This document shows positions 1 through 60,205 of a stretch of 60,205 bases of DNA, piece after piece. The first letter of the stretch is position 1; each line of letters begins with the position of its first letter. Source of the DNA: a virus (lineage: Duplodnaviria > Caudoviricetes). The notes beneath the pieces are model-generated. The model did not search any database. It was not told where the DNA came from and worked only from the letters and a program-made list of their open reading frames with translations. Made by a program: the position numbers and the translations under genes. The stretch lies in IMG/VR virus record IMGVR_UViG_3300033183_000125, positions 1 through 60,205 of that record. One strand, given 5' to 3'.

Positions 1-141
1 ATTATTATTATTATTCACGGTTTCAAAGCCTCCTCAACTTTGATCTTTGCGTTTGGGTTTGAGTTAAACTACTGTATCAAATATAAGACATATTGAAGAT
101 GTCTTCAAGTTATATTGATACGGCACAGAAGTTGCATTATG
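1..141. repeat. Terminal direct repeat, left copy (circular assembly overlap)
   Basis: Bases 1-141 are identical to 60065-60205. The junction cuts through the start of the LuxR-like gene. Confidence 0.95.
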
Positions 142-187
142 TTAGGGTTATCGGCGTGCAACTTCTCTTTGTGCGTTGGTGTGTGTT

Positions 188-223
188 GGGGTAGAGGGTG
201 GTTCCTCTACCCCTTTTTATTTT
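188..223 (+). terminator. Intrinsic terminator-like hairpin with the T-tract on the + strand
   Basis: GGGGTAGAGG-gtggtt-CCTCTACCCC followed by TTTTTATTTT. Confidence 0.7.
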
Positions 224-232
224 ATGCGGCCA

Positions 233-679
233 TCACTGTAGTAGGTTGTTAGCGACAGCATCGAACACGGTAGGGAAAACCTTGTTGGACTTGTCGGTAT
301 TGCGAACGTCGTTGATGACATAGCCATTCGGCAACTCAAGACTGTCCCCTGGGGAACGCTCGACGACCATGTAGCAAGGCTTCTGGTCAGCGCCCTTCGT
401 CGTCAGCAAACATGGCTTGCCGAACTTCACGATGTCGTTGACCCAGTTGGTATTCACGTGCTTAAAGGTCTTCATGCTGTCGTCGCAGGGGTAAGGTAAC
501 TGCTTGCAGTAGAACGACCGATAGCTTTTCTTCTTTCGTGGTGTGTGTTCCTTCGGTGCGTTCTGATGAACAGGCTCACCCAAAGCGGCAAGCCTGTCGT
601 TACACACTACGATGAGTGTCCGAACTTCCTTCGCATCCATAGTGGCTACGACTTTCTCAATCATGGTTAGCTTATCCAT
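233..679 (-). CDS. Hypothetical early protein
   Basis: ORF track 233..718. Start moved to ATG 679 (MDKLT), which follows GAGGAG. Confidence 0.75.
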   Translation of the reverse strand: MDKLTMIEKVVATMDAKEVRTLIVVCNDRLAALGEPVHQNAPKEHTPRKKKSYRSFYCKQLPYPCDDSMKTFKHVNTNWVNDIVKFGKPCLLTTKGADQKPCYMVVERSPGDSLELPNGYVINDVRNTDKSNKVFPTVFDAVANNLLQ

Positions 680-881
680 TGTCTGCAATCTCCTCTGCAT
701 CCTGTGTGAAATAGTCACGGGTTACTGTGTCGGCGTTGTATTCTGATGGGTATTCAGACCCAGCATGTAACTCGGCGACGATGTGAGCCTTCGCTTCGGC
801 GTCGGCTTCGTTGTCGGCATCGACCTCAATGACGACACCCTCTTCAAAACAAATAGCTACTCTGTATCTCGGCATACTCAC
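672..881 (-). CDS. Small acidic phage protein
   Basis: YRVAI..VIEVDADNEADAEAKA pattern typical of small phage early proteins. RBS AAGGGAG. Overlaps its neighbour. Confidence 0.75.
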   Translation of the reverse strand: MSMPRYRVAICFEEGVVIEVDADNEADAEAKAHIVAELHAGSEYPSEYNADTVTRDYFTQDAEEIADNG

Positions 882-888
882 TCTCCCT

Positions 889-1410
889 TTACTTTACTGT
901 GATGATGTAGTTGCGACCCGACGCATCACGAAACACGCCGTTGTCTTTAATGAACGTAGCTATGTGATCAACCAAAGCACCACGTTCCAGCGACCACTCG
1001 TGGCCTGACTTCCACTTGAGACCACGAGCATCCATTGCCTGACCGATATACTTGGCGATGGTCTGCGTGAACTCATCCCATTGCTGTCTGCCTATCTCGG
1101 CATCAGCCTTTGAATGTTGCATCTTGAACGCATCGTCTTTGATCATGCGCTCTAACTCTGCGGCACGAACACCCATCTTAATCTTCATAGTCTCGATTGG
1201 ATCTTCGTGGTTGGACTTGACTGTCTTGCGCTTGAGGAAGTCGGGGATGTCTGGCATATCAAACATCTCCGTCTGCGTAGTGGGGTTCTTAGTCTGCACA
1301 GTCTTGAACACTGGCTTGGGTGCTGGCTTCGGCTTCTCACCGATACCATACTTGGCTAACTCTGCGTCAGCGATTGTCTTAGCGATGTCATTGTTAGAAT
1401 GGTTTGTCAT
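889..1410 (-). CDS. Early protein carrying an FtsZ C-terminal-like peptide (DIPDFLKRK)
   Basis: Start ATG 1410 after AAGGA. A K/P/T-rich linker precedes MPDIPDFLKRK. Confidence 0.75.
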   Translation of the reverse strand: MTNHSNNDIAKTIADAELAKYGIGEKPKPAPKPVFKTVQTKNPTTQTEMFDMPDIPDFLKRKTVKSNHEDPIETMKIKMGVRAAELERMIKDDAFKMQHSKADAEIGRQQWDEFTQTIAKYIGQAMDARGLKWKSGHEWSLERGALVDHIATFIKDNGVFRDASGRNYIITVK

Positions 1411-1606
1411 AATCAATTTCCTTCTTGATAGGGTAGGGTTCTGCCAGAGCGATTGCTCTGACCTTGTTGAAATCACGCACTCGAACATTCGCGTCTTTGA
1501 CACGACGACGAACACGTTTCCAAAAGCTGAGTGGGCGGCCAGGAATAAGACCGAACCACTCAGCAGGGATACGTAGTCCCCTTAGTTTAGCGGGCTGTCT
1601 GGGCAT
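1394..1606 (-). CDS. Possible small basic protein
   Basis: Fills the gap between cobT and the 889-1410 gene and overlaps both. The same stretch also folds into hairpins. Confidence 0.35.
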   Translation of the reverse strand: MPRQPAKLRGLRIPAEWFGLIPGRPLSFWKRVRRRVKDANVRVRDFNKVRAIALAEPYPIKKEIDYDKPF

Positions 1607-3761
1607 CACGGCGTCCTGTGGCGATGAGATCTGAGTTGTCAACGACGAAGCGTTCACCTAGCAACATCTTGCCAAGCTGATCCATGACGTGCTTGCTGAG
1701 ATCATCAAGCCGTTGCACCACAACGTAACGTGGGAAGAACTGCTTGACGCAATCATCACCGATGCCGATACCCACAACGTCAACACCGTTGAGCGTCATC
1801 CATTCAACAACGTCACGAGTATGCTTGTAGCTACTCTCATTACCGTAGTCGTTACGATAGGCTGGCCTACCGTCAGACATGGCAATGAATATCTTGCGTT
1901 GCTCTGGGCGTTGAAGCAGTCGGTCAACAGCATAGACCCACGCATCACCGTCAGCGTTGGATGCGCCTGCGGAGTAGGGCATCTGACCGAGTGCGCCTCT
2001 GGCACGTTGCAGTGGGGTATCGAATGACTTGAACATAGTCATGCGAATGGCACTTTTGCGGTGATACTTACGACCAGTTTCACTACGATACATGACGGTT
2101 GCGCCAGCCGTATTGTGGCCAGTGATTTCTAGCTCAACGCCAGTTCCTTGCAAGGCTTCGGCGATGGCGATAGAGCAGTCAGTAGCAAGGCTTATTTCAC
2201 CGCCGCGCATTGAGCCAGACAAGTCAACACAGATAGAGACAGCGGTATTGATGCTGTCATCCATGACTTTGTGACGGAAGACGAGAGGATCAAACCTGAT
2301 GATACTGGTCAGCTTGTTTGTGTCTAGCCTACCGTGTCGCTTACGTGGTGCGTAACGACTACGTTTCTGTGACACCAATGCTCGCTCAAGTTTGCGACGC
2401 ATCGTGCCTATCTTGTTACCCATCTGCTTGAGACGATCACCATACTCAATGTCGCCACTCTCAAGGTTCTTGGTCTTCGTTACCTTGATGCCATCATTGA
2501 ACTTGGTCTTGTCTTTGGGGGCCACTTGCCAGCAGTCAGCGTCACGAGTGAGGACAAGATACTTACCCCCCTCAACACGTTGGCTGTGTATGTCTGCGAC
2601 TACTTTGTCGAGAGCCTTGACCAACTCACCAGTGATGACACCCTTGCAGTTATCCCGTTCCCACGCCGTTTCGATAGCGTCGCTAGACTGTTCGTAGGTA
2701 GTGGGCTTGTCGTCACCAGAGCGAAGGTCGCCACGGCTTACGTCTTGGTGGCTGGGTTCAGTTCCGCTATCTGTTTCTTGAGTGCGGTTATCTGATTGTC
2801 CCTCGCCAGAACCTTGATCGCCAGTTCCAGTAGGGCTTGTTGGATCTGCATCTGAAGAACCTCCAGAAGTTCCTTTATCTCCCTCTCGTTGAGCATCGCC
2901 ATTGTCTTGGCTATCTGCGGTGCGCCCTGTTCTTCTAGTAGCTTGCTCATTATCTGCGGTAAGGTCGAAGTCGATGTCGTTTCCGTTTCCGCCTCCACGA
3001 CGTTGAGTTTGGTAGTCATCTGCAATCCTCTCTGCAAGTTTGTGTAACTCTCTGCAACCACGATACGCGGCCTCAGTATCAATGTCGCCCATACCACGAA
3101 CGCCAGTCTCAAGGTGCTGAACAGCATCAACGATGGTGTTAACCTTGCGACGAACGTCATCGGACAACAGGTCTAAGCATTTCTGCATGGTGTCGGATGG
3201 ATAACCTAGCCGACGACGACCCTCCCATGTGATGGCAACAGCCCCGATCTGGCCGAAGTCAGACACAGCATCGGCAGGGATGTTACCACTAGCGTAGTTG
3301 TCCAAGAACTGTTGGTTGACCTCGTGACTGGTATGGTCAATCGCTTTGGGCAAGCCGTTGTATAGGTCACGGCCACCCATCTCGATACGAACGTCCTCCA
3401 TAGCGTTGGCTAGTGCAGACGTAAGCTCTCGGCCATCTCTGTTCCAGCGACGACACATCTCTTCAGTCTCACCGTCGAACTCGGTAAGGACATTGTGTAA
3501 CATCTCGTGGTTGGCAAAGCCGCCAGTCACAAGACCCTGACGCTTAGTGATAGTGGCGTTGTCAGGTAGTGCAGGAAGCACTACATGCTGGCCATCAGTG
3601 TAAGCCTCGTCGCCAGCAAAGGTAACGGTAGCTTTAGCATTGCGCGACAACGTAGACACAACAGCTTTGGTTGCATCCATTAGGTCACGACCCGAACAGT
3701 AGGCTGTATCTAACTCGCCACTGTCAGGGATGTATGTGATTTTGCGTTGTGATTTTCTCAT
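1587..3761 (-). CDS. cobT: CobT-like vWA protein with an N-terminal HExxH metallopeptidase-like domain
   Basis: AYTDG..V.LP, NHEMLH...NAMEDVRIE, an acidic disordered linker, GRLD, MIDAS DLSGS and SDGRP. Adjacent to a CobS-like ATPase. Confidence 0.85.
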   Translation of the reverse strand: MRKSQRKITYIPDSGELDTAYCSGRDLMDATKAVVSTLSRNAKATVTFAGDEAYTDGQHVVLPALPDNATITKRQGLVTGGFANHEMLHNVLTEFDGETEEMCRRWNRDGRELTSALANAMEDVRIEMGGRDLYNGLPKAIDHTSHEVNQQFLDNYASGNIPADAVSDFGQIGAVAITWEGRRRLGYPSDTMQKCLDLLSDDVRRKVNTIVDAVQHLETGVRGMGDIDTEAAYRGCRELHKLAERIADDYQTQRRGGGNGNDIDFDLTADNEQATRRTGRTADSQDNGDAQREGDKGTSGGSSDADPTSPTGTGDQGSGEGQSDNRTQETDSGTEPSHQDVSRGDLRSGDDKPTTYEQSSDAIETAWERDNCKGVITGELVKALDKVVADIHSQRVEGGKYLVLTRDADCWQVAPKDKTKFNDGIKVTKTKNLESGDIEYGDRLKQMGNKIGTMRRKLERALVSQKRSRYAPRKRHGRLDTNKLTSIIRFDPLVFRHKVMDDSINTAVSICVDLSGSMRGGEISLATDCSIAIAEALQGTGVELEITGHNTAGATVMYRSETGRKYHRKSAIRMTMFKSFDTPLQRARGALGQMPYSAGASNADGDAWVYAVDRLLQRPEQRKIFIAMSDGRPAYRNDYGNESSYKHTRDVVEWMTLNGVDVVGIGIGDDCVKQFFPRYVVVQRLDDLSKHVMDQLGKMLLGERFVVDNSDLIATGRRDAQTAR

Positions 3762-3772
3762 TGATTACTCCC

Positions 3773-5806
3773 TTATGAAAACACGCGGTCAGCCATTTCG
3801 ATAACAGTGCGAGTGCTATCTGCTGGCGCACGATCAGTGATGACAACCTCAAGGGCTTTCTTGAGTGCTGTCTTGCGGTCAGGCATGAGGTCAGACATGT
3901 GTAGGAAATACATGACCAGACTATCCATGCCGCGAGGCGATATAGTGGTGGACAACTCGCCAGTCTTGAACGCTTGCCGAACCTCGACTGCGAACTGTGA
4001 CATCTCTTCGGCGTCAGACTGCTTGAGCGTCGGATACTTGTTGGTAAGTAGCTTCTGCTCGGTGGCTTTGTCTAAGTAGTCAACCTCAATGAACACACCG
4101 AAGCGGTCAAGCGTAGCGACGTTCATGGGGCGGACACCCTGATACCAGCCATACTCGTCACCCTGACCACGAGAGTTAGCGGTTGCGACGAAGCGGAACA
4201 GGGGATGAGACTGAACCACTCGGCCACCGTCCTCTGTAAGCACGAGACCTTTCTTCTCTAGCGCACGTTGGATGGTGAACAACACGTCAGCTTGGCCAGC
4301 GTCCATCTCGTCGAGTATCAGGAACGATGGCTGTTGCATGGCTCGTGGTAGGATACCCTCGACATACGTCGTGACAGGCACACCGTTCTCGACTGTCAAC
4401 TCTTTCGAGCCAACCATGTCACTGCGTTCGATGTTACTGTCGAGGTTGAGACGGTGAACAGGGAAGCAAATGCGAGCCGCGACTTGCTCGGCTAACGTAG
4501 TCTTGCCAGTGCCAGTGTGACCATGAAGCCAGAGGTTCTGACCGAACAAGTGGCCAGACAGGAACTTGATTAGGTGGTCAGGTCTGAACTCGTAGTTGTC
4601 ATCGACATCAGGACACAGTGGATGACGCACCTCGTCACCGTTAGCGTTGCGCCACAGCAGGGTAGGTATGTCAAAGTTGAGAGCCTTGACCTTGCGTCCG
4701 AACACCTTGCCAGCGTTCTGCTGGACAACCTCGTAGGTAAGGTCATCGTCAACGCCAGCGGTCGGTATGGTAGGGACATTGCTTGCAGACTTAGATAGCC
4801 TGTTAACTTGGTTGGTTAATTCCAAGACTTTGGATACTTGCTCATTGTATTGGTCAACCATCTGGTCGAAGGTCAGGTTGTTGTTCTGTTTGAGCAGTGC
4901 ATCAATGGCTGGCTTGAGCGATGGGTCAATAGACCACGAAGGCTTTGCCTGTTCCTGGGGCTGTTCCTGGTCAGGCTCAGTGTTAGTAGTCATCATCTGC
5001 ATCTGCTTGATGGCCACAGTATCAAAGTTGTCTGGGTTGGTGGCATCGCATAGCAGATGGTCGATGGTTTGCCAGTCATTGCCAAGCGACATCAGTTGCA
5101 CAGATGCAGACACAGCCTCAATGAACCTGTCAGGGTCACTCATCGAAGCCATTTTGGTTGCGTTCATCTGGCTCATTATGTTTTTGACAGCATCGTGGTC
5201 AGGGAATTGTGGTGCGTCGGTAAGTTGCGCCAAGCCCTGATCGACTAGCTCTTGGTTAAGTATTGCGATGCAAGTGTTAGCGTATAGAACTTCACTCACG
5301 ACTTTCTCTCCTGTGTTGGTTGGTGTGGGGTTAACCCTGTCCTTGTAGGTCAAGGGTTCGTTGTGGTCGAACGGGAACGGGGTAAGTTCACTGTCTATTG
5401 CGTTGATGAGGTCAATATCGTTGTTAGATATTCGAGCGTGAAAGCCGTGCGACTTGCCACTGCCTCGTCGTTTGAAATGACATTTGCTCTCGTCTTTGAG
5501 CGCCTCAATACACAAGTCTAACCACTCATCTCGTCTGTCGTGGACAAACTGTCCGCTGTGCTTAGACTTCTTGTAGTCAATGAGTGCGGAATGAATGAGG
5601 GACAGCAAGACACAGCGGTCAACACTGTCAATCCACTTGCGTAACTTAGTGCCAGCGGCGGTTGTCAGTGAGTGTCTTGCGTTCGAGTTCTCGACTAGGC
5701 TGTCCCAGTTATCGGCGACGAACTTTCGTAGTAGGTTGCGAGATGCGTTGCCATCCAGCCGCCTGTAATAGACAATGAAGTCTACGATTTTTGCTTTCGT
5801 AAGCAT
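3773..5806 (-). CDS. cobS: CobS/MoxR-family AAA+ ATPase with a long N-terminal extension
   Basis: Walker A GHTGTGKT, Walker B LILDEMD, ATANSRGQGD, ATLDRF, ISPR. Start ATG 5806 after GAAGGGA. Confidence 0.9.
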   Translation of the reverse strand: MLTKAKIVDFIVYYRRLDGNASRNLLRKFVADNWDSLVENSNARHSLTTAAGTKLRKWIDSVDRCVLLSLIHSALIDYKKSKHSGQFVHDRRDEWLDLCIEALKDESKCHFKRRGSGKSHGFHARISNNDIDLINAIDSELTPFPFDHNEPLTYKDRVNPTPTNTGEKVVSEVLYANTCIAILNQELVDQGLAQLTDAPQFPDHDAVKNIMSQMNATKMASMSDPDRFIEAVSASVQLMSLGNDWQTIDHLLCDATNPDNFDTVAIKQMQMMTTNTEPDQEQPQEQAKPSWSIDPSLKPAIDALLKQNNNLTFDQMVDQYNEQVSKVLELTNQVNRLSKSASNVPTIPTAGVDDDLTYEVVQQNAGKVFGRKVKALNFDIPTLLWRNANGDEVRHPLCPDVDDNYEFRPDHLIKFLSGHLFGQNLWLHGHTGTGKTTLAEQVAARICFPVHRLNLDSNIERSDMVGSKELTVENGVPVTTYVEGILPRAMQQPSFLILDEMDAGQADVLFTIQRALEKKGLVLTEDGGRVVQSHPLFRFVATANSRGQGDEYGWYQGVRPMNVATLDRFGVFIEVDYLDKATEQKLLTNKYPTLKQSDAEEMSQFAVEVRQAFKTGELSTTISPRGMDSLVMYFLHMSDLMPDRKTALKKALEVVITDRAPADSTRTVIEMADRVFS

Positions 5807-5837
5807 ACGGTTTTCCCTTCGTAATGGTTGGTGTGTG

Positions 5838-6047
5838 TTAGCCACTGATAGCCTCATCTATCGTGGTGAGTTGGTTGTTAATGACTATCCAACTGGTCAG
5901 GTTGGGGGCGAGTTTGCCGTTCAATTCGGTTACGAGTGAAGCGGCGAGTTGTTCAACCTCTTCGTAGCCTACGCTGTCACCATTGACATCACAGGCATGA
6001 TGGGGTTGACGATTTCTGTCGATGAGCCAGACGCTATACATACGCAT
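5838..6047 (-). CDS. Hypothetical protein
   Basis: Part of the tightly packed early operon and overlaps the upstream stop. Confidence 0.6.
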   Translation of the reverse strand: MRMYSVWLIDRNRQPHHACDVNGDSVGYEEVEQLAASLVTELNGKLAPNLTSWIVINNQLTTIDEAISG

Positions 6048-6516
6048 CTCTCATATCTTCGACTGCCTTGATAAAATCATCCAACTGGTCGAGGCTGTAG
6101 AATATATGCTGGTCTGGCCTTGTGCCTTCGGCCTCTGTCATTCCCTCAAAGTGCCGTTGTTCGTCGGCGTAATACGATGCTCGTATCTCGTCGAGGTGAG
6201 GCATGACATCAATGAGAGCGTTGTTTATGTGGTCGAGTTGCTCCCGTAGTCCGATGACTGATGCTATCAATTCACCGCCAACTGTATGGGGTTGGCAACT
6301 GAACTCGTTGGTCAGCCTGTATTCGATGTCGTTTAGACTACAGGCCATACCATATAGGGGGCTGTCTTGTTGAACTGCCATCCGTTTCTCCATGATTAGT
6401 GAATACTGCGAGTGATGAACGCTTGGTGGGAATGTCGCAGATACCACCCACCCATTGCGAAAGTAGTCATGCACTTGGGCATAGACTACATATCGGAATG
6501 TTCTTACCCGTTGCAT
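6034..6516 (-). CDS. Hypothetical protein, possibly two fused ORFs
   Basis: ORF track 6034..6552, likely start MQRVRTFRY at 6516. Internal GGAG + ATG near 6381. Confidence 0.6.
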   Translation of the reverse strand: MQRVRTFRYVVYAQVHDYFRNGWVVSATFPPSVHHSQYSLIMEKRMAVQQDSPLYGMACSLNDIEYRLTNEFSCQPHTVGGELIASVIGLREQLDHINNALIDVMPHLDEIRASYYADEQRHFEGMTEAEGTRPDQHIFYSLDQLDDFIKAVEDMRDAYV

Positions 6517-6593
6517 GGACACATAGCCCATGCAAGGAAGATGATGACGCATACCTCAACGGCGTAGCGTTTGATTTGCGTGGTGTCATTCAT
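6504..6593 (-). CDS. 29-aa putative membrane peptide (not in the ORF track)
   Basis: MNDTTQIKRYAVEVCVIIFLAWAMCPCNG. GGAG RBS. Starts just after the upstream stop. Confidence 0.5.
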   Translation of the reverse strand: MNDTTQIKRYAVEVCVIIFLAWAMCPCNG

Positions 6594-6595
6594 TA

Positions 6596-6994
6596 TCAAT
6601 ACTCCGCTTGAGTATTTGGTTTGTTGCCAAACTCTGCCTCTGCTTTGCCGTATATTTCATCCAGGTCTACATAAATGACACGCCCGTCGTGGTTGATTGC
6701 CACAGCAATTCCTTTGACATAGCGCATTTTCTCACGGCCTATCTCGTAGATAACAAAGACCTCGCCATCTGCCAGATGACTTGGCAGACGCTTGTCCTCG
6801 TCTATTGTGCCTAAGTAGTCACCATCGTCAGAGACTAGGCTTGGGATGCCAAAATGGTCGTTGGACAAGAAGCCAATACGCTTCTCGTTATCTTCGATGA
6901 TTTGCACATCGTATTCGGACAAGAACTCTTTGAACTTCTCAGGGTTCTTGGCTTTGATGTAATTGGAACGGCAATCTGCAATGTAATCTGCCAT
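6596..6994 (-). CDS. Hypothetical protein
   Basis: 132 aa, RBS AAGGGAG, TAATG stop/start coupling. Confidence 0.8.
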   Translation of the reverse strand: MADYIADCRSNYIKAKNPEKFKEFLSEYDVQIIEDNEKRIGFLSNDHFGIPSLVSDDGDYLGTIDEDKRLPSHLADGEVFVIYEIGREKMRYVKGIAVAINHDGRVIYVDLDEIYGKAEAEFGNKPNTQAEY

Positions 6995-7164
6995 TAGTCG
7001 TCTCCCTTCTCTATGTTATTGGTGACGAGGATTTCTTCTGCTTCGTCTATGCACTCGGCAAGCAAAGCATCTCTATCAGGCCAAGCGTCACCGCCTTTGG
7101 CCTCATACAATGCGCCGCCAATCTCATTGATGATGGCGACGAATGTTGGTGTCGGTATCTTCAT
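6994..7164 (-). CDS. Hypothetical protein
   Basis: Start MKIPT at 7164 after GGAG. ATGA overlap with the upstream gene. Confidence 0.65.
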   Translation of the reverse strand: MKIPTPTFVAIINEIGGALYEAKGGDAWPDRDALLAECIDEAEEILVTNNIEKGDD

Positions 7165-7367
7165 GTCAGCACTCCGTCTGATGGCAATGGGGTTTCTCCT
7201 TCCCAACCAAACTCACTTTCTTCGACTACATGAAAGTCCCAACTGGTGAGGTCGCCACTCTCAACGCACTGCTTCATGTGGTCGAGTATGGCATCGTAGA
7301 CATTCTCACCGACCTCGAAGTCATCAGTAAGTGAGACAGTCACAGGCTTGTAATGCTTAGTCGTCAT
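7161..7367 (-). CDS. Hypothetical acidic protein
   Basis: Coupled ORF with a GAGGA/GAGA RBS. Confidence 0.65.
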   Translation of the reverse strand: MTTKHYKPVTVSLTDDFEVGENVYDAILDHMKQCVESGDLTSWDFHVVEESEFGWEGETPLPSDGVLT

Positions 7368-7569
7368 CGTTTTCTTTCCTCTCTACAAAGATATGAAGCG
7401 ACCACATTGGCGGCTCGTATGGAACATCGCCTATAACTGAACGCCACTCCCACTGGAAGTAGTGACCAAGATGCTTTTGCAGACTGGCCTCAATGTCATT
7501 CAAAGCCAGTGTGCTGTTGTTGATAAGCTGGTTTTGAAGATAAGGTTTGCAGGGTTTGTATTGATTCAT
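7357..7569 (-). CDS. Hypothetical protein
   Basis: Start MNQYK at 7569 after AAGGGAG. ATGA overlap. Confidence 0.6.
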   Translation of the reverse strand: MNQYKPCKPYLQNQLINNSTLALNDIEASLQKHLGHYFQWEWRSVIGDVPYEPPMWSLHIFVERKENDDD

Positions 7570-7811
7570 TTCCATCTCCCTTCGACTGGTGTGTATGGTA
7601 TGAACAGGCACTCGTTGGTGTAGTAAGTGCCATCAGCGTTGTAAGTGGTCGTGCCACAGCCAACCATGAACTCAAAGGCGACTAAGAGTATGATTGCGTA
7701 GGTAATGATGGCGATTGAGATGTAGCCAAGAGCCTTTGCAACACGAACTCTTAGTGATGGTCGTTCGTAGTTGAAAGGGATGTCGATTTTTGTGCGGTTG
7801 ATGTGTGTCAT
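7566..7811 (-). CDS. Single-pass membrane protein
   Basis: Hydrophobic ALGYISIAIITYAIILLVAFEFMVGCG followed by a short Cys-containing tail. Confidence 0.7.
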   Translation of the reverse strand: MTHINRTKIDIPFNYERPSLRVRVAKALGYISIAIITYAIILLVAFEFMVGCGTTTYNADGTYYTNECLFIPYTPVEGRWK

Positions 7812-7812
7812 G

Positions 7813-7911
7813 TTATGCTCCCCAACCGACCATGAAGATGTCGGTTATGATTGCGGTGATGCCCAAGATGGCATCGCCAATTAGCAAGAGTTGGTCTACT
7901 GGTATTTCCAT
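7813..7911 (-). CDS. 32-aa hydrophobic peptide (not in the ORF track)
   Basis: MEIPVDQLLLIGDAILGITAIITDIFMVGWGA with a perfect AGGAGG RBS. Confidence 0.6.
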   Translation of the reverse strand: MEIPVDQLLLIGDAILGITAIITDIFMVGWGA

Positions 7912-7925
7912 CTGAGCCTCCTGTT

Positions 7926-7956
7926 AGATGTGTAGCAGATGTGTGACAGATGTCAA
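7926..7956 (-). promoter_or_regulatory. Candidate sigma70 promoter overlapped by three 11-bp-spaced ACATCT boxes
   Basis: Minus strand TTGACA-tctgtcacacatctgc-TACACA. AGATGT at 7926, 7937 and 7948. Confidence 0.5.
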
Positions 7957-8207
7957 GCAGATTGCTTGAGTTGTGTATCGTAGAAGCGACGACGATAGTC
8001 ATCAACCTCTATCGGTGCGAGGATGTTACGAGACGAAATGCTTTCGCAGATAGCCTCAAACTCACAGGTCATTTGGTTGAACAAGAACTGCTTGCTCTCG
8101 CCATCCATTAACTGTGAACAGGTGACTGCCCTCTCAATCCAGTAGGCGAGAGAGGCACGAGATACTTCGACAAGCGTGTTGGCCATCGGCTTGCTGATGT
8201 GACGCAT
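7953..8207 (-). CDS. Hypothetical protein
   Basis: AAGGAGG RBS and TAATG coupling. Confidence 0.7.
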   Translation of the reverse strand: MRHISKPMANTLVEVSRASLAYWIERAVTCSQLMDGESKQFLFNQMTCEFEAICESISSRNILAPIEVDDYRRRFYDTQLKQSA

Positions 8208-8395
8208 TACACTGCCTCCTTGATTGATTTCCAGTTAACAGTGACGCTGGCATCGTTGTGGGCGTGCCACTCGCCAATGACACGACGAGTAATCCTCTCG
8301 ACTACTACGCCACTGGCGTTGCCGTGAACTGCCTCGTCTTTATCGACATCGGCAAGGAATGAACTGAATGTTTTGTAATGTGTGAACTGTTGCAT
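8207..8395 (-). CDS. Hypothetical protein
   Basis: Start MQQFT at 8395 after GGAGG. Confidence 0.65.
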   Translation of the reverse strand: MQQFTHYKTFSSFLADVDKDEAVHGNASGVVVERITRRVIGEWHAHNDASVTVNWKSIKEAV

Positions 8396-8519
8396 AACAG
8401 CCTCCGTTGGTTGGTGTGTGTAGGAAAGAGTTATTGCGAAAGGGTCATAAGCGTGGGTTACGAAATCTCCCCGACCAATGCGGTTCAAGAAAATCGCTAA
8501 TGTCCAATGACTTGTTATG

Positions 8520-8571
8520 CCCTGTTTCGCAGTAACTCATCAGGTATGACTACTAGCGTCATACGACAGGG
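8520..8571 (-). ncRNA. Type III hammerhead ribozyme with a loop I-loop II pseudoknot
   Basis: Minus strand CCCUG-UC^-GUAUGAC[gcUAGUA]GUCAUAC-CUGAUGA-G[uUACUG]C-GAAA-CAGGG. Full catalytic core, GUC cleavage triplet, three stems and complementary loops. Confidence 0.88.
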
Positions 8572-8599
8572 AAGGGGACACCGAAGCGTCCCCTTGTGT

Positions 8600-8893
8600 T
8601 CAGTCCCAGAAGTGACCGAGGTTTTGTGCGACGAACAGCATGGCTGACTGCGCTCTGAGGTGGAAGTCAACCGTCGGCTTGTCGTCATGGTCGAGCCAAT
8701 GGTCATGGTATGCCAGCAGTGCGCGGCCATGCTCTGCCAAGCGTGCCGTCCAACTAATGTGGTCGTAGTCGGGATGGTAAGAGTTGGTGTGTTCGGACAA
8801 GAAAATCATCCGTTCACCGAGCCACTTGCAAAGCGTGATGTCGAGTGACACGCAATCCTTACCCATTGGCGTTTCCCAAACTGATGTGTTCAT
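8600..8893 (-). CDS. Hypothetical early protein
   Basis: Start MNTSV at 8893 after AAGGGAG. Ends AQSAMLFVAQNLGHFWD. Confidence 0.75.
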   Translation of the reverse strand: MNTSVWETPMGKDCVSLDITLCKWLGERMIFLSEHTNSYHPDYDHISWTARLAEHGRALLAYHDHWLDHDDKPTVDFHLRAQSAMLFVAQNLGHFWD

Positions 8894-8944
8894 GTTGATG
8901 CTCCCTTCGTTGGTTGTTTGTGGAAAATGAACTAAAAAATGCAC

Positions 8945-8977
8945 AAAAAAAAACGAGGACAGCCGAAGCCATCCTCG
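8945..8977 (-). terminator. Intrinsic terminator
   Basis: Minus strand CGAGGAUGGC-UUCG-GCUGUCCUCG followed by U9. Confidence 0.85.
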
Positions 8978-8993
8978 CTAGTGGTTGGTGATG

Positions 8994-9365
8994 TTAGGCT
9001 ACCATAGCCTGGCCGATTGCAACGATAGCCTCGTAGCAGTCACGGTTGGCTTTGGCTTTCTTGGTGTAGTTAGCCTTGAGAGCGTTGGGGCATTTGCCAG
9101 ATGCTCTTGCATAGGCATCACAAACGGCTTTGGAAGTGTATTTCAGCCGCTTGTATTCGTTGTCCCTTGCACGACGAAGCACAAAGGTTGCGATGTTCCG
9201 AAGGTCTTGGATGTCAACCTCGAACTTGCCGTTGAAGAACGCTTTGATGTCGTCGGCAGAAGTGCGGTTGAGGTCGTAGGACTTACGGCCAACCTTGACA
9301 CCGACGGCAACAGGGTTGGTGTAGTTCTTGGAAGTGAAGGTCTTGGTTACGGTAATTTTCGCCAT
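8994..9365 (-). CDS. Basic hypothetical protein, first gene of the early arm
   Basis: Start MAKIT at 9365 after AAAGGAG. Has its own terminator. Confidence 0.8.
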   Translation of the reverse strand: MAKITVTKTFTSKNYTNPVAVGVKVGRKSYDLNRTSADDIKAFFNGKFEVDIQDLRNIATFVLRRARDNEYKRLKYTSKAVCDAYARASGKCPNALKANYTKKAKANRDCYEAIVAIGQAMVA

Positions 9366-9756
9366 GAGGTTATCTCCTTTGAGGCAGGGTTGATTTGTTC
9401 CGCCGAGCCACTGCGGCAACGGCGACACCATTTACTCCCCCCTACCCCCTTTGGGGGCTTCGACGACGAGGCCAAGTATCTGAAATGATTACCATTACCC
9501 TCTATACCCCTGATTAAATGCTGATATGTCAGAGCATTTCCTAAACATCGTAGGATAGAACACCAGATATAGCCCTCAGAAGGCTACAGAACTATAACAA
9601 AAACAACGACTTAGCTAGACCAGTTGTCACTTATCTGACAGATTGTTGGGGTGGGGGGCGGCAAGGCCGCCCCGCCGACGGCTTCCTGGTTTGCCAGTCA
9701 CCACCATTCCGAAATTTCGTACCTAATTTTGAAAACACTGTCTTATTTTTTAGACA

Positions 9757-9789
9757 GGGACGATTTGCTTACGCATGTCGCGTTATCGT
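9757..9789 (+). promoter_or_regulatory. Putative late promoter (terminase operon)
   Basis: GGGACGA-N20-TATCGT. The motif recurs before other late genes. Confidence 0.6.
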
Positions 9790-9816
9790 TACATCTCAAC
9801 AGTTCATGGGGAAGTA

Positions 9817-10242
9817 ATGAGCGTAGTTAAGAAAAACCCTCACCCAACAAAGGGAATGGGTCTTCCAGCCGTAACGCCGCAACAAGTTGACAGAGTTCGG
9901 CGTAGCGTTCTCGACGTGGTTCGTAAAAACATACCAGCAGTGCGTGAGGTCTTGGAGGGCAACCGTAAATGGGACAACCAACAAGTTAGGTTATTTGGCA
10001 TGATGCTTAACAAAGTCATGCCCGACCTACACCACAGTTTCAATCAGCACACAGTAGAAAACAAAAGCGTCGATGAACTGACAGTCGATGAGCTTATGGA
10101 AATTGCACGTCAGGGCGAGATAATCGAAGGAGAAGTAGAGGATGGCGATAACGAGAGCGGAGGCGGCGAAGAAACTCCTACAGATACAGGAAGTGAAGAC
10201 GGGTTTCAGGGGGTTCGTGAAAGCGTTAGCGCCGAAGTTTGA
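9817..10242 (+). CDS. terS: Terminase small subunit (putative)
   Basis: Immediately upstream of terL. LNKVMPDL motif and LTVDELMEI. Start moved to ATG 9817. Confidence 0.7.
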   Translation: MSVVKKNPHPTKGMGLPAVTPQQVDRVRRSVLDVVRKNIPAVREVLEGNRKWDNQQVRLFGMMLNKVMPDLHHSFNQHTVENKSVDELTVDELMEIARQGEIIEGEVEDGDNESGGGEETPTDTGSEDGFQGVRESVSAEV

Positions 10243-11764
10243 GTTAGCACCATTCCAAGAGGAGCTTGTAGATGCGCTTGACCAGCTTGAGAGAGGGACG
10301 CTCGGCCCTCGACGACTACTTATTACTATGCCACCTCGACATGGTAAGTCGTGGCTTGCGTCTACACTTTTCCCAGTCTACTACCTCGCACGGAAACCAA
10401 ACCGAAATGTCCTTGCCACCTCATACAACCAAGATCTCGCCAAGACATTTGGTCGGCAGACACGCGACCATGCCCGTGAGCCTATCATCGGCCAAGCGTT
10501 TTCTGATTTTGTATTGTCTGAGGAGAGCCGTGCTGTTGACGACTGGCGGACTACGATGGGCGGAACATATTATGCAACTGGCATCGGCGGCTCTACGACG
10601 GGTCGTGCGGCGACGCTCCTCCTAGTAGACGACCCGATCAAAGCCCGCGAAGAAGCCGACAGCGCCACACAGCGCAACAAAACATGGTCATACTATGTCT
10701 CCGCACTTACCACTCGTAAGCAACCAGAGCCAGACGGCACACCTGCCATAGAGATAGTTATCCTAACTCGCTGGCATCCTGACGACGTGGCTGGCCGTCT
10801 CATGGACACGGACGATTGGCGAGAGGGTGCATGGCATCATATTAACTTTCCAGCCATCCGCAAGGTAGATACACATGTCAAGAAATCTGTGGCAGAACTC
10901 CCAGAAGATGACCCGCGCTTCATTCCGCAGGGCCAACTCAGTAAGGTCGCCCCATCAAAAAGACACTACTATGATGAAAGCGAGGAAGCTCTCTGGCCTG
11001 AGAGGTTCCCACTTGAAGAACTCAAAAAGCGAGAAAGGCTAGACCCCCGCGAGTTCGCATCCCTTTACCAGCAGTCTCCGTTTATACAGGGCGGTAACAT
11101 TATCAAGGATAGCTGGTGGCAATGGGACGACGACAAGCCAGACTGCACCCAACTAATTATCGCGGCTGACACCGCGTTCAAGAAAACGGAGCAGGCCGAC
11201 TACTCCGTACTCCTAGTCATGGGGCTTGACCGAAACGGAGACATGCACGTTCTTGATCTTATCAGGAACAAGTACGACTTCCCCGAACTGAAGCGTGTCT
11301 GCGTCCAGGTCAATGCCCGATGGCGCGGTCACGGTCTGCGTGGCCTATACATAGAAGATAAGGCCAGCGGCCAATCTCTGATCCAAGAACTGCGTAACCA
11401 AACGGGCGTAGCCGTAATACCGTACAAGGTCAGTACCGACAAAGTGTCGCGCCTGAACGCTGTAACACCGCTTATAGAAGGTGGCAGAGTATTCCTCCCG
11501 CGATCAGCCCATTGGCTCGACGACTTCATGCTTGAGTGCCAAGCGTTCCCTAACGGCACAAATGATGACCAAGTGGACGCATTAAGCATGGGCCTTGATG
11601 TATTATCACGAATGGGTGGTGCTGTTAGCGACATGTTCACTAGCTCATTAGACATCGGTTCGTCGCTAAATAATCAGTTCCAACCGCCGAAAGACGGCGA
11701 CCAATGGTGGCAACAAGCCGCCAAAAAAGAGGATAAGTGGATGAAGTCTTGGGGTGAACTCTAA
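10142..11764 (+). CDS. terL: Terminase large subunit
   Basis: MPPRHGKS Walker A, LLLVDDPIK Walker B, LTRWHPDD, LYQQSP, nuclease motifs DTAF..DYS and FPNGTNDDQVDA. Confidence 0.97.
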   Translation: MAITRAEAAKKLLQIQEVKTGFRGFVKALAPKFELAPFQEELVDALDQLERGTLGPRRLLITMPPRHGKSWLASTLFPVYYLARKPNRNVLATSYNQDLAKTFGRQTRDHAREPIIGQAFSDFVLSEESRAVDDWRTTMGGTYYATGIGGSTTGRAATLLLVDDPIKAREEADSATQRNKTWSYYVSALTTRKQPEPDGTPAIEIVILTRWHPDDVAGRLMDTDDWREGAWHHINFPAIRKVDTHVKKSVAELPEDDPRFIPQGQLSKVAPSKRHYYDESEEALWPERFPLEELKKRERLDPREFASLYQQSPFIQGGNIIKDSWWQWDDDKPDCTQLIIAADTAFKKTEQADYSVLLVMGLDRNGDMHVLDLIRNKYDFPELKRVCVQVNARWRGHGLRGLYIEDKASGQSLIQELRNQTGVAVIPYKVSTDKVSRLNAVTPLIEGGRVFLPRSAHWLDDFMLECQAFPNGTNDDQVDALSMGLDVLSRMGGAVSDMFTSSLDIGSSLNNQFQPPKDGDQWWQQAAKKEDKWMKSWGEL

Positions 11765-13657
11765 ATGAGATACAAAGACGTAAAGCTCGACAAGAACGAC
11801 TTAGTAGTCGATCTGTCAAATCTGGCACAGCCACTGATGAACTACGAAGACATCTCTGACATGCTCTCTGACGAGCAGGAGATCAAACTTGTAGACTATG
11901 TGCGTGCCTTAACCAAAATGTCTTACGAGCGCATCAGCCGTCGCTACGACCATTGGCGCGACGCAGACCGCGCTCACGACGTATGGGTTCCAGCAGACAG
12001 CACCAAGTTCAGGGAGAAGGCGGTAGTTGCAGACACCCGCGCAATCGCCGACACAGTTCTGACCTACCTTATGGCCGCCCTAGCTGGCCGTAACCCTATG
12101 TTCCAGCTTGAAGGTCTTAACAGAAGGTCTCGTAAAGCCTCACTTATCCTGGAGCGCTTACTACACCAGCACATGCGCCGCACAGCAGGCGAAGCCCGCA
12201 TCGCGCAAATGCTAATGGACAGCATACGCTACGGATTTGCGCCAACTAAAGTCATCTGGGATCCACAGTCAAATACCAACCAGATCATCAACTTCGACCC
12301 ACGTAAATGCTTCCCAGACCCACGAGTTCAGTGGGGCGACTGGGATCGTATGCAGTACGTCGTATTTACAGACCACATCTCAACCAACGCCCTCTACGGT
12401 TCAGGCCACTATCCTAAACTACACAAATACCCTGGCCTCCGCAGTAAGCACACCACCAACTTTAAGTCTGGATGGGACGCACACCGCTGGGTGAAAGAAG
12501 AGGGTAAGGGTCTCAACATTAACCCAGAAGATCCACGCGGCGACGAGAACGGCTACCACTTTACCCTAGACGACACACGCATCGTAGACGAAGCGTGGGT
12601 TCGCTTGAACGGATATGAAGTCGGACTGCCCAACATCGAACAGCTTTGGGTTCTTATAACCGTGCTAGACGAAGACGCTATCATCCGTATGCAACTAAAC
12701 CCATACGGAAGACAGTTCCCTGTAGCCTTTGGCGGTCTCTACAACGACCAGCATAAGACCTACAGCCAGTCCTTATACGACCTTCTTTTACCAATGCACG
12801 AGATTAGCACATGGCTCTTGCGCTCCCGTATCGACAACGTACAGGCCGCTCTAAACAATCTTATCTTCGTAGATCCGACATCCGTAAGCGTACCAGACCT
12901 TATCGACAGAAACCCGTGGGGAGTTGTCCGAACGCTACCAGGTACAAAGCCAGGCGACGGTATATTCATAGCAGAAGTACCAGACGTAACTCGCGGCCAC
13001 TGGAACGACATCCAAGCGATGTCAGACCTCAAACAGAGGGTTAGTGCCGCTTCAGACGCCCAGCAGGGCGTTCCAACAGCCGACGGCATACGAACCGCCA
13101 CAGAAATCCAAAGGCTCACTCAGCTAGGATCACAGCGCCTCGGCGTTCTTGCCAGAGTTCTATCGGCACAGTCAGTTCGGCCACTTGTCCGAATGATGAC
13201 TGCAAACCTACAGGACGCTCTCGAATACGAAGGCTCTCTTCGTATGATGGACGGTCAGGCTCCTGGCGAACTTAGCCGCATGGTCAACGACGGGTATTTA
13301 GACTTCGATGTCTCAATGCTCCAGGGGGACATCGACTACTTAGTAGTAGACGGCACTCTGCCAGTTGAGCCGACCAGAAATGCCGAAACTTGGATGAACA
13401 TGCTCCAAGCCGTTGGCCAGTCTGGGCTTCAGATGGAATACAAGACAGGACGCATCATTGAAGAAGCCATCCGTGCGATGGGCGTATCTGACGTAGACCA
13501 ATTCAAAATCAGCAAAGAGGAGGCCGCACAAGGCCCAACACCATCACAACAGATGGCACTGATGGAGAAAATGCGTGGCGCTTCTGTAATGCCAGAAGAA
13601 CAAATGCAACGTGAAATCGAAAAAGGAAATCTCAGACCAGCAAGGGAGGCCGCATAA
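11765..13657 (+). CDS. Portal protein (podovirus type)
   Basis: Follows terL. 630 aa with R-I-D-N and RTATEI motifs typical of P22/SU10-like portals. Confidence 0.88.
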   Translation: MRYKDVKLDKNDLVVDLSNLAQPLMNYEDISDMLSDEQEIKLVDYVRALTKMSYERISRRYDHWRDADRAHDVWVPADSTKFREKAVVADTRAIADTVLTYLMAALAGRNPMFQLEGLNRRSRKASLILERLLHQHMRRTAGEARIAQMLMDSIRYGFAPTKVIWDPQSNTNQIINFDPRKCFPDPRVQWGDWDRMQYVVFTDHISTNALYGSGHYPKLHKYPGLRSKHTTNFKSGWDAHRWVKEEGKGLNINPEDPRGDENGYHFTLDDTRIVDEAWVRLNGYEVGLPNIEQLWVLITVLDEDAIIRMQLNPYGRQFPVAFGGLYNDQHKTYSQSLYDLLLPMHEISTWLLRSRIDNVQAALNNLIFVDPTSVSVPDLIDRNPWGVVRTLPGTKPGDGIFIAEVPDVTRGHWNDIQAMSDLKQRVSAASDAQQGVPTADGIRTATEIQRLTQLGSQRLGVLARVLSAQSVRPLVRMMTANLQDALEYEGSLRMMDGQAPGELSRMVNDGYLDFDVSMLQGDIDYLVVDGTLPVEPTRNAETWMNMLQAVGQSGLQMEYKTGRIIEEAIRAMGVSDVDQFKISKEEAAQGPTPSQQMALMEKMRGASVMPEEQMQREIEKGNLRPAREAA

Positions 13658-13947
13658 TGGCAAGTCCAGCACCAGAAAGTCTAGCCAGTGCCGCAAACTT
13701 TACAGGCGCTCAAAAAGACTACGTAAGAGCAGAAGCCCAAAAGATAGCAAAGTTATTGGTAGCAGAGCTTCGCGCTGAGTTAATTCAACACATCGGCGAT
13801 GCCGCCACTCCAACAGTAGAAGACAGAGTGTTACTAGACCTCGCAAAGCGAGTGTCTAACTTGGAAGAGCGCTACCAAGAGGACGACAGGTACGCCCTTA
13901 CTTCTGCTAAATTGAAGCATCTTATGAAGAACATGGGGATAAATTAG
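13657..13947 (+). CDS. Hypothetical structural-region protein
   Basis: Coupled to the portal stop (TAATG), RBS GGGAGG. Confidence 0.7.
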   Translation: MASPAPESLASAANFTGAQKDYVRAEAQKIAKLLVAELRAELIQHIGDAATPTVEDRVLLDLAKRVSNLEERYQEDDRYALTSAKLKHLMKNMGIN

Positions 13948-13948
13948 G

Positions 13949-15052
13949 ATGGCTTACACCCGCCCTACTGGTGAGCAGATAAGTTTCCGCTCATTAACCA
14001 CAGGAACTCATCTTTTAGACACCTACCTAGAGAACTGTGAGCTAGGCGGGAGAACCCTGTACGACCTATTGGGTGACATCTTTGACACTAGCGGCAACCC
14101 TGACCCTAACATTTTTGCTTTCCGTATTGAGCCATCAACACAAAAATTCCAAGTCCGCGTCGGTACAAACCCATCTGCGCCGTGGAACGACGTGCCTGAC
14201 GGCACATACTTCCGCCCAACAGGACAATACCAGATAGGCTACGCCTACCAAAACCACGACCTATTCACATACAACGACAGCCTTTACATCGTAAACGGCG
14301 GCCATACATCAGGCACTATCCCAGACCCTAACTACACAATGCTGGCAGTGGCTGGCGTAAACGCCTCTGTTCCGACAACAAAAGTTCAAACAGCAGGGAA
14401 CTACAACTCATACATCAAGTTGAACAGCACTGCATCAGCCTATGAGATTACGTCATTTGCAGACAGCAACATCTTCTACGGCTTGAACACAAACGGCACT
14501 ACCATCGAACTTACAACTGTCGGTAAAGACACAGTTCTTTCCGACTACGCTCTAGTGCAGAGCCTGTACAACTACGCCAACAGCATCACCGACCCACTGG
14601 TGACAGACGGTTTTTGGGACAGAGTATACTCAGCGCCTTTGCAAACTGGGACTGCCCAGAGGGATTTTATCTACGGAGATGTAAATCAAGACGACATGGA
14701 CAGCGGTGCGCCATCATTCACACATGCCACGCCAGATACCGACGACGTAAATGAGCTTGCAAACATCTTACAAACACAGCCTGCACACGTATACGACGGC
14801 ACAGGAACTACACACCCGCAGGACTATTACTGGTTCTGGCTAAACACAATTAAGCCTTACATCACCAGCAACCTAGCCACATACGAGAACATGCTTATCC
14901 CAGATGGCACAGGGACAACCCCCCTATTCAGAGAAGTGGCCACCTCTACGTCAACATCATACGACGTTGACAACTACGACGAGTGGGTAATGGCCAACGG
15001 GAACCTAGACCTAGCGGTGGTCGATAATAAATTAGTGGTGAACATACTATGA
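13949..15052 (+). CDS. Putative tail fibre/adaptor protein
   Basis: T/S/Y-rich. Contains a G.Y....Y...D.......Y module shared with the next two genes. Confidence 0.6.
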   Translation: MAYTRPTGEQISFRSLTTGTHLLDTYLENCELGGRTLYDLLGDIFDTSGNPDPNIFAFRIEPSTQKFQVRVGTNPSAPWNDVPDGTYFRPTGQYQIGYAYQNHDLFTYNDSLYIVNGGHTSGTIPDPNYTMLAVAGVNASVPTTKVQTAGNYNSYIKLNSTASAYEITSFADSNIFYGLNTNGTTIELTTVGKDTVLSDYALVQSLYNYANSITDPLVTDGFWDRVYSAPLQTGTAQRDFIYGDVNQDDMDSGAPSFTHATPDTDDVNELANILQTQPAHVYDGTGTTHPQDYYWFWLNTIKPYITSNLATYENMLIPDGTGTTPLFREVATSTSTSYDVDNYDEWVMANGNLDLAVVDNKLVVNIL

Positions 15053-16794
15053 AGATAGACGTATCAAAACTTGGCTACCGATGGAAGGGTAGAATTAACA
15101 CATCGTCTTCTTACAAGAAAGGTGATGTTGTCCGCGTTGGCGACCAAGCACATGTCTTTACGTCTGACAGCACGTCCAACCATGACGTAAGCAAATCCAC
15201 ATTTGCAGTAGGGCAACTGCAAATGGACACTAAAGGTCAGGTGGCAATAGATAACCCAGTCTTCCCAGCAGGAAGAGAGGGCATGGAGCTACGCTCAAAG
15301 GCCGACACCATCGGCGGCACAGCAACATTTTCAGCAGAGTTCCGCCATTCTCAGGACAGGCAAGGCACAAAGGCAGTAGCCCTTCCTAAAGTGCAAAGGC
15401 ACAAGCGTTACGGGCCGCAAGGCGTCTACGCTATTATGACAGACGGCACTGTTAGGTATGCTGGCCCAAATTACTACGGCGTGAACGGCACTATGGACAG
15501 CAGTACAAACTTCCCAATGTACACTGGCGGCCACGTTCTACCCTTGCCTAAAGGCGTAGTCGCAAAGAAGATGTGGAGCATGTATCTCAGCAACTTCGTC
15601 TTAGACCAAAACAACGAGTTGTGGTCTGCTGGGTACTACTGGCAGGGCGGTACACAGGCCAATTACGGACAAGCCACCGTTCAGCCAGTGTGGCAACGCA
15701 TAGCAAGCACATCAGACATCGGCGACGACGAAATTGTAGAGATGACTGGCGGGTATTGTGTGAATTGCTACGCGGCTGGCACAGTCTCTTATTTCGCACT
15801 CGGTAGGTCTGGCAAGGTATACTCCTGGGGTGACAACACGCAATACATTCTAGGTCATGGCGACAATACAGCCAGGTACAATCCGACACTCATAGAGTTC
15901 ACCCAAGACCACCCAATGAAGTATGTCCACCATTTGGCTGGCCCTTCTCCTTCATGCACCATGATCGACATCGAAGGGAAGATGTGGACAAGTGGTAACA
16001 CACCACAGAACTTTGGCCCAGCAAACAAGACGCAGTTCAGCAAGTACGACCCCTGGGGTTCTGAAAATGCAAAAGTAAAAGAAGCTGGCGCTCTCCATAA
16101 CCAGACAAACTCCTCTTACACAGGAAACTACTACTATATGTATGTAGTTCTGGAGGATGGCCGCCTTTTCCTATCTGGTAATCAGTCTGGCGTTTACGTC
16201 TACTGGAACGGTTCTATAAGAGCAAACGGCTGGAGACTGGAAAGCTATATAAACCCTAACCTCCCAATACTTGAGGGAGTGTCAACGTATGCTGGGTTCC
16301 CTGGTAGTTACACAAACTTCGCCGCAGTCATGCAGGATGGCCGCGTAAGAACAGCGGGTCACAGCCCTATGTGTTCTGGCGGCGCAAACGACGTAGTAAA
16401 CTTTAATTACCTAGTGGACTACAACGGCAATGACATAACCAACGTCGTGGATATTCAACATATCGGAGGTCGTTACGGGAACGCTTACGGCTTTAGGACG
16501 AGCGACGGCGAGATCTATAGTATTGGTTATAATGGTAGTGACTACTTGCGCGGAGATGGCACTAGCAATACAGGCGCGACACAAGCCGTAATGTATCCAG
16601 CAAGGGTTCCTGGAAAGGTAGTAGACTTCTACTATGGAGGCTACAAGACAGTAGACGGAGGTTCTGAGCAGACTTTTGGTGTAGCATTGGCTGAAAATGG
16701 GAATGTGTATGCGTGGGGCTACAACGGCGCTTACAACATCGCAGACGGGACAGGCACTACCAATATTGCTGGGCCAGTCCAGATAAAATTTTAA
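15049..16794 (+). CDS. RCC1/BLIP-II repeat tail fibre or receptor-binding protein
   Basis: Repeats such as GKVYSWGDNTQYILGHG and GNVYAWGYNG. N-terminal Y.KGDVV module. Confidence 0.8.
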   Translation: MKIDVSKLGYRWKGRINTSSSYKKGDVVRVGDQAHVFTSDSTSNHDVSKSTFAVGQLQMDTKGQVAIDNPVFPAGREGMELRSKADTIGGTATFSAEFRHSQDRQGTKAVALPKVQRHKRYGPQGVYAIMTDGTVRYAGPNYYGVNGTMDSSTNFPMYTGGHVLPLPKGVVAKKMWSMYLSNFVLDQNNELWSAGYYWQGGTQANYGQATVQPVWQRIASTSDIGDDEIVEMTGGYCVNCYAAGTVSYFALGRSGKVYSWGDNTQYILGHGDNTARYNPTLIEFTQDHPMKYVHHLAGPSPSCTMIDIEGKMWTSGNTPQNFGPANKTQFSKYDPWGSENAKVKEAGALHNQTNSSYTGNYYYMYVVLEDGRLFLSGNQSGVYVYWNGSIRANGWRLESYINPNLPILEGVSTYAGFPGSYTNFAAVMQDGRVRTAGHSPMCSGGANDVVNFNYLVDYNGNDITNVVDIQHIGGRYGNAYGFRTSDGEIYSIGYNGSDYLRGDGTSNTGATQAVMYPARVPGKVVDFYYGGYKTVDGGSEQTFGVALAENGNVYAWGYNGAYNIADGTGTTNIAGPVQIKF

Positions 16795-16803
16795 GAGGGC
16801 AAC

Positions 16804-19014
16804 ATGGCGACTATAAATCTTGGAACAATCGGGTTTACTTACAGAGGGGTGTATGATGCGGCCACAACTTACAGTAAACAGGACATTGTAAAAGAAGGCT
16901 CTGACACATACGTCAGCCTAGTTGACAGCAACACAGGCACAACGCCTGGCACTGACCCTACAAAATGGGAAGTGTTCACTGCTGGCATTGGTCAAGGAAC
17001 TGGCACACCAGCAGGCGGTATTTGGTACTACGATGGTTCAGGGGTGCAAGTTGCCGCGCCTACTGACGCAAATCAAGTTCTCCGCATTGACGAAACCACC
17101 AACTTGCCTGTTTGGACTGCTGACGACCAACGCTCTGGACAACGTGTTGCCAACTTGCCATTCCCAATGACCAACACTTACAGGTTCGGTTTCTGCATTA
17201 TGGAAAACGGTTCATGGAGAAGCTGGGGGTATAACGGTTATGGTCAACAAGGTCATGGAGCGCAAACAGGCAGTAGAAATATGCCCACAAACGCTATCTT
17301 TCCGAAAGATTTTGTAGGAATAAAGCTGTCCAAACGCAAGCTCGTCAACCGTAACAAGAAGACAGTAACCCTCGCTGTAACACAAGGTACAGACGGCGGC
17401 GGCAATCCTATCTTTATTATTGACGGCGTAGATAACCCTAATATCGACATGACTAACGGGAATATTTACAAGTTCGACCAAACAGATAGCACCAACACCG
17501 AAGACCTAGTGTTTGAAGAAAGCACAGATGGCGGCACAACTTGGGCTTCACTAACCATTGCTGACATTGGAGACCGCTTAAAGACAAGTGTTTACACAGC
17601 GCCTGGCCTAACCGTTGGCACAGACCGTGTGACATACATTCGTATCGGCGACAATGAAACTAACATGTATCGTTACGTCGGCTCTACAACTGGCTCTGCT
17701 ATGGGTAACACCATAACCCTGAACAAAAACGGCTTTGTCTACGACTACGAAGACAAGGGCTGGTACTTCATGGCAAGCTACCAAGTAGATAGCGCTATCA
17801 TCGACAACGACGGAAAGCTGTGGACATGGGGTCGCAACAACGTAGGTGAGTGCGGCACTGGCGGCACATCAGTACAGTATTTCCCTTACTGTGCATCAGA
17901 CAACGCATCAAATAGCATCAACGGAAAAAATCTTATTAAGATTGCTAACATGCCCGCAAACGGAACTAGCACTCAAGGTATCCTAGTTCTCGCAGACGAT
18001 GGCACAATCCACTACGCTGGCGATGGCGGCTACGGCTTGCCAGCTAACAGTTCGACTACAGACCAGTACAACTTTGTGCAAGCCAACGTACAGTTGGGTA
18101 TTTACCAAACAGGATCTCTAAACTCTTTCGTAGATGTATGGGGCGGTAACACAGAAGCTGGCTTTGCTATAGCACTTGGTAAGGACGGCACTTTGTACCA
18201 TACAGGGTACACAGGCCACTACACAAAAGGCACTATTGCAAACACCACACAGAACAACACATACACAGCCATTACTAACGTCACTGTCCCTGTAGCAGAA
18301 ATCCTTTGTGTCGTTCCTCGTGGTGTGTGGGTGCGTGACATTAACGGAGACTGCTGGAACTGGGGTTGGGACAACAACTCAAGCTACGCTGGTGCATTGG
18401 GGCGCGGCTCTTATAGCTATTTTGACCCTGCTATTGTATTCACTAATACAGCTAACGGTGACAACTCCGTCTGCGAGGTAATTCACACGGCTTATAGCGA
18501 CAACTATATGTCATCCCTTGTTCGCACAGCAAGCGGTCATCTACACTCATCTGGATACAACGGCTATGGCGGTTGCTTAGACGGCAGTACCTCGGTGAGA
18601 AATACATTCCACAACATCACTACCTATGCCCCGACTGTTGTTTATCCAGGCGACCACGAGCCTACTGGGTATCCATCATTCCCTACCAACATCAAGCGCA
18701 TGGTAATTAGCGGGAATGCGTCGGCACATACATTCCTTTGCCTAACCGACGACGGCGAAGTTTTGGCATGGGGCTACAACGGTCACGGACAAAACGGTTC
18801 TGGCGTAACCACCAATCACTCAGCAAGTGGCCAGTACATGTGCGTGCCGATCCCGAAAGAAGTAATCGACATAGGCGCCTGGGGATACGGTAGCGAAGAG
18901 ACATGCGCCGCACTAACTGAAGACGGCACAATGTACACATGGGGGTATTCAGCGGATGGGTCTATAGGAAACGACAACCAATACAGGTACGGCCCTGTTA
19001 GCTTGATTTTCTAG
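16804..19014 (+). CDS. RCC1/BLIP-II repeat tail fibre with an inserted beta-sandwich domain
   Basis: SWGYNGYGQQGHG, GKLWTWGRNNVGECGTG, GEVLAWGYNGHGQNGSG. N-terminal YRGVYDAATTYSKQDIV. Confidence 0.82.
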   Translation: MATINLGTIGFTYRGVYDAATTYSKQDIVKEGSDTYVSLVDSNTGTTPGTDPTKWEVFTAGIGQGTGTPAGGIWYYDGSGVQVAAPTDANQVLRIDETTNLPVWTADDQRSGQRVANLPFPMTNTYRFGFCIMENGSWRSWGYNGYGQQGHGAQTGSRNMPTNAIFPKDFVGIKLSKRKLVNRNKKTVTLAVTQGTDGGGNPIFIIDGVDNPNIDMTNGNIYKFDQTDSTNTEDLVFEESTDGGTTWASLTIADIGDRLKTSVYTAPGLTVGTDRVTYIRIGDNETNMYRYVGSTTGSAMGNTITLNKNGFVYDYEDKGWYFMASYQVDSAIIDNDGKLWTWGRNNVGECGTGGTSVQYFPYCASDNASNSINGKNLIKIANMPANGTSTQGILVLADDGTIHYAGDGGYGLPANSSTTDQYNFVQANVQLGIYQTGSLNSFVDVWGGNTEAGFAIALGKDGTLYHTGYTGHYTKGTIANTTQNNTYTAITNVTVPVAEILCVVPRGVWVRDINGDCWNWGWDNNSSYAGALGRGSYSYFDPAIVFTNTANGDNSVCEVIHTAYSDNYMSSLVRTASGHLHSSGYNGYGGCLDGSTSVRNTFHNITTYAPTVVYPGDHEPTGYPSFPTNIKRMVISGNASAHTFLCLTDDGEVLAWGYNGHGQNGSGVTTNHSASGQYMCVPIPKEVIDIGAWGYGSEETCAALTEDGTMYTWGYSADGSIGNDNQYRYGPVSLIF

Positions 19015-19024
19015 GAGAGTTTCA

Positions 19025-19276
19025 GTGACCCAAGTAACAATGACAAAACTTGAGTTAGAGCAACTCGTCGAGCGTTCCGCTCGACGTGGTGCAAAAGAAG
19101 CTCTGGCTAGTATTGGACTGCACGACGAAGATGCTGGAAAGGATATACACGACTTGCGTCAGCTTATTGATGGATGGCGCGACGTAAAAAAGTCCGTCGT
19201 CAACACATTCGTCAAGTGGCTCGTGCTTGTAATTCTTGGTATACTCTCAGTAGGGGCTTGGACTAAATTTGACTAA
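19025..19276 (+). CDS. DUF6127-like small membrane protein
   Basis: RRGAKEALASIGL.DE.A..DI.DLR.L followed by a C-terminal TM helix, resembling a family I recall from alphaproteobacterial phages. Confidence 0.7.
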   Translation: MTQVTMTKLELEQLVERSARRGAKEALASIGLHDEDAGKDIHDLRQLIDGWRDVKKSVVNTFVKWLVLVILGILSVGAWTKFD

Positions 19277-19538
19277 ACAAGAAGAAGCAAGGGTTCTTGA
19301 AGAACTCCTGTCTTCCAACGGATGGGGTATCCTCCAGCGGAAGATGCAAGACGAAATTCTCTCAGCGGCTTACCAACTAGCTGAAAACAAACAGCTATCC
19401 GTTGATGAGATAAACTTCCGTCGTGGCGCAATGTGGGCGGCGCGTCGGATGATCGAACTGCCAACTAATATTAAGATGATTATTGAAAACGAGTTGCTGA
19501 TGGAAGCGGCAACGGAGGCAGAACTTAAAAAGCAATAG
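19269..19538 (+). CDS. Small head-assembly-region protein (Bbp19-like)
   Basis: LEELLSSNGW..L motif and position just before the scaffold. Confidence 0.6.
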   Translation: MTKQEEARVLEELLSSNGWGILQRKMQDEILSAAYQLAENKQLSVDEINFRRGAMWAARRMIELPTNIKMIIENELLMEAATEAELKKQ

Positions 19539-19588
19539 AGCGCTACGGCCCTCACAGATAAGCCCGCTACGGCTGGCAGGAGAACAAA

Positions 19589-20668
19589 ATGGCTACTGAA
19601 CAAGATAAAGCCTTAATCGACCAGATGGCTGGTCAAAAACTCGGTGACGCAAACGCACAAGCTGGCGGACAACAAGTGCCACAGCAACAGGCGGATACGC
19701 CACCAGAACCAAAGGATGCACCGCCAACAGACCAAGAAAAGGCGCAGGCGGCATTATCCCCCACTACAGAAGCTGACAACTCTCTGGAGCAGAGCGTCAA
19801 GATGTTTGAAGTGGACTTCGACGGTCAGAAGCGCAACCTAACAGAAGCGCAGATCCGCGAAACATTTAATCGCTACCGCGACTTAAACTACCGACATGCC
19901 AATGAGATCAAGCCTATTGAACCTGCTGTGAAATTTGTGCAGGACATTATGGCTCGTGCAAGGCAAAGCGGTAAGGACATAAGCGGCGACGATATGGCTC
20001 AGTTCTTACAAGCCGCTACACAGGCGTTTGTAAGCAACCCGACTATGGGTGGTCAAAAAGATCCTACCCCAGATAGTCAAGGACAGCGTGTAACCAGTCA
20101 GCGCAACTTGCAATCTGAAATCGAAGACCAGATTAGGCGTTGGGAGGAAGAAAACGCTGTAACCTTACCCCCTATGTACCGCGATGGCTTTGCCCAGTTG
20201 CAAGCAATGCAACAGGAAAATGCTCAGTTGCGCCAAACTATGAACCAGTTTTTGGCATCAGCGCAGGGAATTAACCAAGATGCGGCGAAGGCCGCTATGA
20301 CTGCTGAACAGAACCAGCAACAGGCATACCGCACAACAGCGGCAAACAACCTGAACAGCGCCCAGCAAAAATATGGGCTACCAGACGCAGACGAAGACGA
20401 TTTCTTTAACTTCGCCTTCGAGCGTGGCTTCACCATCGAAGACTTCATTGACCGCGACCTGACTGAAAAAGTTATGGGAGACTTCGCCGCAGTCAAAAAC
20501 ACGCCTGAGATGGAAAGACTACGTAGCCTTGCACAACGTCGTCAGGCGTATACTGGCGCTAACTCATCCTCCCCAGGCTCGCCAGGCACTACGGCCAAGC
20601 CAAATGCCGACCAAGAATTTATGAACACGGTGGCAGAAGCGGCGATGCGAAAACGAAATATGTTATAA
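19589..20668 (+). CDS. Scaffolding protein (putative)
   Basis: Q/A/P-rich and helical, with FEVDFDGQKRNLT. Lies directly upstream of the major capsid gene. Confidence 0.75.
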   Translation: MATEQDKALIDQMAGQKLGDANAQAGGQQVPQQQADTPPEPKDAPPTDQEKAQAALSPTTEADNSLEQSVKMFEVDFDGQKRNLTEAQIRETFNRYRDLNYRHANEIKPIEPAVKFVQDIMARARQSGKDISGDDMAQFLQAATQAFVSNPTMGGQKDPTPDSQGQRVTSQRNLQSEIEDQIRRWEEENAVTLPPMYRDGFAQLQAMQQENAQLRQTMNQFLASAQGINQDAAKAAMTAEQNQQQAYRTTAANNLNSAQQKYGLPDADEDDFFNFAFERGFTIEDFIDRDLTEKVMGDFAAVKNTPEMERLRSLAQRRQAYTGANSSSPGSPGTTAKPNADQEFMNTVAEAAMRKRNML

Positions 20669-20680
20669 ATATAATAAAGG

Positions 20681-20712
20681 GGGACGACAGGGGTTCCCCT
20701 TTCTTATTTAAT
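20681..20712 (+). promoter_or_regulatory. Putative late promoter for the capsid gene, overlapping a hairpin
   Basis: GGGACGA-N19-TTTAAT inside the AAAGGGG...CCCCTTT inverted repeat. Confidence 0.55.
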
Positions 20713-20851
20713 GAGATTGTACAGCCGACGCTACGGCCTCACACAAGCTGTGCAAAAGGGTAAAACAAGAACCATCGTGCTGTACGCAGAGAGTTTGTAG
20801 TAGCCCAACCGACATCTTATGTAACCATCTAGCAAGTCTAAGGAGATAGAT

Positions 20852-22030
20852 ATGACTGCTATTACTGGATTGCGTGGGACTGGTCAGTTTACTACCGACT
20901 TCCGTCCTACTAACTACCGTGAATTATTCACGCTTTTGGAACCAAACGGTACTGCGCCACTTCAGGCTCTGCTTTCAATGGCAGGCTCAGAAAGCACAGA
21001 TGACCCTAAGTACAACCACTTCCGCGATGAGTTGCCTGACCGCACTCTGACTGTTGACGGTGCTATTGCATCACCTTCAACGAGTTCTGTCGTAGTCGAT
21101 GCCGACGACGATGAGAGCTTCGTTGTAGCTGGCGCGATCCTCCAGAACCAGTCAACTGGTGAAATCATGCACGCAACCGCTGATGCCAACACCACAACAC
21201 ACACACTGACTGTTACTCGTAACATCGGTGGTACTAGCCACAACATTGCTGATGGCGACGTACTGGTGATTGCTGGCTTTGCGGATCAGGAAGGTGGCAC
21301 TAGCCCAACAGCTATTAGCTTCGACCCAACTCTTGATTACAACTATACGCAAATCTTCAAGACTGCCGTACAGGTTACAGGCACATTGCAGAACACCTAC
21401 TTGCGTACAGGTGATAAAGAGCAAGAAGCTCTTACCAAAGCTCTCAAGTTGCACATGGGCGACATTGAGCGGGCTATGTTCTTCGGCGTTCGCAACGAAG
21501 CTAACGGCTCGACTGCTTCACCAACCCGCTACACTGGCGGTCTGCAAAGCATGATCACCAGCGTAACCGACGGTGCAACATTCGGCGCATCAGCAAACGT
21601 GATTACTGAAAAAGAGTTTGACCGTCTGTTGATCGAAGACATCTTCGCTTATGGTTCATCTGAAAAAGTTGCTTTCTGCGGCGCTCGCGTAATCTCCAAC
21701 TTGATGGAGATCGGCAAGAACCGTTGGCAACCAACTCAGATCGACAACGCTTACGGCGTTTCACTGACCCGCTACACCACATACGCTGGTGATCTGCTGG
21801 TGTACATGCACCCAATGTTCCGTCAGACAGGCTTGTCTGAAGAAATGTTCGTTTTGGACATGGCTGAACTGAAGTACCGCTACCTGCAAGGCCGCGATAC
21901 CCAGCTTGTCCGCGACATTCAGACACCTGATTTCGACGGCGTGAAGCACATGTACATGACAGAGTGCGGCCTAGAAATGACCCAAGCTAAAGTACACCAC
22001 CGCATCAAAGGCTGGAACGCTGTTAGCTAA
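20852..22030 (+). CDS. Major capsid protein (SU10/DUF5309-like)
   Basis: YNYTQIFKTAVQVTGT, DIERAMFFG, RYTGGL, TECGLE. Strong RBS AAGGAG, followed by a terminator. Confidence 0.9.
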   Translation: MTAITGLRGTGQFTTDFRPTNYRELFTLLEPNGTAPLQALLSMAGSESTDDPKYNHFRDELPDRTLTVDGAIASPSTSSVVVDADDDESFVVAGAILQNQSTGEIMHATADANTTTHTLTVTRNIGGTSHNIADGDVLVIAGFADQEGGTSPTAISFDPTLDYNYTQIFKTAVQVTGTLQNTYLRTGDKEQEALTKALKLHMGDIERAMFFGVRNEANGSTASPTRYTGGLQSMITSVTDGATFGASANVITEKEFDRLLIEDIFAYGSSEKVAFCGARVISNLMEIGKNRWQPTQIDNAYGVSLTRYTTYAGDLLVYMHPMFRQTGLSEEMFVLDMAELKYRYLQGRDTQLVRDIQTPDFDGVKHMYMTECGLEMTQAKVHHRIKGWNAVS

Positions 22031-22036
22031 GTCATA

Positions 22037-22069
22037 GGGACGACTGTAATGTCCTAAACCACATACACT
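22037..22069 (+). promoter_or_regulatory. Putative late promoter
   Basis: GGGACGA-N20-TACACT. Confidence 0.6.
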
Positions 22070-22094
22070 AAGGGCGGGGCAACCCGCCCTTTTT
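22070..22094 (+). terminator. Intrinsic terminator after the capsid gene
   Basis: AAGGGCGGG-gcaa-CCCGCCCTTTTT. Confidence 0.85.
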
Positions 22095-22108
22095 GTATTT
22101 GGAGCAAG

Positions 22109-22405
22109 TTGATGGCAGTAATTAAACCAGTAGATAAGGTAGCGGCGGTCAAAGCTGTGAAGAAGACTTTGGCAGAAAAGGCAAAGCCCGCACCTAAAAA
22201 CGAACAACGTAAAGACAACCAGCTATACGTCTCATCAGACGAGGAAGTGGTAAAGCTGGAAATGGTTGTCAGAGGTGAGCGGTATCGCTCTTACTGGGAC
22301 GAAGAGCGCGAACATCTCTTTTTCTCTATCAGGCCAGAACACATTGAAGCATTTGAAATGCACACATGGTTCGTAAGAGGTCGCTTCGTCAGACACGAGG
22401 GGTAA
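22109..22405 (+). CDS. Hypothetical virion-region protein
   Basis: ORF between capsid and adaptor, GGAG RBS. Confidence 0.7.
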   Translation: MMAVIKPVDKVAAVKAVKKTLAEKAKPAPKNEQRKDNQLYVSSDEEVVKLEMVVRGERYRSYWDEEREHLFFSIRPEHIEAFEMHTWFVRGRFVRHEG

Positions 22406-22408
22406 AAC

Positions 22409-23050
22409 ATGGCTATCGAAGTCCCACGCACTTATGACAAAATCGCTGGCGACAGACCAGCCAATACCGACGTAAAACACTACGACCCAGGTACTGGCCG
22501 AACAGACATGCCAGGCGCACGAGACTTGCGTGATACTCTTGATGCCAATACCAAAAACGATATTGAGCAGAAGTGGCGTGAGCATTGGGACGGTAAAGAA
22601 GGCCGTAACCGTTACTCAGTCAACAACCCGCATCTCTCTGAGCCGTACTCAAACCTAGAGGCACTGATCTTCCAAGCGCTACGTCGTTATGGTGACATGC
22701 ACCCAGGCACAGTTGACGGCGAAGTTATGATGATGTTCGTCGAATTTGCCAATCTCGTGATCGAAGACTTGCGTGGCCATCCTTACTGGGATAACCCAGA
22801 AATTGATTACTACACGCATCCGTCAGAACAACGCGAGATACCAGATAGCGTCATAGTGTCTGGTCTCTTGTACCACTATTCAGTCCAGCAACAGTCCAAC
22901 AAGATTGAGGCGTATGGGCCAATGTATTTCAAGATGATGAACCGCATCCTATTCCAGCGCAAGTTTGGCTCTGGCAAAATTGAGGTTTCTCCTATGGATA
23001 AATCGCAAGCCCCAAGCGGGACGCAGGGATACGACGCTAGGAGACGTTAA
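22409..23050 (+). CDS. Head-tail adaptor / tail tubular protein A-like
   Basis: Position, LEALIFQALRRYG N-terminal helix and IPDSVIVSGLLYHY motif. Confidence 0.6.
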   Translation: MAIEVPRTYDKIAGDRPANTDVKHYDPGTGRTDMPGARDLRDTLDANTKNDIEQKWREHWDGKEGRNRYSVNNPHLSEPYSNLEALIFQALRRYGDMHPGTVDGEVMMMFVEFANLVIEDLRGHPYWDNPEIDYYTHPSEQREIPDSVIVSGLLYHYSVQQQSNKIEAYGPMYFKMMNRILFQRKFGSGKIEVSPMDKSQAPSGTQGYDARRR

Positions 23051-24963
23051 TGTCTACTACTTATGCGCCTTCAGGCGTTAAGACCAAAGTATACCCTTAC
23101 GAGGATTTCCAGGGCATTGACGCATCACGCGACAAAGGCGCTTTGGACACTGGTCAGAAGCAACACTTGTTGGACATATCCAACGGCTTCGCTGATTGGC
23201 GAGGCTCTATCGTGCGTGACCCAGGCGCTACACAGCGCACACCTGGCGACGCCGTTATAACACATGTTACATTCTTTGGTAGAGATCTGGCCGTATGGGC
23301 GCAGAAAGACGGCGGCGGCACAAGTCTAAAGTCTGAGAGATCCATTGATAACCCACAGAGAACTATTGAGGTCGAGTGGGATCCAGTTACGCAAACCATA
23401 GTTGATGACACAACAGGTAACGCAAGGCCGACAAGCACTTTCAGATACTACGATGTTTTGTTTAAAGACATCCCGAATTACCCAGACATGACATCTCTTG
23501 CATGGGGAGATGACGCGACAGGAACGCCCGTTTATGTGCTTCGCATAGCCGTAGACAACGCAGAAGTTCTTGTACCCACAGACGATGGTGGGTCTCCAGC
23601 CACGATAGAAGTAGCTGTAGATGAAGTCTTTAACAGGGTAACTGTTTCTTCAAGCGGGTCAGCCGCTGGCGACCTTACATACTTCAACGATTTTTTAGAC
23701 GCACAGTCTATAGACTACTATCTGTACGCAAACAGAACAGACGTGAAGCCACAGTCTAACGGACACGAGGCTTTTGAGGTTTACCCGCAGACATCAATCG
23801 TCACATCAACCATCTTCAATAACAAGGTGGTTTTCGCTTCACGCGACTACCCTATGTATACATACGACGGTTTCAAGTTCGAGCAAATTGAGGCAGACAG
23901 TGACCCACGACCAGCTTACGTAGTCGCTGTGCAGAGACGACTTGCAACTGCTGGACAGCCAGGTCGGCGGACGCTCATAGACTTTAGTCGTGTGGATAAG
24001 GAAGACATCTACACCTTAGACGAAGACCCAGCCGCAGTTCAGGTTACACAAGCCTCAGACATCGACGTGGCCAACGTGATTGGCACAGCCGACGAAATCC
24101 GTGGGCTAGGCGTGTTCGAGAACAGCCGCCTTGCCGTGTTCACGTTTGACCAAACACTTGTATATCAACTGCACCCTGACTACACGCTTTGGCAGATTGA
24201 CGATAAAGCAAACATCAAAGTGGGCACTATCTCGCACAACACCATTTGCCAGGCTGGCGCTGACCTTTTGTTCTGTTCACGGGATGGGGTTCACTCTCTA
24301 CGTCGTTCAGAGACAAACGGTGTGACCATCTTTACCATTCCCATGTCTAACAAGATTGACTTGCTATACCGCTCATACGTCAGGAGCGTGGATGATACTG
24401 AGCAAATATCTGCATACTTTGACCAAGACGAAGGCCAGTACCACATATACTTCCCAATATCTGACCTGATTTCCAAGAGGCTTACACTAACCCTCAACCC
24501 AATGGCGGGTGGAGAAAGTAAGTGGTCTTCAGGAGACTTCCTGAATGTACGTTGTGGGAAGACGCTTGGAGGCGTGACGCTTCTCGGCACACCTGGCGGC
24601 GTATGGGAGCAAAACAAAGTCGAAGAGGTTGTCGAATACAGCCCAGAGATGGTGGTTACTACACCTATCTTGTGGCAAGGCGCTATCAACGACATAAAGG
24701 AAAGTTACAGTTTCATCCTGCAAGCAACTGGTAAAGGTGAGCTACAGGTGGAAGCCTTCGATGAGCGTGGAAGATATATGTCATCCATGCAGTTCCTCAT
24801 CGAAGATGACGGGGTGGACGACAAATTCCCCGATGTCCCGTTAAGTAGACAGTATGAAAGGAAGTTCGAGCATCGTTATCGTGGGGTGCAGTTCCGCTTT
24901 ACTACAAGAGGTAAGGGGCTTCTAAAAATAATTGGCTTTGCCGTTACAGTGAGGACAGGATAA
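23050..24963 (+). CDS. Tail nozzle / stabilisation protein (tubular B-like)
   Basis: Follows the adaptor. FQGID N-terminus, beta-rich, LLFCSRDGVHSL, C-terminal GVQFRF. Confidence 0.7.
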   Translation: MSTTYAPSGVKTKVYPYEDFQGIDASRDKGALDTGQKQHLLDISNGFADWRGSIVRDPGATQRTPGDAVITHVTFFGRDLAVWAQKDGGGTSLKSERSIDNPQRTIEVEWDPVTQTIVDDTTGNARPTSTFRYYDVLFKDIPNYPDMTSLAWGDDATGTPVYVLRIAVDNAEVLVPTDDGGSPATIEVAVDEVFNRVTVSSSGSAAGDLTYFNDFLDAQSIDYYLYANRTDVKPQSNGHEAFEVYPQTSIVTSTIFNNKVVFASRDYPMYTYDGFKFEQIEADSDPRPAYVVAVQRRLATAGQPGRRTLIDFSRVDKEDIYTLDEDPAAVQVTQASDIDVANVIGTADEIRGLGVFENSRLAVFTFDQTLVYQLHPDYTLWQIDDKANIKVGTISHNTICQAGADLLFCSRDGVHSLRRSETNGVTIFTIPMSNKIDLLYRSYVRSVDDTEQISAYFDQDEGQYHIYFPISDLISKRLTLTLNPMAGGESKWSSGDFLNVRCGKTLGGVTLLGTPGGVWEQNKVEEVVEYSPEMVVTTPILWQGAINDIKESYSFILQATGKGELQVEAFDERGRYMSSMQFLIEDDGVDDKFPDVPLSRQYERKFEHRYRGVQFRFTTRGKGLLKIIGFAVTVRTG

Positions 24964-26805
24964 ATGGCACGACTTAGACAACAGCACCCGCAAAACTACG
25001 TTAATAGCGGGAACATCCATACAGATTTTGAGAACTTGATACGATATATCAACTCAGCGGAGCTTGGAAACAAGACAATAAGCGAGTTGTTTAGCATCTT
25101 GTTCAACGAAGAAGGCGTATTCAGAGGCCCAGTCCAGATGCGTTTGGACGCACAGGTAGGTATTCAGTACCGCATTGGCCAGTACAATGGTGAAGAAGAG
25201 GGGTGGGCAACCATCGCTGACATCGGCGACTTGCGTGGCCCTGCTGGTGCATCAGTCGGTAACGTCGAAGGCCCGTTCTTCTTCAACCGTCAGGACATTG
25301 AGATCGGCGCACCTATCGCATCCGTGACTGTAACTGCCCCTGGCTCTGGTTATACAGCCGCGCCAACAGTTACATTCAGCGCACCTAACGATCCTGCTGG
25401 CACACAAGCCACTGGTACAGCCACGCTGGGCGGCACACTAAACGACGAAGTAGTAGCCGTAACAATCACGAACGCTGGCACTGGGTATTCCTCTGCCCCA
25501 ACTGTCACGTTCACAGGCGGTAACGGCTCTGGCGCTACAGCTACAGCCACTCTTGGCTCACCTGTATCTGTTGTTGACTACTCATTCGATCCAGGGACAG
25601 CAGACATCGTAGTATACCTCAACGGTATTTTGTTACACGACCTGACCTCTGCTGGTACTGCGGCGCAGTATACATTTAATACCACCAACAACACCGTCAC
25701 TGTCCAGAATGTAACCCCAGCCCTAGCCAATGGCGACAAGGTTACTATCTATTCTGTGCGCTCACAGGCGGTAACAAACTTCCGCCGCGACGACCAAGAG
25801 ATTAGTGGTACAACTACCCTGATCTCATTCGTGCATACAGCAGACGAGAAGATCCTCGTATGGCGTAACGGTGTTTTGCAAGAAGAAGGCGGTAATGCCG
25901 ACTACTTGGCATCAGCAACAGCGAACACAATCACCTTCCTCGACCCAAATAACCCGCTTGTTTCAGGCGACAAGGTTACTGTTATCACAGTCGAGAACCA
26001 GTCACTGAAGACCGTTGCTGGTTTAATGTTCGAGGATGAGTACACAGACGCTAACGGCTTTATTAAATATTCAAAGCTGTCCATCGACAACGATGACATC
26101 CCACAGTCCAAAGTAGCCAATTTGGCTACCTCTCTTGCGGGCAAGGCAAACATCACCAACTCACTAACGTCACCTACATCGCCAGTAACTGGGGACTTAT
26201 GGCTGGACATCTCACAGGTTCCAGCAGTTCTGAAGTTCTATGACGGCGTGCAGTGGCTATCAACATCACCAGAAAGCTCGCTACCAACATTCGTCCAGTC
26301 CAACGCTGGGCAGTATGTTCGTGTAAACGGCACAGGCACATCGCTTGAATATGGTGACATCGACTTCTCCTCACTCGTACCAAAGACATATATGGGTGCG
26401 GCAAACGGTGTGGCCACGCTGGATACATCTGGTAAGTTGCCAGTAAGCCAGTTGCCAGAAACATTCTCTACTGTAACCATTCCATTCTTTAGCGTATGGG
26501 AGGACAGTTCTGCTACCGTAACCAACAAGACTTACTTCATCACACGGCTCTGGAAACAGACAATCCGCATCGACGGCATCAGCTTCAAGTTGGCTGGCGG
26601 CTCTTGCACAATCCAGCTTGCGGTTGATGGCTCGGTTGTAGGTAGTACATACAGCGTATCATCGACAGCCCAGTCTATATCTCTGGCTACGATCATTGAG
26701 ATTGACGCGACAACAGCAGGACGCAGACTTGAGCTTGTTGTGACAAGCGCCACATCCGCAACCTCACTTGAAATGGGCATCGCGGCGGCAACTGTCAACG
26801 TATAA
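24964..26805 (+). CDS. Tail fibre/spike protein
   Basis: Two VT.T..G.GY..APTVTF repeats, VVYLNG/VWRNG..GDKV domains, SPVTGDLWLD, GAANGVATLDTSGKLPVSQLP. Confidence 0.75.
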   Translation: MARLRQQHPQNYVNSGNIHTDFENLIRYINSAELGNKTISELFSILFNEEGVFRGPVQMRLDAQVGIQYRIGQYNGEEEGWATIADIGDLRGPAGASVGNVEGPFFFNRQDIEIGAPIASVTVTAPGSGYTAAPTVTFSAPNDPAGTQATGTATLGGTLNDEVVAVTITNAGTGYSSAPTVTFTGGNGSGATATATLGSPVSVVDYSFDPGTADIVVYLNGILLHDLTSAGTAAQYTFNTTNNTVTVQNVTPALANGDKVTIYSVRSQAVTNFRRDDQEISGTTTLISFVHTADEKILVWRNGVLQEEGGNADYLASATANTITFLDPNNPLVSGDKVTVITVENQSLKTVAGLMFEDEYTDANGFIKYSKLSIDNDDIPQSKVANLATSLAGKANITNSLTSPTSPVTGDLWLDISQVPAVLKFYDGVQWLSTSPESSLPTFVQSNAGQYVRVNGTGTSLEYGDIDFSSLVPKTYMGAANGVATLDTSGKLPVSQLPETFSTVTIPFFSVWEDSSATVTNKTYFITRLWKQTIRIDGISFKLAGGSCTIQLAVDGSVVGSTYSVSSTAQSISLATIIEIDATTAGRRLELVVTSATSATSLEMGIAAATVNV

Positions 26806-26815
26806 GGGGGCTTAA

Positions 26816-28021
26816 ATGGCTGACAGAAAAAATACCACAATGAGCGGCCAGCCTCGTGATGAGGAGAACTACGGCCTACGTGAGTTTTTGGATGATTACG
26901 GCCCGATGTCCATCATTACCCGTATGCTACAAGGCCACGACGACGAGATACCATCAATGCCTTCTGGTCTTGGTGGTCTTGGCTTTGATGCTTTAAGCAC
27001 TGACCCAGATGCGCCGTCTATCAGAGACTACCAAGAGTACGAGCAGAAGCATTTTGATGAAATACGCAAGAAGCGTAATCAAATCAGCGACGACATTATG
27101 AACTCTGGCAACGACGGGTTTGGCAAGCTCATGGATGCTGACGAGTTGCTGGGACACTACTCTTCAATGAAAGGCGGCGACGACACCCTGCTATACGGGC
27201 AGTCTGGTGAAATGGTTATTCCGAACCGTGTTCAGCAAAACTTCCCAGAACTTGCTATGGCCGTACAGCTTGCCACAGCAAAATCAGGGCTAGACCCACA
27301 GCGCTACGTCGTCGGCAGTGAGCGCGGAAGTTATAACGAAGATACTAACATCCAGCAATTCAACGACCCCTGGTATATAGACCTTTGGAACTGGGGTAAA
27401 GATGTAGCGACAAACGCATGGGATAGCTCTAAAGACACAATCAACCAAGCCGCACAGGACTGGGCCAACGACCCACTAGGTAGCGACCTAACTCAGTCAG
27501 CCCTGATGGGTGTTGGGACTTACGGTGCGGCTAAACTTGCTGGTGCTAATAATGACCAAGCGCTTCAGGCCGCAATCGGCGGTGCGGCTGGTTATGGTCT
27601 TGCGGGCATGGGTTCTGACGCAGAAATCTCTACAGCACAGAAATTTCTATCTGGGGCTATGGGCGGGTATGGCGCATACAACGCCTATCAACCACCACCA
27701 GACCCGCAACCGACATACACGCCGTCTAACCCTCTGCCAAACAATTACGGTCAGATACTTGATAGCGTTCCTGTCGGATACGGCGCTGACAACGAACAGG
27801 CTAACCTGTCAATGACACTGCCTGCGGCCACTCCCCCTGCTTACACTGGGGCGCAGAAACCAGAAGGCGTCACCTACTTAGACGAAATTGATAATAGGGA
27901 TGGCGGCACAAGCTACGTCGATGCTGGGCCTCAATACAGTCCGACCTTCGGCAAAAGCATCTCAGCACAAAGCCGTCGGAGTGACTTAAGTGGTTTCGGT
28001 AGCAAGGTTCTATACATGTGA
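26816..28021 (+). CDS. Putative internal virion (ejection) protein
   Basis: GGDDTL...GEMVIP...GLDPQRYVVGS motif, Gly/Ala-rich hydrophobic segments, C-terminal GFG motif. Confidence 0.6.
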   Translation: MADRKNTTMSGQPRDEENYGLREFLDDYGPMSIITRMLQGHDDEIPSMPSGLGGLGFDALSTDPDAPSIRDYQEYEQKHFDEIRKKRNQISDDIMNSGNDGFGKLMDADELLGHYSSMKGGDDTLLYGQSGEMVIPNRVQQNFPELAMAVQLATAKSGLDPQRYVVGSERGSYNEDTNIQQFNDPWYIDLWNWGKDVATNAWDSSKDTINQAAQDWANDPLGSDLTQSALMGVGTYGAAKLAGANNDQALQAAIGGAAGYGLAGMGSDAEISTAQKFLSGAMGGYGAYNAYQPPPDPQPTYTPSNPLPNNYGQILDSVPVGYGADNEQANLSMTLPAATPPAYTGAQKPEGVTYLDEIDNRDGGTSYVDAGPQYSPTFGKSISAQSRRSDLSGFGSKVLYM

Positions 28022-28473
28022 TTAGGTTTGCGGAAGAAGAAGATGTGGGGCGTTGTGTTGATTTGGCTGAACGGTTCCACCAGTCATCGTACTGGAACTG
28101 GATACCATTCTCAAAAGAGAGAACTGAGGAGTTTGCAATGCGAGTTATTGCAGACCCGAACAGGCTCGTCCTCGTTGCCGAAGACCTGTCTAGCAATGAG
28201 ATCTACGGGTTCTTTGTGGCTGTCGCTTCTCGGATGTATTTTGCCGAAAACCACAGATGCTCTTCGGAAGAAATCATGTTCGTGTCGCCTGAAAAACGCG
28301 GAGGTGTAACCGCTCTAAGGTTTATGAAGGCTTGGCAAGAATGGTGCAGGGATATGGACGTATGCCACATGGCGTTTAACCCAACCTCTCACGGGCAGGG
28401 CGACAGGTGGGACGGTTTTATGAAGAAACTAGGGTACACTAAAGCTGGCGAATGTTTTAGGAAGGTTATTTAG
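28018..28473 (+). CDS. GNAT-family acetyltransferase-like protein
   Basis: MIRFAEEED start, IYGFFVA, MFVSPEKRGG (motif A) and FMKKLGY. Confidence 0.85.
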   Translation: MIRFAEEEDVGRCVDLAERFHQSSYWNWIPFSKERTEEFAMRVIADPNRLVLVAEDLSSNEIYGFFVAVASRMYFAENHRCSSEEIMFVSPEKRGGVTALRFMKAWQEWCRDMDVCHMAFNPTSHGQGDRWDGFMKKLGYTKAGECFRKVI

Positions 28474-30354
28474 ATGTTTGGTAATTCTATGAGAGTTATG
28501 GGGCCGCCCCCACGTCGCACCCAGATCAAGGGTCAAAACCACATGCTCGCCTACATCAACGACAAAGAGGCGTCGCTCCTTAAAGCTCTCGGCGGCGCGG
28601 GTAAACCTGTGCATGGTGTTCCTGCCTTCTACGACGAAGGTGACGTCTACACTGGTGTAGGCGGCGACCAGTCAGCAGGCGCTGACGGAACACAGGGTTC
28701 TGGTAACAACAACGCCAGCAACACTGACGACGCATACGACAACCAGCAAACCAGCAGTAACAACGCACCCAACGACCCAAGCGAAGAGAGTTGGGACAAC
28801 TGGGAATTTGACGCTTACGAGCCGCCCAACAATAATTATCAAATTGATGATGCCGCCCCTATACCAACCAATGACCCTTACGGCGACAACGAACCCTTGA
28901 CCAAAAAGGATCAAGACCTCGTTGATGCCATACAGTATTTTGTTGACAATGGTCGGATTAACTATAATTCAGACAGCACTAACCAGCAACTATCTATCAT
29001 AGGGTCTGGCTTAATCCCTGGCGTATCCGTAGAGGACAGGGTTGCCGCCTTAGAACAGCTAGGCGCAAGAGTTGCCGCAGGCGAGCAAGAGGATGAAAAT
29101 GGCAATAAATCCTATGACCTAAGTTTCTTGGGTGGTGGCAACTTTAAGGACTGGAAGAACTTTAACACGTCTGACGAAATTACCAACCAACAGATGGCCG
29201 AAGCGTTTGCAAAAGGCTTCAACAGTCAGACGGGTGCTAAAGGGTGGGATCCATTCGGCTATGACTTGAACGTAGGTAAAGGCTTGGGTGGAACACGCTT
29301 GGGCATATTGCCGAATGGCGACTTGACTATCCAATCTGGCGGTAAATACGCCGCGCAGAACTTGGCAAACCTCAGTTTGATGGCTGGCGGGGTCTATGCT
29401 GGCGGCATACCTGGTAGTGCTTTAACAAACACGTCAGTCAACCTTGGCGACCAGATAGGTGGTTGGAACAAGTTTGGCCCCAACGCCCCTAGATCAAACA
29501 ACCTCGACGTAAATTTTGATACTCTTGGCTTTGCTGGTTCGCAACTTCTAGGCCCACTTGTCGGTAAGCCTATCGGCCAAACAATTTATGATCAGACCAA
29601 CAACCCATATCTTGCTGGCACAGGAGCCGCCGCTAGTGCGGCATTCGTCAACAAGGCGATCAAGGACAAACTTGCAGACGCTGGCGTCGATGGCACTGTG
29701 AACATGACTATCGACTTGAATAATGGGCAACTGAACTCGAACGTAAACACGGGTAAAGGAACTGCGCCTAAAGGTACAGCCACAACAACAGTTCAGTCTG
29801 ATCTGGCCGCAGACCCAGTCACTGATGGTAGCGCACAGAACTCAGCATCGCAGTCTGGCGGCTCATCATTTTCTTCGTCCGTAGGTAGTGGCGACCCATC
29901 AACAAATTTCTTTCAAGATGCGAAGGCAGAGCTTTCCAAGAACTTGGCCGTAGGAGACCAGAAGATAGGAACCACTACTGGTGACGGCTCAATGAAAGAT
30001 GGGACATCTAGTGCAGATTACTCAACATTCGCTGATAAAGCGTCGTCCAACAACAATAATGGCGGCGCTAACAACGACGATGGTAATAACCAGTCGACAG
30101 GCACTGGTACAAAATGGAACGCACTCTATAGCAATATCAAGAACATCGTTGAAGACGGTCAAAACACAACAGGCCAGAGCTACCTTTCCCCGATTTCCTA
30201 TCTCTCGCCAGCAACTAGCGGCAGGGGTTTCGGTAACTACTTGACGCAAGGGAAGAATAGAGACTTCGGTTCTGCTACATTTAGAGCATCTACTAAAGGT
30301 GAGATAGACAGATCTAAAAGACGTGGCGGTTTCGGCAACATAATGTTTGCATAA
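28474..30354 (+). CDS. Putative internal virion (ejection) protein
   Basis: HMLAYINDKEASLLKALGGAG....GVPAF N-terminal motif, low-complexity N/G/S/T body, C-terminal GGFG. Confidence 0.6.
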   Translation: MFGNSMRVMGPPPRRTQIKGQNHMLAYINDKEASLLKALGGAGKPVHGVPAFYDEGDVYTGVGGDQSAGADGTQGSGNNNASNTDDAYDNQQTSSNNAPNDPSEESWDNWEFDAYEPPNNNYQIDDAAPIPTNDPYGDNEPLTKKDQDLVDAIQYFVDNGRINYNSDSTNQQLSIIGSGLIPGVSVEDRVAALEQLGARVAAGEQEDENGNKSYDLSFLGGGNFKDWKNFNTSDEITNQQMAEAFAKGFNSQTGAKGWDPFGYDLNVGKGLGGTRLGILPNGDLTIQSGGKYAAQNLANLSLMAGGVYAGGIPGSALTNTSVNLGDQIGGWNKFGPNAPRSNNLDVNFDTLGFAGSQLLGPLVGKPIGQTIYDQTNNPYLAGTGAAASAAFVNKAIKDKLADAGVDGTVNMTIDLNNGQLNSNVNTGKGTAPKGTATTTVQSDLAADPVTDGSAQNSASQSGGSSFSSSVGSGDPSTNFFQDAKAELSKNLAVGDQKIGTTTGDGSMKDGTSSADYSTFADKASSNNNNGGANNDDGNNQSTGTGTKWNALYSNIKNIVEDGQNTTGQSYLSPISYLSPATSGRGFGNYLTQGKNRDFGSATFRASTKGEIDRSKRRGGFGNIMFA

Positions 30355-30366
30355 AGGAGATACAAA

Positions 30367-31182
30367 ATGGGTAATAGTCCAACAGACGGAGGCGGGGTTA
30401 TGTACAATGAGCCACACGGCCCGCCACGGGGTTATGTGCCAAACACAAATAAAACTGTTCGATTCGGCGGGCCAAAAAATCCGAACAATATTACAGGCGA
30501 TGACGGCAACGGCGGCGTCGGTGACAGCAATTACAACCCCAACGGCATGAATGTCCAAACCGACAACCCTAACAACAAGCCTAACTTTAAGTACATCACC
30601 AACTTCTTGAGTGAAAGTCAGGCGACGGAATTTCGTGAGGGTGAACGTAAAGACGTAGGAGACCCGTTCGGCGAAAAGAAATTTATCGGCGACGCTTCAT
30701 CAATTCTTGGTGACAGCACCGTATTGTCTGGCGCATCGCCGTTTGCTGAAGGTAAACGTGGTCGGTTCTTGAAGGGCGTTGGTAAAGGCTATGCAAGCGA
30801 AACGCCTATGGATCAAGTTGTGGAACAGCAGATGGGTTCTGCCGTACCAGGCGGTGAGCCAGGTGTGGGACAGCAGGGGTTTGGCGCAAGAGCGCTAGGG
30901 GGTAGTGATCAGGTTGTTGAAAACCTACCGCCACCAGGCGCTGAACAAACCGAAACTCCCGTAGCTCAAGCGCAGTCTGACCTACAGCTAGACCCTAATA
31001 TTCCGCCACTAGGGCCAGGTCAGTCGGTTGTGCCAGACGTAAACTACGTTCTGCCAACTTCTGGTCAGCAACAGATTATTGCGTTCTCTCCGAACGACCC
31101 ACAGGCGATGTACACCGCTCGTGGCCCACTGTCCAGAAACCTGACTACTGCAAGGAGTGGGTTTGGGATGAAGTATCTGTAG
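30367..31182 (+). CDS. Putative internal virion protein
   Basis: AAAGGAG RBS, G/P/N-rich, C-terminal RSGFG. Confidence 0.55.
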   Translation: MGNSPTDGGGVMYNEPHGPPRGYVPNTNKTVRFGGPKNPNNITGDDGNGGVGDSNYNPNGMNVQTDNPNNKPNFKYITNFLSESQATEFREGERKDVGDPFGEKKFIGDASSILGDSTVLSGASPFAEGKRGRFLKGVGKGYASETPMDQVVEQQMGSAVPGGEPGVGQQGFGARALGGSDQVVENLPPPGAEQTETPVAQAQSDLQLDPNIPPLGPGQSVVPDVNYVLPTSGQQQIIAFSPNDPQAMYTARGPLSRNLTTARSGFGMKYL

Positions 31183-31191
31183 GAGGTCTTA

Positions 31192-32115
31192 ATGGCTAGT
31201 GGTTTTGGTGAGTGGCTCGGTAAGGGCTTAAATGCCCTATATGGCACAAATGCGAATGGAGACCCGACCCGCGCTGGTATGTGGGCGCAAACTCTTGGCG
31301 CTGGCTACGACGTATATGAAGCTCAGAAGCAGGCTGACAGAGACAGGGAAGCATACGAAAACGCCCTAGCTCAACAGCAGATGATAGCTAACCAACAGCT
31401 ACGGGTAGCGGCTCAGAGGGCGGCTGAAGAAAGCGCTATACGTGGCGGTATTGTGAACCGTTCACAAATGCTTGAAGCCGCAATCAACCAAGCTCGCCAA
31501 GCTATGGGGCCAATGCCTACGGCCACTCAAGGCGACATCAACACGAACTACCAACAGATACGCCAGATGTATATGGACGACCTGAACAACACAATCGACA
31601 GGGTTAGTTCGCAAGGATACGCCGACGCTATATCCAAAGGCATGGATGGGTCGGACAGATTTAGAGATACACAACGAGACTTGTCGCAAGAGTACGCAAG
31701 TCAACTGCGTAAAATTGACCAGGAGGCATACAATGCCGCTATTAACAGAGTTGGCGCTAATCAAAAGACGCTTATGGAGGGACGCGAGAACGTCTATTCA
31801 GACTTGGGTGCAGGCTATCAGAGTGGGATTGATAACCTCAAGGGTGTGCTACCTACGAACGCGGGTACAGTTTACAATAATGCTCAGACAGCGGCGCAAA
31901 ATTTACGCACAGAAATGGGAGAAACTGCGGTCGATAGTGCAGGCAACGTGGGAACGACACAAGCAAACCTTGATAAGTACATGGGCAACATGGACTACAT
32001 GCTTGGCAAAAGCACTTACACAAATCCTCTACAGAAACAGGTAGACGACTTAAAGACACAAGTGAATGATTTGACAGCACGTAATAACGCACTGACTGGC
32101 AAGAACCAGACCTAA
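31192..32115 (+). CDS. Putative DNA-ejection protein
   Basis: AGGAGG RBS, Q/A-rich coiled coil, position before the large core proteins. Confidence 0.6.
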   Translation: MASGFGEWLGKGLNALYGTNANGDPTRAGMWAQTLGAGYDVYEAQKQADRDREAYENALAQQQMIANQQLRVAAQRAAEESAIRGGIVNRSQMLEAAINQARQAMGPMPTATQGDINTNYQQIRQMYMDDLNNTIDRVSSQGYADAISKGMDGSDRFRDTQRDLSQEYASQLRKIDQEAYNAAINRVGANQKTLMEGRENVYSDLGAGYQSGIDNLKGVLPTNAGTVYNNAQTAAQNLRTEMGETAVDSAGNVGTTQANLDKYMGNMDYMLGKSTYTNPLQKQVDDLKTQVNDLTARNNALTGKNQT

Positions 32116-32126
32116 CAGGTTAGAGC

Positions 32127-34376
32127 ATGGCAAAGTTTTTTCAAGCGGCGACCGACGCCTTCAACAAGCAAGAAGACCGTATCTACGATAAGCGTAAGCG
32201 AAATCGTGAAGACTTTTTAGCTTACCGCAAGATGAAGGCGGAAATGGGTGAGGATGTCACGGCAGAAGAGCTAGACAAGTATCGTCGCGGCCTAGCTGGC
32301 AGTGACGCCTTCTTCCTGCACGACCTCCCGTCAGGCGCTATGATGAGTTCTCTAGCCGACCGTACTAATATGCGTGCGCTAAATACTCGGCGCGAGGAAG
32401 AAGCCGCAGAAGTCAAACGCCAGAAAGATGAACAAGAGCGCTGGGACAGCTTCCTAAACTTCCATCTCGACAAAGACGTAACCAATGGCAAAGACAAGGA
32501 GTTGATGCGCCAGGACTGGATGAAGAGCTTTCAGGATCGGCCAGAGCTTGGTCAAAGTTTGTGGGATCGTTGGTCAGCCAACATCCTAGAACAGCACTCT
32601 GCCTTGAAAACCCAATCCGCTTATGATTTTGCAAGTACAACACTGAAAGACGTGGACGACTTAGGCCAAGCAAACACTATCATGGGCGCACACAACCTAC
32701 CAACATGGAAGCAAAACATGGTAGGCACTTTGATCCAGCAACGGCAGGACAGCAAAACAGCCGAGGCCACAGCGAAGGCCAACCAACTTGTGGTCAACTA
32801 CAGTGGCGACAAGTTACGCGGGCTAGATGATAAAGGACTTGAAAAGATAGCGGCAGAAATCATTGCTGGTGCTGAATATAACATGCCAGTTAACAGCACT
32901 GAGTACAAAGCACTACTCACAGCCGTTAAAGCATCTCTATTAGAACGACAAAAACAATCAGACTATCTCTTTGTTGAAGGGAACACGAAGGAGTTTAGAA
33001 CTCACATCCTTTCTTCTGACAGCGAGTTTATTAAAACAGTCGCCGCTAAAGGGTTTGATGACGAATCCGTGCTTGCCGCTTTCAATATGGCTAGAAAGAG
33101 GTTCTTCCTCGACGAAGTGACAGCCGATAGTGACGAGTTCAAATTCTGGATCGAAGCGGCAGAGAGGGCTATAGGCAACCAGTACGAAGCTGACTGGAAT
33201 GAAGAGCAGTCCAAACTAAATGCAAAAGCAGAAGCGGCAGTAGAGGCCGCCAAAGGCCAGGTAGACGCACTTGCTGGGATGTCCTTGTTTGAGGAAGGCG
33301 GTGCTGGTTACGCCGTAATGAGCAGTTTGAAACAAGGCTTTGTCTTGACCCAAGATGCGTTTCAGGTTGCAAATGCTTTACAGCAGAGGTTTGGCACAGA
33401 AGTTGTGCAGAAGGGATCTGCTGAAGACGCGGCAATAATGAAGAACTGGCTCCTCTCAAATGGCTACGCTATGAGCGAGCAGGCGTTCCAGACGAAGTTT
33501 ATGCGCGAAAACGGTACAAACCATATACCACCAGGTAAGAACCTAGACGTGTACATTGGGGAACAAAAAGAAGACTGGACACCCAGGCTCAATGCTTTCG
33601 TGGAGGAAATATTTACAGGCGTGGCCAAAGACGAAAATGGCCAGCCTTTACTGCCGTTCGACGCCACTCCAGATAAAATTATTGGCATTAAGCAACAGAT
33701 TATTAACGACGTTGAAGAGCAATTAGATGCTGACTTAGAGGTCGCCATAGAGAGTAGAGGGGCGTTCAGAGGGCTAAGTGAGGCTGAGATAAAAAGCAAG
33801 CATGATGGTCTCAAAAACACCATTCTTAAACAGCTTGAGGAAATGCTCCAAGATCCGAAGAACAAAGGCCCACGTCCATCTACGATTAACTCGCCCGCTT
33901 TTATCCTACAAGGTTCGACAGGTAACTTATACAAGGCTCAAAACGGCGCACAAAGCTATAAGGACACAGATGGTCAGGCTCTCGTCGTTGGGGAAATGTA
34001 TCGTTGGGACGCAGACAAAGGAACTTTCACAAAACAGTCTGCGGCGCAACTCCGTCCTATGCCTCCTCTATATTCAGGCCCGCAATCAAATCAAAGGCCA
34101 AGTCCTACAATCAACAACGCGGGGTGGATGCTTGGCAACATGCAGAGCAAAAACGACGCAGTGCTTGGGTTCCTCCCAGACCCTGCTATTGGCGTGCGAC
34201 CTGGCGGGCCGTTTGATACGCCAAGAGATTGGATTAGTAGTATAATTATGCAGATGGGCGCACAGTATAGAGCGCAGGGCCAAAACATAAGTGACAGGCA
34301 ACTGTTCATCCTACTTGGTCGTCCAGGGTCTTCGGGCGGAATAGGCGCACTGAATGACGGCGACTTTCAAGGATAG
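32127..34376 (+). CDS. Putative internal core / ejection protein
   Basis: 749-aa helical protein immediately before the giant protein. Confidence 0.6.
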   Translation: MAKFFQAATDAFNKQEDRIYDKRKRNREDFLAYRKMKAEMGEDVTAEELDKYRRGLAGSDAFFLHDLPSGAMMSSLADRTNMRALNTRREEEAAEVKRQKDEQERWDSFLNFHLDKDVTNGKDKELMRQDWMKSFQDRPELGQSLWDRWSANILEQHSALKTQSAYDFASTTLKDVDDLGQANTIMGAHNLPTWKQNMVGTLIQQRQDSKTAEATAKANQLVVNYSGDKLRGLDDKGLEKIAAEIIAGAEYNMPVNSTEYKALLTAVKASLLERQKQSDYLFVEGNTKEFRTHILSSDSEFIKTVAAKGFDDESVLAAFNMARKRFFLDEVTADSDEFKFWIEAAERAIGNQYEADWNEEQSKLNAKAEAAVEAAKGQVDALAGMSLFEEGGAGYAVMSSLKQGFVLTQDAFQVANALQQRFGTEVVQKGSAEDAAIMKNWLLSNGYAMSEQAFQTKFMRENGTNHIPPGKNLDVYIGEQKEDWTPRLNAFVEEIFTGVAKDENGQPLLPFDATPDKIIGIKQQIINDVEEQLDADLEVAIESRGAFRGLSEAEIKSKHDGLKNTILKQLEEMLQDPKNKGPRPSTINSPAFILQGSTGNLYKAQNGAQSYKDTDGQALVVGEMYRWDADKGTFTKQSAAQLRPMPPLYSGPQSNQRPSPTINNAGWMLGNMQSKNDAVLGFLPDPAIGVRPGGPFDTPRDWISSIIMQMGAQYRAQGQNISDRQLFILLGRPGSSGGIGALNDGDFQG

Positions 34377-34408
34377 GGACGACTAGCTACTGCAACTCCA
34401 GATATTTT
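34376..34408 (+). promoter_or_regulatory. Putative late promoter inside an RBS-occluding hairpin
   Basis: GGGACGA-N20-TATTTT. ACTCCAG (34395) is complementary to CTGGAGT (34435), which contains the RBS. Confidence 0.6.
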
Positions 34409-34447
34409 AGTGGTTCAAATAACCACTGAGAAAACTGGAGTATCGCA

Positions 34448-37400
34448 GTGCCATACGAACATAAAGGCAAAGGTCTTAATAAGTACACTGGAAACACAGG
34501 CCGCACAGAAGGCTATACTAGCCAAGACTACGCATCAAACCTCAACGAAGATACAGCAAAAAACCTTTTGGGCGACAACAGGTTCTTAAAAGACCTGTAC
34601 GACTACTATGGCCAAAGAGACGGCAAGTCTTTCTCGACCTCAGACGAAGCAATCGAATACTACCTAAACGACAGACGCTGGCGTAACAACAACACCATCT
34701 CTATAGGCCGAGATGTGTATGACGCTTACAGCGCGAACGACGCACAGGCTATGAGACTAGCCCGCATCCAACAGGTATATGATGCGCTTCCATTCGGTGT
34801 TGATGGTGGCTTAGAAGCGGTTGCAGAGACTGGCGCGGCAATGCTCTCTGACCCCCTGAACCTTATCGGCTTCGGTGCTGGTGGGCAGGCCGCTCGCCTT
34901 GCCGCTGGTACAGCCGCAAAGCAGGCTGGTAAACACATAACTAAAGGCGCTATAACGAGGCAAGCGCTAGGTAGCGCGGCCAAAGCAGGCTTCGTCGGCG
35001 AAGCCGTCGCGGGCGGTATCACAGAAGGTATCGCTGACATCGGTATCCAAAACAGAAACGTAGCACTCGGATTGCAAGACGACGTATCTCTCTTACGGGC
35101 AGGCGGCGCGGCTCTTCAAGGTGCGGCGTTTAGTGGAGCGATTGGTGTTCCTATGGGTCTTGCTGGTGCGGTAGCACCTACTGGACTACTTGGCAAAGCC
35201 AGAGATGGCAAGATTATGGGTTCTGTCTTTGACGACAAGAACGCAAGAAAGGCTGGAAAACAAGGCGTAGCCCAACTCAGCCGAGAAGGCTTGGAGCAGT
35301 TAAGCGAAAAAGTCGGCACAAACATGGACTTGAACTCCATCCGTCGTGGCATGGCTGACGCGGCTGTCAACCGCACAGGAAGAGTAACTCCAGATGGTGG
35401 ACTACAGTTAAAGCCTAGCGTTCGCGGCGACTTGTCAGAAACAGAAGCAACTCCTGATTGGGGTCAGGCTGGCGAAGCCGAAGTAATGTCTGGCATTGAG
35501 GACAAGGTTAAGCAAGAGCTTGAAGAACATAGAGCGGCGCGGGAAGAGGCCAGGCAGGAAGGTAACACTCAAGAAGCCGATAGGATCGAAGGCGAAGATA
35601 TTGGCGCGGCACAGCGTAAAATCGACCGTATCAACTGGATCAACCAGTGGCCTAGAACAAGAGAAAAACTGCAAGCGCAGGCGAATGAGCTTACGGCTAA
35701 CCTACAAGCAGAAGGTAAGACTGGATCTACCCCAGAACTAGACGACTTAAACAAGCGCATCAGAAACGGTGATAACGCTTACGGAGACTTCGTAGCACAA
35801 AGCCGCACTGAGCTACAAAACGGCGGCTCTATGGCCGCAGACAGAATTGATAGTATTCTCGAAAGCCCGAACGAATTACTGGACGAGGCAGTACAGGGCG
35901 AAGGCTTTACAGTCGCGCCAGTCGCAACAACAGGCACTGGGCAACGTGTATCACTGGATCAAGACACACGTCCTGGTCAGCAAGAACAGTTCCGTCCACA
36001 GCCTCAAGAGCAGGACGCACAAACAGCAACGCCAGAACCTGAACAAGAAGCACCAACTGGCGGCGCACAGGCAGAGCCAGAAGCGCCAACTACTGACGAG
36101 CGTCTTGCACAAATTAACTCACGCTTAGACGGACGCAAGAAGGGTAGCATAGCTTACGAGCGTAAACGCCTTGAGCGTGAGATGGCTCAAATGCCAGAAA
36201 CTCTTGAAGACGGGACGCAGAACCCAGAGCGTCTTACCCTTCAAAATCGTATGGACGCTATAGAGCAGGAGGCTATTTCTCTAAAAGAAGAGCAACAGTC
36301 TCTGGCCACTCGCCAAGCTGAAGAAGCAAAGCAGGCCAACGACGACATCCTAAACGAAAACCCAGAGCAACCCGCACAAGAAACCGTACTGGCTGAAGAT
36401 ACAGCGCAACCAGAAGCGGCGCAGGCTCAGACTACACAGGCTCCAGAACCAGTAATAGATGTTAATACACAAATCACAGACTTCATCGACAACGAGTTCG
36501 AGCCAACACTGGCTAATATTCGTTTTGAATTTATTAGCCTCGGTATGGAGCGCCCAGCCGTAGACGCTATCATTGCGTCACTTCCAAGAGGCAAAAGTAA
36601 AGCCGCCACAGAAGCACGCAGAGAGGTATTCAGAGAGACAGTAAACATCGTTCGTGGTCAGCGCGAATGGCAGGGCATACTGAACCGCTCTCAAGGTCTG
36701 ACTGGTGCAGGCGACGAATTGTTTGATGAGACAATAGCTGACGCCCTGATCGAAAGCACAGTAGGTGAAGCTCTCAGCGAGCCTACCAAAAACGCTCACC
36801 GTGAATGGCGCAAGCGTGGCGTTGCTCGCTATGCAATGGACATCGAAAACGAGTTCATGGGCATGGCTACAATCGACGAGATGTTGGAGGTTGTACGCAA
36901 CCGACACGGTGAAGGTGGGTTCTATGACATGGTTGCCGAGTTCTGGGCTAACGCACAGAAAGGTATCCTGCCATCACCAGATGACGGTATGCCGCAGTTC
37001 GTCCGCCAACAGATCGCTACCTTGCCGAAAGAAATGCAAGTTGAGTGGACTGCATTTAGAGAAGCCGCCGTCCGCAACCTTATGAAGACTGGCAAGCTGT
37101 CAGAGCAAAGCGCGAAAAGACTTATCGCCACTCAGATGGATGCGATGCTTGACCGCTTCTTGCAGATGCAGGCGTATCAAGCAACCGACCCGCTTGGCAA
37201 TGTATACAGCACACGGATGCTGGCAACACGCGGTATGCGGGCTATAGACATTGACGAGAAAGCCATTAAAGAGGGACACGGAGATCACATTGGCCGTGTA
37301 CAGCATAACCTCCGCAACGTAACTATGGGCAATGGGCGTCCAGGTTCTGGTCGCAACATAAGCGACAAGATGGTTGGCCGTATCCAGTCCTTCCTGCGCG

Positions 37401-40400
37401 AAGTGCCAGAGGGGTTCAGTGGCCGCACTTTCACAACAATACGCACCGTAAAAGATGGCAAGACATTCTTATACGACGCATCTGAAAGCGCACGCATCCA
37501 GCTTGACGTATCTAAGCTAGAAAACAACACCTCAAAGGCTCGTGCTTTTGATGAGGAGTTAAGAGATCGTAGCATCGAAGCGGCTCAACGTGCCAAAGAC
37601 GAAGGCAGAACCAACGTACTAGACCCACGAGAGCTTGAGGAAGTCACAAAAGAAATTCGTCTTGCGGAAGGCGCAGTTGCTAGAGCAACCAAAGCATACG
37701 ACCAGCAGATTGACGACGGAATAAATATCGACACACCTGGTTACATTGAAGCTGTCCAGAGAATGGAGGACAACCCAGACGGCCCACAAGACTTGCTGTC
37801 TGACCTCGAAGACCAAGTGCTTTCCAAGTACAGCGACAAGTTGGACGAAGCTAATGACAGGCTAAAGGCGGCTCTAAAGCGTGCAAAAGCCCTGACTGGC
37901 TCGAAAGGGACAGACGCAGAAACTATCAAGCTGGACTTGAAAGAGAAGTATGAGCCTCTCGTATACACAGACAAGGCCACAGTAGTAGCTAACAAAATCG
38001 AAGCTGACCGTTCGTCTCATGTACGCCGTTACGCAGAAGTGCAGGCCCGCCTGCGTGGTATCAATTCCGATCTGCGTGCCGCAGAGCGTCAAGGTAATGC
38101 TGAGAAAGCTGTCGCCCTGAAGAAGGAGCGTGCCAAGCTAAACAAGCGTGCTAAAGAAGTGATGAACTTGATGACGCCTGCTGACCGCAAGCGTCTTGAA
38201 GCAGACAACGCAACTGCCGCTATTCAAGCTCTGGGCAAATTGAAGCGCGAACTTTATAAGGCTCGTAATGCAGACGCTCAAAGCAAGGCAGACATCCCAC
38301 AAGATGAGCTTATCAGAGAGACGGAAGAAATATTCAACGTCAATCTCTCTGAAGAAGAGTTGTCTCGTGCAGAGTATTACGCCAACCAGGAAGAGTTGGC
38401 CAGCCTAGCGTACCAAGAAATGCAGGGAGAACTGGCTCACTTGCATGAACACAGTCAGGGTATGCCTAAAGAAGAGGTTGCCGCTTCTGCACGTCAAATT
38501 GTTGACAACGCCAAAGACAAGATTCAGGCATCCAAGCCTGACACACGCCCTAAAGGCGAGCCAGAAGCTCACATTGTCCAGATCGGCAAGCGTGCTTACA
38601 ACTTAGCGAAAGACGTTCAGTACCAAAAAATATCTGGTGACACTACTAAGTTCTTCGTCGCTGGGCGGGAAATGGGTTCTGTCAAAGAGTTCACTTCTGC
38701 CGACGGCGAAAAGACTTACAGGATCACTCGTCGTGACGGCGACAAGATTGTGTCAGACATGGCGTCCAACAGAGTGGAACTTTACAAGAAGCTGGCACAG
38801 CAGTTGAAGAAAGAACTAGATGGAGTTCTTTCTTCAAACAATGTCCCAGAAGAACGTGGTTTTGCTTCGTCGCCTACAGAAATCCCAGACTACCACAACA
38901 CACAGCGCTACGCTTCAGTCGAAGATGCGCCTCTCCAGGCGCAGTCATCCGACCCGATCTCGGTCGCCGACACCACTAAGCCGCAAGACCGTGGTGTAAG
39001 TCAAGATATGATGCCCGAAGGCAAGCTAGTGGCAATTCAAATCATTGACCCGAAGCACCCAGATTATGGCAAAAACAAAGGCACTCGCGTCATCAATCAA
39101 ACAAGCAAAAAAGGTGCGCCTCCTCAGACATCATCGTCTCAAATTGCTGGTGGGTTGAAACCAGGCCAGTTCGTAGTCGGGTCTGTCGATAGTGTAAATT
39201 CAAACGGTGGCCCAGTTAAGTCTGGCACAGTAGCCGCCGTCAAAACATTCCGCCCACTAAACCCTGACGACGAGTTCGTAGGGTTCAGCGGCCAGCGCAT
39301 GACTGGTCGTCAGGCTGGCGAAACTGAGCCGTTGATCGCCCCAGAAAATATCGACTTACCTAGCTCTCCTCGCGCTCGTGAGAACAGGGCGACCCATGTA
39401 AATGAGTTGGACAACATAGAACTCAACATGGCTAACGTATCACCAGCCCTAACACGGAATGGGATGCCTGCAACTGTTCGCACTGCTGGAGACTTACAGC
39501 GGTTCCTTGCTGACATGGAAGACGTGCAGTGGGATCGCTTCGAGAACATTGACCAGTTCGATACTTTCACAGAAGCGCTTGCGGCTGGGTATGAAACCCT
39601 AGCTATGTATGCGCCAAATGGTGTGAAGCTACCTAATCAGAAGCGCTCGCAATCATACAAGCAACTTAACGAGATGCTTGCTGGTAAAGACCAGAGAGAA
39701 ATATCTGAAATACTGAGCATCTTCAACATGATAGCTGGCTCTGAAAACAGACAGGGCGCAATGCTTGAAAGCGCCATGCCAGTATTTGATAAGGCCGAGC
39801 GGTACGGGTTCAAGCAACCTGGCCGCCACATGGCAAAAGACAAACAGTCAAACAGCATACTGATCGGCACATCTAACAAGCAGACAGACGCCATGAACTT
39901 TGCCCATGAGATGGCTCATTGGGCTTACCAGAACATGATGACGCCAGCAGAGCGTCTGGAGTTCTGGCAAATTGCTAGAGGCTACGTCGGCACAGAAGGT
40001 GCTGACATTGGCGCACTGAAGAAGCGTTTGCCAGGCATCAGCAAAGGTGAAATCCGTAGCCCATCAGAGTTCTTCGCTAACCAGTTTGCTATGTATGTAG
40101 CCAACCGCCGTCAAATGGCGCAGGCAAGCCTGCTGACACGCCTGTTCCAAGACATCGGAAGAAAGGCTGAGAGCCTTGTTCGTCGCCTCATGGGTATGGA
40201 CGATACCCTAGACGAGAAATTGGTTCAGATGTTTGACCGCATTATGCCAGATCCGTTCGATGCCGCTGACAGCGTGTCTTCTGGCCGAAGAATGGCCAAC
40301 CAGTTTGACGAGATATTAGCCAAAGCCAACGGTAAAGGCTCTTCGTCTGCAAGGATGGCGGCACAACAGCTACATGACTTGCGCTCTATCCAGCTAGAAC

Positions 40401-43400
40401 TGGAACAAGTACTGCTAGAAGGCGGTGCTATGGGGCATGACGCACGCATCCTCGCCGACGTACTTGAGCGTGCCGCCAAAAAAATATACGGCAAGTTCGG
40501 TGGACGCCCAGGAACACGCCAGCACGCTAGTCGTACAGACATCAACGGCAACGTAGTCGAGGGCGGCAAGCGTGTCACTATGCTCGACAGCTATGACAAG
40601 GGCGGTAATCCTCTATACGACAACTCTAAAGCAGAAATCACCTTGCCAAATGGTAAGGTCGTTAAGCCGTTCAAATACATGGACAGCCGCATCGCTCGTG
40701 GCCGTATGCTCGGCATGTCTTACAAGATTATGCGGTTCCTGAACGATGAGAACTTCTCTAACGCTCTGTCAAAGCTAGACGCATCAGATCTAACAGACCA
40801 AGAGATCAATGCAGAACTGGCACGGCTGATCGCAACGCAGGAAGATGGTGGGATGATGTCAATCCCAGACGAGGTTGCCGCATTTGCGAGCGATAACAGC
40901 GGCACACTGGCAAGCTCGTTCGATACTGAAGCGGCAATTCTGCGCTCAATCTCGGAGAAGACTGACGCAGACGGTAAGCTGTCAGCGCTTATGGTTCAGC
41001 AAGCAAACGACATGATCGTTGCTCTGGACTTAGGCATTGACGAGTTTATCCGTATCTACAACACCAACTTCCGCAGTACGAATGGCGTTGCACCTAGCAT
41101 CGACAAGGTTGGCCGTGTCTACAAAAGTGGTAATGCGACTACTCAGAAGTATGTCAAGCGTGTCGAGAAAAAGGCACAGGACATGGCTATCAAGGTCGCC
41201 AACTCTATCAACGACGCTGTTGACACCGTGTTCGGAAACTCAACCGTCGCAGACGTAGACCCACCAGTGACACGTAATCTCAAGGAGATGAACAACCAAG
41301 AGATTATGATGCGTATCAATGACTTAAAGGCCAACGATACGCCAGAACTGCGTGAGCTAAAACAAGAACTTTACCATCGTATCAACGCTCGCCCAGAAGA
41401 CGCCGCGATGGAGCTAACGCCGACAACCGCCGTGATGGTTAAGCGGTTGATGGACATAGACCTATCGGACGTAGGTGCAAAGAAGAAGTTTCTTTCCGAC
41501 TACTTCTACAAAGCCCTCGACATGGGTGACTATCAACTGGCCGAAAACGTAGTCCATATGATGGTCACCTACAAGCAAGAAGCTGGTGTGCCAGTTAAGT
41601 CTAGCTTGGTCGGCAGAGCATTAGATATTGAGGCGGCGCAACGTAGCACTCCTGACATGGAGAACGGTGTGCCAGGTGATGCGCCAGCGGCTGTCAAGGA
41701 AGTCCTTACTAAGCTAACCCACCGCGACAAGCGTGTTGAGTACACAGCCCGCACCATGATGTACCGTATGCTCAACATGATGGGCAGAACTGCTACTGAA
41801 CTGGTCAGAGACAAAACCACGTTTATGACAACCGAAGACTTGTTCAGGCTTTCTGGCGAACCTATGCCAGCAGGGGCAAAGGCAGGGTTTGCGGAGGCCG
41901 CCAACCTAAAGGGTGAGCCTTTCAACACCACTCGGAAACAACTGCGGCAGTTCGCTATTGGCATTACAAACGGTTCGACAGACCCAATCGACATTATGCA
42001 CGAGATCGGCCACATGGTCAGCCGTGCAACATTTGACGACGTTGACAGAGACCACATGCTCAAAGGGTTCAACGAGGCTCTGAAGAGTAACCAGCCAGCG
42101 GCTATCGAAATACAAAAGCGCTACAGCCAAATAGAAAACTACACTGACAACGACGTTGCAGAGGAATGGTTTGTAGAAGGTTGGGGTCAGTGGATGGCGG
42201 AAAAGGTTGCGAAAGGCAACATATACGACATCCGCTTCGGCAATGGCGACATCGGCGACCTTACAGTTAAAAACTATCTGCTAGAGCTTGCCGACCGTTT
42301 GTGGGAATACGTTGCTTATGTCACGAATGGTTTGATACGCAACAAGTCTGTACGTCAGATGTACCGACAGATGCTGTATCATGGTGATATGTTTGCTGGT
42401 AAGCGCAAGGTGAACCCAGTCAAGACACTGGTAAATGCCACGCAGTTCCCAGCAGTCAACCCAGCACTGGCCAAGCCATACGCTAGACAGGTACTTAGCT
42501 CCATGAGTAACGAGAAGCGCCTGCTTCTTCGTGAATACTTAGGCGCGGGGCCAGACGAAGACTTAGCAGACTACATCGAATACCACGGCACTCCTGTCAT
42601 GGATCAGTTCGATAGAGTTCGCAACCCAGACACATACCTAATCCCTTCTGATGATGGACTGTTTGGGCCAGGGGTCTATACCACACGCAACCTAGACTAC
42701 GCTGGCGGTTACGCCGAGCGTACAGCGCCAGACGCTTACCGCAATATGGCTAAAGACCTAGAAGGTGAAAAGGCTGAAGCGGCAGAAGCAATCATAAAGC
42801 AGATAGAAGCTCTGCAAGAAAAGCTCGAAGATGCACACTGGCACGCTGAAGGGGACGCTGGGTACGCTAGGGTGGCCCACTACTCTAGCAAACTAGAGGC
42901 CGCTACAGAGGCGTTCGCTCGCCTAACTGGAAACAAAAAGTCTCCAGGCGTCATGCCTATGTTTGTCCGCACAAAGAACCATATCGACTTGCGCTCTAGC
43001 AAGCGGTTTGATTACGGGTCTGGCGAGACTAGCGACGTTAGCTCTTTACTCTCTTCAGCCCAGCGTCGTGGGTATATTAACCAGATGCAACGCCAGCAAA
43101 TAGCTGACTTCCTTGAAACAGATGGCGTAGACGGCGATGAGTTCTACGAAATCATGGTCAATGCTATGGCAGACAGCAGTGCCGATAACTTTAGGTTTGT
43201 AAAACCAGAACTCCAACCTAACGGCAGGAAGCGCTTTTCTCAGTTCCTCAAGGATGAGGGGTACGAAGGCATAATATCCAACAGCAGTGCTGGCTCTCAG
43301 TTCGAGGAAACAATTACGTTCGACCCGAACAACATGAAGCATATCGAAGCAGACTTCTTCGACAGTGACAGACGCGGCATGTACTACAGTGTGCTTGGCG

Positions 43401-46138
43401 ACGAAGGAACTGTCGGTCTTGCGGGCGATGCTCTGCAACAAATGGAACTGCGCGGACAACCAATTAACTTAGACGACATGGTTGGCGTGGCTAGACAACT
43501 GCAAGAGGCTGGTATGCCAGACCTTGTTGCGCCAGTTCGTAGAATGTTGCGTAAGGAACTGCCAACAGCAAGTGATGTAGATGCAGTCAAGAAGTCATCA
43601 ACGGTATTCGGATACTTCAGAGAGAACAGCACCAAGCTAAGAGAGGCTGGTGCAACGTGGCTTGGCGATTACATTAAACCGCAGAACGGTGCAGGCGTTT
43701 ACGAGCGTCACGACGTAGACCTTGCAGATAAAGTCATGCCTATAATGAACGCCCTGAAGCAACTGCCAGATAACAAGAACTGGGCTACTAGATGGTCTCG
43801 CCGTTCACTGGCATTTCTGCCAAACAGGATTACAGGCAAGGTAAATCTCGAAAATATGCCGCCGTCTCACAAGCGTATTCTTGGCGCTATTCGTCGTGGA
43901 GAGGCAGAGGTGCGTAAGCTGGATGCACAAGAACAGCGTGCGGCTAGGTTGATCATTGCTGAGTTTGAAGCAGAGCGCCAGCGTATGGTTGCTCTCAACA
44001 TACCAGTAGGTGACGCTCGTCGCGGGCCTGGTAGTTACTATGTGCCACAGCAATGGGACATAGAGTTAATTAGGCAGAACCCATCGAAAGCAAAGAAGGC
44101 TTTTGCACAGTTCTTCTTTGAGGAAAGCCGTCGCCCAGACTTTGAAGCCAATAGGTTGGACGCCGCTGAAGCGCACAAAAAGTCCGAAGACTTTATCAAC
44201 AGCCTCATGGACAGCGATGGAGAGGTTTATGGGGATGACGTATTACGTCGTGCCGTCGGCGATCCATTCTATAATCGCGTAATCAACCTTGATCCAGAGC
44301 AGTATGACTTTATGGATGCGTTCTTGGTCAACGACTTAGAAGGGCTACTCGCAAAATACTTTGACAGCACAACGCGAAAGATTGCGTTGACTGACAGGTT
44401 CGGTGTTGCTGGTCACGGCTTCTCAGCCTACATGAACGTAGCTAAAGAAGGCGTAACAGGTGCATTAAAGACACTGCGCTCAAGCAAAAAAGTGGTCTAC
44501 AAATACCGCCAGTATCAGGAGGAAGCGCCTGTTGAGCAGATGCTAGTGCCAGCTTTAAGACTGCTGGACAACGAAGCAGACAACCTGATGAGAAGCATAC
44601 AACTGGCTCTGCAAGACGGGGCTAGGATAGACGAAGCAAAGCGGATGTTGCTGGCTCACTACGACCCAGCAGACCAAGCCGACCCAAATCTACTTATTAG
44701 GGTTGATGCAATTATCAACGGCCTCAAGGACTTCCCTCAAGGTGGGATTGACACAAACACAGCAACACTAGCAGAGCGGATGATGGACATATTGAACAAG
44801 CGTCCGCTTAAAAAGTTTGCTGAAAACCAGTTTGAGTACAAGGTATCTCGCACAGTCAAGGCATTTAACTCTGTATCATTGCTGGCTTTCACAACCCTTA
44901 CATCTTTGGGTGACTTGGGTATGCCTTTGATACGCTCTGGCAACTTCAAAGCATACTCAAAAGCTATGACCAGATACATGTCAGACCCAGACTACAGAGC
45001 CGCCGCCAAGAACATCGGCGTTGGTATTGAGAACCTACTCCATGACCGCATGGTTCAGATGGCTGGTGAAGGTTCACAGAAACTACAAAACAGCTTCTTT
45101 AACTTCACACTACTAACGCCCTGGACAAACATGAACCGTGAGATCGCAGGCATGGTAGGCTTTGAAGCCTTCAAGTCAGAGATTGCGAGAGCAAGAAAAC
45201 TGGCGGCGGCTGGACAGAAGCAAAGCCCTGCGTATCAAACCGCCGAGCGTTTCCTGAAGCGGTACGGTATGACAGGGGAAGGCGCAAGTGTGGACTTCCT
45301 ATCTGAAAACAGCCCGATGCTTGGCGACATAAAAGACACGGACATGGCGGCTAACAAGCAGTTGCGGTATGCGCTACTGCGGTTCACTAACGAAACCATT
45401 TTCACTCCGAACCCTAATGACATACCACTGTTTTTCCAGACACCGTGGGGGTCTATGCTGTTCCAGCTAAAGAGCTTCCAGTTGATGATGGCTCGCATGG
45501 GTAAGTACGTCATAGACGAGTGGAAGGCTGGCAACAGAGCGCCAGCCGCATATTTAGTAACAGCAGGCGTAGGTTTAGGCTTCGCCAGTGCGGCGTCTAA
45601 AGACTACGTTCAGTCTCGTGGTGGCGAGGACAACGAACAGCGTGCTTTGAGAGAGCGCCGCATTAGTAAGTCCGTGTTCGCGCCGATTGCTAGTGCTGTC
45701 GGTGTAGAAGATGACAGCATGACTGACGAAGTTCTAGGTAACTACCTTGAAGGCATGATGGCTATAGGTGGATTCGGTCTATTTGGCGAGCTTATGTACA
45801 ACACAGCAGAGCAGGCTGACAACGGTAAGTACGGATTTGTCAGAACAGTAGGGGCTTTCTTAGGCCCGTCTGTAGGCGTTGCCGAAGATGCTTATGACGT
45901 ATTCATCGCTGGCCCTGCTGGTTACATGAACGACGAAGAAGGGAAGAACGCTCGCCGTCGTGAGGCGGTGCGTTCAGTAGTTGGTCGTATCCCAATAGCT
46001 GGTGGCATACGTAGCTTCAAAGAGGGGGTCGTTGACAGCGTAGCTGGCGAGGCGGGAACTGGAGGCAAGAAGAAAAAACAGGCATCTAAGTTTGGAGGCA
46101 ATAGCTTCTCAGGTGGCTTTGGGAAGGATGGTTTCTGA
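34448..46138 (+). CDS. Giant polyvalent internal virion protein (two zincin-like HExxH domains, ADP-ribosyltransferase-like domain)
   Basis: 3896 aa. FAHEMAH..SEFFA (~39900), MHEIGH..EEWFVE (~42000), YHGT..GLFGPGVY.T....A..YA..GYEGII..E.ITFDP (42581-43340). Gly/Ala-rich membrane-like N-terminus. Confidence 0.8.
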   Translation: MPYEHKGKGLNKYTGNTGRTEGYTSQDYASNLNEDTAKNLLGDNRFLKDLYDYYGQRDGKSFSTSDEAIEYYLNDRRWRNNNTISIGRDVYDAYSANDAQAMRLARIQQVYDALPFGVDGGLEAVAETGAAMLSDPLNLIGFGAGGQAARLAAGTAAKQAGKHITKGAITRQALGSAAKAGFVGEAVAGGITEGIADIGIQNRNVALGLQDDVSLLRAGGAALQGAAFSGAIGVPMGLAGAVAPTGLLGKARDGKIMGSVFDDKNARKAGKQGVAQLSREGLEQLSEKVGTNMDLNSIRRGMADAAVNRTGRVTPDGGLQLKPSVRGDLSETEATPDWGQAGEAEVMSGIEDKVKQELEEHRAAREEARQEGNTQEADRIEGEDIGAAQRKIDRINWINQWPRTREKLQAQANELTANLQAEGKTGSTPELDDLNKRIRNGDNAYGDFVAQSRTELQNGGSMAADRIDSILESPNELLDEAVQGEGFTVAPVATTGTGQRVSLDQDTRPGQQEQFRPQPQEQDAQTATPEPEQEAPTGGAQAEPEAPTTDERLAQINSRLDGRKKGSIAYERKRLEREMAQMPETLEDGTQNPERLTLQNRMDAIEQEAISLKEEQQSLATRQAEEAKQANDDILNENPEQPAQETVLAEDTAQPEAAQAQTTQAPEPVIDVNTQITDFIDNEFEPTLANIRFEFISLGMERPAVDAIIASLPRGKSKAATEARREVFRETVNIVRGQREWQGILNRSQGLTGAGDELFDETIADALIESTVGEALSEPTKNAHREWRKRGVARYAMDIENEFMGMATIDEMLEVVRNRHGEGGFYDMVAEFWANAQKGILPSPDDGMPQFVRQQIATLPKEMQVEWTAFREAAVRNLMKTGKLSEQSAKRLIATQMDAMLDRFLQMQAYQATDPLGNVYSTRMLATRGMRAIDIDEKAIKEGHGDHIGRVQHNLRNVTMGNGRPGSGRNISDKMVGRIQSFLREVPEGFSGRTFTTIRTVKDGKTFLYDASESARIQLDVSKLENNTSKARAFDEELRDRSIEAAQRAKDEGRTNVLDPRELEEVTKEIRLAEGAVARATKAYDQQIDDGINIDTPGYIEAVQRMEDNPDGPQDLLSDLEDQVLSKYSDKLDEANDRLKAALKRAKALTGSKGTDAETIKLDLKEKYEPLVYTDKATVVANKIEADRSSHVRRYAEVQARLRGINSDLRAAERQGNAEKAVALKKERAKLNKRAKEVMNLMTPADRKRLEADNATAAIQALGKLKRELYKARNADAQSKADIPQDELIRETEEIFNVNLSEEELSRAEYYANQEELASLAYQEMQGELAHLHEHSQGMPKEEVAASARQIVDNAKDKIQASKPDTRPKGEPEAHIVQIGKRAYNLAKDVQYQKISGDTTKFFVAGREMGSVKEFTSADGEKTYRITRRDGDKIVSDMASNRVELYKKLAQQLKKELDGVLSSNNVPEERGFASSPTEIPDYHNTQRYASVEDAPLQAQSSDPISVADTTKPQDRGVSQDMMPEGKLVAIQIIDPKHPDYGKNKGTRVINQTSKKGAPPQTSSSQIAGGLKPGQFVVGSVDSVNSNGGPVKSGTVAAVKTFRPLNPDDEFVGFSGQRMTGRQAGETEPLIAPENIDLPSSPRARENRATHVNELDNIELNMANVSPALTRNGMPATVRTAGDLQRFLADMEDVQWDRFENIDQFDTFTEALAAGYETLAMYAPNGVKLPNQKRSQSYKQLNEMLAGKDQREISEILSIFNMIAGSENRQGAMLESAMPVFDKAERYGFKQPGRHMAKDKQSNSILIGTSNKQTDAMNFAHEMAHWAYQNMMTPAERLEFWQIARGYVGTEGADIGALKKRLPGISKGEIRSPSEFFANQFAMYVANRRQMAQASLLTRLFQDIGRKAESLVRRLMGMDDTLDEKLVQMFDRIMPDPFDAADSVSSGRRMANQFDEILAKANGKGSSSARMAAQQLHDLRSIQLELEQVLLEGGAMGHDARILADVLERAAKKIYGKFGGRPGTRQHASRTDINGNVVEGGKRVTMLDSYDKGGNPLYDNSKAEITLPNGKVVKPFKYMDSRIARGRMLGMSYKIMRFLNDENFSNALSKLDASDLTDQEINAELARLIATQEDGGMMSIPDEVAAFASDNSGTLASSFDTEAAILRSISEKTDADGKLSALMVQQANDMIVALDLGIDEFIRIYNTNFRSTNGVAPSIDKVGRVYKSGNATTQKYVKRVEKKAQDMAIKVANSINDAVDTVFGNSTVADVDPPVTRNLKEMNNQEIMMRINDLKANDTPELRELKQELYHRINARPEDAAMELTPTTAVMVKRLMDIDLSDVGAKKKFLSDYFYKALDMGDYQLAENVVHMMVTYKQEAGVPVKSSLVGRALDIEAAQRSTPDMENGVPGDAPAAVKEVLTKLTHRDKRVEYTARTMMYRMLNMMGRTATELVRDKTTFMTTEDLFRLSGEPMPAGAKAGFAEAANLKGEPFNTTRKQLRQFAIGITNGSTDPIDIMHEIGHMVSRATFDDVDRDHMLKGFNEALKSNQPAAIEIQKRYSQIENYTDNDVAEEWFVEGWGQWMAEKVAKGNIYDIRFGNGDIGDLTVKNYLLELADRLWEYVAYVTNGLIRNKSVRQMYRQMLYHGDMFAGKRKVNPVKTLVNATQFPAVNPALAKPYARQVLSSMSNEKRLLLREYLGAGPDEDLADYIEYHGTPVMDQFDRVRNPDTYLIPSDDGLFGPGVYTTRNLDYAGGYAERTAPDAYRNMAKDLEGEKAEAAEAIIKQIEALQEKLEDAHWHAEGDAGYARVAHYSSKLEAATEAFARLTGNKKSPGVMPMFVRTKNHIDLRSSKRFDYGSGETSDVSSLLSSAQRRGYINQMQRQQIADFLETDGVDGDEFYEIMVNAMADSSADNFRFVKPELQPNGRKRFSQFLKDEGYEGIISNSSAGSQFEETITFDPNNMKHIEADFFDSDRRGMYYSVLGDEGTVGLAGDALQQMELRGQPINLDDMVGVARQLQEAGMPDLVAPVRRMLRKELPTASDVDAVKKSSTVFGYFRENSTKLREAGATWLGDYIKPQNGAGVYERHDVDLADKVMPIMNALKQLPDNKNWATRWSRRSLAFLPNRITGKVNLENMPPSHKRILGAIRRGEAEVRKLDAQEQRAARLIIAEFEAERQRMVALNIPVGDARRGPGSYYVPQQWDIELIRQNPSKAKKAFAQFFFEESRRPDFEANRLDAAEAHKKSEDFINSLMDSDGEVYGDDVLRRAVGDPFYNRVINLDPEQYDFMDAFLVNDLEGLLAKYFDSTTRKIALTDRFGVAGHGFSAYMNVAKEGVTGALKTLRSSKKVVYKYRQYQEEAPVEQMLVPALRLLDNEADNLMRSIQLALQDGARIDEAKRMLLAHYDPADQADPNLLIRVDAIINGLKDFPQGGIDTNTATLAERMMDILNKRPLKKFAENQFEYKVSRTVKAFNSVSLLAFTTLTSLGDLGMPLIRSGNFKAYSKAMTRYMSDPDYRAAAKNIGVGIENLLHDRMVQMAGEGSQKLQNSFFNFTLLTPWTNMNREIAGMVGFEAFKSEIARARKLAAAGQKQSPAYQTAERFLKRYGMTGEGASVDFLSENSPMLGDIKDTDMAANKQLRYALLRFTNETIFTPNPNDIPLFFQTPWGSMLFQLKSFQLMMARMGKYVIDEWKAGNRAPAAYLVTAGVGLGFASAASKDYVQSRGGEDNEQRALRERRISKSVFAPIASAVGVEDDSMTDEVLGNYLEGMMAIGGFGLFGELMYNTAEQADNGKYGFVRTVGAFLGPSVGVAEDAYDVFIAGPAGYMNDEEGKNARRREAVRSVVGRIPIAGGIRSFKEGVVDSVAGEAGTGGKKKKQASKFGGNSFSGGFGKDGF

Positions 46139-46344
46139 TGATGTGGAAGGCCGTACTACTAGCGTGCGTCATAGGCAGTGAGACAGATTGCTTAGAACTG
46201 CATGACCAGCGCGGCCCTTACGCAACACAGGAGCAATGTGTGAAACGTATCTACGAAATGGGGCCACTTGTTCACAAGCATATGCCGCCATACGTACCCG
46301 TCTCATATAAGTGCATCCCATTACCAAACGGTAGGTTAACATGA
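46138..46344 (+). CDS. Small Cys-containing secreted/membrane protein
   Basis: MWKAVLLAC..C..GPY.T.EQC...Y.C. Confidence 0.65.
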   Translation: MMWKAVLLACVIGSETDCLELHDQRGPYATQEQCVKRIYEMGPLVHKHMPPYVPVSYKCIPLPNGRLT

Positions 46345-46559
46345 GTGACAGAATGAAGCGCCTGCTCGCGCTCAACCTACTACCAAGACTAATGATGCTA
46401 ACCAGCACCGTCATGTCATGGCGTTGTGCTGAGTGGTTCATGTCGTTGGGAGACCCAAGCGCCAGTCAGAGTGCTTTCTGTAGCGTTATCATGGGCGTTT
46501 ACACAGGCGTTTTCGGAATATGGGTAGGTCATGAAGGAAAAGGGGCCGATACAAAATAA
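46341..46559 (+). CDS. Two-TM small membrane protein (lysis region)
   Basis: LLPRLMML...WFM.L..P..SQSAF.S hydrophobic pattern. Confidence 0.7.
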   Translation: MSDRMKRLLALNLLPRLMMLTSTVMSWRCAEWFMSLGDPSASQSAFCSVIMGVYTGVFGIWVGHEGKGADTK

Positions 46560-46719
46560 GCTGGATAACAACCAGTGTCCAAGATGTTACTGCAATCTGC
46601 CAGCGGTAGAGGTGCATGGACATATACAATGCCAAGTTTGCCACCTCTACATCTCAGAGTGTTGCAACGGAGAAACAGGAGAGACAGATGTTATCTGCAC
46701 TAATCGGGCCAGTAAGTAG
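46531..46719 (+). CDS. Small zinc-ribbon protein
   Basis: CPRC...VHGHIQCQVC...ECCNGE. Confidence 0.55.
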   Translation: MKEKGPIQNKLDNNQCPRCYCNLPAVEVHGHIQCQVCHLYISECCNGETGETDVICTNRASK

Positions 46720-47107
46720 TTTACTGGACAAGTTCATACCAGACGCTGATACCAAGCAGAAGTTGGCGCACGACATAGCGACGATGGCACAAAAACATGC
46801 TCACGAAGCCGCAATGTCTCAGGTCGAAGCTAACGTAGCGCAGGCCAAGCACGCATCAATGTTCGTTGCGGGGGCTAGGCCAGCCATCATGTGGATATGT
46901 GCGCTCGGACTACTAACCAACTTCTTCATTCTGCCTCTGGCCGAGTGGGGTACGGCTGTATTCGCGCCTGATATTCCAATGCCAGAGTTTGAGCAACTGC
47001 AATCAGGTGAACTTATGAGCTTAACCCTAGCATTGTTGGGGCTTGGTGGCATGAGAAGCTGGGAAAAAACAAGGGGCGTAGCCAGGAAGAACATGAAGGA
47101 TGAGTGA
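46688..47107 (+). CDS. Holin (GTA-type 3TM family)
   Basis: MLSALIGPVSSLLDKFIPD, FVAGARPAIMW, LLGLGGMRSWEK. Start 46688 after AGGAG. Adjacent to the endolysin. Confidence 0.85.
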   Translation: MLSALIGPVSSLLDKFIPDADTKQKLAHDIATMAQKHAHEAAMSQVEANVAQAKHASMFVAGARPAIMWICALGLLTNFFILPLAEWGTAVFAPDIPMPEFEQLQSGELMSLTLALLGLGGMRSWEKTRGVARKNMKDE

Positions 47108-47561
47108 CTTCAAGTTATCTGAACGCAGTCTCAACAAGCTGGAGGGCGTAGACGAGCGCCTGAAGCTGGTTGTACTTACAGCAATCAAGCACACCGACGT
47201 AGACTTCGGAGTAATCTGCGGACTACGAACAGAAGAAGAGCAGGCCGAACTTGTTAAAAAGGGTGCGTCACAGACCATGAAGTCTAAGCACCTAGAGGGC
47301 AAGGCCGTAGACCTCATGGCATACATCGGCTCTCGTGGCTCATGGGAACTCAACCTCTACGACAACATCGCTGACGCAATGAAGAAGGCGGCAAAGAAGG
47401 TCAAGGTTCCAGTCCGCTGGGGTGGTGCGTGGCATATCGCAAACATCGCTGAGTTTGACGGGACGATGGAATGGGCGGCTTCGAGTTATATTGATGTTCG
47501 TAGGGCAGAAGGCAAGCGTCCGTTTATCGACGCTCCACACTTTGAGATATGGGGTGACTAA
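47100..47561 (+). CDS. Endolysin, M15-family peptidase
   Basis: FKLSERS..KLEGV, GLRT.EEQ, SKHLEGKAVD, RWGG.W, DAPHFE. Confidence 0.92.
   Translation: MSDFKLSERSLNKLEGVDERLKLVVLTAIKHTDVDFGVICGLRTEEEQAELVKKGASQTMKSKHLEGKAVDLMAYIGSRGSWELNLYDNIADAMKKAAKKVKVPVRWGGAWHIANIAEFDGTMEWAASSYIDVRRAEGKRPFIDAPHFEIWGD
47460..47492 (+). promoter_or_regulatory. Putative late promoter inside the endolysin 3' end
   Basis: GGGACGA-N20-TATATT upstream of three small basic ORFs. Confidence 0.5.
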
Positions 47562-47737
47562 TGCACGTCATAAAAGGAACACGGTCAGTAGGTAATGTTA
47601 GCAAGGCTGAAAGGCCGACACATTATGCGAAGGGTGGGCAGTATGGGAACATGCTGGCAAAGCCATGCCCTTGCATACTGAACAAAAGTAAGCTGTCCAT
47701 CCGTAAGTCTCCAGCCGCAATCAAGCGAGGTGCGTAA
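47561..47737 (+). CDS. 58-aa basic protein (not in the ORF track)
   Basis: MHVIKGTRSV...AAIKRGA. TAATG-coupled at both ends. Confidence 0.55.
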   Translation: MHVIKGTRSVGNVSKAERPTHYAKGGQYGNMLAKPCPCILNKSKLSIRKSPAAIKRGA

Positions 47738-47892
47738 TGACAAGGGGTCTTTGGGATAACATTCGTGCAAGACGTGCTTCGGGTAAAAAGATGCGGAAGA
47801 AAGGCGACAAAGGTGCGCCGACAGATGCGGCTTTTCGCAAGGCGTCAGCGTCATCTAAAAATAAAGCTACTAAAAAGACTAGGAGGACATGA
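47737..47892 (+). CDS. 51-aa Lys/Arg-rich phage protein (not in the ORF track)
   Basis: MTRGLWDNIRARRASGKKMRKKGDKGAPTDAAFRKA, resembling a small basic family I recall from aquatic phages. Confidence 0.7.
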   Translation: MTRGLWDNIRARRASGKKMRKKGDKGAPTDAAFRKASASSKNKATKKTRRT

Positions 47893-48053
47893 TGCCAACT
47901 AAATGCACACCACCTACTATGGTCGAGAAAGCCTTTGCCGCGTTGAGTGGCACTAAGGCAAAGAGCAAGTGTGTCAAAGAGCCTGTGAAAAAGGAGATGT
48001 CTAACTCCATAGCATCTTCAATTAACTGGGCGAATAAAAACAAAAAGGGATGA
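47889..48053 (+). CDS. 54-aa basic protein (not in the ORF track)
   Basis: AGGAGG RBS. MMPTKCTPP...NKNKKG. Confidence 0.55.
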   Translation: MMPTKCTPPTMVEKAFAALSGTKAKSKCVKEPVKKEMSNSIASSINWANKNKKG

Positions 48054-48154
48054 CGATAATTTGTAGTCCCGAACGGTGGGATTTGTGTCCTTTTAGTTAA
48101 GGATTCACCACAATCACCCCGTTCGGGTTTTATGTGCTAGGGTAGGAAAATGGT

Positions 48155-48601
48155 ATGGAGCCAATCACAGCCGCTGTTGCGGCCTTCAGTGCATTAAAGG
48201 CAGGCGTCTCAGCAGGCAAAGAGATCACCTCTTTGGCCAAAGAGATCGGTATACTCTGGAACTCCATCGACGAAATCACCCACCAGCACAATAAGAAAAA
48301 GTCCAGCGTCTTTCGTACTGTAGAGGAGGAAGCTCTCGACACCTTCATGGCCAAGAAGAAAGCTGAAGACTTAGAGAACCAGCTACGGGAAATAATCATC
48401 TATTCTCGTGGGATGGGTGCTTGGCAAGAGCTAATAAAACTACGAGCAGACATAAGGAAAAAGCGGCAAGAGGATGCTCTCGCCGCCAAGAAAAAACGTC
48501 AGGAAATAATAGAGATAATAGCTATTGCGGCGACCTTGATAGTCGGTTCAGTAGCACTATTTATATTCGTAACGGCTTTAATCGCCGCAAAAAACTCATA
48601 A
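48155..48601 (+). CDS. Coiled-coil protein with a C-terminal TM anchor
   Basis: MEPITAAVAAFSALKAGV..., C-terminal hydrophobic helix. Confidence 0.75.
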   Translation: MEPITAAVAAFSALKAGVSAGKEITSLAKEIGILWNSIDEITHQHNKKKSSVFRTVEEEALDTFMAKKKAEDLENQLREIIIYSRGMGAWQELIKLRADIRKKRQEDALAAKKKRQEIIEIIAIAATLIVGSVALFIFVTALIAAKNS

Positions 48602-48636
48602 GTTACGGCTTTAATCGCCGCAAGAAACTCATAAGT
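48572..48636. repeat. 33-bp-period tandem duplication
   Basis: ACGGCTTTAATCGCCGCAA(A/G)AAACTCATAAGT at 48572 and 48605, one mismatch. Confidence 0.9.
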
Positions 48637-49183
48637 ATAAGTTGTTACCCAACCACCAAGTATCTATAGCTCTAGTTAGTTCCACCGCATCCCAATTTCT
48701 GTTATCAAGAACAAGATCGGCTTGAATATCTGTAAGAGTTATAGTGTTCTCAGACGAGTGACCCCCGTCTTTCCCGTCGTTGCGAAGCAATACGATCACC
48801 TGGCCGCTCAACTCCTGCACCGCTTTTAATTCGTTCGGAAACCTCAAGTCGTCTACCACTACGTTGTTGTTCAAATTGAGGCTCTCTTCGACGATCCTTT
48901 TCCACCTGTTCAGCCATAAGTTTTCGCTGATCAGGGAGCGTCCCCATTCCGTTCCAAGACTTTGCATCGCCCATCTCGGTGTCTCTCCATCAAGAATATC
49001 ACAAGGCTCATCCTTCAACTCGCCCTCAATATGACGGTCATCAAGCCCCAAGCTACGCATCATGTCTTTGATTGGCTTGGCAAATTTAACTTTCATAAAG
49101 CCATACTTGGCGCATAAAAGGTCGGCGGCCAGCGTCTTCCCAGACCCAAGCCTACCAGCAAATCCTATAAGTTTAGGTCTCAT
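48629..49183 (-). CDS. Deoxynucleoside monophosphate kinase
   Basis: IGFAGRLGSGKT, FAKPIK, TPRWAMQSLGTEWGR, VVDDLRFPNE, HSSE. Confidence 0.92.
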   Translation of the reverse strand: MRPKLIGFAGRLGSGKTLAADLLCAKYGFMKVKFAKPIKDMMRSLGLDDRHIEGELKDEPCDILDGETPRWAMQSLGTEWGRSLISENLWLNRWKRIVEESLNLNNNVVVDDLRFPNELKAVQELSGQVIVLLRNDGKDGGHSSENTITLTDIQADLVLDNRNWDAVELTRAIDTWWLGNNLYL

Positions 49184-49379
49184 TGGTCATCCCTAACCTC
49201 ACCTGTAGTAGTTCCGTTTGTAAGTGACGTAGCTTGTCTATAGCTTTTCGTCGCTCGACTATCAGAGGTACGTCGTCTCCAGCTTCTGCCCCGAAATAAT
49301 GAAGCTCAAATTCGATGTCCTTTATCCTGTCCCTGACCATAGTGATGCTATGCTCAAGGTTAATTTTCTTCTTGCTCAT
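49173..49379 (-). CDS. Small coiled-coil hypothetical protein
   Basis: Overlaps both neighbours in the operon. Confidence 0.6.
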   Translation of the reverse strand: MSKKKINLEHSITMVRDRIKDIEFELHYFGAEAGDDVPLIVERRKAIDKLRHLQTELLQVRLGMTNET

Positions 49380-49581
49380 TGATGCGCCTCGCCTGCCTTA
49401 TCAGTTCATCAAGTGATCTGTTGAGTTCTTCCTCTCTTTTCTTCCGTGCCTGACCCTGTTGCATAAACAGTACATCACTCGCCTCGGCACAGAGTTTCTT
49501 AAATCTCTGCGTAATCCACATATCGCCACAGTTAACTATCTCTGGCGGTATTGGGCCTTCCCATCCACTACGCTTTGGCAT
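49360..49581 (-). CDS. Hypothetical protein
   Basis: Coupled ORF with a GAGG RBS. Confidence 0.55.
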   Translation of the reverse strand: MPKRSGWEGPIPPEIVNCGDMWITQRFKKLCAEASDVLFMQQGQARKKREEELNRSLDELIRQARRINEQEEN

Positions 49582-50356
49582 GTGGTTCGTACCTCACCCA
49601 ATCCAAACACTTATCCGTACACCCCTTACTGCACGTCCACTCTGCGCTAGTAGTCGAAGCATGGCAGTTGCCACACGTCCGCATGGTTCTCTCTGGTTCA
49701 GCGCCGTGCCAACATGCGTCTCGCTTAAAGCAACCACGACATCGCCAGTCGGCTTCATCAGTAGAAATTTTCTGGCCAAGTCCATTGATAATGTCCTCAA
49801 CCTTTTGCTTCAGTGCGTTGTAAAAAAATATATCGAAGTCCACCCACTCGTGGTGGTAGTCGGATGTATTCTTATTGTAGCTAACTAAGACTGCTCTATC
49901 CATGCCAGCCAGCCCCATCAGGTATTGCATCTGGGCGAAATACATAGGGTGGCTATACTTTACGCCCTTCTTTGAGAACTCCTTGAACTTGTTATCGTTC
50001 ATAGACTTGATCTCAACTATCGCCATGCCATCATCTGTTTCGACGATACCATCCGCGTGACCCACACTGTTCCCGTGGTAGTCGGTGTACTGCCACTGCT
50101 TACCAGTCATGGGGTCTTTATCCATGACATGGACACCAGCCTTTGCCATATCACCCAAGACAACGTATTCAATACGATGACCATCTCTAAAGATGCGCTT
50201 TAACTTGGGGTCTGGGGGTGTATCGGGGTAGCCCCTATGACTGAAAGACAGCATGGCTGTGCAGTCATGGCCAACAGAACTAGCACCGATATATGATCTG
50301 GCTTTCTCGCGTTTATCTTGAGCGAAGAAGTCATCAATGAGTTTGGATATGTCCAT
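49568..50356 (-). CDS. Cas4-like PD-(D/E)XK exonuclease
   Basis: YIGASSVGHDC, GH.IE, GHADG, VEIKS, QMQ.LMG, CRGCFKRDAC (four-Cys Fe-S staple). Confidence 0.88.
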   Translation of the reverse strand: MDISKLIDDFFAQDKREKARSYIGASSVGHDCTAMLSFSHRGYPDTPPDPKLKRIFRDGHRIEYVVLGDMAKAGVHVMDKDPMTGKQWQYTDYHGNSVGHADGIVETDDGMAIVEIKSMNDNKFKEFSKKGVKYSHPMYFAQMQYLMGLAGMDRAVLVSYNKNTSDYHHEWVDFDIFFYNALKQKVEDIINGLGQKISTDEADWRCRGCFKRDACWHGAEPERTMRTCGNCHASTTSAEWTCSKGCTDKCLDWVRYEPHAKA

Positions 50357-50371
50357 GTAATCCTCTTAAAG

Positions 50372-50395
50372 AAGAGGGGGCTTTCGCCCCCTCTT
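50372..50395 (-). terminator. Strong hairpin / terminator after ssb
   Basis: Minus strand AAGAGGGGGC-GAAA-GCCCCCTCTT followed by CTTT. Confidence 0.7.
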
Positions 50396-50408
50396 TCCCC
50401 ACCAACAA

Positions 50409-50924
50409 CTAAAAGGGAACTTCGTCGTCGAGGCCGCTCTTCACGGCTCCGTTCATCTGGTTAGCAACCGCCGCGCCTAATGGGTTCTTGATTGCTTCTG
50501 CATTGAACTCAGGGTTGATACGCTTTGGGTCTTTGTAAGAGGTAACTTTGTTGGTGGTCTTGCCGTTATAGGTATCTTCTTTGACAAAGATGCCTACCAT
50601 CAGACCCTTGAGAACAGACAAGTTTCCATCAGGAAATGGGTTGTCTGGGTCAGGATGGCCACCCCAATGACACAAAGACTTCAGTTGCGACAGCCCAATC
50701 TCAGCGTTTTTCGGATGGTTGGGATTGTGAACGATGATCCAGTCAGTGATAGTGCGAACACCATCAACCTCCTTCATAGACACAACTACTTGCTGTGCGC
50801 CAGTTCTCTTGGTCTCGCCTTTTACATCGGTGACTTCGACAACGTGGTTGCCAACGGGCAGGATGCTACCCCCATTAGACACCTCAATGTTCTTGAGGTT
50901 TAGATTGTTAAATGTGAAACTCAT
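50409..50924 (-). CDS. ssDNA-binding protein (DUF669-like)
   Basis: ILPVG.H.V.V N-terminus and acidic C-tail LDDEVPF. Next to a Sak4-like gene. Confidence 0.8.
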   Translation of the reverse strand: MSFTFNNLNLKNIEVSNGGSILPVGNHVVEVTDVKGETKRTGAQQVVVSMKEVDGVRTITDWIIVHNPNHPKNAEIGLSQLKSLCHWGGHPDPDNPFPDGNLSVLKGLMVGIFVKEDTYNGKTTNKVTSYKDPKRINPEFNAEAIKNPLGAAVANQMNGAVKSGLDDEVPF

Positions 50925-51718
50925 GCTTCGCTCCTTTTTTCAAATTCCTCGTCATTCATATCCATCTTCTTAAACAGATTGACGATGTTTCCAGTTTGCT
51001 CGACTGCTCTCAGTCTTCGCTTTTCATCCCTGACCTTGCCTTTCCAGCCGTTGTATTCTTCTGTGACGACGTACCGCAGAACCTTACCTTCGCCTGCTGA
51101 GTGGGCGTCAGATGTGTGACGAACCCCACAGAACACGTTGTCGAAAATACCTGGAAGCTGTTGCTGTGCTTGCTTGCCAGCCACCATTGGCCAGTATTCA
51201 ACATTACCGTTGTCATCCTGTCCCTCTTTAGCTAGAGCAGTTACAAGGAAGTGGCATGGCATATCACGCATAGCCTTACACGCACCGATCAGGTTCTTTG
51301 CGTGATCGGAAAAAATCTGGAAGCCATTAACTTGCTTGCCAGCTTTCTGTGCGTCCGCTTCTGCGACCTTAGTCGCATGAGCCATACTCATGTCACTGAG
51401 TTCAGTCAGGCTGTCGATGCCTATCCACTTGTATTCACGACCTTTGAAGTCATCGGTACGCATCCATTTGAATATATCGACAAAGCTGTACTGATTTTTG
51501 TCAGGCTCGGACGGGTTGCCCCATGATGTGAACGGCAAGTAGTCAATACCAGCTTCACGAATTGAGCTAAGTCCACTCTCGCCTGACAAGATAAAACCAC
51601 TACCAAAATGTTTTTGATAGTGAATAAACTGGGTTGTCTTGCCCCAGCCGTGATGGCCATACAGCAACGTCTTTCGATACGATGTCGTATGGTCAGAAGT
51701 GTTTAGTGGTTGGAACAT
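50921..51718 (-). CDS. sak4: Sak4-like recombination ATPase (AAA_24)
   Basis: LLYGHHGWGKT, LSGESGL, IDSLTEL, LPGIFD.V, K.RD. Confidence 0.85.
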   Translation of the reverse strand: MFQPLNTSDHTTSYRKTLLYGHHGWGKTTQFIHYQKHFGSGFILSGESGLSSIREAGIDYLPFTSWGNPSEPDKNQYSFVDIFKWMRTDDFKGREYKWIGIDSLTELSDMSMAHATKVAEADAQKAGKQVNGFQIFSDHAKNLIGACKAMRDMPCHFLVTALAKEGQDDNGNVEYWPMVAGKQAQQQLPGIFDNVFCGVRHTSDAHSAGEGKVLRYVVTEEYNGWKGKVRDEKRRLRAVEQTGNIVNLFKKMDMNDEEFEKRSEA

Positions 51719-52128
51719 TACCCAAGACCCCCTGACTTTACTGTGATTTTTACTGTGCCACCCTTACGAGTAAGCGCTGGCAAAAGCTCTCGCTGTTGCT
51801 CGTCGTCGAGTGACTTGAATTTACGCTTGTCGATTGAGTAGGTGCGGCGCACGAACTCAGGTAGGCTGGTTGACGATGCGAAGATGGTCTCAAGGATTTC
51901 CTTGTCCCAAGTCCATCTCTCTTGTCGATTGAGCGTGACCATGTAAGAGCCAGCTTGCTTATCAAATTCGCCAGCATCTGCTGGGAACTCTGCCTCAATC
52001 TTCATCTTTAGGGTTTCTGCTTTTTCAGATAGGCGTTCTATCTCGGCGGCTAACTGACCATATTCTTCGGCCAGTTTAGCTAGACCTTCAGCCTCGGTCT
52101 GCCGCTCATAATCTTCCCATGTTTCCAT
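51718..52128 (-). CDS. Gp157/Gam-like coiled-coil recombination-module protein
   Basis: N-terminal coiled coil, WDKE.L, YSIDKRKF. First gene of the Sak4 module. Confidence 0.55.
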   Translation of the reverse strand: METWEDYERQTEAEGLAKLAEEYGQLAAEIERLSEKAETLKMKIEAEFPADAGEFDKQAGSYMVTLNRQERWTWDKEILETIFASSTSLPEFVRRTYSIDKRKFKSLDDEQQRELLPALTRKGGTVKITVKSGGLG

Positions 52129-52224
52129 ACAAAATTCTCCGTATCAGTGTTGGTAGTTGTGGCTAGGAGGGAAGGGAGGAAACCGAAATAAACCCCCTAG
52201 CCACCTCGTTACAATACCAAATAC

Positions 52225-52315
52225 ACATCTAAACACAACTGTCTTATATGTGAGAAAATGTATGAAAACTAAGACAACGGTTGTGCCTAGATGTATTATG
52301 GTTGTATCCAGATGT
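52225..52315. promoter_or_regulatory. Divergent switch region with three GTTGT-N4-AGATGT boxes
   Basis: Copies at 52280 and 52301 (direct, 21 bp apart) and 52225-52239 (inverted). Confidence 0.6.
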
Positions 52316-52334
52316 ATATGAAAAGGAGATAGGT

Positions 52335-52556
52335 ATGTACACGTTCAATGTCCGTCGGTTAGTCGAGGACTGCGGGGGTGTTACCGAAGTAGCAAAAGCT
52401 ACGGGAAAGAGTAGGACGCAACCCTATAGATGGGTCAAGACCAACAGTATCACCACCGATCTACTAGCCAGAATAGTTTATGCAAACCCAACCATCAACT
52501 TACACAGATACTTAGAAGAGAACTCACATGAACGAAGAGATGAAGAAGTGGCGTGA
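52335..52556 (+). CDS. Cro-like HTH regulator
   Basis: LVEDCGGVTEVAKATGKSRTQPYRW. AAGGAG RBS. First gene of the replication operon. Confidence 0.8.
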   Translation: MYTFNVRRLVEDCGGVTEVAKATGKSRTQPYRWVKTNSITTDLLARIVYANPTINLHRYLEENSHERRDEEVA

Positions 52557-54534
52557 AGCGCTACACAATGCGGCAGTAGAAGCCGTTGAGAGAGGGTGGA
52601 CAATCATCCCCCTTTCTCTTCAAAGTAAGAAGCCACTGATTGGCTGGAAGAAATACCAGACACAATCAACCACTATAGAAGAGGTGGATGATTGGTTCGA
52701 CAACGGTGTTCGTACAGACAACGGGAACGTGGTTGCCAATTTTAATATCGCTCTAGTAACAGGTGCGATAAGTGGGGTCATTGTTCTTGACTGTGACAAC
52801 CAGCAGTCTGTTGAGTATGCAGAGAAGCATAGCCTGACATCACCATTTGTAGTTCACACCGCTCGTGGAAAACACTTTTACTTTGCCCACCCACAGCATG
52901 GACAACGGTTCGCCAACAACGTCGGCGGCGTCACACGCAACTGGCCAGATGTAGAGGGCTTAGACCTTCGTGGTGATGGTGGGTATGTTGTCATGCCACC
53001 TTCAATCAAGATGAAGGACAACTCTGTCCAGCACATATATCACATGGAAGTTGGATATGGCCTAAGTCTTGACGACATGGAAGACTTTGTGTGGAAGGGC
53101 GCACCTGACACAGTTCAAGCACCACAAGTTGGAGAGTTTGCTTTCGGCAATCTCAGTTTGGCCAACGTAAAAATCACACAGGTAGAAGACACACTGCCAG
53201 TATACGACCAAGTGAAGCGTCGTGTAGCGCACTTGGGCCACAAGCTACGCGAAGGTGATGGCACTGATATATGGATGGTTCGTTATATAGGGCAAAAGGT
53301 ACGTCAAGGTATCATTGATGGAGCGCTTTACACTGCTGTCCGTAAGTTCCATGACGAGTTCTTCGACGACACTGGTTACACAGCAGAGCAGACAGAGACT
53401 TGGCTGACACAGAAGATACGCAGTGTAATTGATATGGATCGTCGTTCGTATCCTGGTGACTACGATGCTGATGGCAACCGCATAGTCACTGCGAAGGAAG
53501 CGCCGAAGCTAGGTCGTCTTGTCCCTATCCGTGGCAGTGACATCGACAGGTTGATTGAAACACTTGGCGAAACCAGCTACTGGTCAGACCCAGTGATCCC
53601 GTCAGAAACAATCACACAGGTTGTTGGGTACAACGGACACGGCAAGTCTTTCTTCTTACAGGGCATGTTAGTGAGCATGGCTTCTGGCAATGAGAGCTTC
53701 GGGCCTTTTGGTTCAAAGCCTGCGAAGGTATTGTATTTAGACTACGACAACCCAAGCCGCACTGTCCTGTATAGATTTCGCAATTTCCTTAACATGTTCG
53801 GGGATTGTGGTGAAAACTTTAACATGTGGTCGCCATCACTTATCTCAGCCGACGACGGTGGCGAGATGAATTTAGGCACAGAGCAGGGGTTCAGACTACT
53901 TGGTGACTGGTTGGATGTGATTAAGCCAGACATCGTAGTCATCGACACAGTTCGTAACGCCTTTGGTGGGCTGGAAGAAGCTAATGCCGCAGAGTGGTTC
54001 AAGGTAAACCACGTCGCCAAATCTGTACGGACTAAGTACAAGGCGAGCGTAGTCCTGGTTCACCACCGTAACAAGCCAGGTGAGGGCGGTCTTGGGCGTG
54101 AAGCTGGCTCGACTGCCCAGCTTACCGACATTGATACACAAGTCATGGTGACACAGGTGTTCCGTGATAAGAACGTATCGAAAACAAAGGCTGGGTTGCA
54201 CGACGCTGATGTAACTGTCCGCTCTTTTGATGGCACGGAATACACAGCGACGACTTACCTTGAGGCACAGTTAGAAGCAGACAGCCGCCTCAAGATGGTT
54301 CAACAAATTTCCTTTGGGAAAGTTCGTACTCAGACAGAGTTGCACCGCACTTACTACATAGGTTGGGCGGAACGGCTGGCGGACGGAAGCGAATATGTAG
54401 TGCATACCCCGTCGCCGAAGCAACAGGCTGTGTGGTTACACATTCACAAGTCGATGGGGGTTGAGGATGTAAGTCGTTCATTGTCTATCCCACGATATGA
54501 GGTAGAGCAATGGTTGAGGTCAAGTACAGTATAG
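52528..54534 (+). CDS. Bifunctional primase-polymerase fused to a RecA-like (AAA_25/RepA) helicase
   Basis: RGWTIIPL..K.P...W, NIALVTG...IVLDCD, TARGKHFYF, DLRGDGGYVVMPPS. Walker A GYNGHGKS, IVVIDT, LVHH.NK. Confidence 0.92.
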   Translation: MNEEMKKWREALHNAAVEAVERGWTIIPLSLQSKKPLIGWKKYQTQSTTIEEVDDWFDNGVRTDNGNVVANFNIALVTGAISGVIVLDCDNQQSVEYAEKHSLTSPFVVHTARGKHFYFAHPQHGQRFANNVGGVTRNWPDVEGLDLRGDGGYVVMPPSIKMKDNSVQHIYHMEVGYGLSLDDMEDFVWKGAPDTVQAPQVGEFAFGNLSLANVKITQVEDTLPVYDQVKRRVAHLGHKLREGDGTDIWMVRYIGQKVRQGIIDGALYTAVRKFHDEFFDDTGYTAEQTETWLTQKIRSVIDMDRRSYPGDYDADGNRIVTAKEAPKLGRLVPIRGSDIDRLIETLGETSYWSDPVIPSETITQVVGYNGHGKSFFLQGMLVSMASGNESFGPFGSKPAKVLYLDYDNPSRTVLYRFRNFLNMFGDCGENFNMWSPSLISADDGGEMNLGTEQGFRLLGDWLDVIKPDIVVIDTVRNAFGGLEEANAAEWFKVNHVAKSVRTKYKASVVLVHHRNKPGEGGLGREAGSTAQLTDIDTQVMVTQVFRDKNVSKTKAGLHDADVTVRSFDGTEYTATTYLEAQLEADSRLKMVQQISFGKVRTQTELHRTYYIGWAERLADGSEYVVHTPSPKQQAVWLHIHKSMGVEDVSRSLSIPRYEVEQWLRSSTV

Positions 54535-54705
54535 TACAGAACAGTTCAGTTAAGAGACAAGCCCGTCTAGGGCTTGGCTCTATGTCTGTCATTGACCTCT
54601 GTCGAGGATTATACTGATTGGGGGGAAATAGGGTCAAGAGAGAAAATGTATGGAAACATCGCGCACCCCTGACGGGTGCGCTCCTACAGAACAGCAGAGG
54701 TGAGT

Positions 54706-55143
54706 ATGCACAAGAAGCCGATCTCGAAAAGAGATAGGCAAGCACTCTCTGAAATGCTGGATGATGGATACACATATAAGCAGATGGCCGCATACATGGA
54801 AGTCTGCACCGATACACTGAAACGAATACTCGTCCGAGAGGGGCTTGCTGAATTTGATGGAGCGAAATACGCAATCGCCCCGTCTCACAAATCACAACAG
54901 ACTACTTGGGAACGCAAGTGCCTCAAGTGCAAGAAGCCTGTCACTATGCCCAAGTGGCAATACATCTGTGACAGATGCACAGCAATCAATGAAAATCTGG
55001 GGTTGTCCGACGACTACATCTTCTCAGACGTAGCTGACACAACTCCTATGTCAGAACGCAAAGAGAGCTACGAGTTTTCTGCCTCGTCGTCACCAAAAGG
55101 CGGCAGGACAAAGTTCGTATTCGGGAAAGGTGTAAAGAGATGA
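54706..55143 (+). CDS. HTH + zinc-finger protein (candidate transcription factor)
   Basis: GYTYKQMAAYMEVCTDTLKRIL followed by CLKC...CDRC. Start at 54706 after GAGG. Confidence 0.7.
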   Translation: MHKKPISKRDRQALSEMLDDGYTYKQMAAYMEVCTDTLKRILVREGLAEFDGAKYAIAPSHKSQQTTWERKCLKCKKPVTMPKWQYICDRCTAINENLGLSDDYIFSDVADTTPMSERKESYEFSASSSPKGGRTKFVFGKGVKR

Positions 55144-55649
55144 CTAGATCAAAGAGAAAGGGCGACGGCTACGAACGCGAGCTTGCCAAGTGGCTGAACC
55201 ACTGGCTGTTCAGCGACGAGCCAAAAGTTCAGAGAACGCCGCTGTCAGGTGGAGGAAGCAACCCATTCGGCGGTGGACTACCAGACTTGAACGGCACACC
55301 CTTTGTATGGGTAGAGGCGAAGCGCACAGAGAAGTTCAGCCCCTACGCCGCAATGGAACAGGCAGAGCGTGGCATAGAGAAGTCTCGTTCCCCCGACATA
55401 CCAGTTGTTATATCCCGCAAGAACCGAATGGACACTAGCGAAAGCCTAGTGGTCATGCGTCTTGGCGATTGGCTCCCACTATACAAGACATTCCTGTGGG
55501 AACTAGGCGTTGAAACAGAAGAGCCTACGGAAATCCACGTCGAGTTTACATCTGACATGGACGACGATGAGGGGAAGGTTGTGTCACTATCAGAGCGTAG
55601 GAAAAAACTAAAGCTAGTGGTGAATAACAATGGCGAAGAAGAGGTGTAG
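55140..55649 (+). CDS. Holliday junction resolvase (PD-(D/E)XK, Hjc-like)
   Basis: SKRKG..YERELA..L, RTPLSG, PDL, WVEAKR.E. Confidence 0.85.
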   Translation: MTRSKRKGDGYERELAKWLNHWLFSDEPKVQRTPLSGGGSNPFGGGLPDLNGTPFVWVEAKRTEKFSPYAAMEQAERGIEKSRSPDIPVVISRKNRMDTSESLVVMRLGDWLPLYKTFLWELGVETEEPTEIHVEFTSDMDDDEGKVVSLSERRKKLKLVVNNNGEEEV

Positions 55650-55896
55650 TGTTTCTCTCTCTGTTGGCCGAGGCGAAAAGCTCCCAGCAAGTAAGGGTGC
55701 TGGTCTCACGGCAAAGGGTCGTGCAAAATACAACCGAGCCTGCAAGACGAAGCTCAAGGCTCCGCAACCTGGTGGCGGTAAACGACGTAGCTCTTACTGC
55801 TCACGCTCGAAAGGACAGATGAAGATGCACGGCATCAACTGTTCAAAGACACCAGAGAAGCGCATCTGCGCGGCTCGTCGTCGGTGGAAATGCTGA
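55630..55896 (+). CDS. Small basic Cys-containing phage protein (DUF6321-like)
   Basis: GAGLTAKGRAKYN...LKAP...RR.SYC.RS.G...ARRRWKC. Confidence 0.7.
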   Translation: MAKKRCSVSLSVGRGEKLPASKGAGLTAKGRAKYNRACKTKLKAPQPGGGKRRSSYCSRSKGQMKMHGINCSKTPEKRICAARRRWKC

Positions 55897-56249
55897 TGGA
55901 AAAAAACACGGTAGCGCTAGCGAAGGAAGAGATTAGCGCTTGGCTTGCCGACACATTACAGCGGCAGGCCGACGTAATAATAACATCAGATGTTCGGCGA
56001 GTATCCGACATCTGCCAAGACCCAGAACGAGATGAGGTCACGGTGGTAGCTTGGACTGAGTTCGATGAGATGAGCGTCGCAGAGTTCTTCGACTTCATAG
56101 AAACGCTTAACTCGTCGGGGCAAGGGGTATGGGTCGAAGGCCATCACCCTGATGGTGACAGGTCTGACCTGTTTGAAACGTATGATGGACACGTCGCGGA
56201 CGACTACGCCCTGTTCTTCATACACAATTTGGAAAGCATCGCAAGCTGA
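55884..56249 (+). CDS. Acidic hypothetical protein
   Basis: Coupled ORF containing VEGHHPD. Confidence 0.65.
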   Translation: MEMLMEKNTVALAKEEISAWLADTLQRQADVIITSDVRRVSDICQDPERDEVTVVAWTEFDEMSVAEFFDFIETLNSSGQGVWVEGHHPDGDRSDLFETYDGHVADDYALFFIHNLESIAS

Positions 56250-56264
56250 CAAAGGAGATCTCTA

Positions 56265-56432
56265 ATGGCTTATGATCGTCGTACAACTGCGGCAAAGAAG
56301 AAGACCGCAGACAAAATGAACAAGGCCGCAAGACGTGCAGGGCGCACGACAACTGCGGCATCTTCTCGTGCTTCTGGTATCCGCAACATGGCTAATAAAA
56401 CTGCTCGTGGTCGCGGCATCCGTCGGGCCTAA
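56265..56432 (+). CDS. 55-aa Arg/Ala/Lys-rich protein (not in the ORF track)
   Basis: AAAGGAG RBS. MAYDRRTTAAKKKTADKMNKAARRAGR...GRGIRRA. Confidence 0.65.
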   Translation: MAYDRRTTAAKKKTADKMNKAARRAGRTTTAASSRASGIRNMANKTARGRGIRRA

Positions 56433-56443
56433 TACCTTATCCA

Positions 56444-56995
56444 ATGGAGCGGTATGTCTGCCGCTCCTGCGGAACACTAAAAAACTCAGACGAATACTGG
56501 TACTGGAACGAAAGCAGGAGCGGTAAAAGAAGAAGAGAAACCTCGTGCAAAGTGTGTCGTGTCCAATACAGACACAACTCACAGCGTTCATTGCAAGGCT
56601 ACTTAGCACGTAAGGTTTCCCAACTGAAAAGCGCACGTCGTAAGCAAGGTGTTCAGTTCGACCTGACCCTTAAAGATTGTGTCCAACTCTACAGGGAACA
56701 GGGCGGCGTCTGCGCTATGACTGGCTTAGTCTTGTACTACGGACAGCCAGCTACCGACGATAAGTGGTTGAGCCAGAACATAAGCATAGACCGCATAGAC
56801 CCTGACGGTGCATACTGTAAGGACAACGTGCAGTTAATCTGCACATCCATCAACTTCATGCGAGGGAGATTGCCTGTTGAGTTATTTATTGACCTCTGCA
56901 CAAGAGTTGCTGGACGAAGCGATGGACGGAGTGGCCGACGTAGAGACGGACATGGTTCTAGCGATGAAGCCGACGATAGGGATTTTATCGCCTAG
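56444..56995 (+). CDS. Zinc-finger HNH-like endonuclease
   Basis: CRSC...CKVC, QGGVCAMTG, SIDRID...Y.KDNVQLIC..IN.M. Confidence 0.8.
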   Translation: MERYVCRSCGTLKNSDEYWYWNESRSGKRRRETSCKVCRVQYRHNSQRSLQGYLARKVSQLKSARRKQGVQFDLTLKDCVQLYREQGGVCAMTGLVLYYGQPATDDKWLSQNISIDRIDPDGAYCKDNVQLICTSINFMRGRLPVELFIDLCTRVAGRSDGRSGRRRDGHGSSDEADDRDFIA

Positions 56996-57173
56996 TGGTC
57001 AGGAAGCAAAGATAGTATCCCCAATAATAGAGATGTTACCCAATGGTATCGCTATCCATTTCGACAAAGAGACAAGAGTTTATCTAAGCTACATCAGTGC
57101 CGCCATGCTAGGCGACACTCTATCTTCAAGTTCATTTGAGGTGTTAGGTACACCTATTGAAGAGACTGCATAA
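56877..57173 (+). CDS. Hypothetical protein
   Basis: Last ORF of the + replication operon. Start uncertain. Confidence 0.5.
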   Translation: MSYLLTSAQELLDEAMDGVADVETDMVLAMKPTIGILSPSGQEAKIVSPIIEMLPNGIAIHFDKETRVYLSYISAAMLGDTLSSSSFEVLGTPIEETA

Positions 57174-57666
57174 CCTCATACCAGAACGGCACAGGGGTAC
57201 AGTGAACCCACTTGGCAAAGTGTGATTTCTCGTGGCAGTAATACGCCCGATAAGATGCTACGTGGTTATCAGAATGGTAAGCATCAGGCATACATAGGGG
57301 CGGCCTAGTGAGGCCGCCCTTTGGTATGTTTGGTGGTGCATCAACGAAGCAGTGCATACGATACATAGTGTTGTGCGTGGTGTGAAACCGTAGCCAATGC
57401 TCATTCATCAATCCACAAGCAAGCTGGTATGTCCATCGGTAGTTGGCTTCCGTCTCTGCGACCCACCTAGTCATGGGGTGTTTGACATGGCTCAACGGTT
57501 TGCCAGCCTTACTGTAAGGCGCACACATACCAGCCATCCAGCTATCATGTATGAAGTGTGCAAAGGACAGCATCTGGCCTGTCTCTGTAAACATCTTAGA
57601 GACGTGCTTATCGCACAGATATTTTGCCGACTTTTGTGGACACATCGACAGGTGAAATATGTTCAT
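57154..57666 (-). CDS. Pyrimidine-dimer DNA glycosylase (DenV-like family)
   Basis: MNIF.L...P..SA.YLCDKHV.KM..ETGQML, HP.TRW......NY.W, P.CMPD.Y, YRAYY..EK. Confidence 0.8.
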   Translation of the reverse strand: MNIFHLSMCPQKSAKYLCDKHVSKMFTETGQMLSFAHFIHDSWMAGMCAPYSKAGKPLSHVKHPMTRWVAETEANYRWTYQLACGLMNEHWLRFHTTHNTMYRMHCFVDAPPNIPKGGLTRPPLCMPDAYHSDNHVASYRAYYCHEKSHFAKWVHCTPVPFWYEVMQSLQ

Positions 57667-57997
57667 GTTTCACTATCTCCAGCCTGTATCCCATCACCTC
57701 AAGGACAGCCTGTACGCTATCAAGCCGCGCACCGTTCTTGTCCATCCACCTCTTAATGGTGGCATAGCCCAGACCAGATGCTAGTTCCAAGTCATGCAGA
57801 TTGAAACCGCCTTCGTCTATCAGCGCAAAGGTCTGCTTGAGAATGGGATTTATTCTTAGGGTATCAGCCCCAACGGACAAGCCTGTCCGTTGTGGTCTGC
57901 CACCTTTTGGATTACTTGTTGTCATGGATGGTACAAGCGCCAAGAGTTTTACAAGCCTTGACCATCTCATCCACGATCTGACGACGCGACTTATCAA
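57608..57997 (-). CDS. XRE/Cro-type HTH protein
   Basis: LHDLELASGLGYATIKRW...ARLDSVQAVLEVMGYRLEI. The true start is probably near 57925 (MTTSN). Confidence 0.7.
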   Translation of the reverse strand: MISRVVRSWMRWSRLVKLLALVPSMTTSNPKGGRPQRTGLSVGADTLRINPILKQTFALIDEGGFNLHDLELASGLGYATIKRWMDKNGARLDSVQAVLEVMGYRLEIVKHEHISPVDVSTKVGKISVR

Positions 57998-58316
57998 ACA
58001 CGATGCAACAAGCGTCGATGTATTCCTTCGCCTTGTCGCTGATCTTCCCAGTGTTGTCGCTCACCATGACAGTAGTCTTCGCAGTGTTGTCGCTCACTGT
58101 AGATCCGTTACGCACAAATTTAGCAGAAGAATTTTTACGAATACGCACGAGGTCGGGGCGATAATTTTTAGAGTTCGGATCGAAGTTTGTGACTGTCGAT
58201 GTTGAGATGCCGAACGACTGTGCTATTGAAGACTTAGGCTCACCCATTGCAAGGCGAGACTGGATTGCAGTTATAGCGTCACCGTCAATAAAAACATGTT
58301 TTTTGTGAGTAACCAT
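57912..58316 (-). CDS. HTH DNA-binding protein next to attP
   Basis: RLAMGEPKSSIAQSFGISTSTV helix-turn-helix. AAAGGA RBS. Confidence 0.7.
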   Translation of the reverse strand: MVTHKKHVFIDGDAITAIQSRLAMGEPKSSIAQSFGISTSTVTNFDPNSKNYRPDLVRIRKNSSAKFVRNGSTVSDNTAKTTVMVSDNTGKISDKAKEYIDACCIVFDKSRRQIVDEMVKACKTLGACTIHDNK

Positions 58317-58466
58317 ATCAAGTTCCTTTTCGTTACGATTGGTGTGTGTATATCAACATATATATATCTTATCATATCTATCAAGCATTTTTGCATGTCA
58401 GATACGTGACAATAACGTGACAGAGATGTCAAAGGGGACACAACGACATGTCTTGTAACTCGTTGT

Positions 58467-58500
58467 AAAAAAACAAAAACCCACCACGAAGGATGGGTTT
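58467..58500 (-). terminator. Terminator just downstream of the tRNA-like att core
   Basis: Minus strand AAACCCAUCC-UUCG-UGGUGGGUUU followed by UUGUUUUUUU. Confidence 0.75.
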
Positions 58501-58510
58501 AGATGTATTG

Positions 58511-58528
58511 TGGCTCCTCGGAGAGGAC
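58511..58528 (-). mobile_element. attP core = 3' end of a tRNA-Asn-like gene
   Basis: Minus strand GT-CCTCT-CCGAGGA-G-CCA (T-stem 3' strand, acceptor strand, discriminator G, CCA), about 80 bp from the integrase stop. Confidence 0.75.
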
Positions 58529-58605
58529 ACAGTAAATGACTACTGATACCTAGCAAATTCAGAATCTTATGTCGGATTTGCAAGTTGCCGTGTGTCAAAA
58601 ACGTG

Positions 58606-59616
58606 TCAGACATGTGCGAGTTGCCGACGAGATGACAACACGAAATCCCTTGCTCTGCTTTGAACGTAGCCCCTGTACCGCATGGTCATGGATATGTCAG
58701 CATGTCCCAAAAGATATTGCAAGTCACCTAAATCTGCGCCAGCTTTGGCCGTTAAATAAGCGAAGGTGTGTCGTGCATCATGCACTCTGATAGGCTTGAT
58801 TGTGCAATATGCACAGGCTCTCTTCAGTGCTTTGTTAAGTGTGGCTGATGCAGAACGATTGTCATTCCAGATGTCCAGCCCTCGGCTCGGCCACCTATTG
58901 GCCACCATATCCTTTACGTCATCCGTCATCGGAACATCTCTGGTCAATGTCTTCTGCTTCATCTTGTTCACTCGTCTGATCTTGACGACGCCGCCGACAA
59001 ACGACGAGCGTTCCAGCTTCAGCATCTCGCCAAGCCTTGCGCCAGTATCAAACAGCAATACAAAGTGGGGGTAATACTTAGGCTCTTTCGTCTTGAAGAA
59101 CTCAAGCACAGCGATAACCTCTTCCTCATCCAGATGCACATCTCTGGCATCATCCACTTGCGGCATTGGTATCTTGCAACACTTCCAGCCATAGCTTTCC
59201 TCTGCATATTTGAGGATGGCTCGTAGTTGATTGAGGTAACGCTTCACGCTGTTAGGCTGTAAGCCCATCATGGTATCGAAGACAAACGACTGTATCTTGT
59301 TAGTAGTGATGTCAGTCAACAGCACCTTACTCCAATAGCCAGCTAGCTTGTCAATCTTCCTGTCCATATCCAGAGACAGACGACCTTCCATCTGCTTCCA
59401 CTTACGGTAATCATCAATGGCATCGCCGACAGTCTTGTTCGTCGGCTGATTGAAGTTTCTTGTGAGGATATTACGCTCAATGTCCAAGCGCATCTGCTCG
59501 GCCATACGTCTTCCATCGGGGTGGGATGTAGGAATACGGGTGCTTTGGCGCACCCGTTTCCCAGCTAGAGTTCCAGCAATGTGCCAGACATCACGACGTT
59601 TCTCCAGTTTTAACAT
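58606..59616 (-). CDS. int: Tyrosine integrase
   Basis: TGARLGE, HDARHTFA, LLGH, MTMRY catalytic R-H-R-H-Y set. N-terminal arm-binding GKRVRQST. Confidence 0.95.
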   Translation of the reverse strand: MLKLEKRRDVWHIAGTLAGKRVRQSTRIPTSHPDGRRMAEQMRLDIERNILTRNFNQPTNKTVGDAIDDYRKWKQMEGRLSLDMDRKIDKLAGYWSKVLLTDITTNKIQSFVFDTMMGLQPNSVKRYLNQLRAILKYAEESYGWKCCKIPMPQVDDARDVHLDEEEVIAVLEFFKTKEPKYYPHFVLLFDTGARLGEMLKLERSSFVGGVVKIRRVNKMKQKTLTRDVPMTDDVKDMVANRWPSRGLDIWNDNRSASATLNKALKRACAYCTIKPIRVHDARHTFAYLTAKAGADLGDLQYLLGHADISMTMRYRGYVQSRARDFVLSSRRQLAHV

Positions 59617-60082
59617 GGTAGCTCTCTCTTAGTTTGGTGGTGTGTGTGGGGTAGTTCTCAGGGTGGATCGCCCAATCTTTAGGGATGCCAGCATAGGTTA
59701 TGTATTCTTCTGGCGAACACTTAGACAGGGTGATCCTGTATTTGGCCATAACTTCTTGTCGGTTAGTAGCCTTGGTCTTCTGCATGACACTACGAACATG
59801 CACTTTTGCTGTGCTTTCGGTGACTTTCAGCATGTCTGCAATATACTTATTGCTTTTGCCCAGCGCTAACATCTGCATGGTGGCATGTTGCTTTGCTGTG
59901 TATTTCACCAGTTCGTTCGTTGGGCAATGCGACGTTGGTGGTGTTCCGTCAAAGAGATGTTCAGAAGCATCTCTTCGATTGTTGCGTATCACTTGTTCTG
60001 ATAGCAGTTTGCATTGCGATTCAAGCATTTCTATGCGACTTTTTAGCCTGTCAATCTCCTCGTCATTATTATTATTATTCAC
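59591..60082 (-). CDS. LuxR/GerE-type HTH regulator with an N-terminal coiled coil
   Basis: YTAKQ...MLALGKSNKYIADMLKVTESTAKVHVRSVMQK.KATNR. GAGGAGG RBS. Confidence 0.88.
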   Translation of the reverse strand: MNNNNNDEEIDRLKSRIEMLESQCKLLSEQVIRNNRRDASEHLFDGTPPTSHCPTNELVKYTAKQHATMQMLALGKSNKYIADMLKVTESTAKVHVRSVMQKTKATNRQEVMAKYRITLSKCSPEEYITYAGIPKDWAIHPENYPTHTTKLRESYHVKTGETS

Positions 60083-60205
60083 GGTTTCAAAGCCTCCTCA
60101 ACTTTGATCTTTGCGTTTGGGTTTGAGTTAAACTACTGTATCAAATATAAGACATATTGAAGATGTCTTCAAGTTATATTGATACGGCACAGAAGTTGCA
60201 TTATG
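60065..60205. repeat. Terminal direct repeat, right copy
   Basis: Identical to 1-141. Confidence 0.95.

Follow-up and report, generated by a model that had tools for sequence, protein, structure and literature searches.

A short intergenic stretch on the minus strand of this phage genome (8520–8571) reads like a hammerhead ribozyme, which raises the question of whether the phage encodes a genuine self-cleaving RNA at this position and, if so, what cutting an operon transcript there would do for the genes on either side. We refer to the whole stretch of DNA analysed, a complete virus record of 60,205 bp with direct terminal repeats, as the window. Our reading, to which we assign a probability of roughly 0.8 on the strength of sequence comparison, is that this RNA is a true self-cleaving hammerhead of type III, one of a phage-borne subclass in which stem II has only one or two pairs and docking is predicted to occur through a pseudoknot, and that it would cut the operon transcript; the cleavage itself and its consequences for the mRNA are what we infer. 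Within this reading, covariation gives good support to a pseudoknotted hammerhead of type III, and the processing of an operon transcript is plausible.

The large terminase (10142–11764) and portal (11765–13657) genes both run rightward, while a leftward block of small ORFs begins near 9365 and runs on through MoxR-like AAA and CobT/VWA genes. In minus-strand order this block comprises gene A (8994–9365, 123 aa, the first of the leftward operon), an intrinsic terminator, gene B (8600–8893, 97 aa, no Pfam or PHROG match), a hairpin, the hammerhead, a 124-nt spacer and gene C (8207–8395, 62 aa), which has its own GGAGG ribosome-binding site. The hammerhead is thus intergenic and in the sense of the flanking genes, as the initial annotation stated, with the upstream ORF stopping at 8600, 4 nt before the hairpin, and the next ORF starting at 8395. 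The small-gene block may continue leftward across the terminal repeat towards the integrase gene (58606–59616, minus strand). Because the record encodes this integrase as well as a Sak4-like annealing protein (50921–51718, minus strand), a Cas4-like exonuclease (49568–50356, minus strand) and a primase/helicase (52528–54534, plus strand), the phage is probably temperate.

This gene content bears on two parts of the initial annotation, which had placed the ribozyme in an 'early' transcript and likened it to the RNase III sites of T7. No phage RNA polymerase gene was identified among the ORFs scanned, and a 3896-aa ORF (34448–46138, plus strand) has no Pfam-A or PHROG match; on these grounds a T7-like or N4-like reading of the genome was rejected, and the early timing is an assumption. 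Nor does the gene complement support it: integrase, Sak4-like, Cas4-like and primase genes are present, and an intrinsic terminator lies upstream in the same operon. Our scan of the minus strand from 5800 to 10200 found no sigma-70-like promoter, a type that the host need not use. Five metatranscriptome runs contained 5–9% of the sampled words and four of these were placed on the window, all as assembled contigs; their eight short pieces fall on 7800–7844, 7941–8196 and 8888–9500 and leave 8199–8882 uncovered, so that they are mute on transcription or cleavage at the ribozyme.

Read letter for letter on the minus strand from 8571 to 8520, the element contains everything that the initial annotation had seen in it, namely a complete type III core, a GUC cleavage-site triplet, a 7-bp stem I and a minimal stem II. 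Stem III has 6 bp, including A15.1–U16.1, and pairs CCCUGU (8571–8566) with ACAGGG (8525–8520). It is followed by C17 (C8565), and the core register predicts the scissile bond 3' of this residue and 5' of G8564 (8564/8565). Stem I then pairs GUAUGAC (8564–8558) with GUCAUAC (8550–8544) across loop I, GCUAGUA (8557–8551). The core strand C3–A9, CUGAUGA (8537–8543), leads into stem II (8529–8536), which consists of G8536–C8529 and an optional U8535·G8530 pair closing on loop II, UUACUG (8535–8530), and the core is completed by G12 A13 A14 (GAA, 8528–8526). Every position of the hammerhead consensus is found (C3 U4 G5 A6 N7 G8 A9; G12 A13 A14; A15.1–U16.1 as A8525–U8566; H17 as C8565), and the three-helix register around the core is correct. 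Loop I UAGUA (8555–8551) can pair antiparallel with loop II UACUG (8534–8530) through four Watson–Crick pairs and one U·G, giving the candidate pseudoknot. The nested minimum free energy fold of the 52 nt (ViennaRNA, −15.2 kcal/mol) is an alternative that extends the loop–loop helix, and the hammerhead fold comes to −14.5 kcal/mol with the pseudoknot left unscored; fold energies neither help nor hurt the hammerhead reading.

Motif statistics set the element apart from the rest of the genome. A search for the core pattern CTGATGAG-N4-8-CGAAAC finds a single instance in the 60,205 bases and none in any of 100 dinucleotide shuffles. A search with Rfam models, which the initial annotation had proposed as a check, succeeded in part: under permissive thresholds RF00008 (Hammerhead_3, clan CL00010) aligned from end to end, with all 54 model positions aligned and the core positions matching (E = 0.0014 locally, 1e-4 for the record), but its 25.4 bits are below the gathering score of 48.5, and for this reason a scan of the window at default gathering thresholds reported no hammerhead. 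The RF00008 model expects a longer stem II than the window has. RF03152 (RAGATH-1-hammerhead) gave no match at E <= 10 in the record. At gathering thresholds, Rfam likewise reported a hammerhead in none of 20 related family loci scanned.

The region from 8000 to 9000 had no DNA-level match among 50,697 deposited phage records, so we reached relatives through the terminase and through motif scans. The terminase search gave 25 viral contigs at 68–99% identity in TerL, of which 16 extend 1.8 kb or more upstream of terL. Six of these 16 keep a ribozyme with a canonical core (L002, L003, L004, L006, L010, L023), with stem I changes relative to the window from U–A to U·G in L002, L004 and L023 and from A–U to G–C in L006 and L010, and with a 1-nt deletion in loop II of L004. 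Two others, L007 (7393–7443, minus strand) and L008 (8773–8823, minus strand), carry a variant copy right after gene A, in which the core reads UUUGAAGA (C3 to U plus an extra U). These two copies retain the stems, the GUA/UAC loop pairing, the upstream hairpin and an AGGAG–ATG junction, and show a compensatory C–G to U–A change in the outermost stem III pair; they may be either decaying hammerheads or a natural core variant. Homologues of gene B are found in L002–L006, L010 and L023, and also in L014 (36% identity). L010 has two hairpin–hammerheads that bracket its gene B homologue (L010:3438–3498 and L010:3015–3074, minus strand); the upstream one, a second copy between genes A and B (3438–3498), scores 63 bits, has a 1-nt insertion in its core, CUGAAUGA, and is followed just past stem III by a ribosome-binding site.

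In three further relatives (72% TerL identity) the hammerhead is instead of type II, again with a canonical core (RF02276, 32.8 bits against a gathering score of 37; L012:7151–7214, L011:2221–2284 and L014:1597–1660, all minus strand), and lies in the same small-gene region immediately before a gene B homologue. Hammerhead topology thus varies among related phages within one region. These elements share with the window the phage group, the small-gene region, the strand sense and a canonical core, but their topology is permuted, with stem II open and a GC-rich hairpin as stem III, and they lie upstream rather than downstream of the gene B homologue. No hammerhead was detected at the remaining five of the 16 loci (L016, L019, L020, L024, L025), and the element is therefore dispensable for this phage group.

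A wider family emerged from a pattern scan in which the core and four stem III pairs were fixed and stem I and both loops were left free. Its matches comprised 25 stretches from viral, 72 from metagenome and 7 from genome contigs, representing 57 distinct sequences. Twenty of the 57 have the shape of the window (7-bp stem I, loop I ending in GUA, loop II of 5–7 nt); another 20 have a second minimal shape with a 6-bp stem I, a UNNNAGU loop and a 2-bp stem II; and in the other 17 stem I is absent or different, these being mostly chance matches. The second shape (e.g. L033:1804–1849 and L040:95–140 on the minus strand, L066:717–762 on the plus strand) has a 7-nt loop and a 4-nt loop on its 2-bp stem II, with no obvious Watson–Crick pseudoknot; some of its contigs are labelled gut metagenomes, and several show an upstream hairpin and a nearby ribosome-binding site. 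One metagenome contig has two hammerhead-model matches on opposite strands about 220 nt apart (L067:1276–1342, plus strand, and 1555–1621, minus strand), as does L118, and another contig with a family hammerhead also carries a Mu-gpT-DE RNA (L080:187–241, minus strand; RF03012, 57.8 bits, over threshold).

We aligned the window-shape group with 6-nt flanks, which gave 27 distinct rows from viral and metagenomic contigs, and added L008 to make 28 (alignment A2). The rows are interrelated, and the invariance of the core, the inner four stem III pairs and the loop I GUA is by construction, since the first two were fixed by the pattern and the last was selected. Stem I was free to vary: six of its seven pairs have changed on both sides, 99% of its cells are paired, and about ten different helices occur among the 28 sequences. 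The outermost stem III pair is C–G, U–A or U·G, and G10.1–C11.1, the G–C pair of stem II, is present in all 28. Over the whole alignment 93.7% of cells are paired and eight pairs have changed on both sides, a number reached in none of 500 column shuffles; controls in which the pairing was slid gave 30–42% paired. A covariance model built from A2 (R1) gives just one copy in the window, which scores 75.7 bits against 10.9 bits for the next-best match. The window sequence is part of R1, so this match shows uniqueness rather than independent support; a single match in the 60-kb record also means that the window has no tandem arrangement.

Complementarity between the two loops, seen in the window by the initial annotation, extends to the family. 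With the short loops re-registered by hand, pair 1 (A–U) is formed in 22 of the 28 rows, pairs 2 (U–A) and 3 (G–C) in all 28, pair 4 in 26 and pair 5 in 15. Pairs 1 and 5 are weak. The UAC of loop II and pair 4 stand outside the selection criteria, and it is these that carry the argument for a pseudoknot: pair 4 switches among G–C (15 rows), C–G (7), A–U (3) and U·G (1), with a C/U mismatch in only two (L006, L010). The covariation in relatives that had been named as a check is thus present both in six of the seven stem I pairs and in pseudoknot pair 4.

These observations bear on two readings that would deny the window an active ribozyme. One is that a hammerhead consensus has arisen by chance in an ordinary intergenic hairpin region, or that the signal is an inverted repeat at the DNA level; the core is short and its Rfam score falls under the gathering score, but the absence of the core pattern from the shuffles, the covariation that beats 500 of 500 shuffles and all slid controls, and the pseudoknot counts effectively refute it. 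G·U pairs, moreover, are tolerated on the minus strand only, which points to RNA structure of that strand rather than DNA structure, and family members are scattered over many unrelated contigs, each of them in gene sense with an ORF downstream. The other reading, that the element is the relic of a hammerhead, inactive or in decay, or serves as structural RNA only and has ceased to cleave, we regard as improbable. It draws on the altered cores of L007, L008 and the second L010 copy, on the five related loci that lack a hammerhead and again on the low Rfam score. Against this, the core of the window copy is fully canonical, as it is in all 27 sequences other than L008 (though there the core was fixed by the pattern), and compensatory changes keep stem I and the pseudoknot in relatives found through the terminase (L006 and L010 compared with the window). 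A genuine self-cleaving type III hammerhead remains our preferred reading.

The element does not stand alone. As the initial annotation noted, it directly follows a hairpin with a cUUCGg tetraloop (8572–8595, minus strand; AAGGGGACGC-UUCG-GUGUCCCCUU), a 10-bp stem formed in both MFE and centroid folds that touches stem III with zero spacer. A companion 5' hairpin precedes all 28 family members, ending no more than 2 nt from stem III in 19 of them, and the 40 nt upstream of the 28 ribozymes fold at −8.0 to −20.5 kcal/mol (mean −13.6), against −2.7 on average for an equal length on the 3' side. In the window the stem is followed by UU and then CCCUGUC; with no U-tract it is not an intrinsic terminator, and it is absent from the terminator scan. 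We propose instead that the hairpin serves as a 3' cap for the upstream cleavage product, as a folding insulator, or both. A true intrinsic terminator does occur between genes A and B (8945–8979, minus strand; 12-bp stem, UUCG loop, U7 tail) and was listed by the same scan at 8979–8952; the gene A/gene B junction carries a terminator of this kind in the window and in L006 and a hairpin–hammerhead in L007, L008 and L010. This exchange fits a role for the hairpin–hammerhead in forming 3' ends. Since the terminator sits 380 nt upstream of the ribozyme, transcription of the latter may depend on read-through or on a promoter not found here.

Downstream of the ribozyme the window departs from most of its family. 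In 22 of the 28 members an ORF, 40 or more codons long unless truncated at the contig end, begins 7–11 nt after ...ACAGG, and in these an AGGAG or GGGAG shares bases with the 3' strand of stem III; the six that depart from this are five members of the window's own clade and L028. The genes that follow come from several families unrelated to one another. The window and its four closest variants have, after the ribozyme, a spacer with no start codon nearby (8396–8519 in the window, 124 nt; about 25 nt in L004, where some 100 nt are cleanly missing). This non-coding spacer is kept in L002, L003, L006 and L010, and its segment from 8420 to 8519 (about 100 nt) is conserved at the DNA level in these four even where the next gene differs. 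Its fold across four sequences is a weak 68-nt consensus hairpin with one covarying pair. A possible spacer ORF, a 20-codon TTG frame from 8507, was rejected because a 1-nt indel in L002, L003, L006 and L010 breaks the frame.

The ribosome-binding-site overlap invites a different account of what an active ribozyme is for, namely that it has been selected for the downstream message only, giving it a structured 5'-OH leader and, in most members, freeing the ribosome-binding site held in stem III, with protection of the upstream 3' end incidental. Besides the 22 members with this architecture, it can call on the hammerhead of the haloviruses HF1 and HF2, which stands 13 nt upstream of an early helicase gene in a polycistronic transcript, with a mapped 5' end no more than 3 nt from the cleavage site (PMC3088659). 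As described there, that element resembles those of the 22 relatives in lying a few nucleotides before a start codon, but it belongs to an archaeal virus and has a salt-adapted variant core, and in the window the next start codon is 124 nt away. The account also fits poorly with the spacer of the window and its four closest variants and with gene C having its own GGAGG site, and the feature conserved in 28 of 28 members is the upstream hairpin. We therefore consider selection for the downstream message alone unlikely, if less so than a relic, and continue to favour a self-cleaving hammerhead that would act on the operon transcript as a whole.

A more specific version of this preferred reading can be put forward tentatively. 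The hairpin–hammerhead might be a composite, protein-free element for cistron boundaries that is interchangeable with intrinsic terminators and would cap the upstream 3' end without stopping the polymerase; in most members the 5' strand of stem III (5 bp) might also come away on cleavage, unmasking an ACAGGAG ribosome-binding site and making a natural cleavage-activated translation start. The window copy could then be a derived one, in which a 100-nt insertion has uncoupled the ribozyme from the next start codon. The literature searched, largely open-access main texts, gave no description of a natural phage hammerhead coupled to a Shine–Dalgarno or ribosome-binding site, and the architecture of hairpin, ribozyme and ribosome-binding site, together with the exchange with a terminator, may be new.

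How does the element compare with hammerheads already described? Hammerheads with a short stem II and a loop–loop pseudoknot are indeed known in bacteria and phages, as had been stated for this locus: in the passages compared, Perreault et al. (2011; PMC3088659) report pseudoknots in all three hammerhead types and in about 40% of representatives, with a stem II that commonly has two pairs and once has a single pair, and show that mutants of the pseudoknot lost activity and that compensatory changes restored it. In the same passages hammerheads lie between genes of phages (PaP3, Bcep176) and beside prophage genes; those from prophages cut native polycistronic RNAs of roughly 2 kb both in vitro and in E. 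coli, and the authors propose that long phage transcripts are processed into gene-length mRNAs (PMC3088659). The window shares with these the canonical core, a pseudoknot for the loop–loop contact, a stem II of 1–2 bp and an intergenic position in a phage operon. It differs in that its stems I and II differ by 5–6 bp, while the legend to Figure S4 of that study gives a 2-bp difference as common in type III pseudoknots; and the arrangement reported there, with at least two ribozymes bracketing a gene or short gene block (Perreault et al., 2011), is not seen in the window, where there is one copy per 60-kb record. The abutting 5' hairpin and the overlap of stem III with a ribosome-binding site in relatives are likewise absent from the passages compared, and the main text of PMC3088659 contains no mention of Shine–Dalgarno, ribosome binding or terminator. 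Knowledge of the ribozyme itself is unchanged by the present locus, its kind having been known in phages since 2011.

Two further systems offer analogies of working rather than of kinship, and neither includes the window as a member. In the T7 early transcript RNase III cuts between cistrons, so that the upstream message finishes in a hairpin, and the ends produced are 3'-OH and 5'-phosphate. The working predicted for the window is similar, but the element lacks the long duplex needed for RNase III, and its predicted cut is RNA-catalysed and would leave 2',3'-cyclic phosphate and 5'-OH ends. Synthetic insulators of the RiboJ type place a hammerhead and an auxiliary hairpin ahead of a ribosome-binding site and so standardise the 5' end of an mRNA. 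The element of the window differs from these in being natural and in having its hairpin 5' of the ribozyme, where it would stay with the upstream product.

Taken in order, the events that we envisage would run as follows. The ribozyme would be transcribed within the leftward operon, downstream of gene B, and the hairpin, emerging and forming first, would shield it from the upstream coding sequence and could stack on stem III. Behind this insulating hairpin the ribozyme would fold co-transcriptionally, with stems I and II docked in parallel by a pseudoknot of 4–5 bp joining loop II to the 3' half of loop I, and would then cut itself after C8565. The upstream RNA, carrying gene B, would end in the cUUCGg hairpin and a 7-nt tail with a 2',3'-cyclic phosphate, and the downstream RNA would begin with a 5'-OH and the stem I hairpin, so that both sides of the operon might gain separate stabilities and translation efficiencies without a host nuclease. 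A 5'-OH escapes 5'-monophosphate-dependent attack by RNase E in proteobacteria and attracts RNase J1 in Bacillus, as in the case of glmS; what this means for the downstream message would thus vary with the host.

According to a 2019 review, the purpose of bacterial and phage hammerheads is still undefined (PMC6765202). The element described here belongs to a subclass that is missed by Rfam thresholds (0 of 20 related loci reported), and its natural variants provide a concrete system for asking whether phage hammerheads serve as formers of 3' ends, as translational switches, or as both.
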